Shown one piece after another: positions 1 through 64,000 of a DNA stretch of 64,000 nucleotides (its first letter is position 1; the number at the start of each line of letters is the position of its first letter). The translations under genes and the position numbers were made by a program. The notes beneath the pieces were generated by a model that saw nothing but the letters and a program-made list of their open reading frames with translations, did not search any database and had not been told where the DNA came from. Source of the stretch: Selaginella moellendorffii (taxonomy: Eukaryota; Plantae; Lycopodiophyta); contig NW_003314390.1 of NCBI RefSeq assembly GCF_000143415.4, positions 332,343-396,342 of the forward strand, read 5' to 3'.

Positions 1-200
1 AGACATCCTTCCTTCACTTTCTAACAAACGTCTGTGCCATCATTGGAGGTAAGTCAACCCCTCGTTGCTGCATTCCAAAATCTAATTGAGTGTGGCTACG
101 GATGACAGGGGTTTTCACTGTCTCTGGCATCATCGACTCGTTCATCTACCATGGACATCGGGCAATAAAGAAAAAGATGGAGATTGGCAAATATATATGA
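1..200 (+). CDS. Last two exons of an ER-Golgi intermediate compartment protein 3 (ERGIC3/Erv46-like) gene
   Basis: Exons 1-48 and 109-200 joined by a 60-nt GT-AG intron translate to TSFLHFLTNVCAIIGGVFTVSGIIDSFIYHGHRAIKKKMEIGKYI*, the recognisable C-terminus of plant ERGIC3-type proteins. Confidence 0.9.
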
Positions 201-1789
201 GAAAAACATTGCATAGCTTTTCCATTCAAAGGTTTTGTTCTGTCTCTCCAGCAACAGTGGCGAGCTCTAAGCATCACAATCAAATACAGTTTCAAAAGTC
301 TGTCATTTGGTGTTCCACGCGTTCTGCGATGGAGCTTGTTCGTATTGGCGTCGAATGGCTTGAGGAACTCGGTAAACTATCGAGGTTGCGGAGCTTCGCA
401 ACCTTGCAAGCTGCGTCAAGATGTGGAAAGAGCCCGCTTGTGCCTGCGCATCAAGATCAAAGGCCCGAGCCCGCTTGTGCCTGGGCATCAAGATTAAAGG
501 CCCGAGCTATGTTTGCATCGTTGGAGAGAGAGGAGGGGAACGATTTCAGTCCAGGGGTGTTGCAGCCAACAGGGAGGAGTTCGTGCCCGTCTCTTGCTTT
601 AATCATTAAAATTAAAACCACAGCGAACCACTCTCAATTTCAAGTTGCCGGCTACAATAAAATGCAGTCACTGTACATCAACTTTGAAGTTGCTGTGTAA
701 GCGCTGTCAGCCTGCACCTGGAGGTAGAAACACTTCAGAAGCGTGAAGGTATGAAGGATCGAACCGTACATTGGAAGTGATTATCCTTCTTGATTCTTGA
801 TGGCTGCTGTCATTCATTATCCTAGTTCCACAGAGCCAATATTGCTCTGGTTACATGATAGAGTTAATGTGTGTGTTTTCAAACCCCAATCTAGTGGCAG
901 TATTGGTGAGTGTTGAAGAGGGACTTTGTGAAGATCAACGAAGAGATATTGGAGGATAGAGTTCCTTTATATCTAAGACCACTTTATATCTATGAAGCAT
1001 TTTAGCTGTTGCACATGCATGATTTTTGGAGGATTAACTTATTGGACATCACACCGAACTTCATAAATTTGTGGTTTAACTTATCGCAACATTTGATATG
1101 GTCCTTTCCACTGAGTAAGGAGCTTTTTAGATAAACTATGTACCATAAGATTGAGAAAATGAATTAACACCAAGTCATTTATTTTGTATTCTACAGGTGG
1201 ACGATGATAGGAGTTGTAACATTGTTATTGTCCCATTTATATACAGCTCAAGTGTTTAATAGATTTTTCTCAAACAAGTGGAAGAATGCTCGTCAAATAT
1301 TAATCCCACGACTTAACATTACCAACTTGTAGCAATCACAAAGGTAAAGTCAACTCTATTGTTAGTATTGGATCATGACCATAAAAAAGTTTATTTTAAA
1401 CTCTACACCCCTATAACATATGTATATTGAAGAGATGGCAAATAACCATCTCAATCTGAATGCTAAAAGTTCATGTACTTCACAATTATTCCTTTGAAGG
1501 TCCAAACAAATTATTTTACCAAACCGTTTGATTATACCTGTACTATTCAAACCCAAGGATATCTTAAGACCCTTAATCAATTAGAAAAAGGGGTGCACTT
1601 TTGTTTATGGACCCTTTCCTTCTATATTTACCCCTATGGATTGTCTCTTGAGTTATTTCCTTTGGTTGCTTACAATCCCCAACCAAAATGTCAAAATGTG
1701 AAATGCCATAGCCATAAATGCAAGACTATTATCCAAAAGAATTTGATCTAGATAGGATTGTTGGAACACTACTCAATTGAGGAGGAAGT

Positions 1790-4620
1790 ATTCAACAACA
1801 ATTATAAACATACTAGCAAGAGCACTAACTTCCATATAGTGAATCAAGTAGTTAAAAGCAATAATGACATATTCATTGCCAATAATCGATCATGAAAATG
1901 CCTCATCAAATCAAATGCCATAAACTCAAACAAATGAGAAATTGCAATTGACTCCAACCATCCTTCCACAACACAAAGGGGAGTATTACGAATTTGGCAC
2001 CAAACACAATTACGTATATACTGGATAACATTACGTCGCATCTCTAGCCAATAAAAAGACCTATGTAGCTTTTTAGTCATATGACAAAGTCTCATACACC
2101 CATATAGAACAAGAAAATCATGGTAGGCATGGAGAAAATATGGAATAAAGATCGAAAGCACCACCAGTCATAAATGATCATCAAGATCCGCTCTTACAAA
2201 ATAAAAAAGACTGTCTTCAAAGCAATATTAAGAATGTAAATGAGCCTCACAAACCTTGTTATGAAAAGGTAAATCTTGCTTTGCACCTTGTGAACACTAA
2301 ACATCAAGTATAACAATTACTAATGGCACAAGATCCTCACAGATGCTAGAAGTATAGGCTTGTCAAAAACATGAGAAGAGAGTGAAGAAGGAAAAAGATC
2401 TCAAGAAAAAGCATTAGCATTAGCCATAAAACTCTCTAAGTGATGAATAATATGAAAATCATATATGTAAAGCTTCAAAGCCCATTGAGCAATATGCCCA
2501 ATTAAGTTCTTCCTCTTCAATAATGAAGTAACTATAGCATGATCATCTGCTAGTAATGTCCGAAAACCATATAAATATGCATGAAGTTTTTCAAAACCAA
2601 ATTATTGTTAAACACTCCTTTGTTATGGACTAATTCACTTTTACTAGTTGTAATATATTGTAATATACAACTAATATATGTATAATGCACAATACATCAC
2701 TCCCCCTTTATTTAGAGTGGGCTCTATTTGCTTACTTGGATTTGCATCCTTGAGTAAAATGAAAGGTTGAGTGTAGTTAGGATATACCACAAATGGAAGA
2801 GTTATCAATAGCTCTTTTGATCTATAAAGGCTCGCTCATAATCCACAGATTAAATGAAAGATGACATTGACGACTTTAACAATACTCACAATGGTGTAAT
2901 GTGATCAAAAAGGTGATCAACAAAGCGACCAAGATATTGCACCTTGCCTAAGAAGTGTTGCACATTATTTACATACTTCGGAGTAGGGAATTTTAAAACA
3001 GCCACAAGTTTATCAAGATCAACTTGCAAACCCTTACAAGAAATATAATACCTAAGATAAGTCATGTTTTTAGACATAAATATGTACTTTAGCTGCTTCA
3101 ACTTTAAACCAACTTACTATACCTAATCCAAAACTTTACGAATATCACAAACGTGTTCTTCCCATGTCCCTTCCAAATGAATCAAGACATCATCAATGAA
3201 GTTAGTAGTCACTTTCAGCATGTCACAAAAAACCTCATCTATCATTTGTTGAAAAGTTACTAGAGCATTATTCAAACCAAATAGCATCACTAAAAACTTA
3301 TATAAACCAAATGGTATATGAAAAACAATTTTAGGAATATCTTTCTCGGTTATCAACACTTGCTAATATCCAAAAGCAAAATCTAACTTGGTGAACCAAT
3401 AACTTTTCCCCAGATAATCCAAAAGATTAGTAGTGTGAAGAAGAGGGTATATATTTGGGATTATTACTTGGTTTAACGGACGATAGTCGATGTAAAAATA
3501 AATACTCCTATCAGACATTATTACAAAAAGAGGTTTACACACTCAAGGACTCCATGACTTTTGAATAACATTTTTTTCTATCATCTCTTTGACATTTACA
3601 TATCAAATCTTGATCTCTTTTGATAACCGACAATGAATAAGAACCTTGATTAGATAAGCATCCCCAATTGGAATAGGATAATGTGTTGTAATCTTGGCCC
3701 CAAACGATATGTCAAATTCAAAGAGATTGGTATACTCCTTTTATAAGCCAATCAATCGCTGCAATATAAAGATTGTCAGAGGGATCAAAAGAAGGAATAG
3801 AGGAACAAAATGGAAACATAGAAAAAAATAATAGGGAGATAAAAGTGATGAAAGCAAAAGTAGAAACAGAAGGATAGAAAGGAATAGAAGTGAAAAATGG
3901 AAGAAATATAAAGAAGTATGAGATAAGGGGGAAAAACATTAAAGTTACACTTTGCATGATTTCACCAGAACCAATCCATACTAAGAATGAGGTCAAAAAC
4001 TTGACTTGGCACCACCCACAATGACTGCAACTCAAGCTCGAGATCGCCCATATGCATAACTAAATCCCCCTCATCCCATGCATATACGTATGTATGGCCA
4101 TTGCCATACAAAATGAAAATTAACTTTGCCGCATGATGTAAATGTAGATAGTAACGTGTGGCAATAAGCCAAACAATAGAAGATAAACTTGAGCTTATAT
4201 CAACTAACACAGAAAGCATAATAAGGGACTTTTTGTTGAAAAACAAGCTTGGAAAGTAAACACTGAATAAATTGGTGCTGAGTGAACCCTTTGATGATAC
4301 TCTTGCAAGAAAGATGAAGGGGTCACTGATTTATTTGCACAAGGACCCTTTACTACTTGTGAAACTCTTCATTTTCTGGAAGCATCTCGATGTCCAGACC
4401 TTTTACTATAACAACACCAATAGAACATTGTTGATGCCAAGGTCTCTACCTAGGAAATGGAGATCATCAATCTGGAAAATGTTGACAATGCCGATAAATG
4501 TGATCAACTTCATTATATGGCTAGTAGCAAACATCATGTCCTTACCCTTATACTTAAATTTGGGTAGCAGTATCAACTTCTATTGGAACAAGACCATCTC
4601 CTACAGAAAGTGGAGTTGAA
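1790..4620 (-). mobile_element. Degenerate Ty3/gypsy retrotransposon gag-pol relic
   Basis: Broken ORFs contain RT motifs (FHIPFGLYKFLVMLFGLNNALVTFQ, FIDDVLI; 3123-3359), an RT thumb (2886-3101) and an integrase zinc-finger region (FYWLEMRRNVIQYIRNCVWCQ; 1844-2164). There are many stops, and the ends are approximate. Confidence 0.8.
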
Positions 4621-4956
4621 GGATATGCAATAAGAAAGGGAAGAGGTGACATCTCATAATATTATGCTAAGTGAAGAGCATCATCAAGGGTGGCTATGCA
4701 CAAGTCTTACAAAATCTTGATAAAGTATTGGCCACAACATTCCTAACTTAATCTACTTCAATATATTTAGCTCTGCAAGAAGTAAAAGGCTTCAAAACGA
4801 ATGCCAAATTGCATTATGGAGATAAATAGCCCTTGATAAAAACAATGCAATTGTCATTATAATCATTAGTATGTCCAAATATATATTTGAAAATGTCTAG
4901 GAAAATGCTCTAATTCTCACAAGTGGCTCATTATGCTTCTAGTTATTTATAATAAT

Positions 4957-5496
4957 TGAAAGCGTCATAAGGCCTAGAAAGACAAAGAAAAGAGAGGAAA
5001 CCTAATGAGTCAATAATAAGTATTGCTCCTTGGAGTTTTGACTTGAGATCAATGATATCCCACTCTCTTAAAAGAAACTCAAATCTTTTCCAGTCTAGCA
5101 CATCATTGAAAGGAAGATCGTAATGGTCTGAGAGAATCACTGGTGTGACATGACATGCAAGGTTAGGCAAGCACATGGTAGCACTTAGAAAGACATACTT
5201 CACATATATCCATAATGTATAGAGTCGATAATACATGCATTGTTGACTTGTAGCTGCTAGGACAAATGCAAAACTTGCTCTAAAAAACTGCTTCTGGTAC
5301 ACTAGCTCTCCAATGGCTCTACTCATCCAATTATTATTGATGGCTAGAACATCATTGTCTTCCCACAGCTTGGCTAAAACCACTTGCATCGTAGAATTTC
5401 AATGACCAGCTTAGAATTCAAGAATTATTTTGCACAAATTGAGGACCAAGAATTGCATAATGAATATCAAGAGCACCTATTTTTGACATTTCCTCC
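4957..5496 (-). pseudogene. Decayed, intron-retaining partial duplicate of the exostosin (GT47) gene at 29071-30973
   Basis: VVLAKLWEDNDVLAINNN..., VTPVILSDHYDLPFNDVLDWKRF and RPYDAF match 30270-30916, including intron sequences. It has frameshifts and deletions. Confidence 0.9.
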
Positions 5497-5752
5497 AAGT
5501 CTGGCTGGAGTTTTTTCGTGGGAATCTTAGGGATGATGTGTACTATTGGTTTGATCATTTCACAGTGATTGCCACATATCATTCTTAGGATGATCCTCGA
5601 CGTTTGTGTGAATTTCTCACATGTCTCCAAAGGACGATGTTGCAATGGTATAATGGTTTGAGTGTGACATAAGATTGATTCAACCCTTGAGGGCACATGC
5701 AAAGCAAGAAATCCTTAATGAGATTAACAAAATCCTTAACTTCCTTAATATT

Positions 5753-8700
5753 TGTAATGCACGTGGTTTTTACCCTTTATCCTATGGTGATTTACCATAG
5801 AATAACATTATGAAGTGGAACCTAAACCCTCCATGTGCCACATGTCATATGCCATATATCCAAAGGACTGCAGTGCGGAAGTTGAGTTTCAAGGCCTTGG
5901 GCCACTAAACAAAGGAACGGTGCCCAACTCCCAAGCATGAAGTTAAAGAGCAAAGGAACTAGACTATGGAACAACTCCTGAGCGTACACCCCAAGGAGTG
6001 AAAGGAGAGGGGCATGGAGCGGCTTGGAACAGTCCTAAAGTATCCAACATCCCAATGCCAGGACTAGCACGCCAAATGGAGTTTAGTGTTATTTCAGCAT
6101 ACTGGTGGCCTAACGCGAGGATATAGGTACTCCACCAGCTAGCATGGTGTGGAGCTTGGGCTTAGACTCAAGCCAGACACAGAACAAGGATAGATACACA
6201 AGCAGAAGCTAGACTATGCCTTAAGTTGGTCAGCCATGCCCAACCTACCCACTATCCCTACTATACATTTAGAACCCCCTATAGGCCCCCACCCACTTGA
6301 GGAACACACACTTTGGGCTTTCACCCCAAGCCTCCTTTAGTATCAGGAGTTAGTCTCTAGGACAAGTTTGAAACTTATTAAATATGGAATGGCACTAGAT
6401 TGTGAATTTGGACATAGGACAAACACCATTGTGTTCAAGGCAATCTCTATATTCTGTAAATGAGCAAATCTAAACACTTTCCATAAATAGCATTTGGGAT
6501 CGGAATGAGACTAACTCAAAGGGCATGATAGCAAAGGTGTTTGGTAGACATGATAAGTTATCATCTAGCAATATTGAGGGACCAAACTCAATATCACAGG
6601 GGTTCCCAATACTAGTAAGTGCAAATCAACGAATGAGTTTAGCTAACCAGATCAAGTATGTTTGACTAATAGCACTTAGAAATTCCATCCTTATGTTCAT
6701 CTGGTCAAGTGTACGAAGACCAGTTTCTCAACTAGCTTAGGCAGATACTAATAACGAGTCTAGCAATACCGACCTCTTATCATCGTGGCAGTAAGGAAAG
6801 AGTGTCCGTAAGGACTGGCCGACATATAACTTTCAATACCCGAAGTCACATTCGCAACACTCTTCCCCCCTANNNNNNNNNNNNNNNNNNNNNNNNNNNN
6901 NNNNNNNNNNNNNNNNNNNNNNNNNNNNNNNNNNNNNNNNNNNNNNNNNNNNNNNNNNNNNNNNNNNNNNNNAGTTTATGGTATTTACACTATGTGAGAA
7001 ATACACCAACTTAAATGAGTTAGGAAGTAACCTTTTTGTCTAATGCGGATGTGCTACTAACTCAAACACCTTCCAACCATCGCCGACAAGGAAATAACTA
7101 ACAGAGTTAACCACCCTTGCTACTCTGGGTGTCACCCAGCTTACAAAAGTGTGATACACCCCTGCCCGTAGGGACATAGAGAGAGAAGCCAAAGGCCCCA
7201 ACCCTCTTGAGCAAAGAAACCAAACCTGTCGGTAAGGTTTAGATAGAGTACTGTAAACAGGCAGTCAGAGTTGTTTACATGGTCACGCCTTTTTAATGGA
7301 ATAAGGAACATTGACAGAGAGGTAAGTTATGTGACCAGTCGACAGTAGCTACCCCATAACTAAAGATCTCACTATGCACATGATATGCCGAAGCCAGTCT
7401 GCCTATACTAGCCCAAATTCAAAAATCAATAGATGGACAATATTAAAGTCATAGTCAATGATATCTTAGAGACTTAATTATCAGTAAATAAATCTTAGAT
7501 TAGAACACAAAAGTATTTCAAGTAAGTTATCATTCGATAAACAAGTATTATAGGATAGGAACCACCAAGATCACTATAGTTGGAAAACATAGGATTCACC
7601 ATCCAATAAAATGCAATAGCAAGTGCATCATCAAGAATACTCAATGATAAAACTTAACTATTGAAAATTATAGATAGAATGCCAAAAAACTTATGAAAGA
7701 GAACTCAAAGAACACAAGGTATTATTGACTGGCAAGCAACATGCTCATAAATGTATCACCTGAAGGAAATAACATCTCACCTATCATAACCAATTGTAAC
7801 AATAGTCAATAGAATAGAATGAATGTTGCAACGCAAATAAACACTTAGTCATACCAACTATCACACTGGCCAATCTGAATAAATTCCGGTCAATAATATG
7901 AAAGAACTCAAGTTGTTTAAGCAAACATTAGCAATATCCTACTGATGTCTCAAACCCAAGAGACCAATCCAAAGCAAACCATAAAGAATATGTGGTATTG
8001 CGAAAAGCCATAAGCCATCAAAGAGAATAATGAACCATCATGAAAGATCATCAATCATCCCATTAATAGAGAAATGCATAATCATCATTGAAGAAAGAAC
8101 CCATCATCCCGAAGAATGGTAAATCATTATAGATTAACAATAATCAAGCAAAACCTTTAATAAGGATAATCAATTATCCTAGATGATAGTCAATCATCAT
8201 CAATAATTGTTAGATGCAAAATACTAACTTCAACATCAAAGATAAGAGCCAAAATGCCTTCCCCAACAACTTCAACAAATGGAACAATAAGCATAAAAAC
8301 TCAAGGAGCCAAAAGCTTGAAGAAGCCTATAGCCAAGTCTTGCCTAATAATGATCACAAATTTCACATGAACTAATTTCAATACTAAAGAAGAAATCATA
8401 GTATAACCCATAATATCCGCCTAAACACATCCATAAGCTAAACTTTATAATGCAAAGTTAATGAAGAGTATGTCTACATCAATCCAAAAGCCAAACATAT
8501 TGAAGCTATGTTCAACAAGTGATCATTTAATTGATCCTCCATGAATCCATCTATAGCAAAACGTAACTCACTTCATAACAAGCCTAAGAGAAATCATCAA
8601 TAATTGATATATCTCAACTAAAATCCAATAAGGATTCAATCACTTCAATATCAATCATTAATTCCTCCTTTCGTAAGGTTAGTATAGTCCATGATTAAAT

Positions 8701-11700
8701 CACTCTTCAAAGAAAAGCTCAAAACTCAACCTTGACTAATCAATCTCATCTAAAACATCACTAACTCAACTTGCCACTTAATTCATTTGAACGTCAATAT
8801 AGTTGCTAATTAGCAAATGCACGAATGCCAACAACACAAAGCCATAGTTAAATCATCAACACTATTTTCATAAACAACATAAAGCCATAGCTAAATCATC
8901 AACACTATTTTCATCAAGACCAATGAAACTCAATATCAATCATAAAGAGAAAACCCAAGGCTTGATCATGAAGACCACATCTTCGGATATCCACATCACA
9001 CTAACACTTTTCTTCAACCACCTTCAAGATCCAATGTGAAACTAAAACACTAACAAAAAAAATAACATGGAAAATCAAGCTCTAAAGAAAATTCCCTCAT
9101 CACTTTAAATAACAATGCTACTTCTACTAATACAAGTGTTAGTGATGTTAATGCCTCAATTGCACACTTTCTCTATCCAACAATCTACTCCAAGTGCTAA
9201 TAGATCAACCAACAAGCTATAGCAAATGAATGTTACAACCCTTCTTCCAACAGGGTAAACTCAAGGAAACAAGGTTTCAACTCAAGCTTAGCATAATAGA
9301 TTGTCGTCGAGAATCCAGTCAAAGCTACTACAATGCTACTACATACAGGTAAACTAGCTTCACTATCAACCATTTTGGGGTTGATCATCGTTTAACCAAA
9401 CAACTCTGTAAACCCATTGCTCACTATCATATGGATATGATATAGAAATCACAATGACTTGATCATTAATTGAGCAATACCACAAGCAATGCCCTATCAT
9501 TACTACAAAGGTTTATGTGAGTATCAAGTGCCAATTCGATTCGATAAAATGCAATATAAATACCATATCACACCGATAAAGATTTATAACACTGAAGACC
9601 ATTAACTTTTGTCCACAACATAGACTAGCTCATGTCACTCTCTTTCTGACCAAACTCAACATTAATCCAACACCAAGCTACTCAAGGAGCAATAGCAAGG
9701 TTCCCCAGAAAAGAATTAAGCATTGTAACCCAAGTCTTCCAATAACAAGCCTAGACAAAAATGGTTTAGCGCTTCATCACTATCCATCCCACAACTCACT
9801 ATTTGTAAGACCATCATAACCAACATGCATCAAGGTAGGGACTTTTGATTGCATAATGTGAACACGAGCAATGAGTCACATCTTGTTGCAANNNNNNNNN
9901 NNNNNNNNNNNNNNNNNNNNNNNNNNNNNNNNNNNNNNNNNNNNNNNNNNNNNNNNNNNNNNNNNNNNNNNNNNNNNNNNNNNNNNNNNNNCCCTACATC
10001 TTAATTGATCCACTTATAATCATACCTATAAAGAATCCACTAGTGCCATGCTAAATAGCTACGGACCAACCTATTTGCCGCTCATAGCATACCCAGGGAA
10101 GGTTTACTTTCACCCACGGTACATGAAACAACTCATAGATCCACTTTTAATGGTGTCCAAGTCTAGCTCATGGGATGGGTGCTGAGAAATTGTTGATGCG
10201 CTGGGAGGAAGAACTGGCAACACACAAGTAGAAATTACTTGATGCACCAAATCTATTCCCATCACTTCAGCAACTTTAGCAGCTCCATCCGTGCTGCGCC
10301 TCTCAAATGCTAATCGAGTTAGCAACTGCAAAATAGATAAATTCCATGGGAAAATATAAAATGGAAATCCTCTAAAACATTCTTAATGAGCCCAAGAGCA
10401 AGCTCATATAATATGGAACAAAAAGGTAACCAAATCCATACCCAAGGAACCATTGCGAAGCATACCCAAACGTGTACCCACTTGGATCATCGTTTTCATC
10501 TCTGTGTATGCAACGAGACTAATTACCCAATTTCATTGAATAGTACTTGCTGAGACTCATTCTCTGATACCAAATGTAGCACACATGGTTTTTACCCTTT
10601 ATCCTATGGTGATTTACCATAGGATAACACCATGAAGCAGAACCTAAACCCTCTATATGCCACATGTCATATGCCATGTGTCCATAGGACAATGGTGTGG
10701 AACCTAAGGTTCAGGGCATTGGGCCACTGAACAAAGGAACGGTGCCAAACTCCCAAGCATGGAGCCATGGAATGACAGAACCAAACCATGGAGCAACTCC
10801 TGAGCATATAGCCCAAGGAGCAAAGGAACATGAGCCTAGAATGATTTGGAACAATCCTAGAGCAACCAATATCCCAATGCCAGGACCAACACACAAAATA
10901 AAGCCAAATAGAGTCTGGCGCTATCTACCTTGTTGTTGATATTATTGATATTGATATTGATATTTGAGTGAAATAAGATATCTCTCTGTAGGATTGATAT
11001 TGACTTTCATTAATCTTGATGAAGATAGTGTTGATGATTTAGCTATAGCTTTGTATTGTTAGCATTCATGCATTTGTTAGTTAGTAACTGTATTGATGTT
11101 CAAATGAATTGAGTTAGTTATGTTCCAGACGAGATTGCTTAGTCGAGGTTGAGTTTTGAGCTTTTCCTTAAATGGTGATTTAATCGTGACTATGCTAACT
11201 CTACAAGTGAAAGTGTTAGTGATCGATATTAGAATGTTTGAATCCTTATTGGATTTAAGTTGGGATATATCAATCATTAATGATTTCTCTTGGGCTTGTT
11301 ATGAAGTGAGTTACGTCTTGCTATAGGTGGATTCATGGAGGATCAATATGATTATCACTTGTTAAGCATAGCTCCATTGTGCTTAGCTTTTGGATTGATA
11401 TAAATATGCTCTTCATTAGCTTTGGCATTATGAAGTTTGGCTTATGGATGTGTTGAGGAGGATATTATGGGTTGTACCATGATTTCTTCTTTAGCATTAA
11501 AATTAGTTCATGCGAGACTCGTGATCATTATTAAGCAAGACTTAGCTATAAGCTTCTTCGAGGTTTTGGTTCTTTGAGTTTTATGTTCATTGTTCCATTT
11601 GTTAGAACTTATTGGGGAAGGCATTTTCGCTTGTTAGTTTCGATGTGGAAGTTACTATTTGCATCTGGCAAGTATTAGTGATGATTGACTATCATCTAGG

Positions 11701-14700
11701 ATAATTGATTATCCTTGTCAAAAGTTTTACTTGATTATCATTGATTTATAATGATTTGCTATTCTTCGGGATGGTGAATTCTTTCTTACACAATGATTCT
11801 GTATATTTCTTTTTGATGGGATGATTGATGATCTTTCATGATGGTTAGTTATTCTCTTTGATGGCTTATAATTTTTCGTAATACCACATGTTTTTTATGG
11901 TTTACTTTGGGTTTGAGACATTAATAGGATGTTGCTAACACTTGCTTAAGCAACTTAAGTTCCTTCATATTGTTGACCGGAACCTATTCAAATTGGCCAA
12001 TACAATGGTTAGTATGACTGAGTGTTTGTTTGCGTTGCAACATTCATTCTATTTTGTTGACTATTGTTCTAGTTGGTTATAATATATGGGATGTTATTTC
12101 CTTTGGGTGATACTTTCGCAAGTATGTTGTTTTCCAGTCAATAATACTTTGTATTCTTTGAGTTCTCTTTTGTAAATTGTTTGGCATTCTATCTGCAATC
12201 TTTGATAGTTAAATTTTATCATTGCGTTTCCTTGATAATATCCTTGTTATTGAATTTTGCTGGATAGTCAAACTTATGTTTCCAACTATTGTGATCTTAG
12301 TGGTTCTTATACTATAATCCTGGTTTATCGAATGATAACTTACTTGGAATACTTTTGTGTTCTAATCTCATATTTAATCACTAATAATTAAGTCTCTAAG
12401 ATATCATTGTCTCTAACTTTGTTATTGTTCATTTATTGATTTTTGAGTTTGGGCTAATATAGGCAGACTGGCTTCAGCACTTCATGTGCATGGTGAAATC
12501 TCTAGTCATGGGGTAGCTGTTGTCGACTGATCACATAACCCCCATCTCTGTCAATGTTCCTTATTTCGTTCAAAGAGCGTGACCGTGTAAACAACTTTAA
12601 CTGCCTGTTTACAGTAGTTTATCTAAACCTTACCGACAGGTTTGGTTTCTTTGCTCAAGAGGGTTGGGGCCTTTGGCATCTCTCTCTATGTCCCCAGAGG
12701 CATATCACACTTTTGTAAGCTGGGTGACACCCAAAACAGCAAGGGTGGCTAACTCTGTTGGTCATTTCCTTGTCGGTGACGGCCGAAAGATGTTTGAGTT
12801 GGCAGCACATCTGTGTCAGATAAAGAGGTTACTTCCTAACTCATTTCAGTTGGTGCATTTCTTACATAATGTGAATATCATGACCTTTTTCTAGAGTTGT
12901 TTCCTTGGTAGTATTTTAAACTAGAGTATGCATTGATGAGGACGTCGATCTTCCCTAAAGGGGGGAGAGTATCACGAACATAACTTCAAGTATTGAAAGT
13001 TATTTTTCGGTTAGTCCTTTTGGATATTCTTTCCTTACTACCACTTTGGCAAAAGGTTAGTATTACTGGACTTGTTATTAGTTCCCACTTGAGCTAGTTG
13101 AGAAACTGGTAATTGACCATGCACTTAAATCGGATAAACATAAGGTAGGAACCCTATGTGTTTCTTGCTGAGCATACTTGGCCCAATTTGAGAAACTCTT
13201 GTCATTGGCTTGCACTTGCTAGTATCAAGAACCCATGCAATTGAGATTGTTCCCTCAATATTCGCTAAATGATAGCTTATCGTGTCTACCAAACACCCTT
13301 GCTATCATACCCTTTGTGTTAGTCTCATTTTGGTCCCAAATGGTATTTATGGAAAGTGTCTAGATTTGCTCATTTGGCATATCTACGGAATGTAAAGATT
13401 GTCTTGAACACAATGGTGTTCATCTTGTGTCCAAATTCGCAATCTAGCACCATTTCATATTTAATAAGTTTTGAGCTTGTCCTAGAGACTAACTCTTGAT
13501 ACTAAGGGAGACTTGGGGTGAAAGCCCAAAGCATGTGTTCCTCAAGGGGGAGGGGGCTATGGGGGTTCCAAATGTATAATAGGGATAGTGGGTAGGTCGG
13601 GCATGGCCGACTAACTTGAAGCATAGTCTAGCTCCCGCTTGCGTGCTTGTCTTTGTCCTTGTTCTGCGTTTGGCTTGGGTTTAAGCCCAAGTTCCATTCC
13701 ATACTAGTTAGTGGAGTACCCATATCCTTGCATTAGGCCACCGGTATGCTAAAATAGCGTGAAACTCTATTTAACTCCATTTTGCGTGTTAGTCTTAGCA
13801 TTGTGACACTGGTTGCTCTGGGACTATTCCAAGTTGCTCTGGGCTCCTGTCCCTTCGCTCCTTGGGCTATATGCTTAGGAGTTACTCCATGGTTTGATTT
13901 TGTCACTCTATGGCTCCATGCTTGGGAGTTTGGCACCGTTCCTTTGTTTAGTGGCCCAAGGCTCTGAACCTTAGGTTCCACATGACTGTCTTATGGACAC
14001 GTGGCATGTGATACATGGCATATGACACATGGCATATAAAGGGTTTAGGTTCTGCTTTGTGGTGTTATTCTATAGTAAATCACCATAGGATAAAGGGTAA
14101 AAACCACATGCGCTACAAAAGGACAATGGTGTGGAATTTGAGTTTCAGGGCCTTGAGCCACTGAACAAAGGAATGGTGCCGAACTCCCAAGCATGAAGCT
14201 AAGGAGCAAAGAAACTAGACCACGGAGCAACTCTTGAGCATACAGCCCAAGGAGCGAAGGGATAGGGGCATGGAGTGGCTTGGAACAATCCTAGAGTATC
14301 CAACATCCCAATGTTAGGACTAGCATGCAAAACAAAGCCAAATGGAGTTTGGCACTATTTTAGCATACCGGTGGCCTAACGCGAGGATATAGGTACTTCA
14401 CCAATTAGCATGGTGTGGAGCTTGGGCTTAGACCCAAGCCGGACACAAAATAAAGACAAGCACGTAAGCAGGAGCTAGATTATGCCTCAAGTTAGTCAAC
14501 CATGCCCGACCTACCCACTATCCCTACTATACATTTGGAACCCCCACAGCCCCCTCCCCCTTGAGGAACACATGCTTTGGGATTTCACCCTAAGCCTCCC
14601 TTAGTATCAGGAGTTAGTCTCTATGACAAGCTCAAAACTTACTAAATATGAAATGGCACTAGATTGCGAATTTGGATACGGGACGAACACCCTTCTGTTC

Positions 14701-15136
14701 AAGCTAATCTTTACATTCCGTAAATATGCCAAATGAGAAAATCTAAACACTTTTCATAAATAGTATTTGGGATCAGAATAAGATTAACTCAAAGGGCATG
14801 ATAGCAAGGGTGTTTGGCAGACACAGTAAGCTATCATCTAGCGATATTAAGGGACCAAGCTCAATATTGCAGGGGTTCCTAACACTAGTAAGTGCAAGTC
14901 AACGAATGAGTTTCTCTAACCAAGTCAAGTATGTTTGACTAATAGCACTTAGGAATTCCATCTTTATGCTCATTTGGTCAAGTGCACACGTGAAGACTAG
15001 TTTCTCATCTAGCTTAGGCAGAGACTAATAACAAGTCTAGCAATACCGACCTCCTGCCATCGTGGCAGTAAGGAAAGAGTGTCCATAAGGACTGGCCGAC
15101 AAGTAACTTTTGATACCCAAAGTCACATTCGTGACA
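5753..15136 (-). mobile_element. Non-autonomous (LARD-like) LTR retroelement 'family A' whose 5' LTR is disrupted by an inverted sister copy
   Basis: 3' LTR at 5753-6859 (TG...CA), PPT at 6860-6871, Met-tRNA PBS TGGTATCAGAG (minus) at 10562-10572, and 5' LTR pieces at 10575-10925 and 14118-15136. The flanks ATATT/ATATC resemble a 5-bp TSD. The internal region has no long ORF. Confidence 0.8.
10926..14117 (+). mobile_element. Inverted partial family A element (3' internal region, PPT, 3' LTR)
   Basis: 10950-12900 is the reverse complement of about 6975-8950. PPT GGGGGGAGAG at 12960-12969 is followed by an LTR at 12970-14117 ending CATGCGCTACA. Confidence 0.8.
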
Positions 15137-17049
15137 ATATCATTCTAAACTTTAGTGATTTAACATATTTACTGTATGACAACATCATCAAGAGTCTCTT
15201 CCTCCTCATCATAGCCATCATCATTAACACCATACTCTTCATTGGGATCTATTATCATGCTCATCCACCATCCTCAACAGAATGTGCTACTTTGGTACCA
15301 ATGAAACAAACAAGGAGAAAACCCTAGGTTAACTTCCCATATTCTTAGAATATTTATATGGTTTTTGTTATTGGCACCTTAAAACTAAACCTTAAATTCT
15401 TGAAAAAAAAAAATCTTATCTTACCCCTTAACACTTACTGTTCCATTCCTCCAATCCATAGAATGGAAGCCACTGTGTAGATGTTTTATGATCTTTCTTT
15501 GTAGAGAGAATTCCATAAACCCTAAACAAAGGTCCAAGTTTATATAATTTGTCATTCTTATAAATATAATTTATTATGTAATAAATTATAATTTGTCATT
15601 AGTTTACATTTTTTGTCATATGGTATATTAAATTTTTCATCTAGATATAATTTGTCATTTAGATATAAATCAACATAGTTATGTTGTATGTGAAATTATA
15701 GATTATCATGACAAATTACAATTTTCCTACATGATAAATTCCATTCTAGAATTTATTATAAAGTAGAATGGCAATTTGACATATCAAGTTTGTATAACTT
15801 GGAGAACTGAAATGAGGGTTGCATTAAGCTAATAGTACACTAGTATTTATGGAGGGTTGCATAAATTTAACAGTATACTTGCAATGTAGTTGATTTTTCA
15901 TTGAAAAGACTTCATAGCAAGATCTGTTGCAAAGTTGCATTCCAAAATCTCTACCATAACTGAAAAAATCATCTGCATGCTAAGGGATTTGAGAGCTGAC
16001 AAGAATTCACAACTTGCATTTGCATGCTGAATGTTTTCATTCATTAACTGTTTATAGGGTCCCATGGTGCCCACCAAGGAGCATAAGACCAATGGATTAT
16101 AGTAAGATGTTTTGATGATCTCACATTCCAAATCTTCTGCCATCAAGCCTTCTGTCCCCACCCTAGGCTTCACTGACTTGCCTATTACCCCTCCTGATGC
16201 ATCTCAGCACAATTCCCACCTACCTGTCAGTGTTTATAATAAGAAGTGTTGTCACCCTTGTGTCACTTCCAACTCAGATGTGGTATGATCACAAGCATGG
16301 GATCTATGACTAATGATTGGTGCTTGATCTCCATTTCTCATAGAAATTCAGAAATGTTCTTGGCCCAATGTTTGCCTATGAGAATTACATGTAGATCTGC
16401 ACCATAGGGGTGTGGTGGAGTAGCAGTCTCAAATGACATTTGAGTTCCATTATCAATCTATGACACCATGTTTTGTAGCTGGCCAAGATTCTCTGATTAT
16501 GGGGGTGAGGTCGTTTTAGATTGTGAAATCAAATTAGTGCCTTTGGTTGATGGTGTTCACATAGATTTGAAAAAGGACACTATCTTTCATACGAGCATCA
16601 CACCAACATTGGAGAGATTGCCAGGTCCAAAACTCTAATTTTTCAATCAGTTCCATCATTAGTGTGGAGAGTTTATGGCCCTACAAGTTTCTACCTATAG
16701 AGAAAGTGTACACTTCACACATATATGATGCAACATCTCCAAGCAAGAATCTCTATTGGGAGTAAGCCCGTCTCTAGATCCATAATCAGGTATGTACACC
16801 CAAAATTCTGTTGAGATGAAATGCTTATTGATTGCCTCAAGCTTGTCCCACATGGTCTTGTTTAGTATTGGACCCCAACTTTCTGTCCATACAAGGCCAC
16901 CATCATTACCTTTGTCATGTGATAGGTGTGTGACACCCCACTTGTGTACATTGGCTTTACAGCAATCTGATTAGAGGAGTGCATTAGCCCTTGTCATTGA
17001 TGTGATGTGCTCTTCTACTCCAGTTTTCCATTGGAGATAGGTACTTATA

Positions 17050-17700
17050 CTCATGTTGACAGCAAGGCCCATGGAGTCACAGAATTGGGCCAGGGTGTCT
17101 AGTTAGTGTTGAAATTCCAGTGGCATGGGGGCCAATAGAAGGAGGTCGTCCACATATATGAGCAGCTGCAGAATCATCCTGGCAAGCAAGATCGAGGAGG
17201 GAGTGCACCTTGCCATTAGTGTTTCCAACCCATTGATGAATAGGCCAAAAAGAGTGGGTGACAGAGGGCAACCTTGTTGGACACCCGTGTCACAGTTGAT
17301 CTGAGTATGCTGTAGAATGTCCGCTTTCATGTTTTCGTAAAGCCTCTGAATGAGCTTGATGAACTCCGGTGTTAGCTCATGAAATCATGCGAATAGTCTC
17401 CTTGATACCTTGTTAAAGGCTTTTACTATGTCAACGAAGCATGCATAAACTGAGGTTTGCAGATGTGCATGCTGTTTGTCCAGAGCTACCTGCAGCATCA
17501 CCAAGTGGTCAATGCAACTATAATGCTGTTGGAACCTGGCCTGACCTTGCATCCTTCCAGCTCACGAGATGCTGCTCCACCACTTTGGCCAGAAGATTTG
17601 CAAAGATTGTTGAGATCATTATACTACGATAGTACCCGCCTTGTTGATGTTCCAGGTCTGTGGAAAACCAAAAATTTAATATCCTGAACCCTAATTGGGG
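17050..17700 (-). mobile_element. Degenerate non-LTR retrotransposon (LINE) RT fragment
   Basis: GVQQGCPLSPTLFGLFINGLE and LLIYVDDLLL are LINE RT motifs, with FVDIVKAFNKV upstream. Stops are present and the boundaries are approximate. Confidence 0.8.
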
Positions 17701-19184
17701 TCCGGATTCGGCATTTCGGTGCTCAAGCGGGAGAGCGGTTCTTTGGCGGTTTTCTTGTGGAATCTGGCACCGGGAGGATCAGGGATCGCGGCATTATAAA
17801 AGCTCCAGGATCAAGTGTGGGAGTTGCCTCACGCCGTGGCAATGACATTCCTCCCAGGTGCTACTGTGGCATGGAGGGGAGGAGAATTGAAACTTGTGAT
17901 CTTGTTCGTGGTGGGATCGCTACAGACTTACCCGTATAGCTTCTTGCTTAGTTGTCGTGAAGCTCTCTTTCTAGGAGACAAAAAGGCTGGCGTCATCAGT
18001 GACCAAGGACAAAAGCCGGAGGTAAAGCTGATAAGTTTAGCAAATGAGGGATGACAGGACCTTAGGATGAGCTTGGCGAGCCAGAGAACGATACAGTGGA
18101 CACCATCAAGTTCATGACAAACAAGCCTTGCGTCTTCAAAGATCCAGAGCTATCGAAGAGGAAGAGCGGCCAACTTGAAGTGCCGGATGTAAGGCTGTTT
18201 CAGGTACATTTTCATCTCTTCTACTTTATTTGAAGCTTTTATGTTCGCAGATGGGCATGGGCGAGTCGAAGCCCGCCAAAACATTCGATTCAGTTTACCT
18301 CCCTGGCTTCTTTTACACCTATGGTCGTCCATGTACGACAACACAATCTCGCCAGCCTCTTACGTCCATACCAGTACACTTCATGTGCTTTTTTATCAGA
18401 ATACTGTAACAAGCGAGAGCGAATCGGATCTGCTCAAGTGCCTTGAAGAGGGAGTCGAGGAACTGGGACCTTGTGACGATTATCAGCCCAAGTGGTATCC
18501 CAAGAAGAAGTGCCTTGTGGGAGATTTCTCTATCGCTGAGCAGGTGTACTCGGTTTTTTGATAATTTTGCATCCTTGAGTCGACTCCAACTTAATCTTCC
18601 ACGTCATTCAGTGGTACGTTTTACCCACTGGGGACTCTCAACTTTTTGAGTCCAGAGGCACGTTGTGGAGGACATGCTAAGACTCGACAAAGTGTTTGCC
18701 AGGAGGGCGGAAAGGTTTCATCAAGTTGCAAGGCCGTGTGATCACGAGCGCGGATCCTGAAGTGAAGAAAGGAACTTGCGCTTTACTTCTTACTTAACGT
18801 GTCTGCTTGTAGTAACCTCCGGGATGAAGAGCTGCAGGGGAGACGAGACGCTGATTCGCTGAGATGGGGAGACGAGACGCTGAAGAGCTTCACTCTCCTA
18901 CAGAGGGGGATGTCGATCAATTAGATAATCAACGTGACCAAAGTACCTTAACAGGTACTCCTCGTCATGCCCAGAAGGTTCTATAAGTTTGACTAATGGC
19001 TCCGTTGATTCCAACACGAGATGATAGAAAGGGACCGAAAGACTCGCTCTTCACTTGAATGTGTCACGTCCAGCGTAGGTCTCTCGACCCATCTCGCGAT
19101 TCAGCATTGGAAATGCGGTAGTTTGTAGCAGGTACGCCTCTCTTTCGCTGCCGTCTGGATCTAATTTCTCGTTCTCTCCTGCAG

Positions 19185-22097
19185 ATGATTATCCCTTTCC
19201 AATGTAGAAAGCGATGGCTTCTCGTGACTTTGTGTGCCTTCCTTATGCTCCAAAGCTTTGAGACTGGTGCTGCATCCGTTGAAGAAGGTAATGAGCAAGC
19301 GTACAGATTCTGGTTCCTCAAATTTTCCTCCAGGGGACGAGCTGCGTTTCCTTAAGAGGAGTTTGGGAGATCCGGAAGTTTTGGAGAGCTGGAGGGAAGA
19401 AAGCGATCCATGCCAAAGCCGTTGGTATGGAGTCACTTGCTCAAACACCAACAGCGTGAGCGAACTGTAAGTGCTGTTTGTACTTATCAGTTTCCTGTTG
19501 AGCTTAGCTCGTCCTTGTTGCAGAGATCTGAGTAATCTACTTTTACAAGGCAGCTTGGCATCAGGCACTTTTGCAAAACTTCCAGGCCTAACGAAGCTGT
19601 AAGTTTCAGACTTTGTAGAAAAAACCTTCTTACTCTTGTCCTGCAGGGTTTTAGCTAACAATAGCTTCACAGGAGACATTCCAGATAGTTTATTTGGTCT
19701 GTCAAGTCTCACTCACCTGTAAGTAAAATTTCTCTTTCCATTTTGTTATCTCACATTGTTTCTATCTGCCAGAGATGTTTCGTACAACCTTTTCTCAGGA
19801 ATGCTTGGCAGTGGATTTGAGCATCTAACTAAGCTACAGATACTGTACCGTATCATTTCTCTAATCTTTCTCATCCTTACTCAATTGATTCTCTAGGTCC
19901 CTTACTGGAAACCCGTTTAATACAGGGACACAGCTTGACTTCAGAGAGCTTATAGAGCTTGAATATGTGTAAGTTCCTCTCTTTTCTTTCCTACAATGTT
20001 TTCATGCATAAAATCATCTTGTTTCTCGTTCTTTTGATAGGCTGTTGGGTGGCTGTGGCTTTACACAAAGCCTTCCACCAGGAATTTTTCTGCTACCAAA
20101 ACTATATGCTTTGTAAGTCTAAATTTTCTAAGCAATTTCTCACCATTTGTTATTGCCTAGTAGGGACTTGGAAGGCAACTCGTTCAGTGGAGCACTGACT
20201 GATGAGATCCGGCAAACAACAAGTCCCTTGACCGTGTTGTAAGCGACTGAGTTCTCATGTATTGTGCATTTGAACTTATTTCTCTTTCAGGGGGCTTCAA
20301 AACAGTGGCATTTCTGTTGATCTCAACCCCACCACCATCCGCTATTTCCAAAACCTCCGCTATCTGTAAGCACGAAAATAAAATCTTACCTCGTCGTCAC
20401 CTTCTGAACTAATGCAGGTCCTTACCTGAAGACGTGATAAAATATGTCCCTACTGTGCTTCAAGGAAGGTTGCCAAGGCAAGTGAAGATGAATCTCTTTG
20501 TGATGGTGCTAAATTTGTGGGTTAGGCAGTATCCAGAATTCTTTATGCATGTACGTAGCATGGATCAAATGCGAGACTCCGTCCCGCGCGAAACCGAAAG
20601 CTTCAGATGAACCAGCTCCTCCACCTAGAGCACCGAAAAGCAAAAACACCGCAGCTATTATAGGCGGTGTTGTTGGAGGGGCTGCATTTTTTATCGCAAG
20701 CTCTTGTTTGGCGATTTATTGCATACTAGCGAGGCGCCAGAAATGTGTAGTGACAGGTAACTTGCTGTTAATACTGTGTTCTGTTTGATCTTCTTTGTTT
20801 TTACCTTTCTCGCAGACTTTACTGTGAAGGCAGGATTGGAGCTAGAAGTTGTCACGAGTTCTCAATCTTTTGTCGTCGCTCACGCTTTCACTTATGCGGA
20901 ACTCGAGCAAGCTACCGATAAATTTAACATGAGAAACCTGGTTGGGGAAGGCAGCTTTGGTCAAGTGTTTCGGGGGATCCTCACGAATGGCAAGGTGAGA
21001 AAAGTATATTTCATAGACAGCTTCCAAAAGTTGGATGTTTTCAGGTGGTTGCTATCAAAAGAATGGATAGATTTGCTGGTCAGTGCGCGGAGGCAGAGAA
21101 AGAGTTTCGTATCGAGGTTGATTTGCTTAGCCGGATGAACCATCCGCACCTGGTGAGGCTGTTTGGCTACTGTGCGGACGGGAGTCAAAGATTGATTGTC
21201 TACGAGTTCATGTCTAATGGTTCACTTGAGAGCTACTTTGCAGGTAATCTGCCACTTCTTCTCTTGCTTTCTTTTCCCAGACGTGATCTTTCCAGGTCGA
21301 TGCTTATACAGGAGTGGATTCAAACTAGATTTTCGGAGGCGACTGCTAATCTCTTTGGGTTGTGCCAAAGGCTTAGCTTTCCTGCACGCTGGAGGAGAGG
21401 ATGGCGATCCTATTGTTCACCGCGACTTCAAGTCTTCAAACATTCTTCTCGATTCTTACTTCTCCGCTAAGGTAAGTAGCAATCGCTCCATTTGCCTCGT
21501 TTCTTCCACTTGCTTACAAGTTTCTCTTAGATATCCGACTTTGGATTTGCCAAGCTTCTTCAAAGGAACCAAAGCCATGCCAGCACCCGCGTGATTGGAA
21601 CATTTGGCTACTTCGATCCACACTACACGGCAGTGAGTAATCTCTGCGAATTCCAATAGTAGTGTGTTGTGTAACCCGAGTGCTATAACCTGGATCAGAC
21701 CGGGCGACTCACCGTGAAAGCGGATGTGTACAGTTTCGGCGTGGTACTCTTGCAGCTACTCACTGGGAAGCCTGCGGTGGTTTCATTTGGAGGGGATGAC
21801 GTTCCACAAAACATAGTGTCTTGGGTGAGTTATGTTGATTCTCTTCCCTGAACTTTGGAGAGGTGAGCTCTCGGAACTTTGCAGGCGGAGCCTTGTCTCA
21901 GTGACAAGAGAAAGCTCAGGAGGATTTTGGACAAAGATTTGGGCTCTACTTACCCACCAAAGTGTGCTCACAAGCTCGCTCTTTTGGCATCGTGCTGCCT
22001 GAGAGAGAACGCGGAGGCGAGGCCAAGCATGGCTCAGTGCGTACAAACGATCGAAGAAATTCTCGTGGAGTGCGCAATGCACCTCGAAAACGTGTAA
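19185..22097 (+). CDS. LRR receptor-like Ser/Thr kinase (multi-exon)
   Basis: Signal peptide exon, LRRNT ([18 protein letters not shown]), a series of about 72-nt LRR exons, TM segment [26 protein letters not shown], and kinase motifs [21 protein letters not shown] and GTFGYFDP. Confidence 0.92.
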
Positions 22098-22327
22098 AGA
22101 ACAGTTCCACAGCATCAGAATGCACAGTTCGCAGCTCATTCCCTGGGGGAAGGACAAAATGTACGAGAGATAATCATCTGGGAAATTAAAGGTAGAACCA
22201 AAGAGAGAATTTTGATCTGAAGAACAAGCTTACCCTCTAGCTTCTAGCGGATTTCCGAAGCTCGACGGCGTCGATGGATTGGAAGCGACAAGCGAGTCTT
22301 TCGCGAAAAAAAACGTATCTTTTTTCT

Positions 22328-23515
22328 TCATCTCTTGGAATCGAGAGTACAGATTTCCTCGCCCGTGTTAGCGAGCCAGTAGTCATATTTGTAGTCGTCA
22401 TTCATCTTCTTCGTTGCTGCCTTGTGACCCTGGCGATTACTTGACGAGAGTCTGCTCGCAAGTAGGGAGATAAGCTCTAGCTGCTTGGCCTGCTGATCCT
22501 GGAATTAAATCGAGCACACAGAACCCGCCAGCTAATTAGAAATGCTTCCAAAAGACGTACCTGTATAGCCATCAAGGCGCTTCGAGTTTCTTTAAGCTCC
22601 TCTTCAAGCAAAGTTTCACGATGGGAGAGAGCTTTCACAGCGGAGGCCATATCTGCTGCCAGTTTCGCCGTCTACAAAAACATCAAGGATGAGAGGCGCA
22701 TTCTCTTGATGAAAAGCAGCAATGGCGAACCTGATGGATTGGATCTTGGAGCGTTCGTTTAGTGACTTGCACACGCACACCAAGCTTCTCGAGCTGTCTG
22801 GTTAGAGCACGGATGAGCGTGATCGAGCCAAGGAAATCGTGTTCCAGGCTCGCCACCCGCTGTGCCAGTGCTAAGTTGGAGCTCTCCTTGAGAATCCTTT
22901 CACTTGGTTGCGGCTGGACGGATCTTAGAATGATGTTGATGAGCAGAGCCAGCCATAGTGGGACGAGTTGCCAAGTGGAAAGTGCCGCATATTTGAGCTG
23001 TCGTGGAGGTGCATGGCCTGGAGATACTTCTAGCTTCACAAAAAACAACTAAGAACACTGCTGCGAGAAAGAAAAAAGAAAGAAAAACAAGACGAACGAT
23101 TCGACTTACGCATTGTTCCTGGGTGGAAGAAGGCCGGATCAAGCATCCAGCCTGCGAGACAACGGCAGCCGAGAGGCAAATCCCCTCGCCAGTAGCTAGA
23201 ATTTGCCTGTAGTTGATCCCCCGCCTCTCCTCTCCTTCATGCTTTGCTGAAATCCATGCACTGAGTGATCGATTGGAGCGGCAAAGGAACCATACCTGAT
23301 GGCGACGATGAGCAGCGAACGACGGTGAGGAACTTGATCGAGTTGCAAGCAGTGCACAGGCACGTCAAAATCTCGGCATTGCTGAGAAATCTGGGAAAGC
23401 GAAGCTGGGATTTCTTTCCGGATTGTCCCTGAGCCGCGATCAGACCAGCGGTAGGGGTAGATCCTAGAAGCGAGCACCTGACGCTGTTGCGCTGGTACAC
23501 AGCCAGGGCGGCCAT
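22328..23515 (-). CDS. Conserved uncharacterised plant protein with transit-peptide-like N-terminus, TM segments and coiled coil (resembles At5g65250)
   Basis: Spliced exons give RVASLEHDFLGSITLIRALTRQLEKLGVRVQVTKRTLQDPIHQ...LEEELKETRSALMAIQDQQAKQLELI. The family resemblance is recalled, not searched. Confidence 0.7.
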
Positions 23516-23577
23516 TCCTCGCTAAAACCCCTAAATGCAAGTGAAAGAGAAAGATAAGAGCTAGGGTTTTGTCTCTC

Positions 23578-24971
23578 ATGGCTGGAGAGCTCTGTAGCTG
23601 TGGCAGCGGCATTGCGAGCGCGTGGGAAAGGCGCCATAGAATCAGTGCTGCTCCACGTCTTGTTCTCGATCGTCGTCGCCTCCAGATTTTGGCTGCTGCA
23701 TCCCCGGGTAAGAGGAGAGAACTCTTTGGTTTCTCTTTCTTGGTGGAAACTCTCAAATTCCTTGCTCTTATCGATATCCAGGCAGCAAGAGAAAGACTAG
23801 AGGCAAGAAGGACGACTCCGACTTGAAGTCCAAGTCATACACGGACGAGGAAGTTTACAACATCAGCCGCGGATGGAAGATCAAGGCCGAGCCTAACGAG
23901 AAGGTATGAGAAAGAAATTCTAGGAAGTCTTGTTTTCCCTCGCTTGATGTTTATAGCGCTTTCCAGGTTGTAGAGATGGCGGGCTTGAAGTTTCCTGCCA
24001 GCCTGAATAAACTGAGTGACCAAGATAAGGCGCCCCTTCTCGAGCCTCGGACAGTTCACAAACTTTTGCGGGTATACACTAGCTCGAGGTTGGATTTCTT
24101 AAGACCGCTCGATGTCTATCTCACTGCTACACAACAATCGGGTATGTTTCTCTTGGTCAGGTTATGGGTGGCAAAAACAATGGAAAGAAGCTCTTGTCGC
24201 CAAACGATTCCTCCGTAAGGCCGATGATGGAAGTTGTCCGAGGCGCTGTTTTTAACATGCTACAGGTAGAGAAAAAAGAGGATATCTTCTGTCTATGATA
24301 CTCACCTATGTTTGAATCAAGGCACGCGGAGGATACACGGGAGGTTTGCCTCCTGGGAAATGGCTAGACCTCTACAGCGGTACTGGCTCTGTTGGAATCG
24401 AAGCGTTGAGCAGGGGCTGCTTGGCAGTAAGTTTCATGGTGAATTCTATGATCCGTATTGAAACTTGTTTTTTTTTTTTAAGGCACATTTTATAGAAATG
24501 GACCCGTGGGTGATATCCAAGGTTCTCAAGCCCAACCTTGACGCTACGAATTACACAGAGCAGTCGGTAGTTCACATGCTCAAGGTGGAAACTTACCTCG
24601 AGAAGCAGGCAACCAATCCAAAGGCCGAAGTTTTCGACTACATAAGCGTCACTCCCCCTTACGAAGCTGTCCATTATCCCACGCTTATGGAGCAGCTTTC
24701 TACCTCTCCTCTCGTGGGAGACTACACTTACGTGGTTAGTCAGCATTTGGTTCCTAGATTTTGCGTGATATACTCTCTCGTTTCTTGTCCCAGATTGTAG
24801 AGTATCCTTTGAAGTCGAAAGACGAAATGCCGGAGGCCTGTGGACCTCTTGCAAAGGTATTCCTCTTCTCCCTTGAAAATCATCCTGTGGAAACTTGACT
24901 CTTGTGTCATCCAGATTGTAGATAGGCGCTATGGAAGAACGCATTTGGCTGTTTACGGGCCAAATCCTTGA
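23578..24971 (+). CDS. RsmD: RsmD/YlbH-type rRNA (guanine-N2) methyltransferase, probably plastid-targeted
   Basis: VRPMMEVVRGAVF, SAM-binding WLDLYSGTGSVGIEALSRG, HFIEMDPWV, ISVTPPY and DRRYGRTHLAVYGP across GT-AG introns. Confidence 0.88.
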
Positions 24972-25052
24972 CACAAGTCTATAGTCATCGAATTTCAAGA
25001 CAAAACAGGACTGGGAAACTTCAATTTAACGAGCTATACAACATCGGTTTTT

Positions 25053-26047
25053 TCATTTCTTCTGCTGCTCTTCGCTATCTTTCCAGGTCGCTTGCCATTG
25101 CTTGTCGTAGAATGTCGACTCCTTGACCAGCGTTTTGATAGTTTCCAAGTCCTCGTTCTTCCTGACCAGCAGGATTCCAACCACGGTGATGAGGAGCAGT
25201 AGCTTGCCAAAGAAGCTGTTCGTTTGGTCCACCAGGCCCACCCCAGTCAAGCTGTCTATCAAGTACGCTGCGAAGAATCCCACCATCGCTGCTCGGCCTG
25301 GAGGGAGAAAAGAAAAGACCAAAGAGTTTCTCGACAGGCGTCCGAAGGCCAGAAGGAAACACGTAGCTTACCATTCAAGAGCTCCGCCTCTGGCAAGTGG
25401 AAGCGTCGGACCCACGCCCACCACGGGACGGTAGCCGTGTCAAACAGCACAGGATCGTCGTTGCTCGAGGCCTCGGGATTCTCTTCTAGCCACTTTCTTC
25501 TCAACACCTCTGCCGATCGATCAAGTCAGTAAGCAAAAAACAAAGCGAAAAAAGTAGGATCTCGCCACTCACCAGCGTCAATCACAGCATCCCAATCCAT
25601 CTTGCCGTTCTTAACAAACTTGGTCATGTCCCAGTTGCCATTCTTCCACCTTGGATCCTCAAACTTTTCTCCGGAGACCGCGGAGCTCTTCTTTCCCAAG
25701 GCAGCGGGGCTGGGATCCTTCCCTTCGGCCGCTTCTCCCCGCAGCGTACCCCCTTTCTCCAGGGGCGATGGCTTCTTCTTGCCCGACGATTGAGCTGTGG
25801 AATCCCCCTCCTCCTTCTGCGGCAAAACAGCAACCTCCGAGGGCGCCGAATTCGTCGCCGGAACGCGCTCCTCCTCCGATGATGCCATGGCGATGGCTAC
25901 TCTTCCAAATCTCTTGTTGCCGCGCCCGAAATCCCTGGCCGATGCCGCCGCGAGAGGAATGCGATGTCGCGAGCGATTGCACGAAGTACTGACACACCTG
26001 GGAGAGCCGCCTCCCACGGGCGCCATCGCGGTCGCTGCCATCGCCAT
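25053..26047 (-). CDS. LIL3: Light-harvesting complex-like protein 3
   Basis: Three exons. [10 protein letters not shown]...[45 protein letters not shown] (LHC motif) and C-terminal [11 protein letters not shown]. Confidence 0.95.
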
Positions 26048-26173
26048 ATCTCTCCTCCTTCCTGCCCTAAAATGCGCTTATAATCGCCTATTTCAAGATG
26101 GCCAGCTGGGCGTCTATTTGCGCGCCATTTCTATTCCTTTTCTTTCCCCTTTCTAGTCTTGCTTTTAGGGTTT

Positions 26174-28584
26174 ATGCGCGGCATGGATGGGCGATCGTCG
26201 CCTTCTTCCTCGCCCTGGGCGCCTGTGATCTGCAGCTCGCCACTGCATTCTGGCGGCCTCTCCATGGAGAATCCGTTCGAGATGTTCGACGAGGTGGGGA
26301 GGAGTCTCAAGTGGTTTAGTCTCTCTCGGAATGCGCCCGACGCCCCGGTCGTCCATCGGCCCGTTCTTGAGGAAGTCGCATCGCAGGATAGCTACGATTC
26401 GGATTGTTCTAGCACCAGTAGCTGGAACAAGAATCCGGAATCGCTGGCGATGCCGGACGAGCATTGCGAAGAACAGGAATCGTCTGTTTCAGAGCCTCTT
26501 CGATGTAGAGATGAATTGGTGCTCCATCACAAGGTAAGTCATGTAGAATGGCTCTTTTACTGCTCTTTAAACTCTTTTCTGTTTCAGAGCCCCGAACCAA
26601 AAATCGAAGAAATTTACGATGAGCCTTGTGTTAAGGAAGACAATGAGACTGTGAGTCCCTCCCATATATTTGTTAAGAAGTCCTAAAGTCCTTTGTGTAG
26701 CAGGAGGATCGATATTACAAAGACGAGCACGTCCAAGAGGTATTTGATAAAGCGTCCATGGTTTCTTTGACGCTTCTTTACTTCTCCAGAGTAAGCGAGA
26801 GTCCTGTCTTTACTCGCAAATGCCACCTCCGGTGGGATCGGACAAGGATCCAGTTTCTGGATTAGTGCGTTCTTTCTTCCGCACTAAACTCGATGCTCGT
26901 AAAGTTCCGGATGTGATCTCCCACGACAAAATCCCTGATACTGAAGCGTTGGAGAAGAAACTTGAAATGCTCGAAGCTGAAAACTTAAGAGTGAAGAAAG
27001 AGAGCCTGCGCCTTATCAAGTTATTGAAGGTATGGGAAGGTTCTGTGACCATCACGTGTCTGATCTCGTGCTGGCATTTTTCAGGAAAAAGAGGACGACT
27101 TTGCACGCTTTACTCAAGATAAGGCTGCATGGGAGAAACAGAGTGTGTCGAGCATGCAAGCATTTTGCTCTGAAAAAGAAGAGCTTGTAAGTGACGCATA
27201 CTGTTACTTGTGCTTTGCATTGAAATGTATTGCAGCTCAAGGAACTCAAGCGGGAAAAGCGTTTGCTAGAAAAACGCTTTCAAGCCATGTCGCAGCTTCC
27301 GAATTCGCTTCCCAACAAGGCCGAGCGAAAGGAAATTGCTGATTTGAAAGCCAAGCTAATTGACGTGCATGAAGAGCATTTGAAGAAGGAAGCTCGCCTG
27401 CGGCTGACGGTACCATCCATGACTACACTCTTTTCTGTCACTGGCTTACTTTACTCTTACAGAATATCAGGCTTCGGAAGCTTGTGAAGGAGATGTCGGC
27501 CCGGCTAAACGAGAAACAAGAGGAGGTATAACTTTTCTCTGGCTATAAGCTACTGATTGTTTTCCTCGTTTTGCTAGATCAAACGATATGAACGGCTGTT
27601 ACAGGATTGGGATGTTCAAGAGCCGGAGAAGTCAGAAATAGTTCCTGGCTGCAAAACTATCAAGAAGATTGAATGCTTATCAAGCGAAAGGGCAGCTGTT
27701 GGATGTAGGATCACAGGTGCTTTGTTTTATCAACGTCCTGACGGTCGTGCAAAGCAGAAGAAGGAAGCTGCCAGCAAGGACTCCTCAATACCGGCCTGTG
27801 GCAATAAGATAAAAGCTGCAAGCAACCCAAGCACGACTGAAAAAACTTGCACTTCTATTGTAGATGTATCAAGTGATGCAGTGGATTCAGCAAGTGACAA
27901 AAACCGCGCTACATCGATATGTAAGGAAAAGTCTTCCAGTGAACCAGGAACGGAGGACGGCGCGTCCATGGACGGAACAGTGGTCGATGAGCTCATCACT
28001 GATCATGAATCTGGTAAAACAGCTGGTTGCGACTTCTTCAACTTTTTTTCTGATGTTTGTCATTTTTTCTGTTGTAGGTTCAGACGTGCTTTTTGAGGAC
28101 AAAACGAGAAGCAAGGAGAATACATGTAGAGAGAATGGCATTCGGGGAGCACAGAGAAGATCGCTGGTTTTCACGGATGGTACTCGAGAAGAAGTAAGTT
28201 TTCTGTTTGGCTTATTGANNNNNNNNNNNNNNNNNNNNNNNNNNNNNNNNNNNNNNNNNNNNNNNNNNNNNNNNNNNNNNNNNNNNNNNNNNNNNNNNNN
28301 NNNNNNNNNNNNNNNNNNGTGTCTTTACTTTCCGAATGGAGATATCAAGAACTCTCTTGCAGATGGTACTACGGAATATTACTACTCGGAAATCGATACA
28401 TGGCACACCACGAAGCCTGATGGCGTCGAGATATTTTACTTCCCGCACAACCAGGTGAGTTAGCTTGCGTCTAAGTAGCGTCTAAGTATAGGCTTAATTT
28501 AGTTTGTTCCAGATCGAAGAGCACTGGCCAGATGGACACAAAAGGATTATATTTCCAGATGGAACATCCACAGTCGAGTCCTAG
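26174..28584 (+). CDS. SAS4: Centriole assembly protein SAS-4/CPAP/CENP-J-like (coiled coil + Tcp10 C-terminal G-box domain)
   Basis: Coiled coil LKELKREKRLLEK...ERKEIADLKAKL...KEARLRLT and C-terminal repeats YFPNGDIK, LADGTTEYYY, KPDGVEIFYFPHNQIEEHWPDGHKRIIFPDG. An N gap at 28219-28318 interrupts it. Confidence 0.85.
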
Positions 28585-29070
28585 TTGTTGCATCAACTCC
28601 TCAATAAGAAAGGTTAGTTCTTATTCATTTCTGGCTGTCTACCGAATTGAAAGCTTTTTTGTTTCCATGCACCGGTTAGAACACTACTGCTGCCGCCGCA
28701 CCTAGAAGTCCACTGTTTGTTATAGAAAGTCGGGCTGATCTGATGCAAGATCACTGGCGTCGTCATGATTGCAACTGCTGCACTATTCACTACCAAGACA
28801 ACGATTTGCTACCGGAGAAGAATCGTTGGGTCAAGCCTATCGCGGTGGACAGAAGATGACGGGCTACCGACTTGTAAGGGATTCATCTCCTATAAGCTTC
28901 AGATTTCTGTTAAAACGGGACACACCACCCAGGTACAAACCTTCAATCGCAAGAGCTCATCTGAGTCGTTTGTGTTTCAGGTATCGACGGATAAAGTCGA
29001 GCCACGTTATGTGGAAGGCTGGGATATAAGGTTCCCAAAACGGTAGCTCAGGCCGGGGAAGAAGGCAACC

Positions 29071-30973
29071 ATGTCGTCGTCTTCCGGTTCGACGGGTAAC
29101 TCCCTGCTGAGGATCGCCATGCCGGTAGCGTCTTCTCTCATTCTTGCTTACTATGTCTTCACATTGCCCATGTCGTTCATGGGGGGAGGGGGCAGTGGGG
29201 ATGTCAGGAGTGAAATCACAGGGAATTTGCAAGTTCCGGTTCAGACCAAGGTGGAGGTTTCGGTTGCTCCTCCGGTATCTATAGCTCTGGCCGCTCCAAG
29301 GCAAGCCAAGGAAACGCCCAAGTCGAGCAAGGGACCTGCATTGGAGGACAAGGCAAGCAAAGATCGGAAAGAAGCAGTTCCCAAGCTCAAGAGCTCGGCA
29401 CCCACGAAGACGGCAGGCACGAATTCTCCTCCACCGACAAAGCCAAGGCTCAAAGATCCGGAATTGCCGTTGAAGAAGCCAGCGGCATCTCAGGATTTAA
29501 ACGAAAAGGACGCTGCCAGCAGCACAGATCCGGTCCCTATTCCAGACGACATGGAAACCAAGGTGGATGCGCGTCGCACAGAAGCGAAGAAGGCGAATGT
29601 AGAGGATTTGAGTACGCAGGAATTAGCCACTCAAGAGGATTTCACAGGAGAAGAGCTCGGAGTTGACATTGATGAGGAGACAGGTGTGGGAACGGGAGTT
29701 TTCCACTCTTTTGCCATTTTCAAGAAGAATTATCAGCAAATGTTGAAGAGGTTCAAGATTTTCATCTATCCAGACGGTGATCCAAATACTTACTATCAAA
29801 CACCACGGAAAATCACAGGCAAATACGCTAGCGAAGGTTATTTCTTCCAAAACCTGCGAGAGAGCAAGTTCGTCACCAAAAATCCGAACAAGGCTCATCT
29901 CTTCTTCATCCCCATCTCGTGCCACAAGATGCGAGGAAAGGTACCATGTTTACATTTTTTTCTTCTATTGCTGGAGATTATCTTACCTCAAACTGGAACA
30001 AAATGCAGGGAATTTCTTACGAGAAGATGGCGGATATTGTCCAGGAATACGTGGAAGGCTTGATCGTCAAGTATCCATATTGGAACAGGACGCTCGGTGC
30101 AGACCACTTCTTTGTAACCTGTCATGACGTCGGGGCGAGAGCCACAAACAAAGTTGCAAACCTGGTCAAGAACTCGATACGTGTGGTGTGTTCTCCCAGC
30201 TACAATGGAGATTTCATTCCCCACAAGGACATTGCCATGCCTCAGGTTTTGCAACCATTCGCTTTACCTCGAGGAGGAAACGACGTCAGAAACAGGTACT
30301 CTTGATATTCATTCAACCATGTATGCACTTCCTGGTCCTCACTCTGCGCAGAACAATTCTTGGATTCTGGGCCGGTCATCGAAATTCTAAGATCCGAGTG
30401 GTTTTAGCCAAGCTGTGGGAAGAGGACGATGTTCTAGCCATCAGTAATAACCGGATCAGCAGAGCCACTGGAGAGCTTGTGTACCAGAAGCAGTTTTATA
30501 GGAGCAAATTTTGCATTTGTCCTGGCGGCTCACAAGTCAACAGCGCACGCATCGTCGACTCTATACATTACGGATGCGTGCCAGGTCTTTCTTTCTAAGT
30601 GCTACCATGTGCTCGCCTGACCTCGCGTTTCATGTCACACCAGTGATTCTCTCAGACCATTACGATCTTCCTTTCAACGATGTGCTAGACTGGAAAAGAT
30701 TCGCGTTGCTTTTAAGAGAGCGGGACGTCGGCGATCTTAAGTTGAAGCTCCAATCTGTCTCCAAGGAACAATACTTATCGTTGCACAGGGGACTCGTTGA
30801 GGTTGTTTTTCTTTTCTTTCTTTCTTTTTTCTCCTCGTGTTCTTATTGCCAGCCTTTTTCGACAGGTTCAAGATAGATTTGAATGGCATACACCGCCCAG
30901 GCCTTATGACGCCTTCCACATGGTGGTGTACGAGTTGTGGTTAAGGCACTTCACCGTGCAATACAAGAAATGA
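29071..30973 (+). CDS. Exostosin family (GT47) glycosyltransferase
   Basis: N-terminal TM anchor, low-complexity stem, FKIFIYPDGD, GKYASEGYFF, YPYWNRTLGADHFFVTCHD, SKFCICPGG, GCVPVILSD and YDAFHMVVYELWLR. Confidence 0.95.
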
Positions 30974-33399
30974 GAATGACAGGGAAGTTATTTTTTCCTT
31001 TGTCTTGGTGGACACTGTCTTGTTTTCCAGATTCTAAGAAACTCTTACATGGATCCCTCGAAGGACAAACGTCATTGCCACATCGTTCTCCTTTTAGGCC
31101 CGTCTACTCGTCATACCTTCACAGTAACTTGTAGTCGTGCGCCTTCATCAAACGGCTGGAGGTGCAGCTGGAATGCAGGTGTTTCGTACGGGTTCCTTGA
31201 TGACCTGCATCCCTGCACAGTAGAGGTTGCCAGGAACAGGGGTTGTAACTTGGTGGTGGTGGCAAGGGTAACTCATAGATTGGTGGACTGAGCAGAGGTG
31301 GTGGCAATGAAAGCTCATAGCTTGGTGATGGTGCAGGAGTGGGGCTTAATGTTCTCCTCCACATATGTGTCAAGCTCATGAACTTCCAATAAGTCTTGAT
31401 TATGTGTTTGCTGATGTTGATAAAGATTGGCATTCTTGTCAACCAGACCAACTTATAGAGAATCATCAGCAAGGAGTTTTTATTTTATGTTCATCTGGCT
31501 AAAGATAGATATTAAACTTAATTTGGGTTAATAATACCAATCTCTTGCCACTATATGGTAGTAAAGAGTGTTTATAAAGATTGATAAGTATATTAATGAA
31601 AGTGGTATTGTTGTTTCGAGTGATAAAGAATTTTCTGTAAATGACTAGATTTTCTATTTTATTTTAGCCACTTATCTACACTTTTGACCACTTGGAGGAG
31701 TCTCATTCACGAACTCCATAGGTCTTATTCCTGACTTAGGGACATGTTAGCCCTATGAATAGCATTTATGCCACTCAACCTTAGTCTAAATATTTTATAT
31801 GTCTGATCCCATGATTGACACCCAAAGTTACCACTGACATATCAACCCATTACATTAAAGCTATGCTTATTCATTTTTGTCACATTGGTAATCCAAGACC
31901 ATTTGTATCACAGTCCCATCTCTCAAAGACTAGGCCATTTGTCTATGAGTGGTCATCTTTTGACCACATCTTAACACCCTTAAAATGTCTAGAAACATAA
32001 AGAACACCCTTTCCTAATATCCCTTTTTCCATCCTTACCAAGTCCCTTTTCATCCATAGCCATGCTTGTAAATACTGCCATTAAGTTAAGGCCTAAAGGC
32101 CCAACCACTAAATCCCATTGTGTTAGGGCATAAGTGAGAGAGAGAATATTTTGATTTCTGGAATATTCCCCATCTTCCTTGTATAAAACCCTTGCCCCAC
32201 AAGGGGAAGGGGGGGGCAAATTGTGAAGAGCATTGAAGCATTTTTTATGTTTGAGCAAGTGCTAGGGGAGGCAACCCTCCTTCCCCTAACATGTGGTGAA
32301 TCTGACATAATGCATAGTGCTTTCTATTGCATCATTTGTCTCTTTTCCTTTTAGCTATAGAATTTGAGAAGCAATTTCTTGTAACTCTAAACCCTAAATT
32401 GATGGTTTTGCTTGATCTTGGGTGCATTGGATAGGTCTTAAACTCCTCTTTTCGGCAAAGTATAACACTTATCAAGCTGTGTAGTATTTGAGGAGATACA
32501 ATGTTTCTTAGCTCAGTTTAGTGAATATTTTAGGGTTTCTCTTTTCTTGTCTAAATTCTCAGCTCAATTTCTCAAAGTAGTGCATTTGGGTTTGTAGATT
32601 TGGCTTGGATCTACAAGTAGAGGTGATTTTTAGTGCTAGATTTAAGTGAATTAGTGGCATGCAAAAGGATTTTCTTGTCTGGCTAGATAGGGGCATCTTT
32701 GCAATAAAAATTCATGCTTCTCCACTCTTTTTTTTATGCCATTTATTTTTGGAGGTGCTTTTGGTCATAGGCTTTCCAAAAATACTAACAGCACCTTAAT
32801 ATCGATCTAGATTGGTGACATGCGAATGTTTTCCCACAAAATTGGTGTTTTGGACTATGTTTTCTTGGATCTCACGGGATATTAAGGCATTTTCATTACA
32901 AATTCTTGGATTAGTGTGGTAGATGGGATTGAGCTCTTTCCAACGTACTTACAGTCAAAATGGTGAAAGATCAAAACCAAGATATTCATTTTTCTCTTTT
33001 GGGCTAAACTTTGGTGAGAAAGAAGCAATCTTCAAGTGGTAGGAGTAGGCACAAGAGCAAGAGCAGAATCAGGAGTAGGCACTGGAGTAGGAGTAGGTGC
33101 AAGAGTTGGGGCTGGAATAGGAGCGAGAGCAAGGGGTTATTGGTTACTGGTTATCGTAAGTTGTTGGCATTTACTCTACCCCTGAGGGTCAACAATTGTA
33201 TGGGTTGAGGCCATCCCTCTACGATAAGCAAATCAACAGTCTAGAATGAAGTTTGTCTATGAGTACATCATTTGCTAATTCAGAGTTCCTGTAGTTCTAA
33301 TTTTTGATCGTGGTAGCAGCTTCCTCTGACAAGTGATGCAGCATCTTCTCCAGCAGCTGCAGGTTAAGCACATGAAGAGTAGCAACTACTATCTTGAGT

Positions 33400-33901
33400 G
33401 AAATGGCCAGGCAGAGTCTAGCAACAAGATATTGAAGACTATTATCTCAAAGCTTGCGGAGGATCATCCGAGGCAGTGGGACAAGCACTTGGTTACAGCA
33501 TTATGGGCTTTTCGGACGTCCTTTAAGACATCCATCTCTGTGACTCCATTCTCTCTCGTCTATGGGATAGAGGCTGTGCTTCCAGTGGAGATCTAGGTGC
33601 CATCACTCTCATTTTTGCTTCGATACGCAACAAAGATGCAGCTTAGTGATGAAGACAAGCTTCATGTGCGTGACTTGGAAGTTCTTGCCTTGGAAGAATA
33701 GTGACAACCCACAACCGAACATCTCTTTCGAGGCAAGCAGAAGATCAAGTTAGTCATTGATCACTGGCGGTCTGCTAAACCATTTGAGGATGGCAATCTT
33801 GTTCTATTCAAGGAGTTCATGCCACCTTCGAAGTTCTCTCCTTGTTGGACCGGCCCCTACTTTATCCAGCAATACATTGGAGGTGGATCATACATGCTAG
33901 T
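33400..33901 (+). mobile_element. Ty3/gypsy integrase C-terminal relic
   Basis: Translates to GQAESSNKILKTII...WDKHLVTALWAFRTSFK...TPFSLVYGIEAVLPVE and WTGPY (GPY/F motif), with stops. Confidence 0.8.
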
Positions 33902-35057
33902 TGTCACAAATGTGACTTCGGGTATCGAAAGTTACTTGTCGGCTAGTCCTTTCGGATATTCTTTCCTTACTGCCACGACGGTATGAGGTCGGTATTGCTG
34001 GACTTGTTATTAATCTCCACCTGAGCTAGTTGAGAAATTGGTCATCACATGTGCACTTAAACCGGAAGGGCACTAAGGAAGGAAATCATAAGTTGTCATT
34101 TGTCAAGTAGACTTGATACAGTGATGAGAAACTCATGATGTTGACTTGCACTTGCTAGTGTTGGGAACCCCCGCGATATTGAGCTTGGTCCCACAATATC
34201 GCTAGATGATAGCTTACCGTGTCTGCTAAACACCCTCGCTATCATACCCTTTGTGTTAGTCTCATTCCAGTCCTTAATACTAATTATGGAAAGTGTCTAG
34301 ATTTGCTCATTTGGCATATGTACGGAATGTAGAGATTGGCTTGAACACAATGGTGTTCGTCTCGTGTCCAAATTTGCATTATAGCGGCATTCCATATTTA
34401 GTAAGTTTCAAGCTTGTCCCAGAGACTAACTCCTAATACTAAGGGAAGCTTAGGGTGAAAGCCCAAAGCATGTGTTCCTCAAGGGGGGGGGGGGGGGGGG
34501 GGGGGGGGTGGTTCCAAATGTATAGTAGGGATAGTGGGTAGGTTGGGTATGGCCGACCAACCTGAGGCATAGTCTAGCTCCCGCTTGCATGCCTGTCTTT
34601 GTATTGCGTCCGGCTTGGGTCTAAGCCCAAGTTCCATTCCATGCTAGCTGGTGGAGTACCCATATCCTTACGTTAGGCCACCGGTATGCCGAAATAGCAC
34701 CAAACTCCGTTTGGCTCCGTTTTGCGTGCTAGTCCTAGCATTAGGATGTTAGTTGCTCTATGACTGTTCCAAGTCGCTCTAGGCTCCTGTCTTTTTGCTC
34801 CTTGAGCTATATGCCCGGGAGTTGCTCCATGGTTCAGTTTCGTTACTCCTTGGCTCCATGCTTGGGAGTTTGGCACCGTTCCTTCGTTCAGTGGCCCAAG
34901 GCCCTGAAACTCAAGTTCCACACCACTGTCCTTTGGACACATGGCATGTGACACATGGCATCTGTCATGTGGCACATAGAGGGTTTAGGTTCCGCTTCAT
35001 GGTGTTATCCTATGGTAAATCACTATAAGATAAAGGGTAAAAACCACGTGCGTTATA
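33902..35057 (+). mobile_element. Family A LTR followed by a Met-tRNA PBS
   Basis: Homologous over its full length to 12970-14117. PBS TGGTATCAGAG at 35060-35070. Confidence 0.85.
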
Positions 35058-35059
35058 GT

Positions 35060-35569
35060 TGGTATCAGAGAAAATGGCACAGGTTCGATTCTCATTAATT
35101 AGTGGCTACTTAAAAATATAATATACCCTTGAGCAAGGTATATTCCTACCCCTAAATTTGAAATCGTACGTATTGGGCATCCGTGTGTATGTCCTTCCTC
35201 TTGTGTGGAGTATCCACGAATGAAGGTATCCACCGTGGGATTGCGGTACAGGTGGATGACTAGTTGCCTCACATGGAATAGCTGGTCTACACAATGGAAG
35301 GATTGGTAGATTCAGTGCGGAAATGGAGGTGCTGGTTCCCCTTGGCTCAGTAGGGGTTGTTAGTCAATAGTCAATGAGGACATTGACATCTCTGAAGGGG
35401 GGGTGAGTGTAGCGCATGTGATCATGGGATGAGATTTGGATATACTGTCACCGTGGATCTTTGGAACTTTGGGGGATAAATAGGGATAAAATAGCCACTA
35501 AGGGCTCTTTCATCAAGCAATTACCCCTTTTCCAGTTGGCTTAAGAGGAGAGAGATAAAGTGCGCTACA
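35060..35569 (+). mobile_element. TRIM-like segment: PBS, about 330-bp internal region, PPT and a 162-bp short LTR
   Basis: PPT GAAGGGGGGGTGAG at about 35394-35407 is followed by TGTAGCGCA...TGCGCTACA (35408-35569, perfect 9-bp inverted termini). Confidence 0.65.
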
Positions 35570-38500
35570 GTCACGCCCTTTTAACAGAATAGGGAACATC
35601 GACAGAGAGGTGGGTTATATGACCAGTCGACAGTAGCTACCCCATAACTAGAGATTTCACCATGCACACGAAGTGCCCAAGCCAATCTGCATATTACTGG
35701 CCCAAACTCAAAGATCAATAGATGGACAATATCAAAGTCAGAGACAATGATATCTTAGAGACTTAATTATTAGTGAATAAAGCTTAGATTAGAACACAAA
35801 AGTATTCCAAGTAAGTTATCATTCGATAAATCAGTATTATAGGATAGGAACCACCAAGATCACTATCATTGGAAAACATAGGATTCACCATCCAACAAAA
35901 TTCAATAGCAAGTATATCATCAAGTACACTCAATGAGAAAACTTAACTATCGAAGATTGTAGACAATATGCTAAACAACTTACGAAACATAACTCAAAGA
36001 ACACTAAGTATCATTGACTGGCAAGCAAAATACTCGCGAATGTATCACCTGAAGGAAATAACATCCTAATCTATCAGAACTAACTCGAGCAACAATCAAC
36101 AGAACAAAATGAATGTGGTAAGACCAACAAACACTTAGTCATGCCAACCATCGCACCAACGTATCTGAATAGATCCCGGTCAACAATACCAAGGAACTCA
36201 AGTCACTTTAACAAGCGTCGGCAACAGCTTGCTAATGTCTCAAACCCAAGAGATCAATCCAAAACAAACTACAAAGAATATGTGGTATTGCGAAAAGCCA
36301 TTAGCCATCAAAGAGAACAACTAACCATCATAAAAGATCATCAATCATTCTATCAATAGAGAGATGCATAATCATCATCGAAGAAAGAATCCACCATCTT
36401 GAAGAATGGCAAATCATTTTAGATCAACGATAATCAAGCAAAACCTTCAACAACGATAATCAACTATCCTAGATGACAATCAATCATCATCAATAATTGC
36501 TAGATGCAAAAGCCAACTTCAATATCGAAGCTATGGAGCCAACAATGCCTTCTCGAACAACTTCTAACAAATGGAATAACGAGTATAAAACTCAAAGAAC
36601 CAAAAGTTTGAAGAAGCCTATAGCCAAATCTTGCTTAATAATGATCGCGAGTCTTGCATGAACCAACTTCAATGCTAAAGAAGAAATCATGGTACAACCC
36701 ACAATATCCTTCTCAACACATCCGTACACAGCCAAACTTTATAATGCTTAAGCTAATGAAGAGTATATTTGCATCAATCCAAAAGCTAAACACAACAAAG
36801 TTATACTCAATAAGTGACCATCAAATGATCCTCCATGAATCCATCTATAGCAAGACGTAACTTACTTCATAGCAAGTACAAAAAGAATCACCAATGATCA
36901 ATATATCCCAACTCAAATCCAACAAGGATTCAAACATTTCAATATCGATCACTAACTCTTCCGCTTGTAGAGTTAGCATAGTTTATGACTAAATCACTTT
37001 TCAAGGAAAAGCTCAAAGCTCAACCTCTACTAAATAATCTTGTTGTGATACAACTAACTCAAACTTGCCACTCAGCTCGTTTGAACGTCAATAGAGTTGC
37101 TAACTAGCAAATGCACGAATACTAATAACATAAAGCTATAGCCAAATCATTAACACTATCTTCTTCAAGACTAATGAAACTTAATATCAATTCTAAGGAA
37201 AGACATCTCATTTCACTTGAATCTCAATATCAACAATGTCAATGACAAGGCATCACTTCAATGCCATCAACACCATAACAAAACTAAAAGAAAGCATGAG
37301 TGAATCACCACTCAAAACTCCCTAGCAACTAAGCTAACCAAGGTCAAAGATACTTTACTCAGTATCCGAGACCAATCCTCCAACAATACTCAGTTACAGA
37401 TAACACTTCATCAAGGAGTGATTCACCATGTCCAAGACTCTATGAATTCCAACACTACGAACTAGATGCAACCAAATGATATTGACAGAGGTAGAATTGA
37501 CATGACAACATGGAAAACCCATGTAAGTCTAACAACACGATCCTCCGCAACACCATTTGGCAAAGCAAGCCCATCACTACTAAATCATCATCAATTGAAG
37601 CAAGTGTCAACAATTCTGAGAAAAGTCTATAAGTAATCACTAGTCGCTAAGCAACTAACAATCACCTTTCAACTTGCCTTCACAAGACCCAACACTAAAC
37701 TCACGTCACCGAGTTATATACTTGTCCAACATAAACGTAATACCTTAGATCGAGATAAAAGTTCATAGACAAGCATAAACTAAATGACCACTCGAATCCA
37801 ACTCAACCACAATAAACTCACTAATGCATTTATTCAACAGCTCTGAGCATGCCTTGAATAGGTTAGCTATGCATGATCAACACTCAGTCGAAACTAAAGT
37901 GAAGACCATAAGATGGACTCATATTAGTACACAACCTCCTCATAGACAAAGCTATAGTACGGGTACCAACATCTCAACCTCAAACAATTAAGTTGGACAT
38001 CACCATCCTCAGCTAAGGCGCAGGGCCACCAAGACCAAGTCAAGATCAGTGAGAACTCATTACTCTCATAGAGTTTAACGAAATGCAAGGTGCAACCTGC
38101 CACCAAGCAAAATGCTATAGAAGAAAGGCATAAGGGTCACCCTTCTTAGAAAAGTGCAATGGCCACTTTTCTACTCCAATTCCAGACTCTATCCAACTCA
38201 ATTGTTTTAGCCCCAAAAGTCAGCATCCCTTTCGAGCTGTATCATACAAACTACTTACTAAAGTCTAAACTAACTGAAGCCAACTCTAACCCCTTCACTA
38301 GTTTGTAATGGCTTACAAAAACGGAATGGTTTTCGAGCAAAGTGATTAATAGATCATCTATTGGAAAAGTCTAAGAAGATTTGTGGAAAATTTTCCATCT
38401 TAGAGAAAGAATGATCCTCAGTCTAGGAATACAAACTTTCAAGACTCAACCAAGTTTCTCTTACCTACACTTCACATAGATTCACTTCAACACCAATTCT

Positions 38501-40079
38501 CATTACCCAAAAATATGCTAAAGCATCAAACATCTTTGCCCATATCTTTGACATCCAACATTGACATTCGCAAAGTGCAAAATGAACATCCAAGGCTTGA
38601 TCACGAAAACCACATCTTCGGATATCCACATTGCACTAACACTTTTCTTCAACCACCTTCAAGATCCAATGTGAAGCAAAAATATTGACAAGAAAAATGA
38701 TATGGAAAATCAAGCTTTAAGGAAAATTCCTTATCACTCGAAGTAACAATGTCACTTCTACTAACACAAGTGATAGTGATGTTAATGCCCCAACTACACA
38801 TTTTCTCCATCCAACAATCTACTCCAAATGCTAATAGATCAACCGACAAGTTATAGCAAATGAATGTTACAACCCTTTTCATTACCTTATGGGTAAACCC
38901 TCAAGGAAATAACGTACCAACTCAAGCTTAGCATAATGGACCACCATAAAAAATCCAGTCAAAGCTACTATAATGCTACTTCGTGCAGATAGACTAGCTT
39001 CACTATCAACCACTTTGGGGTTGATCATCATTTACCCAAGCAACTTCATAAACACATTGCTTATTATCATATGGATATGATATAAGTATCACAATGACTT
39101 GATCATCAATTGAGCAACACCACGAACAATGCCCATGTCACTACTACAAAATTTATGTAAATATCAAGTGCCAATTGGATTCGACAAAATGCAACACAAA
39201 TGCCACACTTCACCGATAGAGATTTATAACATCTAACACCACTAACTTTTGTTCACAACATGGATAAGCTCATACCACTCTCTTTTCGACCAAACTCAAA
39301 ACTAATCCAACACCAAACTATTCAAGGAGCAATAGCAAGGTTCCCCGGAAAAGAATTGAGCATTGCAACCCAAGTTTTTCAATAACAAGCCTAGACAAAA
39401 TGGTTTAGTGTTTCACCACTATCCATCCCATAATTCACCACTTGTAAGACCATCACTTCTAACATACATCAAGGTAGGGACTCCTGATTGCATATTGTGA
39501 ACACAAGCAATGAGTCACACTTTGTTGCAAATCATCCCTCCAAGAAGAGAAAATGATTTACGTGTTTGATCCTTCGTCCCTGAGGACTCTCTTTTCAGTT
39601 TCATCTTTGACTAAACCTCAAGCTTGCGTTCGCATTGCCTTCAGTCCAATCCAAGAAAATTTTATGAGAGAGCACAGCAATGACTACTTGAACCAATAGA
39701 CTAATCCCTACAGTCTTGATTGATCCACTCATAAATCATGCCTAGGAAGGATCCACTAGTGCCGTGCTAAACAACTACGGACTAGCCTATTTGCCACTCA
39801 TAGCAAACCCAGGGAAGGTTTACTTTTTTTACCCATGGTACATGGAATAACTCATAGGACCACCGATGGCTAACATTAATCCTGCTAACTCAAAGTGTAA
39901 CCTCGAGTTCCTAATGCGCCTCACTCACGAGCCCAAGCTCAAACTCATGCAAATGGAACATCTCCAAACCATCTTATGAGCCCAAGCACAAGCTCACATC
40001 ATAAGGTACAACGAGGTATCTATACCCAAGGAACATTTGCGAAGCCTTTGCACCCAAACGTGTACCCACTCGAATCATC
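35570..40079 (-). mobile_element. Family A non-coding internal region (third copy)
   Basis: Colinear with about 7282-10490, with an extra segment of about 1.3 kb near 37200-38580. No long ORF. Confidence 0.8.
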
Positions 40080-42565
40080 TGGAGAAGGGAAAAAAAGACA
40101 AACTCGAGGATTCAAACTTAGGAAAATAAACTTGAGAGGTTCAAGGTTAGGACTGTATTCCTAACCTTGACGTGAGCAGCAGGGACTATAAAAGTAGGAC
40201 TTAGAATGTTTTTAGACTTATCCCTAATACAAAATACATTGCAATACATTGTCATTTTGCCTATCTTTTTGGCTCTTCATGGCAATAGCAATGTTTTACT
40301 TACCCACCGCCTTCAAGGGATCAAAGGCATGGGACTAGCACCTTCAAGCACGTTTTCACAGTTTCCACTTGGTTTGGCACAAGCAGGTAAGTGCACTCTT
40401 CTTGTAGTGTAGATTTAGATTTAGGGACTAGATTAGATTTGAAACTCCTAAGAAGATCTCGTATGGACGTTTTCCTCCCAGTTTAGAGATTCTAGGAGTT
40501 TTCATTGGTGACCACGGTGGGATAGAGCAAATCAAGACAATCATTTCCCCCAAAACTTCAAGGAAAACAGACCAAAGATGCACAAGAAAATGGCATAGGA
40601 AGAAAAAGCCCCAAAAATCAAGAAAAACAAGACCGTAAAACAAAAACGGTGGAAGAGCATGAAGAATGAAGAAAAAAAATGGAGCGTAAGACCAAAAGAT
40701 GAAGAACACTTGAAGATTGAAGCCACCCAAGTCGTGGAAAACTTGGAGCGTACGCGTAACTGTTTTTGGCGAGAGGTTGAAGAAAGTAAATATTCCAAGA
40801 ATCTACGATAAGGAAACGACCAAGGGAAAATTCTAGTGGCTGGAAATGGAGGAAGAATGAAAAAGCACGACTACCCATTTGGAGACACAAGTTGTACAAG
40901 ATACAAGGACTGCCTTTTGTGTGGTTTCAAAAATTGTGCAAAACCGTACAAGCAATGCTATCCAAAATGGCAATGTGACACTTGCAAGCAAGCAAAAGCT
41001 AGACTCCAAATCAGGGATGAAAATGCCACAGCAGAGGAGAGAGGGAAACGAGAAGAAATAGCCCAAGAAAACAACACTAAAGAGAGAGACGATAGTTTAG
41101 AACAAACAGTGAAACAAAGCTTCAGTTGCTTATAAAAACTTCAAGAAACGATTCTGTGACTCTTCTACAAATTGTCTAGAAAATAGGAAGGATGCAAAAA
41201 TGAGGAAATGTTGAAAGAAAAATATGTTTACTTCGATTTCTTTGCAACTCGAAGAACCTTGACTTGGGTGTATCGCGGACACCTCTTTCAATAAACAATT
41301 GTCGAATTCCTAAGAATACACAAACATGAAACTTTTCAACCATTAACGCTTGCTTTCAACACTGATTTGACGAGAGTCATAATAGCAACAGAGTGTGGAA
41401 CCTTTGAACCACAAGTTCGTTGGTTTGTGGACACTCTTAGATTTAGAGATTTCGAAGAGAATGCGGAATTACTTTACCGACTTCTTCAAAGTCCTCTTCA
41501 TATAACGCTATCAACAAGCACTCTTATCGAACTATATACTATAGCATATTGGCACCGTTTAGGACGGACGAGAATAGCTGGAGAATTAAGAAATCAAGGA
41601 CAAGGCCATCAACAAATACAAATTCGGAATTCGGGATTAAGAAACCGACGGGAACCTGAACTTGAGTCAAGTTCAAGGGAACGACTTGGAAACTCAAGGA
41701 TAACAAGTCGAAGGAGGAGAAATTTAAGACAGAATCACAATAGGCCAAGATTAAACATAGTAACAAACTTCAATTTTGACACTGAGGTCCAACGCCAAAA
41801 CCCCATCCTAGAGCTATATATCACTCGCAACCCACAAGGAAGAGTGCGTCCAAGTAGTCTCAACATTTTAAGGAGTATTTTAGGAGATCCCTGCGTCAAG
41901 GATTCAAACTTATAATGCAAGAGTATTAATTGAGACTATCCCTTGGGAAGTTCGTGAAGTGATCGACTCTGATCGTGAAAGAGAATGTGCTATATGACAA
42001 AGGGAAGTAGAACACCACCGGCAAGAATAGCATCAGGGAAATACACCACCACGAAATCGACCATAGAGAAAAGCGTGTTAGATAAATCCGCACACACATA
42101 GGCTTAAAGCAACAAGAATCTGTTGGAAACTATACTTTGACGTGTGGATGTCATTTGAGACAAGAAACATACAAGAATTAGGATATTAAAAATACAACCA
42201 TTGCTGTATTCAACATTTTCAAATATTACCATCGATTGGGAAACACAAAAGCTCATAGTGAGAGCTTGCATTCCAATACGACCAACACATTATAAAAGAT
42301 CAAAACAATTGTTCAAGAATGAACTACTAAAGAGAGTTGCAATCGTTTGCATACCTGCTCGATCCTAAAGTTGGCGAGCAGTATTCAATATTACCAGCGA
42401 ACATCTATATCAATCAATTTATGACACAACTGACCTCCTTCCACAAACAAAATCGTACTTACTTACACCACTAGATTTTTCAAATACAAGACCTTTCCTG
42501 AGCTAGACTCAGGAAAGTGACCTCGAGAAGAAACTCGGGAAGAATCGAGAAAGAAAAACTCGATT

Positions 42566-42745
42566 GAAGACTCAAGACACAAGAGCTTGACTTCGCAACA
42601 AAACCAAACTTGTAGAAGACTCAAGACACAAGAGCTTGACTTCACAACAAAACCAAACTTGCAGAAGACTCAAGACACAAGAGCTTGACTTCGCAACAAA
42701 ACCAAACTTGCAGAAGACTCAAGACGTAAGAGCTTGACTTTGCAA
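42566..42745 (+). repeat. 49-bp tandem repeat, about 3.7 copies
   Basis: The unit GAAGACTCAAGACACAAGAGCTTGACTTCGCAACAAAACCAAACTTGYA starts at 42566, 42615, 42664 and 42713. Confidence 0.9.
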
Positions 42746-42967
42746 TCTATGAAGAACAACATTTGACTCAAGACAACTTAGGCAAAACATAAATTCAGGA
42801 AACTTACCTCAACATNNNNNNNNNNNNNNNNNNNNNNNNNNNNNNNNNNNNNNNNNNNNNNNNNNNNNNNNNNNNNNNNNNNNNNNNNNNNNNNNNNNNN
42901 NNNNNNNNNNNNNNNACCAGACCCAATTAAGATCCAGGAAAGAGATCTTCGACAAAAGAATCAAGAA

Positions 42968-44890
42968 GTGAAAAAGGAAGGGATAGAAAAAGAGAAATTA
43001 GAGCAACAACAGCAACAAATTTTAGAAACGATATTAGAGAAGTACGACAAGGAGGATAAAGAAATTCAAGTTGCTGAGTTGAGCAACCCAGCCAAAGATA
43101 ACAAAGAACTAAATATCGAAGATGCCCCAGAGTTTGAGGCATTTGAAGAAGCAGAATACATAGCACCAAAGTTTTACTCAAATCTAGATTCACCAAAACA
43201 ACAATTTCACCAAAAAGGTCTACAATTTCAAATGGCAATCATCAACCCAGCGACAGCCATAGGGAACATGATTTCCTATCCCATTTTTACTGGTGGAAAA
43301 ATCGAAGATGTGAACCAGCATCTTAAACAATTTGATCAAATTGTAAAGATGAACAAACAGGAAATGCATCGAGAAATACTTTTCCCATACACACTTAAGG
43401 GAAAAGCATTCGATTGGCATAATACACTCGATGATGCTTTGACCCATGATGAAAAGGTCACACAATTCAAGGAGCAATTCCAGACCGGTGGAACTCCAGA
43501 AGAACACTATGAGATCATCAAAAACTTCAAGCAAAAATCACGTGAAGGAATTCAAGATTACACTCGAAGATTTAAGTTTCATGCAAAGCGCTGCAAGGAT
43601 TTGATAACAGATAAAGGAAAGAGCTTATTCTATATCCAAGGACTAAAAGAAATCTATAGAAACATGGTAGCAATTGCTACTACAACAGAGAATCCAGATG
43701 ATGAAAGTGTTGATACACTCTCCAAAGAAATCCTCACATTGGAAAAGCAATTCAAGCAATTCATAAAAGCTATACCTTCACAAACCGATGACAGTTCAAA
43801 TGATGAAGAAGAGGAAGAAATACGCATTAAGACAAAGAAGAAAACACCAAAAGACCAAAACTTGAAAGATATAATCAGGAAAATCTCACAAACTGAACTC
43901 AAAGCAGGAGTGTGGTGTACAAAGTGTAAAAATGAGGGACATACATATTTAGAATGCAAATTACAGCTTCCAAAGTGTCAAATTTGTGAAAGAGAAGGCC
44001 ATACAGCCAAGAAATGCCGATACAGGAATACAATGGAAGTTTCAAGAATCGAGAATGCTCCTCGACAAGAGCCCAATCCTCAATATCAAGGAAACTGGAA
44101 TCAAAATGCGCGACCACCACGAAATCAACCTCCAAGATATAACAATTATTATCAACATGATGATGATTTGTATAATCAAAGACAAAACTATTACCAGCGA
44201 GACAATAGCAACTACAATAGAATACCCCCTCAAGATCAAAGACCAGACAACTATACTGGAAATTATGGAAGAAACTACAATACATATCAGCAACATGATG
44301 GACCTCATGAGAACTATCAACGTCCTCCCCCACGAAATTATAATTATGATCAAGAACCATATCGGAATTATAATCAAAGACCACCCCAGGCTCAAGGTTA
44401 CAATTACAACCAGCAACTTGCACCGCAGCAAGATAATCGTCCTCGACAACCATACCAAAATGCAAATCGTGAAAATAACCAAGGAGTAAACAATCAGGCT
44501 CCGAGCCCAAGACCACCAGCAGCACGGAATGTTGAGGTAGAAATTGATGAACCACAAACTTTTGAAGAACCAGCAATACGAACTATCATGAGACAACAAT
44601 ACAAGTATCAGCAACCAGATAATCTAGAAGAACAAGATTACAATGATGAAGTTGAAATTATCCCAGAAACCGAATGGAAGAAAAGCAAGAAAATACTTCA
44701 AGCAATTCAGGCTGAATTGCAGGAACAAGAACCACAGGTCATTGAAGACCATGACAAACCATCCAACGATCAACAAACAACAAGTTTCTCTACAGAAGAG
44801 CACACCTCACTTGCAGAACAAATACTGCAACACGGAATCACATTAACCTTACAACAAATACTTCAAATAGCACCATATCTTAAGAGCTAA
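42968..44890 (+). CDS. gag: Retrotransposon Gag
   Basis: Capsid-like LFPYTLKGKAFDW and FKQKSREGIQDYTRRF, knuckles CTKCKNEGHTYLEC and CQICEREGHTAKKC, and an N/Q/Y/P-rich tail. Confidence 0.85.
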   Translation: MKKEGIEKEKLEQQQQQILETILEKYDKEDKEIQVAELSNPAKDNKELNIEDAPEFEAFEEAEYIAPKFYSNLDSPKQQFHQKGLQFQMAIINPATAIGNMISYPIFTGGKIEDVNQHLKQFDQIVKMNKQEMHREILFPYTLKGKAFDWHNTLDDALTHDEKVTQFKEQFQTGGTPEEHYEIIKNFKQKSREGIQDYTRRFKFHAKRCKDLITDKGKSLFYIQGLKEIYRNMVAIATTTENPDDESVDTLSKEILTLEKQFKQFIKAIPSQTDDSSNDEEEEEIRIKTKKKTPKDQNLKDIIRKISQTELKAGVWCTKCKNEGHTYLECKLQLPKCQICEREGHTAKKCRYRNTMEVSRIENAPRQEPNPQYQGNWNQNARPPRNQPPRYNNYYQHDDDLYNQRQNYYQRDNSNYNRIPPQDQRPDNYTGNYGRNYNTYQQHDGPHENYQRPPPRNYNYDQEPYRNYNQRPPQAQGYNYNQQLAPQQDNRPRQPYQNANRENNQGVNNQAPSPRPPAARNVEVEIDEPQTFEEPAIRTIMRQQYKYQQPDNLEEQDYNDEVEIIPETEWKKSKKILQAIQAELQEQEPQVIEDHDKPSNDQQTTSFSTEEHTSLAEQILQHGITLTLQQILQIAPYLKS

Positions 44891-46449
44891 ATACTTAAGA
44901 TTTGTTGTCCACAAATTCCTAATGCTCGCACTCAAGAAAAGCAATTTCCATCTAAATCTGAGAAAGAGAATAACGTCAAAATCCAACCTGGAGATTACGA
45001 TGATAATGTACCTTGTATTGACCTCAATATAGGCAAGAATCAAATCAATGGAGCAATACTCGATGGAGGCTCAGGCGTGAATATAATCGAGCATGGTATA
45101 TGTAAAGCAATGGGACTTGGACCCATACAACCTGCTCCCTTCAATGTCCGCATAGCAGACCAACATGTTGTAAGACCAGCTGGCATAATAAGAGATATCA
45201 CCATTGGAATCAAAAGACACAAGTTCAAGATCAACTTCGTGGTATTAAAAATGCCAATTGAAAAATCCTCTTATGAACTCTTGCTTGGAAGACCATGGCT
45301 AAACAAAGCAGTTTATGCTCAATATTGGATGGACCGTGAAATTTATATACAATTAGACAAAGGACAAATGAAAATAGCTACAACTACAACCAGGAAAATT
45401 CCGAAAAGATTTCAACCAATTCAAGCCCAAGAATACAATTGGCAAGAAGGCTTGGACGACCTTGAAGAAGCCAAACTCCTTGAAGCTTACCCAGAGCTAC
45501 GAGCTTTTCAAGAAATCAATTTACATCATGTACTACCAGTAGTGGCTCAAGACCAGCACCACAACTTAAATTCGATGGACCAACCACTCTACTCTACAAA
45601 GCTACACGCTCAAAGTCAACAAAGATTAAAGATAAAACAACAAAACGAGAAGCCAACTCTCAAGCCTAAACAATTACAATTTAAAGAATACAACATTCAG
45701 ATTGATGATAATCCAGCCCTACAATCTGGAAATGACAACTTTACACCCCGAATTAACCTCAATGAAGAAACTAAAGAACTCAATCTTGGACTTCAAGAAG
45801 ATCCACACAACATACTCATCGCTGCAAATCTTGAAAAAAACTTCAAGATAAAAGCTCAACAATTACTCATAACCTACAAGGACGTTTTCGCATTGTCATA
45901 CAAAGATCTCAAGGGAATACCCCCGGAACTATGTACACATCGCATAGAGTTACTACCAGGAACTTGACCAATTAAGCAAACAGCTTATCACATGAATCCA
46001 AACTTCACTGATAAAGTCAAAACAGAACTCAACAAACTCCAAAATACTGGATTCATTTACCCTATCAAGAATGCACAATGGTTATCACCATTGGTTATCG
46101 TTCCGAAAAATAACAGCAAATTGTGAATTTGTGTCAATTACAAAAATTTGAACGATGTGACGGAAAAAGACTCTTTTCCTATACCATTCTCAGACGAGAT
46201 ACTCGATGCAGTTGCAGGACATAAGATGTACTCATTCCTCGATGGATTTCAGGATATAATCAAGTTNNNNNNNNNNNNNNNNNNNNNNNNNNNNNNNNNN
46301 NNNNNNNNNNNNNNNNNNNNNNNNNNNNNNNNNNNNNNNNNNNNNNNNNNNNNNNNNNNNNNNNNNAAAAAGAAAAAAAGGGGTCCCCCGCGTCCCCCCC
46401 AGACGGCAGTGCGAACCGCAAATGGCATTGACGTTTTGTCGACCTCGAG

Positions 46450-49400
46450 AGTTTCAAAGTCACTTGCATAGCCTTTGCAAAGCTTTTCCAAAATCCACTA
46501 GTGAACTTTGAATCTCGATCACTAATGATGTCCTCCGGCAAACCAAAATTAGGAAAAACCTTCTCCAAGTAAACCGCAGCCAAGTCTGAGGCAGTGACAG
46601 TCTTCCGAAGAGCCAACAACCGCACATACTTCGTCAACCGATCCACTATGACCCATACTTGCTCCTTTTGCCTCTGTGTTCGTGGCAAACAAGTGATGAA
46701 GTCCATAGAGATACTACACCAACGGCTCTGAGGAATAGGTAAAGGTTGCAAAAGTCCCCCCGGCTTCTCCCGTGGCACCTTAACCCGCTGACAAAGCTCG
46801 CATGATTTACAATACTTGAGGATATCAGCCTTCATATTCCTCCAATAAAAGTTGCGCCTAATCAACTCATACGTCTTCTTCCCCCCAAAATGACCGGCCT
46901 CTGGACGATCATGATAGTGGAATAAAACTTGAGTAATTAACGCATCCACCCGTGGCAAATAGACACGGCCATTGTAGTAGAGAATCCCATCCACCAATGA
47001 GAAAGGAGCTTCCATCTGGTCTCGCAAAGAGGCCACCTCAGCATCCTGAGCCTGAGCATGCTCAACCAACTGCCCAAACTCGCTGACCACCTTACTCAAA
47101 TGATGACAAAATCGTGTTCGTAACGTCGTCACATGACGAACACGAGATAAAGCATCCGCCACCACATTTGATTTTCCCGGACGATGCTCAATAGGAAACT
47201 CCCCAAACTCCATGAGTTTGACCATCCAACGAGCTTGCCTAGTGTTCAACTCCTTCTGTGTGAAAAGATACACAAGTGGTTTGTGATCTGTCAACACCAC
47301 GAACACTACACCATAAAGATAGTGCCGCCACGTCCGCAAAGCATGAACAATAGAGAGTAACTCTTGCTCGTATGTGGAATAGTGTTGCTCCGCGGAATTC
47401 AAAGTTCGACTCTCATATGCAATAGGCTGTCCCTCTTGCATGAGAACTCCTCCCAGTGCATAACCACTCGCATCGCATGCCACCTCGTAAGGTTTCGATG
47501 GATCAGCAATGCGAAGCACTGGAGCCTCGATCAACAATCGTTTCAGCGCCACAAAACTCTCCTCTTGTGGCGTCTTCCACTCGAATGGCACATTCTTGCG
47601 TAACAACCGCGTCAACGGAATAGCCACCTCTGCAAACTTATGCTGGAAACGTCGGTAGTAACTAGCCATACCAAGAAAACTGCGCAACTCGGCCACTGTA
47701 GTCGGTGTAGGCCAGTTTTCCACCACAGCCACCTTCCTTGGATCTGTCGTGACACCCTTAGATGTCACAATATGGCCTAGATATTCCACCTCCGACTTTG
47801 CAAATTCACATTTGCTCTTCTTCGCATAAAGTTTGCTGTCTCGAAGTAACGAAAGAACCTTGTGCAAATGCACCCTATGCTCCTCCATATTCTTGCTAAA
47901 AACAAGAATATCATCCAAGAAAATCTCCACAAACTCATGAAGATAACGCCCAAATACCTCCGTCATCAACCGAGTAAATGTGGCCGGTGCATTCGTCAAA
48001 CCAAACGGCATAACGGTAAACTCAAAATGTCCAAAGCTTGTGTTGAATGCCGTCTTGGAGATAGATGCATCATCTATTGCAATCTGATGATATCCACTCC
48101 TCAGATCAATCTTGGTAAACACTCGTGCTTCACCAAGCTTGTCTAGGATATCATCCACACGTGGCATCGGCATCTTGTCCTTCACTGTCTTCTTGTTTAA
48201 AGCACGGTAGTCAATACACATCCGCATTGAACCGTCCTTCTTCTTCACAAGCAAGACCGGAGCACCAAACGGAGACTTACTTGGCTGAATAAATCCAAAC
48301 TCAAGTAACTCCTTGACTTGTCGTTGAACTTCTTGCTCCTCCGCATAACTTAACCGAAATGGACGCCGGTAAATTGGCCGCGTCCCCGGCTCCAATGTAA
48401 TCCCATGCTCCACACCTCGTAATGGAGGCAATCCATGAGGAAGTTCAGATGGAAAAACATCAGAAAACTCATCAAGTACATCCCGTACTGCTGCTTCTCC
48501 CCCACACGTGCCTTGGTCCCCCAAGTCACGAACAAACAGCAAGTAACTTGAAAGTGCTTTTCCATTACGACAAGCCCGCTTCAAAGATGTAGCAGAGAGC
48601 ATAACAACTGGTGGTTGAACGCCCTCGCCAAACCACACATCTTTAACGCCACCATACTCCAGCGAGATACGCTTAATGCTCCACTTTATCTCTGGATCCA
48701 CCTTCACCAACCATGGCATCCCAAGAATGAGATCCACACGATGGATATCCGCGAGATAAAAAGTCTCCACAAGTGTGGTTTTGCCAACCAACACTTCCAG
48801 CCCCTCGACACAAGCATCGAAATGCTGAGCAAAGGTAGCTGCACCTTCCACTGTGTATGGAACAACTCCACGTGTGTTCAGGCGATGCTCCGCAACAAAC
48901 TTTGCCGAAACAAAGTTGTCATCACTCCCACTATCTAGTAAAATCCGCACTGGATCGCCACGGAACACGCCCTCCAGCATTAAAGCTGATTCATGCGTAT
49001 CCTCGAGCTCCATCTTGTTCCACACACAGTTGAGTTGACGAGCAACGATCGAAAGTTTCTTCCTCCGACCGGAATGGTCGTTCTCGTCATCCTCACGCTG
49101 TAAAGCTTGCAACTTTTTAGTATCTGACTTACCGTGAGAAGATGATTGGCCATTCTTCTTGTCCTGCTGCTTGTTCTTCAACTGCGGACAATCAGCCTTG
49201 TAGTGTCCAAGTTCGCCGCAATGATGACAACCCTGTCTATAATTCTTCACAAAGAACTTTTGCTTCTTGGACCCCTTTGCATCTGAAGTAGTCACCACCG
49301 ACTTCAACTTGTGATGCTTGTTCCCCTCCTTGTGTCCACGGCGATCATCACGACGATTCTCGACAGAAGGACTCCGCGAACGCTTGCGAGACTTGTGCTT

Positions 49401-50403
49401 GTCATTGTCAAGGCGACGAGCCGCATCAAAGAGCTCCTCCAAACTCTTTGTAGGCTGAGAATGACGCAAGTGTTGCCGCATGCTCTCACTATGTAGGCCA
49501 TCAATGAAGTAGGACTTGTTCTGATCTGGATCCTTTGTTGGAACACGACTAATCAAGCGAGTAAGCTTCTCAATATAATCCCCGAGCATCATTTTCCCTT
49601 GCTGGAAATGGCGAAGTTCTGTACGAGCATTCTCCACGTCGTAATGAGGGGCAAAACGTAAATGGAAAGCAGCCTCAAACTCATCCATGGTAGACACTGG
49701 TGGTTTCTTATCCGCAACACGGGACTCCTCAAGCCAATTCCACCATCGAAGACCCGCATCACGCAAAACCATCGGAATAGCCACTAAAGCCTCTGCATCT
49801 GGAGTTCCTCTAGCAGCCAAAAACTTCTTCACATTGGCTAGCCAAGCAAGACACTCGTCCACACCACCATCACCGGAAAAGGTTGGAATCTTGAGTCGAT
49901 CTACCAAAGAAGGCTTACTTGGAGCGCTACCCTGTCTAGCCTCGAGTGCCTCAACACGCCCACGCATGGTATCCATCATGCCATGCATCTCGTCTTGCAT
50001 CTCTTGCTGATTTTTATTAAGGGCTCGCAGCTCATGAACCACATCTTGAATGGTCCAAATCTCCACAGCTTCGTCGGCACCATCGTCGGCACCACCGTCG
50101 GCACCACCATCGATGATAGGATTCCAGCGTTCAGCTTGGTCGGCCATCGCAACCAATTCTCTGATACCAATGTTATGATCCGGCACAAAAAGACAAAGAT
50201 CTAGTTGCCCAAGACTATGCTACGCCACCTCTTGAGGTTCCTCACCACCCAACCACCCCCGAGCTACCTCAAAAGCTCCACTGCGCCGCCGCTCCACTGT
50301 GAGCCCTAGGGTAGGTTAAGTCCCTTACCCTAACATGCCTTAATATACCCTTGAGCCTCCCTTTGACCGACGTTGACCACGTAGTCAAAGCTGGCGCCTA
50401 ACA
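46450..50403 (-). mobile_element. Young Ty3/gypsy (chromovirus-like) element with a single intact gag-pol frame, 3' end lost near the gap
   Basis: Short 5' LTR 50171-50403 (TGTTA...TAACA) and Met PBS at 50159-50169. The ORF from about 50147 has a CCHC knuckle, PR LLDSGS, RT FLDDIL, RNase H (CDAS, EQELL, TDH) and integrase (HHCC, ISMDF, SDRD). Confidence 0.93.
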
Positions 50404-51012
50404 TCCACAGCAAATGCAATGGTCAAGGATTGCTTCAACCGAAATGCATCACAGGGCAGTGGTTAAGTGTTTGCTCAAGCTGGCGAATAGATCAACGATG
50501 CAAAGAATGTTTTTGAGAGGAGACATTGTGTCGTGGATGGGAGCATTGAAAATAAGGGAACAAAGCACATTAGCATACCACCACCGCCTCTGCACCTCAA
50601 GCAGAGATCTTTCTCATGGGCTGTCAAAGCTTGATCTGCTTGGTTCTTGAATGAGAAATCCAGTTTTTCATCATGCTCTTTTCATCATAGAAGAGTAGTG
50701 TTGGAGAAAAAGTTCAGCTAAGAAACGTCAAGCCAAGCCATTTCTGCGAACTTATTCTGCTCAAACTTCAAGCTTGAACTTGTGCCAGAGAACAAGGCTT
50801 CTTGCTTGATGTCCATCATGCTGCAAATGCCAGTAATTGAGCTATGCCTGGAAATTTGGTCACCTCATTGAGTTCAACTGCTCAATTGTCCTTCTTTAGT
50901 TGATACTCAAGCCATGAGCATCTCTAATCAAGATTTCTATCAATTCTGGTGAGATACCAAAATGTCCATAAAAGCAAAATCACAATATATAAGCAGTTGT
51001 TAGCAGTCGTGA

Positions 51013-54000
51013 GCAGCATGTCTCTTCAAAGCGAGGGCCTTTGAAGAAGTGGATATCGAGGATATCCAACTCTTCGAGCGAGATCACTGAGGTGATCTTG
51101 ATCGAAGGACACAGCGTGCTGTATCCTCGGAGCCATCGTTCGAGGCCTACTCGTGTACCTGTCCAAATGCCCACTCCATCATCTATGTACCTTCGTAGAT
51201 AGAAGGGCCAGTCTTTGGTGGCATGCTTGTACTCGGCTTCGAGAGAGCAGAGGAAGAGGCAAGCGTAGACCACTGTGAGTTGGAGCCCATTGCTGTGCCG
51301 CGGATCTGCTGGTAGATGTTACCGTCAAACTCCACGTAGTTGTGCTCCAGGATGAGGGCAGCCGCAGCCATGAGGAACCACGAGCATGTGGTGCTGCCGT
51401 ACTCGGCAAACACAAAGTCACGGAGGCGTTGGAGACCTCATGTGGGGATGCTTGGGTAGAGGCTCTCTACGTTGAACGTGAAGAGCCAGCAATCCTGTGG
51501 GAGCTGTAGGTGGAGGAGGTCCTGTAGCAGCGTGTGCGAGTCGGAAAGAAATGTTGGCTGCTTCAGCAGGATGTCGTAGAGCTGGCGGTGAAGCCAATGC
51601 GCGAGAGGCTCCCACAAAGTCTTGATGTAGCTCGCAATGGGTTGGCCCTTTATTGGCTGCTTGTGTATTTTTGGAAGAAAATAAATCATGCAAGCCTGCC
51701 GAGGTACGGCGGGCTGGTGCAGCAGGAACTGCTGCATGGAGTTGTCGAGCCACGAGCAGCTGCGGTACTTTGTGATGAGCTCGGCAAGGCATTCCTGGAG
51801 AGATTTGGATGGCACGGTGGGGACCTTCACATAAACGAGTGGGTCGTTCAGTTGGCGGAGAGCCTCCTTCATGTACCAATCGCGATCCAGCACCACCTCT
51901 CCAAGGTTTTTGTCCGCAGGCTTGATGACGATGGATGTGTCTGTTGCGAGAGAGTGGAGAGCACGCTTTTTCCAACCGTGAGCGAAGGAGCGAGGCTTGT
52001 GTGCTCCTTCCAGCCTGTGGAGCAGGCTGCCTCGCACGTGTGCAAGGCGCCGTTCCACATGCGCTGGTGCTGGAGGTGGCTCGAAGCTCGGGTTCGGTAC
52101 TCGAAACTCCGGCAGGGCTGAGTCGTCGTCCTTGAAGAGGTGACGGAGTCAGACGGCTCGGCAGAGAGCATCAGAGCTTTCCACGATCTGTAGGGCTCTA
52201 AGCGGTGCCAGGTTTGGGATGTACCTCAGGCCGAGGGAGAGGAGGCGGATCTCGGCAGCCGAAAGAGCCCTGCTCGAGAGGTTGTGTACGGCTCTAGTCT
52301 CCACTCGATTCTCGAACTTCGAGACTGGCCGTTGTCCCGCAGTGTCGAGGATGGCCTTAGACGGACTGGTCAGTGGTGACCAGTAGTCTTGAGGATTCCC
52401 CTCATGGGGACTTTGGCGGTTGGCAAGCGTGAGCGCGAGTGAGAGCGGCGTCGTGGTGCTGGGGTCCTGCTCCTGCGGCTGCCAGGGGTCTGGCTCTGTC
52501 CAGGGCGAGGTCGAGGGCTGCGTGTGTGAGCTCCCTTGCTGCCTCTGGTCGGTGAATGTCCTCGCGGTCGCTGGGGACCTAAGTTGACCGGTGCCGGTGT
52601 CGTGGAGCGAGGGTGCTGCTGCGGGGAGCTGCTGCGGCTGGAACAGTGAGGGCCATCGCGTCCAGCGTTCTTTTCGTGGGAACCATGCTGGGCTGGAGAT
52701 GTCCGGCGCAGAGTCCCCCTCGAAGAAGAAGCCAATGCAGCAGAATGGGTGGGAGGAGTCCCAGTAGCCCCGTTCCGCCGCTGTCCGTTTCCCTGGTCGT
52801 TGCGGGCGGGTGTTGCCGACCGGGATCCGGCTTCATCAGCGTTGGCGGCAAAGGAGACACGGTGCTTCTTGCCCAAATCCTGCGCATGCTTACCCGGTGT
52901 GCCGTCACGTTGCTCTCGCGCTTTGTTCTTCTTTTCTCGCTTTCTCTTCTTTTTTCCTGCATTCGACGGCGTAGCATGTCACTGGCTTTGGAGGGCCTTC
53001 GTAACAGCGGCGTTCACAAGCTCTGCGATGGTCTGCTCCTTGGGGAGGGCATCCACAGAGGCGTTCGCCACATCGATGGCTTCCTCCAGTTGCCGCGTCG
53101 CCGTCGTCTGCACTCGTGCTCGATTCCCTTGCCGGCCATAAAGAACGATGTCTCAGTGTGGAACTTGAGGGTACACCGTTGCTTTAGAGCGAGCAGGTGG
53201 TGGTAGACAGCATCATGCTCCGTGGCGCTGCAGTAACTGAGTGTGGAGGTGACGAGATCCTCGAGTCAGCTGCAAAAGAGATCCCTGAGACCCGAGGAGA
53301 CAAGTCTCTGGAGTGTCTCGATCTCGTCCTCACGAGCCTTAATGAGAATGTCATGCAGCTCCTTGAGATAGCGCTCGTGCGCCTCAGCAATTCTGCTCGT
53401 GAGGCCGTCCTGGGCATGTCGAGACACCTTGAGCTTTGGTGGGCGTGTGTGGAGCGACTGCAGGCATTTCTTCTGCTCTTTCAGGTCCTTGAGGCCCTGG
53501 AGAGCTGATCTCGATGACACCAGAGTGTTGTACTCTTGCAGAAATTCTCACAGGGAGCTCGCAAGGATGCTGTTGAAGGCTCCATTGATGTTCTTGAAGC
53601 CTCCAAGTGTGTAGCCATCTTCTGCTCCAGTGGCCAGTGGCGGAGGTGGCGCAGCCGGTGGCTCGGGCATATGTCCCGGGGCTGGCTGGCCTGAGCATCG
53701 CTCTGGCTGGGGAGGGATGGCCTCAGCATCTGTGCATGTCCTCTGTGCTGCTGGGTGGTCTCGCGGTGGCAGAGCGACCGGAGGGTCCACTGGAGCAGGG
53801 GGAGGACGTCGCAGCTCCTGCGATGCTGCACGCTGAGATGCATGCGTCTGCGTTGTGCGTGTCGAGGGTGCCCGCTGTGCTGGTGAGGCCCGTGGTGTCA
53901 GGGGTGGCGGTCCAGCCTCGGGAGAGCGAGGTGTGGACGGCCGTTCTGGCATCGAGGTGTGAGGAGGCGTTCGTGGAGTCCGTGGCGAAGGTGTCGGGCG

Positions 54001-54944
54001 CGGAGGCGTAGACACCGGCTGCTCCTGTCGGTGGGACGTGGTGGGCCTGGGCTGGATAGGTCGTGAGACAGAGCCATGCATCGCGGGTGATAGAGGCTGT
54101 CGTAGCAAGCCAGGTCCTGGAAGGCCTCTCTCCGATGGGGGTCGCTGCTCTGCTGCCATGGCAGGGGCAGGCCTGGGTGGCAATGACACAGGATTCGGCA
54201 CCACGGGTGGTGGGAAGATCCGTCACATCGCTGTAGCACTTGACTCTCGCGTTCGTCGTGGATGGCCTCAGCGAGGAGCTGGGAGTGTTCCCGCGACGAG
54301 GTAGCTCGTGACATGGTTCCCAGCTCAAATTGAAGCACTGGAGCTGGAGGAACTGGAGCGTAACCTGTCTCTGCAGTAGCCATGGCGTGGTTGGAGCTCC
54401 CTGGTGCTGCTGGCCTTGGTGGTATGAGCAGTGAGGGGTCCATGACGTCGTGACTGTCCAGTATAGGCACTAGAGCGGCAGATGGTAAAGGTGGCTGTGG
54501 CATCGCTGGCATCACTGGGTGTCACTGGTGGCAGCCGTAGTGCTGGGGACAGCCGCGGTGCTAGAGACGCTGCACAGCGCTGGGCGGCGCGGGGTGGTAC
54601 CGGGTGTTACAGGTGGTACCGCGCGTCTGCCCTGCCCTCTCCTCCTCTCTGGACGCGTACCACGTACCGCCTGAATATTCCGAGAATATTCCCTGCAAAG
54701 TGAACCACGTTTTTCGTCGCCGGGTACGCACAAGTGACACAAGCATTGTGGACGTAACGCATGCATCATATCATGCCGCGTTTACAAGTTATCTTGCGTC
54801 GAAGGTACGTCACCCGCCGGACGAATGCTTACTGTTTTCGGCAATCCGCCGAAGTCATTCTCCGCGACTACCACTGCTGTGGAGTCACCAACCCCAGCTG
54901 TGCTACGTTCGCATCCTCATGAGCCAACGCCGCCATGCACTTCG
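51013..54944 (-). mobile_element. Telomeric EN-minus Penelope-like element copy 1 (oldest, degenerate, 3' end missing)
   Basis: Homologous to 60425-63675 with frameshifts and CpG-type substitutions. RT is cut after GPRFEET. It has an extra 5' region at 54240-54670 and an inverted 3'-UTR segment at 54673-54944. Confidence 0.93.
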
Positions 54945-55109
54945 GTTTACGGTTTAGGGTTTAGGGTTCAAGGGTTTAGGGTTTAGGGTTTAGGGTTTAG
55001 GGTTTTAGGGTTTAGGGTTTAGGGTTTAGGCGCGTTTAGGGTTTAGGGTTTTAGGGTTTAGGGTTTAGGGTTTAGGGTTTAGGGTTTAGGCGCGTTTAGG
55101 CGTTTAGGG
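54945..55109 (+). repeat. Interstitial telomeric tract 1 (TTTAGGG)n with GGCGCG variants
   Basis: Seen directly in the sequence. Confidence 0.98.
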
Positions 55110-57055
55110 TCAAAGACACCCCGCGGTGTTGCAATCCGGCGAGATCGCGGCACCACTTTGCGCAATCCACATTCTCCATGTGCCGTTGTCGAAACGGCGT
55201 GATCGAGAGCAAGTAGAGGAGGCAAGAGAATGAATTTTCATTCATTCGCGAGCGAGGGAGAAGACAAGAGACAACCCGAGACCGGTTTCGTCCTTTTTGG
55301 GACTCATCAGCCGGGTGTAGTCGTCTAACGTCTACCCTAACCCTAGCTCGGCGCCGGCTCTACTTATATTCTGGCTCTGTCACGTGGCGCGAGTCCGAGT
55401 GGCAGCCATGCGAGGTGCATGGCGGCGTTGGCTCGCGAGGATGCGAACGTAGCACAGCTGGTGTTGGTTACTCCACAGCAGTGGTAGTCGCGGAGAATGA
55501 CTTCGGCGGATCGCCGAAGACAGTAAGCGTTCGTCCGGCGGGTGACGTACCTTCGACACAAGATAACTTGTAAACGCGGCATGATATGATGCATGCGTTA
55601 CGTCCACAATGCTTGTGTCACTTGTACGTACCCGGGGGCGAAAAACGTGGTTCACTTTGCAGGGAATATTCTCGGAATATTCGGTCGTTGACCGTTGACC
55701 CCGCGTTGACCGTGTGTGGACTGGGATGGTGGAGGGCCTGAGGTCACTCATACATACCCGGAGTCCAGCGGTTACATGGGGGAGAGCCATCCTGCGAGCT
55801 GTCGGCATGTGTCGCCGATGTCGAGGGAGCGGCACCGTTTTAATGGAAAACATGCTTTTCCACAGGTCGTGTGTGGAGTTCAGAGTTGAAACTCACATAT
55901 TCACGATCGGAAGGAAGAGCAGAATCCAACAGTATATGCCGTTTTGACTCGGTCAACAGGGATACAGTCGGAATATTGGGGAATATTCCGTTCTGACCGT
56001 TGACTCCGCGTTGACCGGGCGTTGACTCGAAAGGGGGGTGGCCTGGAGTGACTTGGGACATACCTGAAGTCCATCGGCGAGACCCTGGGAGTCATCGGGT
56101 ACGCGGAGAAAGATGCAAACATAAGTGTCCGTGTCTTGCAAAGTGCGGTACAAGACGTGGCTAAGCTCGCAGAGGGAGCTTAGCCCTGACCAGAAATGAA
56201 CCGAGGTTCGGGGAGCGTCTCCAGCACGTGATCACTCGGGGGAGTGTGTCTGCGGGAGCTTCATCCATCACCTGTTTAGGGTTTAGGATGTCCCCCAAGC
56301 CTAGCTGCGCACTGTGGAGTGTGTAGGGCAGCTTGAAGGCGAGGGGGGCCCGTCGACAGGCGTCGCTAGAGCGGCGCGAACGTGCAAGGAGAGCTTGATG
56401 TCGCTGGTCGTAGGAGATGCCGGAGAAGCAGTGGTGGAGGAAGGAGGTCGGGTATCCTCGGGCACGGAGGCGGTGGTAGAACCGCGTGCGCATGGCGTAG
56501 AATCCATCGGCCGTGCTCTCGCGGAGGAGGTATCTCCGGAGCTCGCTGCGGATGAATGCCACTTTTTGGTGCCGTGGGTGAACCGACGTCCAGGGGAGGT
56601 ACTGGTAGGCGTTGAGCGGCTTCTGGAACGTGGACGAGTCGAGGCAGCCTGTCTCTTCAAAGCGAGGGCCTTTGAAGAAGTGGATATCGAGGATATCCAA
56701 CTCTTCGAGCGAGATCACCGAGGTGATCTTGATCGAAGGACACAGCGTGCCGTATCCTCGGAGCCATCGTTCGAGGCCTGCTCGTGTACCTGTCCAAATG
56801 CCCACTCCGTCATCTATGTACCTTCGTAGGTACAAGGGCCAGTCGTTGGTGGCATGCTTGTACTCGGCTTCGAGAGAGCAGAGGAAGAGGCAAGCGTAGA
56901 CCACCGCGAAGTTGGAGCCCATTGCTGTGCCGCGGATCTGCTGGTAGATGTTACCATCAAACTCCACGTAGTTGTGCTCCAGAACGAGGGCAGCCGCAGC
57001 CATGAGGAACCGCGAGCGTGTGGTGTTGCCGTACTCGGCAAACACAAAGTCGCGG
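55110..57055 (-). mobile_element. Telomeric PLE copy 2 (5'-truncated inside RT)
   Basis: RT C-terminal half at 56161-57045 (GTAMGS, YIDD) plus a 3' UTR of about 1.05 kb, capped by telomeric repeats. Confidence 0.95.
55271..55325 (-). ncRNA. Minimal type I hammerhead ribozyme
   Basis: The minus strand reads ACACCCGG-CUGAUGA-GUCC(CAAAAA)GGAC-GAA-ACCGGU-C^UCGGGUUGU: complete catalytic core, stems I and II, and palindromic stem III. Predicted cleavage is between 55280 and 55279. Confidence 0.9.
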
Positions 57056-57224
57056 TTTTTAGGGTTTAGGTTTTAGGGTTTAGGGTTTAGGGTTTTAGGG
57101 TTTAGGGTTTAGGGTTTAGGGTTTAGGGTTTTAGGGTTTAGGGTTTAGGGTTTAGGGTTTAGGGTTTAGGGTTTAGGGTTTAGGGTTTAGGGTTTAGGGT
57201 TTAGGCGCGTTTAGGCGTTTAGGG
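57056..57224 (+). repeat. Interstitial telomeric tract 2
   Basis: (TTTAGGG)n ending TTTAGGCGCGTTTAGGCGTTTAGGG. Confidence 0.98.
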
Positions 57225-58632
57225 TCAAAGACACCCCGCGGTGTTGCAATCCGGCGAGATCGCGGCACCACTTTGCGCAATCCACATTCTCCGTGTGCCG
57301 TTGTCGAGACGGCGTGATCGAGAGCAAGTAGAGGAGGCAAGAGAATGAATTTTCATTCATTCGCGAGCGAGGGAGAAGACAAGAGACAACCCGAGACCGG
57401 TTTCGTCCTTTTTGGGACTCATCAGCCGGGTGTAGTCGTCTAACGTCTACCCTAACCCTAGCTCGGCGCCGACTCTACTTATATTCTGGCTCTGTCACGT
57501 GGCGCGAGTCCGAGTGGCAGCCATGCGAAGTGCATGACGGCGTTGGCTCGCGAGGATGCGAACGTAGCACAGCTGGGGTTGGTGACTCCACAGCAGTGGT
57601 AGTCGCGGAGAATGACTTCGGCGGATCGCCGAAGACAGTAAGCGTTCGTCCGGCGGGTGACGTACCTTTGACGCAAGATAACTTGTAAACGTGGCATGAT
57701 ATGATGCATGCATTACGTCCACAATGCTTGTGTCACTTGTGCGTACCCGGCGACGAAAAACGTGGTTCACTTTGCAGGGAATATTCTCGGAATATTCGGT
57801 CGTTGACCGTTGACCCCGCGTTGACCGTGTGTGGACTGGGATGGTGGGGGGCCTGAGGCCACTCATACATACCCGGAGTCCAGCGGTTACATGGGGGAGA
57901 GCCATCCTGCGAGCTGTCGGCATGTGTCGCCGATGTCGAGGGAACGGCACCGTTTGAACGGAAAACATGCTTTTCCACGAGTCGTGTGTGGAGTTCAGAG
58001 TTGAAACTCACATATTCACGATCGGAAGGAAGAGCAGAATCCAACGGTATATGCCGTTTTGACTCGGTCAACAGGGATACAGTCGGAATATTGGGGAATA
58101 TTCCGTTCTGACCGTTGACTCCGCGTTGACCGGGCGTTGACTCGGAAGGGGGGTGGCCTGGAGTGACTTGGGACATACCTGAAGTCCATCGGCCAGACCC
58201 TGGGAGTCATCGAGTACGCGGAGAAGGATGCAAACATAAGCTTCCGTGTCTTGCAAAGTGCGGTACAAGACGTGGCTAAGCTCGCGGAGGGAGCTTAGCC
58301 CTGACCAGAAACGAACCGAGGTTCGGGGAGCGTCTCCAGCACGTGATCACTCGAGGGAGTGTGTCTGTGGGAGCTTCATCCATCACCTGTTTAGGGTTTA
58401 GGATGTCCCCCAAGCCTAGCTGCGCACTGTGGAGTGTGTAGGGCAGCTTGAAGGCGAGGGGGGCCCGTCGACAGGCGTCGCTAGAGCGGCGCGAACGTGC
58501 AAGGAGAGCTTGATGTCGCTGGTCGTAGGAGATGCCGGAGAAGCAGTGGTGGAGGAAGGAGGTCGGGTATCCTCGGGCACGGAGGCGGTGGTAGAACCGC
58601 GTGCGCATGGCGTGGAATCCATCGGCCGTGCT
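57225..58632 (-). mobile_element. Telomeric PLE copy 3 (severely 5'-truncated)
   Basis: Last ~118 codons of RT plus the full 3' UTR, capped by telomeric repeats. Confidence 0.95.
57386..57440 (-). ncRNA. Minimal type I hammerhead ribozyme (copy 3)
   Basis: Identical to 55271-55325. Confidence 0.9.
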
Positions 58633-58896
58633 TAGGGTTTAGGGTTTAGGGTTTAGGGTTTTAGGGTTTAGGTTTAGGGTTTAGGGTTTAGGGTTTAGGG
58701 TTTAGGTTTAGGGTTTAGGGTTTAGGGTTTAGGGTTTAGGGTTTAGGGTTTAGGGTTTAGGGTTTAGGGTTTAGGGTTTAGGGTTTAGGGTTTAGGGTTT
58801 AGGGTTTAGGGTTTAGGCGCGTTTAGGGTTTTAGGGTTTAGGGTTTAGGGTTTAGGGTTTAGGGTTTAGGGTTTAGGCGCGTTTAGGCGTTTAGGG
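58633..58896 (+). repeat. Interstitial telomeric tract 3
   Basis: (TTTAGGG)n with two GGCGCG variants. Confidence 0.98.
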
Positions 58897-59057
58897 TCAA
58901 AGGCACCCCGTGGTGCTGCAATCCGGCGAGATCGCGGCGCCACTTTGTGCAATCCACATTCTCCGTGTGCCGTTGTCGAGACGGCGTGATCGAGAGCAAG
59001 TAGAGGAGGCAAGAGAATGAATTTTCATTCATTCGCGAGCGAGGGAGAAGACAAGAG

Positions 59058-59112
59058 ACAACCCGAGACCGGTTTCGTCCTTTTTGGGACTCATCAGCCG
59101 GGTGTAGTCGTC
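59058..59112 (-). ncRNA. Minimal type I hammerhead ribozyme (copy 4)
   Basis: Identical core and stems to the other two copies. Confidence 0.9.
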
Positions 59113-59947
59113 TAACGTCTACCCTAACCCTAGCTCGGCGCCGACTCTACTTATATTCTGGCTCTGTCACGTGGCGCGAGTCCGAGTGGCGGCCATGCGA
59201 AGTGCATGACGGCGTTGGCTCGCGAGGATGCGAACGTAGCACAGCTGGGGTCGGTGACTCCACAGCAGTGGTAGTCGCGGAGAATGACTTCGGCGGATCG
59301 CCGAAGACAGTAAGCGTTCGTCCGGCGGGTGACGTACCTTTGACACAAGATAACTTGTAAACGTGGCATGATATGATGCATGCGTTACGTCCACAATGCT
59401 TGTGTCACTTGTGCGTACCCGGCGACGAAAAACGTGGTTCACTTTGCAGGGAATATTCTCGGAATATTCGGTCGTTGACCGTTGACCCCGCGTTGACCGT
59501 GTGTGGACTGGGATGGTGGGGGGCCTGAGGCCACTCATACATACCCGGAGTCCAGCGGTTACATGGGGGAGAGCCATCCTGCGAGCTGTCGGCATGTGTC
59601 GCCGATGTCGAGGGAACGGCACCGTTTTAACGGAAAACGTGCTTTTCCACGAGTCGTGTGTGGAGTTCAGAGTTGAAACTCACATATTCACGATCGGAAG
59701 GAAGAGCAGAATCCAACGGTATATGCCGTTTTGACTCGGTCAACAGGGATACAGTCGGAATATTGGGGAATATTCCGTTCTGACCGTTGACTCCGCGTTG
59801 ACCGGGCGTTGACTCGAAAGGGGGGTGGCCTGGAGTGACTTGGGACATACCTGAAGTCCATCGGCCAGACCCTGGGAGTCATCGAGTACGCGGAGAAGGA
59901 TGCAAACATAAGCTTCCGTGTCTTGCAAAGTGCGGTACAAGGCGTGG

Positions 59948-61726
59948 CTAAGCTCGCGGAGGGAGCTTAGCCCTGACCAGAAACGAACCGAGGTTCGGGG
60001 AGCGTCTCCAGCACGTGATCACTCGAGGGAGTGTGTCTGTGGGAGCTTCATCCATCACCTGTTTAGGGTTTAGGATGTCCCCCAAGCCTAGCTGCGCACT
60101 GTGGAGTGTGTAGGGCAGCTTGAAGGCGAGGGGGGCCCGTCGACAGGCGTCGCTAGAGCGGCGCGAACGTGCAAGGAGAGCTTGATGTCGCTGGTCATAG
60201 GAGATGCCGGAGAAGCAGTGGTGGAGGAAGGAGGTCGGGTATCCTCGGGCACGGAGGCGGTGGTAGAACCGCGTGCGCATGGCGTGGAATCCATCGGCCG
60301 TGCTCTCGCGGAGGAGGTATCTCCGGAGCTCGCTGCGGATGAATGCCACTTTTTGGTGCCGTGGGTGAACCGACGTCCAGGGGAGGTACTGGTAGGCGTT
60401 GAGCGGCTTCTGGAACGTGGACGAGTCGAGGCAGCCTGTCTCTTCAAAGCGAGGGCCTTTGAAGAAGTGGATATCGAGGATATCCAACTCTTCGAGCGAG
60501 ATCACCGAGGTGATCTTGATCGAAGGACACAGCGTGCCGTATCCTCGGAGCCATCGTTCGAGGCCTGCTCGTGTACCTGTCCAAATGCCCACTCCGTCAT
60601 CTATGTACCTTCGTAGATAGAAGGGCCAGTCGTTGGTGGCATGCTTGTACTCGGCTTCGAGAGAGCAGAGGAAGAGGCAAGCGTAGACCACCGCGAAGTT
60701 GGAGCCCATTGCTGTGCCGCGGATCTGCTGGTAGATGTTACCGTCAAACTCCACGTAGTTGTGCTCCAGAACGAGGGCAGCCGCAGCCATGAGGAACCGC
60801 GAGCGTGTGGTGTTGCCGTACTCGGCAAACACAAAGTCGCGGAGGCGTTGGAGACCTTCTCGTGTGGGGATGCTTGGGTAGAGGCTCTCTACGTCGAACG
60901 TGAAGAGCCAGCAGTCCCGCGGGAGCTGTAGGTGGAGGAGGTCCTGTAGCAGCGTGCGCGAGTCGGAAAGAAACGTTGGCTGCTTCAGCAGGATATCGTA
61001 GAGCTGGCGGTGAAGCCAACGCGCGAGGGGCTCCCACAACGTACCGATATAGCTTGCGATGGGTCGGCCCTTTATTGGCTGCTTGTGTATTTTCGGAAGA
61101 AAATACATCATGCAAGCCTGCCGGGGTACGGCGGGCTGGTGCAGCAGGAACTGCTGCGTGGAGTTGTCGAGCCACGAGCAGCTGCGGTACTTTGTGATGA
61201 GCTCGGCGAGGCGTTCCTGGAGGGATTTGGATGGCACGGAGGGGACCTTCACATAAACGAGTGGGTCGTTCAGTTGGCGGAGAGCCTCCTTCGTGTACCA
61301 ATCACGATCCAGCACCACCGCTCCAAGATTTTTGTCCGCAGGCTTGATGACGATGGATGTGTCCGTTGCGAGAGAGTGGAGAGCACGCTTTTTCCAACCG
61401 TGAGCGAAGGAGCGAGGCTTGTGTGCTCCTTCCAGCCTGTGGAGCAGGCTGCCTCGCACGTGTGCAAGGCGTCGTTCCACATACGCTGGTGCTGGAGGCG
61501 GCTCGAAGCTCGGGTTCGGTACTCGGAACTCCGGCAGGGCTGAGTCGTCGTCCTTGAAGAGGTGACGGAGTCGGACGGCTCGGCAGAGAGCATCAGAGCT
61601 TTCCACGATCTGTGGGGCTCTGAGCGGTGCCGGGTTCGGGATGTACCGCAGGCCGAGGGAGAGGAGACGGATCTCAGCGGCCGAGAGAGCCCTGCTTGAG
61701 AGGTTGTGTACAGCTCCAGTCTCCAC
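59948..61726 (-). CDS. Penelope-like reverse transcriptase without GIY-YIG endonuclease
   Basis: PLE motifs VHNLS...LLSLGLRY, IKPADKN, YFLPKIHK, RPI, FDVESLYPSI, QIRGTAMGS, RYIDD, LDI and the FQKP...HP thumb. The ORF ends without a GIY-YIG domain. The annotated start is GTG. Confidence 0.95.
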   Translation of the reverse strand: METGAVHNLSSRALSAAEIRLLSLGLRYIPNPAPLRAPQIVESSDALCRAVRLRHLFKDDDSALPEFRVPNPSFEPPPAPAYVERRLAHVRGSLLHRLEGAHKPRSFAHGWKKRALHSLATDTSIVIKPADKNLGAVVLDRDWYTKEALRQLNDPLVYVKVPSVPSKSLQERLAELITKYRSCSWLDNSTQQFLLHQPAVPRQACMMYFLPKIHKQPIKGRPIASYIGTLWEPLARWLHRQLYDILLKQPTFLSDSRTLLQDLLHLQLPRDCWLFTFDVESLYPSIPTREGLQRLRDFVFAEYGNTTRSRFLMAAAALVLEHNYVEFDGNIYQQIRGTAMGSNFAVVYACLFLCSLEAEYKHATNDWPFYLRRYIDDGVGIWTGTRAGLERWLRGYGTLCPSIKITSVISLEELDILDIHFFKGPRFEETGCLDSSTFQKPLNAYQYLPWTSVHPRHQKVAFIRSELRRYLLRESTADGFHAMRTRFYHRLRARGYPTSFLHHCFSGISYDQRHQALLARSRRSSDACRRAPLAFKLPYTLHSAQLGLGDILNPKQVMDEAPTDTLPRVITCWRRSPNLGSFLVRAKLPPRA

Positions 61727-61791
61727 TCGGTTCTCGAACTTCGAGACTGGCCGTTGTCCCGCAATGTCGAGGATAGCCTTAGACGGACTGG

Positions 61792-63690
61792 TCAGTGGTG
61801 ACCAGTAGTCTTGAGGATTCCCCTCACGGGGACTTTGGCGGTTGGCGAACGTGAGCGCGAGCGAGAGCGGCGTCGTGGTGCTGGGGTCCTGCTCCTGCGG
61901 CTGGCAGGGGTCTGGCTCCGTCCAGGGCGAGGTCGAGGGCTGCGTGTGCGAGCTCCCTTGCTGCCTCTGGTCGGTGAACGTCCTCGAGGTCGCTGGGGAC
62001 CTGAGGTGACCGGTGCCGGTGTCGTGGAGCGTGGGCGCCCCTGTGGGGAGCTGCTGCGGCCAGAACGGTGAGGGCCATCGCGTCCAGCACTCTTTTCGCG
62101 GGAACCAGGCCGGGCTGGAGATGTCCGGCGCGGAGTCCCCCTCGAAGAAGAAGCCGATGCAGCGGAACGGGTGGGAGGAGTCCCAGTAGCCCCGTTCCGC
62201 CGCTGTCCGTTTCCCTGGTCATTGCGGGCGGGTGTTGCCGACCGGGATCCAGCTTCGTCGGCGTTGGCGGCGAAGGAGACGCGGTGCCTCTTGCTCGATT
62301 CCTGCGCATGCTTACCCGGTGTGCCGTCACGTTGCTCTCGCGCTTTGTTCTTCTTTTCTCGCTTTCTCTTCTTTTTTCCTGCATTCGACGGCGTGGCATG
62401 TCGCTGGCTTTGGAGGGCCTTCGTAACAGCGGCGTTCACAAGCTCTGCCATGGTCTGCTCTTTGGGGAGGGCATCCGCAGAGGCGTTCGCCGCATCGATG
62501 GCTTCCTCCAGTCGCCGCGTCGCTGTCGTCTGCGCTCGGTGCTCGATTCCCTTGCCGGCCATAAAGAACGATGTCTCAGTGTGGAACTTGAGGGTACACC
62601 GTTGTTTGAGGGCGAGCAGGTGGTGGTAGACGGCATCATGCTCCGTGGCGCTGCAGTAGCTGAGTGTGGAGGTGACAAGATCCTCGAGTCGGCTGCGAAA
62701 GAGATCCCTGAGACCCGAGGAGACGAGCCTCTGGAGTGTCTCGATCTCGTCCTCGCGAGCCTTAATGAGAATGTCGTGCAGCTCCGTGAGGTAGCGCTCG
62801 TGCGCCTCAGCAATTCTGCTCGTGAGGCCGTCCTGGGCATGTCGAGACACCTTGAGCTTCGGTGGGCGTGTGCGGAGCGACTGCGGGCGTTTCTTCTGCT
62901 CTTTCAGGTCCTTGAGGCCCTGGAGAGCTGATCTCGACGACACCAGAGTGTTGTACTCCTGCAGAAATTCTCGCAGGGAGCTCGCAAGGATGCTGTTGAA
63001 GGCTCCATCGATGTTCTTGAAGCCTCCAAGTGTGTAGCCATCTTCTGCTCCAGTGGCCAGTGGCGGAGGTGGCGCAGCCGGTGGCTCGGGCGTTCGTCCC
63101 GGAGCTGGCTGGCCTGAGCATCGCTCTGGCTGGGGAGGGATGGCCTCAGCATCTGTGCGTGTCCTCTGTGCTGCTGGGTGGTCTCGCGGTGGCGGAGCAA
63201 CCGGAGGGTCCACTGGAGCAGGGGGAGGACGTCGCAGCTCCTGCGACGCTGCACGCGGAGATGCCTGCGTCCGTGTCGTGCGTGTCGAGGGTGCCCGCTG
63301 TGCTGGTGAGGCCCGTGGTGTCAGGGGCGGCGGTCCAGCCTCTGGAGAGCGAGGTGTGGATGGCCGTTCTGGCATCGAGGTGTGAGGAGGCGTTCGTCGA
63401 GTCCGCGGCGAAGGTGTCGGGCGCGGAGGCGTAGACACTGGCTGCTCCTGTCGGTGGGACGTGGTGGGCCTGGGCTGGACAGGTCGTGAGACAGAGCCAT
63501 GCGTCGCGGGTGACGGAGGCTGTCGCAAGGGCTGTCGCAGTGGGCCAGGTCCTGGAAGGCCTCTCTCCGATGGGGGTCGCTGCTCTGCTGCCATGGCAGG
63601 GGCAGGCCTGGGCGGCGATGAAACGGGATTCGGCACCACGGGTGGTGGGAAGATCCGTCGCATCGCTGTAGCACTCGGATCTGCAGTCAA
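61792..63690 (-). CDS. PLE ORF1: Pro-rich N-terminus, helical/coiled-coil core, basic NLS-like stretch and Arg/Ser-rich tail
   Basis: 632-codon open frame conserved (with lesions) in copy 1 at 52370-54240. It is probably N-terminally incomplete. Confidence 0.85.
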   Translation of the reverse strand: MTADPSATAMRRIFPPPVVPNPVSSPPRPAPAMAAEQRPPSERGLPGPGPLRQPLRQPPSPATHGSVSRPVQPRPTTSHRQEQPVSTPPRPTPSPRTRRTPPHTSMPERPSTPRSPEAGPPPLTPRASPAQRAPSTRTTRTQASPRAASQELRRPPPAPVDPPVAPPPRDHPAAQRTRTDAEAIPPQPERCSGQPAPGRTPEPPAAPPPPLATGAEDGYTLGGFKNIDGAFNSILASSLREFLQEYNTLVSSRSALQGLKDLKEQKKRPQSLRTRPPKLKVSRHAQDGLTSRIAEAHERYLTELHDILIKAREDEIETLQRLVSSGLRDLFRSRLEDLVTSTLSYCSATEHDAVYHHLLALKQRCTLKFHTETSFFMAGKGIEHRAQTTATRRLEEAIDAANASADALPKEQTMAELVNAAVTKALQSQRHATPSNAGKKKRKREKKNKAREQRDGTPGKHAQESSKRHRVSFAANADEAGSRSATPARNDQGNGQRRNGATGTPPTRSAASASSSRGTPRRTSPARPGSREKSAGRDGPHRSGRSSSPQGRPRSTTPAPVTSGPQRPRGRSPTRGSKGARTRSPRPRPGRSQTPASRRSRTPAPRRRSRSRSRSPTAKVPVRGILKTTGHH

Positions 63691-63759
63691 AGGGCCAGGG
63701 TTGGCAGGGAGGACCCCATGCGGGTAGGCTCCACGGTCCCGTAGGAGGGACTCAAACGG

Positions 63760-64000: not shown

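Follow-up and report, generated by a model that had tools for sequence, protein, structure and literature searches.

Organization of the array at the chromosome end

The window, a stretch of 64,000 nucleotides (64 kb) of Selaginella moellendorffii DNA, ends in telomere repeats, beside which lie four related copies of a Penelope-like element (PLE), here called A to D. All are on the minus strand. The features of the array are as follows.

51005-54672, minus strand: copy D, matching copy C at 94.4% identity over 51005-54240; its 5' end is longer and differs
54944-55110, minus strand: tail and telomere tract of copy A
55111-57055, minus strand: copy A, 5'-truncated within the reverse transcriptase (RT) ORF, 97.8% identical to copy C
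55111-55279, minus strand: spacer of copy A
55269-55326, minus strand: hammerhead of copy A (Rfam core 55274-55316; found by Rfam and model R1; predicted cut 55280/55279)
55368-55363, minus strand: TATA of the equivalent module in copy A
57058-57225, minus strand: tail and telomere tract of copy B
57226-58632, minus strand: copy B, 5'-truncated within the RT ORF, 99.0% identical to copy C
57226-57394, minus strand: spacer of copy B
57384-57441, minus strand: hammerhead of copy B (Rfam core 57389-57431; found by Rfam and model R1; predicted cut 57395/57394)
57483-57478, minus strand: TATA of the equivalent module in copy B
58632-58897, minus strand: (CCCTAAA)n tail and telomere tract of copy C, including element-coded variant repeats beside the spacer
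58898-63757, minus strand: copy C, apparently full length, with ORF1 (61792-63690) and the RT ORF (59948-61726)
58898-59066, minus strand: spacer of copy C, 169 nt from cleavage site to tail
59056-59113, minus strand: hammerhead of copy C (Rfam core 59061-59103; RF00163 40.5 bits; model R1 54.8 bits)
59119-59173, minus strand: putative promoter of copy C, with a G-box CACGTG (59173-59168), TATAAG (59155-59150) and a telobox-like CTAGGGTTAGGGTAG (59133-59119)
63758-64000, plus strand: terminal (TTTAGGG)n, reaching the window end

Copy C has a length of 4860 nt (~4.9 kb); its 5' end adjoins telomere repeats, 94 nt ahead of the first ORF1 ATG, and its RT stop is separated from the hammerhead by 845 nt. 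Copy D has lost its 3' part, including any hammerhead, at 51005, beside a Ty3/gypsy element. Since the G-rich telomere strand is on the plus strand, the 3' tails of the elements point toward the centromere. In copy C coordinates, copies A and B are truncated at 60842 and 60304, copy C being full length, and the respective tract lengths are 167, 168 and 266 nt. These differences indicate that the copies were added one at a time, and an origin of the array by rolling circle or tandem duplication was rejected on the same unequal truncation points and tracts. As independent additions, the window copies do not themselves show circular or more-than-unit templates. Tail, spacer, hammerhead and upstream body are unbroken in the three genomic copies A to C; being contiguous over the cleavage site, they derive from RNAs that were either uncleaved or rejoined there.

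The final ~115 nt of the spacer (59029-58917) constitute a module common to a second RT family. A neighbouring S. moellendorffii element of this family, in L001, has neither hammerhead nor TATA box, although its tail and terminal 115 nt are retained; the earlier note's placement of a hammerhead "in every 3' UTR" is thus true of the three window copies and not of this element. The spacer folds at -55.1 kcal/mol with a z-score of -2.16, a modest signal, and its hairpins show few compensatory changes among four near-identical copies.

Assignment of the elements

The RT ORF had matches to a S. moellendorffii protein (66%, E 3e-257) and, over 99% of its length, to a tick protein (E 3e-61) in which RVT_1 is accompanied by GIY-YIG at the C-terminus, the canonical PLE architecture. 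A Pfam scan of ORF1 and the RT ORF gave just a weak RVT_1 match and no GIY-YIG endonuclease domain, and the RT ORF has 592 aa compared with 865 aa in the endonuclease-bearing tick relative. RT relatives extend to Closterium, conifers and Ginkgo, while a PDB sequence search with the RT returned no match. The copies end 3' in reverse-complement telomeric repeats and lie at the chromosome end, 5'-truncated and head-to-tail, between telomere repeats, as in telomeric PLEs. They depart from retrozymes in that the units encode ORF1 and RT, carry a type I hammerhead and have no LTRs. By these sequence features the carrier is an endonuclease-lacking, telomere-attaching PLE of the Athena/Coprina type; its earlier identification as a PLE is thus borne out by the RT matches, the Pfam result and the telomeric array.

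The hammerhead motifs of the window

The Rfam search that the earlier note had proposed was run with cmscan at the gathering threshold over the whole 64-kb window. It returned exactly three matches, all to Hammerhead_1 (RF00163) and all on the minus strand (55316-55274, 57431-57389 and 59103-59061), each with 40.5 bits against a gathering threshold of 34 and an E value of 7.8e-07. In alignment the three motifs show no differences across their 55-nt spans and well outside them, in agreement with the three identical hammerheads that had been claimed. They had been placed on the sense strand, which is right for the elements, whose ORF1 and RT ORF both lie on the minus strand, and not for the plus strand of the window.

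In the core, stem I (ACCCGG/UCGGGU) is followed by CUGAUGA, stem II (GUCC/GGAC, loop CAAAAA), GAAA, ACCGGU and C17. Helix III is limited to the palindrome ACCGGU, as described before. The catalytic core is complete (CUGAUGA, GAAA, GUC|U), the cleavage-site nucleotide is not G, and helix I is open with both motif ends within it, which is the type I topology. In copy C the core is lengthened to 59056-59113 by a bulge of 5 nt and a distal stem I (AGACG/UGUCU), both seen in an HH9-type extended alignment of an identical S. moellendorffii copy. The motif passed the full type I model and has a loop II and a stem I bulge of the HH9/Schistosoma kind. The window motif is therefore a bona fide type I hammerhead for which self-cleavage is predicted. 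The word "minimal", used of it earlier, does not agree with its published class, the Selaginella hammerheads being termed canonical, and placed "in the PLTRs", in PMC4209133.

In copy C the predicted cut falls after GUC, between 59067 and 59066, and the first CCCTAAA of the tail follows after 169 nt (59066-58898), matching the earlier estimate of about 170 nt; the cut proposed for copy A, 55280/55279, also agrees with our prediction. It is equally correct that cleavage would part the ORF-bearing RNA from the tail, as the hammerhead sits between the two. In the minimum free energy (MFE) fold of the monomer, the CCGG of stem I pairs preferentially with the CCGG of helix III, and the dimer is just 2-3 kcal/mol better than two monomers, an advantage so small that thermodynamics alone cannot choose between them. 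On S. moellendorffii scaffold GL377752.1 the 43-nt core is identical at 43 of 43 positions within a surrounding 786 nt of 93% identity. As copies A, B and C are paralogues (97.8-99.0% identical), they amount to a single independent observation, and it is the relatives that lend independent support to the predicted ribozyme.

Conservation and covariation among related elements

The relatives comprised L002 from Closterium and the lineages L003-5, L006-9, L010, L011 and L012-14, with RT identities of 37-46%. Ten related loci gave no Rfam match at the gathering threshold and one weak HH9 match at E <= 1; their hammerheads, which have a short stem I, were found by a motif scan and by our own model R1. 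In each relative lineage a single hammerhead, on the sense strand, follows the RT stop and precedes the telomeric motif. Eight sequence-distinct hammerheads of relatives, from Closterium to Selaginella, keep the catalytic core and covary in stems I and II, the conservation of the core being partly by construction because the scan demanded CUGANGA...GAAA. Free evidence from the relatives is limited to stems I and III, position and strand.

In alignment A1, 82.4% of the cells were paired compared with 58.7 +/- 3.6 in shuffles (0/500 shuffles) and 24-39% in slid registers, and 11 of the 13 pairs had changes on both sides. Helix III was 100% paired (ACCGGU, ACUAGU, AUGCAU, ACAUGU, AUCGAU), always as a 6-nt palindrome that differs among relatives. 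The central palindrome pair was complementary in all seven distinct sequences, with four pair types. A hairpin would need no complementary central pair, and the covariation of the palindrome hence supports dimer-dependent catalysis, the idea put forward in the earlier note. The palindromic helix III fits a ribozyme that would be active only upon pairing of two copies. The A15.1-U16.1 pair was invariant in seven distinct sequences; position 7 varied (U/A) and position 17 was C, U or A, never G, which is the pattern that catalysis would demand. The predicted ribozyme is conserved throughout the green-lineage clade of these elements. Its distance to the tail is 169 nt in the window compared with ~340 to 560 nt in relatives.

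A putative promoter in front of the hammerhead

In the sense direction the terminal module consists of a G-box and TATA box, ~40 nt, the hammerhead, the 169-nt structured spacer and the (CCCUAAA)n tail. The only sense-strand TATAA of the 4860-nt element is found 58 nt ahead of CUGAUGA; the chance of a TATAA or TATATA within that 26-position stretch is 0.005. TATA boxes also precede the hammerhead in Closterium (chance 0.004), L006 (0.05), L010 (0.03), L011 (0.05) and, at -47, L012, and six of the seven relative lineages have a TATA box 37-58 nt upstream of the hammerhead. Promoter function of this module is inferred from its motifs. Placed just behind the sole TATA box, the hammerhead probably stands at the 5' end of a transcript running across the tail into the next element. 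The "3' UTR" of the earlier note, which is accurate as to a position upstream of the tail, is incomplete in this respect, and the region would be better regarded as a pLTR-like promoter module.

Three stranded RNA-seq runs were inspected at low depth in bins of 164 nt, and all placed reads (290/290) had the orientation expected of sense-strand RNA. Over the bins 59188-59351, 59024-59187 and 58860-59023, depth was 0, 9.75 and 17.8 in run X24 and 2.7, 4.7 and 11.5 in run X22; in run X1 a contig of depth 8.6 ends at ~59117 and one of depth 83 starts at 59058. Depth thus climbs over the hammerhead, below about 59100-59150, and the terminal module is far more abundant in RNA than the element body. 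Judging from the bin sums, the cleavage site is crossed by some reads. No pile-up of read ends above the tool threshold was seen at 59066/59067 at this low coverage. Read 5' ends set purely by a cut at 59066 were rejected, as bin 59024-59187 holds more than 43 nt at the neighbouring depth would give, a rough argument. Reads pass a short tail into other sequence, a 30-nt stretch of which occurs neither in the window nor in L001, so that the expressed copy was not located there. The depth step could reflect, instead of a start site, read-through of the terminal module in its numerous short genomic copies.

Comparison with known systems

Hammerheads in telomere-associated, endonuclease-deficient PLEs of S. 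moellendorffii, the elements of Gladyshev & Arkhipova 2007, are reported by Cervera & de la Pena 2014 (PMC4209133, fig. 3A). PMC4209133, PMC8557442 and PMC6431247 also have hammerheads beside a reverse-complement telomeric tail and, as a hypothesis, dimers, unit release and a circular template. The published Selaginella motifs belong to the same element type, are type I and have HH9/Schistosoma-like loops; nothing essential differs, letters having been compared with the GL377752.1 copy. As hammerhead and dimer/circle hypothesis were both in print, the original finding adds little; what is added to the published motifs is a TATA box ahead of them, the spacer of 169 nt and the RNA-seq depth. Specialists may find use in the TATA box before the hammerhead (6/7 lineages), the palindrome covariation, the tandem and cyclic units and the depth step, and the comparative picture turns an old processing hypothesis into simple end-mapping tests in a small-genome plant.

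Athena/Terminon elements of bdelloid rotifers (Arkhipova et al. 2017, as cited in PMC6431247 and PMC8557442) are alike in their endonuclease-lacking PLE RT, in 5'-truncated head-to-tail copies between telomere repeats and in a hammerhead upstream of a reverse-complement telomeric tail. Their tail, as described there, follows immediately after the hammerhead, whereas the window elements have a structured spacer of 169 nt and, unlike Athena/Terminon, the plant repeat unit CCCTAAA. The pLTR harbours a transcription start in Penelope of D. virilis and in Chlamys-3_cRei (PMC8557442), and these two and lizard PAc (PMC11167929) resemble our elements, in which the promoter is putative, in having promoter and hammerhead between successive ORFs, an arrangement by which the upstream copy of a tandem would drive the downstream one. 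They differ in having a GIY-YIG endonuclease and inserting inside chromosomes, whereas the window elements have a telomeric primer-binding tract within the inter-coding region. Retrozymes (PMC4918200, PMC7229834, bioRxiv 10.64898/2026.07.22.740005), non-coding units flanked by hammerheads whose RNA builds up as circles, would resemble them in the ribozyme-to-ribozyme units and the circular RNA intermediate that are proposed, and those of the animal type also in a dimer-prone type I hammerhead; in plant retrozymes, by contrast, the hammerhead is type III and sits in true LTRs that have PBS and PPT, whereas the window units encode ORF1 and RT.

A possible processing mechanism and its alternatives

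We consider it probable that the motifs are type I hammerheads of the terminal module of a telomere-attaching PLE, and that this module acts as a tandem promoter and dimer ribozyme. In one element, transcription would begin downstream of the TATA box and ahead of the hammerhead; it would then proceed through the spacer, the tail and the telomere tract and enter the next element on the centromere side, a "promoting in tandem" that would be the telomeric counterpart of the Penelope pLTR. At Drosophila telomeres, HeT-A is reportedly "promoting in tandem", according to Danilevskaya et al. in 1997, its 3'-end promoter driving the downstream head-to-tail neighbour. HeT-A is a non-LTR element without ribozyme or telomeric tail, so the resemblance is functional only, and the promoter in the window elements is putative. 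A whole-element RNA would carry a hammerhead at each end; the two would pair through helix III and cut, yielding a unit that reaches from ribozyme to ribozyme and encloses the telomeric primer-binding tract, while a lone hammerhead would remain largely uncut. The G-rich chromosome overhang would anneal to the tail and the element RT would copy toward the RNA 5' end. In favour of this reading, tandem repeats occur among relatives in L005 (period 4863, 100% identity) and L002 (period 6024, 99.9% identity), and L012 and L013 are cyclic contigs of 3907 nt whose break points differ in three runs. A telomeric motif of 12-17 nt lies 8-35 nt ahead of the ORF1 ATG in the L003-5, L011 and L012-14 lineages. 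Telomerase RT has its closest relatives in the PLE RTs, and the way in which PLE RNA is produced, trimmed and primed at the ends of chromosomes has a bearing on the origin of telomerase.

The hammerhead might instead serve mainly as a fold, a compact near-3' structure that binds the RT or presents the tail to the overhang, with negligible cleavage in vivo. The three genomic copies contiguous over the cleavage site and the lack of read ends there agree with this, as does the Terminon tail directly after the hammerhead, whose fold is proposed to expose it (PMC6431247). The lizard PLE hammerhead, moreover, is protein-assisted, dispensable for insertion and unnecessary for target-primed reverse transcription in vitro, and its cut site left no read ends (PMC11167929). 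A mere fold, however, does not account for the retention of the full catalytic core, with position 17 never G and position 7 alone free, or for the covariation of the central helix III pair, which is of consequence solely to a dimer. The motif is not adjacent to the tail either, at 169 nt here and about 340 to 560 nt in relatives, and the hammerhead-less element still has its tail and was copied. We regard this alternative as unlikely.

That the TATA-hammerhead module is a selfish, retrozyme-like small RNA passenger using the PLE RT and tail, a parasitism idea raised by Craig et al. (PMC8557442), seems to us very unlikely. The module is separable, since the second RT family in L001 has the shared terminal 115 nt and the tail but not the module, and it is much commoner in RNA than the body. 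Yet all eight relatives, from Closterium to Selaginella, have one hammerhead per coding unit at a constant position, and it accompanies the sole TATA box of the element, which is more in keeping with a long-standing integral part than with a passenger. The likelihood of a chance or decayed, functionless match is practically nil: it is refuted by the Rfam matches (E 7.8e-07 per copy), by the covariation across relatives and the model R1 hits in them, and by a 43-nt core that shows no difference from that of an orthologous or paralogous copy of 93% identity.

An extension of the tandem-promoter and dimer-ribozyme reading, which we offer tentatively and as rather doubtful, would make the hammerhead the first thing transcribed from the sole promoter and the ribozyme-to-ribozyme segment the replicative unit. 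An upstream neighbour would supply the promoter, paired hammerheads would set both RNA ends, and the RT template would be circular or more than one unit long, an arrangement conserved from zygnematophyte algae to lycophytes. If true, it would join telomeric PLEs, pLTRs and retrozymes in one scheme.

The Penelope-like elements at the chromosome end

The final 13 kb of the window are GC-rich (0.55-0.62) and close with (TTTAGGG)n, which reaches position 64000. A BLAST comparison of 58898-63757 with the window revealed four copies (A to D) of one Penelope-like element (PLE), all on the minus strand.

Copies of the PLE and the adjoining ORFs
42968-44890, plus, Ty3/gypsy gag ORF
46260-50186, minus, Ty3/gypsy gag-pol ORF, 1308 aa
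51005-54240, minus, copy D, 94.4% identity to copy C, 3' part lost
55111-57055, minus, copy A, 97.8% identity to copy C, 5'-truncated in the RT ORF
57226-58632, minus, copy B, 99.0% identity to copy C, 5'-truncated in the RT ORF
58898-63757, minus, copy C, the reference, apparently full length
59948-61726, minus, RT ORF of copy C, 592 aa
61792-63690, minus, ORF1 of copy C

Copy C starts directly after telomere repeats, 94 nt before the first ATG of ORF1, and the tails of A, B and C are (CCCTAAA)n runs that merge into telomere tracts of 167, 168 or 266 nt. Because truncation points and tract lengths differ, the copies were added one at a time; the same differences rule out duplication as their origin. 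The RT ORF shows a weak RVT_1 match, and a domain scan found no endonuclease domain in it. In the database search a protein of Selaginella moellendorffii ranked first (66% identity, E 3e-257), with further relatives in Cryptomeria, Ginkgo, Closterium and many other assemblies. A tick relative (E 3e-61, 99% query coverage) carries RVT_1 together with a GIY-YIG domain at its C terminus, the canonical Penelope architecture. These features mark the element as an endonuclease-lacking PLE attached to the chromosome end.

The variant repeat CGCGCC occurs twice, 60 nt apart, in the tails of copies A (55030-55100) and C (58808-58897) and only once in that of copy B (57195-57225), a pattern consistent with priming that varied in depth along an element-coded tail at least 90 nt long. 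Copy D extends at its 5' end to 54672 without a match to C and is capped there by an inverted 3' UTR fragment (54673-54944, 96% identical to 59469-59198) that directly adjoins a telomere tract and is reminiscent of inverted copies with 5' truncation reported from other PLEs. Copy D has lost its 3' part, in whose place sequence adjoining the Ty3/gypsy polyprotein ORF stands at 51005; the lost part was not found elsewhere in the window. The Ty3/gypsy sequences (42968-51005) abut copy D at 51005, where the PLE array has its inner edge. An ORF at 29071-30063 with a weak Exostosin GT47 match, in the AT-richer and gene-bearing part of the window, suits a plant genome.

Hammerhead ribozymes in the window and in related elements

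An Rfam scan of the whole window at the gathering threshold gave exactly three Hammerhead_1 (type I) matches, each scoring 40.5 bits (gathering score 34, E 7.8e-07).

Hammerheads found by Rfam
55316-55274, minus, copy A, predicted cleavage at 55280/55279
57431-57389, minus, copy B, predicted cleavage at 57395/57394
59103-59061, minus, copy C, predicted cleavage at 59067/59066

An earlier note had described three hammerheads and a cleavage position at 55280/55279, and both agree with the Rfam matches. It had placed them on the sense strand, which is correct for the coding strand of the elements and corresponds to the minus strand of the window. Its description of the region as 3' UTR can be kept with the addition that the stretch also resembles a promoter, with TATAA and a G-box before the hammerhead.

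The motif consists of stem I (ACCCGG/UCGGGU), the core CUGAUGA, stem II (GUCC/GGAC, closed by CAAAAA) followed by GAAA, and the helix III hexamer ACCGGU preceding C17. On alignment, the three window copies are identical over the spans described in that note and far beyond, and 169 nt separate the cleavage site from the first CCCTAAA.

We looked for the same motif in the DNA around eight RT relatives of 37-46% identity (loci L002 from Closterium, L003-L005, L006-L009, L010, L011 and L012-L014). Rfam missed most of their hammerheads; a core scan and R1, a covariance model built in this analysis, located one sense-strand hammerhead per unit, always between the RT stop and the telomeric motif. On the L003 scaffold a 100-N gap adjoins one hammerhead. 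In an alignment of eight sequences, seven of them distinct, 82.4% of cells formed pairs vs 58.7 +/- 3.6 in column shuffles (0 of 500 shuffles reached the observed value) and 24-39% in slid registers, and 11 of the 13 pairs had changed on both sides. Position 7 varies between U and A; position 17 may be C, U or A but is never G. Since the scan itself demanded the core, the free evidence is confined to stems, position and strand.

Each lineage has its own 6-nt palindrome as helix III (ACCGGU, ACUAGU, AUGCAU, ACAUGU or AUCGAU). The two bases of its central pair are complementary in every one of the seven distinct sequences, and four types of pair occur. Because a hairpin leaves both central bases in the loop, such covariation favours pairing of helix III between two hammerheads; thermodynamic folding alone left monomer versus dimer undecided. 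Action as a dimer in this way is known from the hammerheads of PLEs and from further type I ones (PMC4209133). The alignment thus shows a conserved hammerhead, predicted to be catalytically competent, whose helix III would need a partner.

A putative promoter before the hammerhead

The sense strand of the 4860-nt element contains a single TATAA (59155-59150). The G-box CACGTG, TATAAG and a telobox-like CTAGGGTTAGGGTAG follow one another just ahead of the hammerhead at 59119-59173 (minus), and again at 57447-57501 and 55332-55386. Closterium has CTAGGGTAG where the window has the telobox-like motif, and this G-rich motif could pair with the C-rich tail.

Position of the TATA box relative to CUGAUGA
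Window element, -58, only TATAA in 4860 nt
L002 (Closterium), -40, only TATAA in the 6024-nt unit
L006, -39
L010, -52
L011, -53
L012, -47
L005, none, two G-boxes instead

The chance of such a TATA box in a 26-position stretch was 0.004-0.05 per locus for five loci, L012 being left out. The 3' UTR stretch therefore also looks like a promoter, and with a start 25-35 nt after the TATA box, the transcript would have the hammerhead at its extreme 5' end. The position of the ribozyme is fixed, behind the TATA box and ahead of the telomeric tract.

Tandem or cyclic units

In the relatives, the region from the RT stop to the next ORF1 is one continuous piece with 170-920 nt, the TATA box, the hammerhead, a spacer of about 340-560 nt and the telomeric motif. 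In the L003-L005, L011 and L012-L014 lineages this motif measures 12-17 nt, and another 8-35 nt separate it from the ORF1 ATG; copy C of the window resembles them in starting next to telomere repeats, 94 nt before its first ORF1 ATG. The genomic copies in the window run unbroken across the cleavage site. Units repeat with a period of 6024 at 99.9% identity in L002 and of 4863 at 100% identity in L005, and the L004 units are 100% identical. The Logan contigs L012, L013 and L014 (3937, 3937 and 3922 nt) all represent one 3907-nt circle, rotated and opened at different points in three sequencing runs, L012 and L013 having an exact 30-nt terminal overlap. The order round the circle is ORF1, RT, TATA box, hammerhead, spacer and the 12-nt motif AAACCCTAAACC. 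These rotations would stem from a tandem array without any mismatch or else from a molecule that is circular.

RNA evidence

Three stranded RNA-seq runs, carrying the same organism label as the best DNA matches, were placed on 58860-63757. Coverage was thin over the whole element, and all 290 reads had the orientation expected of sense-strand RNA. Reads pass through a short 33-nt tail into sequence absent from the window; the copy with the highest expression is therefore located elsewhere, with read-through. Sense transcription runs through the tail.

RNA-seq depth around the hammerhead of copy C (data sets X24 and X22)
59188-59351, X24 0, X22 2.7
59024-59187, X24 9.75, X22 4.7
58860-59023, X24 17.8, X22 11.5

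Upstream, X24 depth is still 0 up to 59679. Two contigs flank the motif in the contig run X1: one of depth 8.6 ends at about 59117 and one of depth 83 begins at 59058; the 58 nt between them are the hammerhead itself and have no coverage. The depth step, in these low-depth and binned data, fits three sources: a start site just upstream of the hammerhead, partial cleavage with a more stable 3' fragment, or additional copies of the short terminal module in the genome. It follows from the bin sums that some reads cross 59066, and at this low depth no pile-up of read starts or ends rose above threshold at any position of 58860-63757.

Proposed mechanism and comparison with known systems

Transcription would begin in the terminal module of the distal element and continue into the proximal one. 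RNA spanning a complete element would contain two hammerheads, able to pair and cut. Reverse transcription would be primed by the G-overhang annealed to the tail, internal initiation being documented for a PLE (PMC11167929), and would then proceed in the direction of the RNA 5' end. In a unit cut at both ends the tail would lie near the 5' end, and such a unit could give rise to the observed DNA only via circle ligation or a template jump, as proposed by Cervera and de la Pena, 2014 (PMC4209133).

The region with TATA box, hammerhead and telomeric motif between RT and ORF1 is the telomeric counterpart of the Penelope pLTR, which harbours a transcription start (PMC8557442) and a hammerhead (PMC4209133, PMC11167929). 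In Athena the tail is described as adjacent to the hammerhead, whereas the elements described here have a spacer of 169 nt or longer. Hammerheads in S. moellendorffii telomeric PLEs appear in the plants section and fig. 3A of PMC4209133, hammerheads with reverse-complement telomeric repeats in endonuclease-lacking PLEs have been published (PMC8557442, PMC6431247), and so have dimeric action and the unit-release or circle hypothesis. Since all its points are published, the finding as written in the earlier note was already known. In the part of the literature covered, we did not find the TATA box directly before the hammerhead across the green-lineage clade, the spacer of at least 169 nt contrasting with Athena's adjacent tail, the palindrome covariation in plants and algae, or the cyclic contigs; these would be modest extensions.

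A second RT family in S. moellendorffii

The S. moellendorffii locus L001 (scaffold GL377752.1) is 93.3% identical to 59698-58914 over 786 nt, with zero changes in the 43-nt hammerhead; the window accordingly comes from S. moellendorffii or a very near relative. A neighbouring element of a second RT family (L001 7743-8233 and 671-786, 66% protein identity) has the tail and the last 115 nt of the spacer, and neither a TATA box nor a hammerhead was found in it. Since this family was copied without a hammerhead, the ribozyme is not needed for the copying step itself. Both RT families have a 1.64-kb spacer insertion in common; the two L001 regions are 98% identical, which points to recombination between the families or to a switch of template.

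In the 3' UTR, palindromes of the GGAATATTC type that look like gapped heat-shock elements recur upstream of the TATA box (59450-59527 and 59757-59832 of the window, minus); they also stand at L001 7790-7815 and 7950-7975, so that both RT families have them. An extremely truncated copy at L001 2632-2720 keeps just ~37 nt from the end of the spacer, together with the tail, whose variant CCTAAATCC is the one present in the RNA reads at window position 58871.
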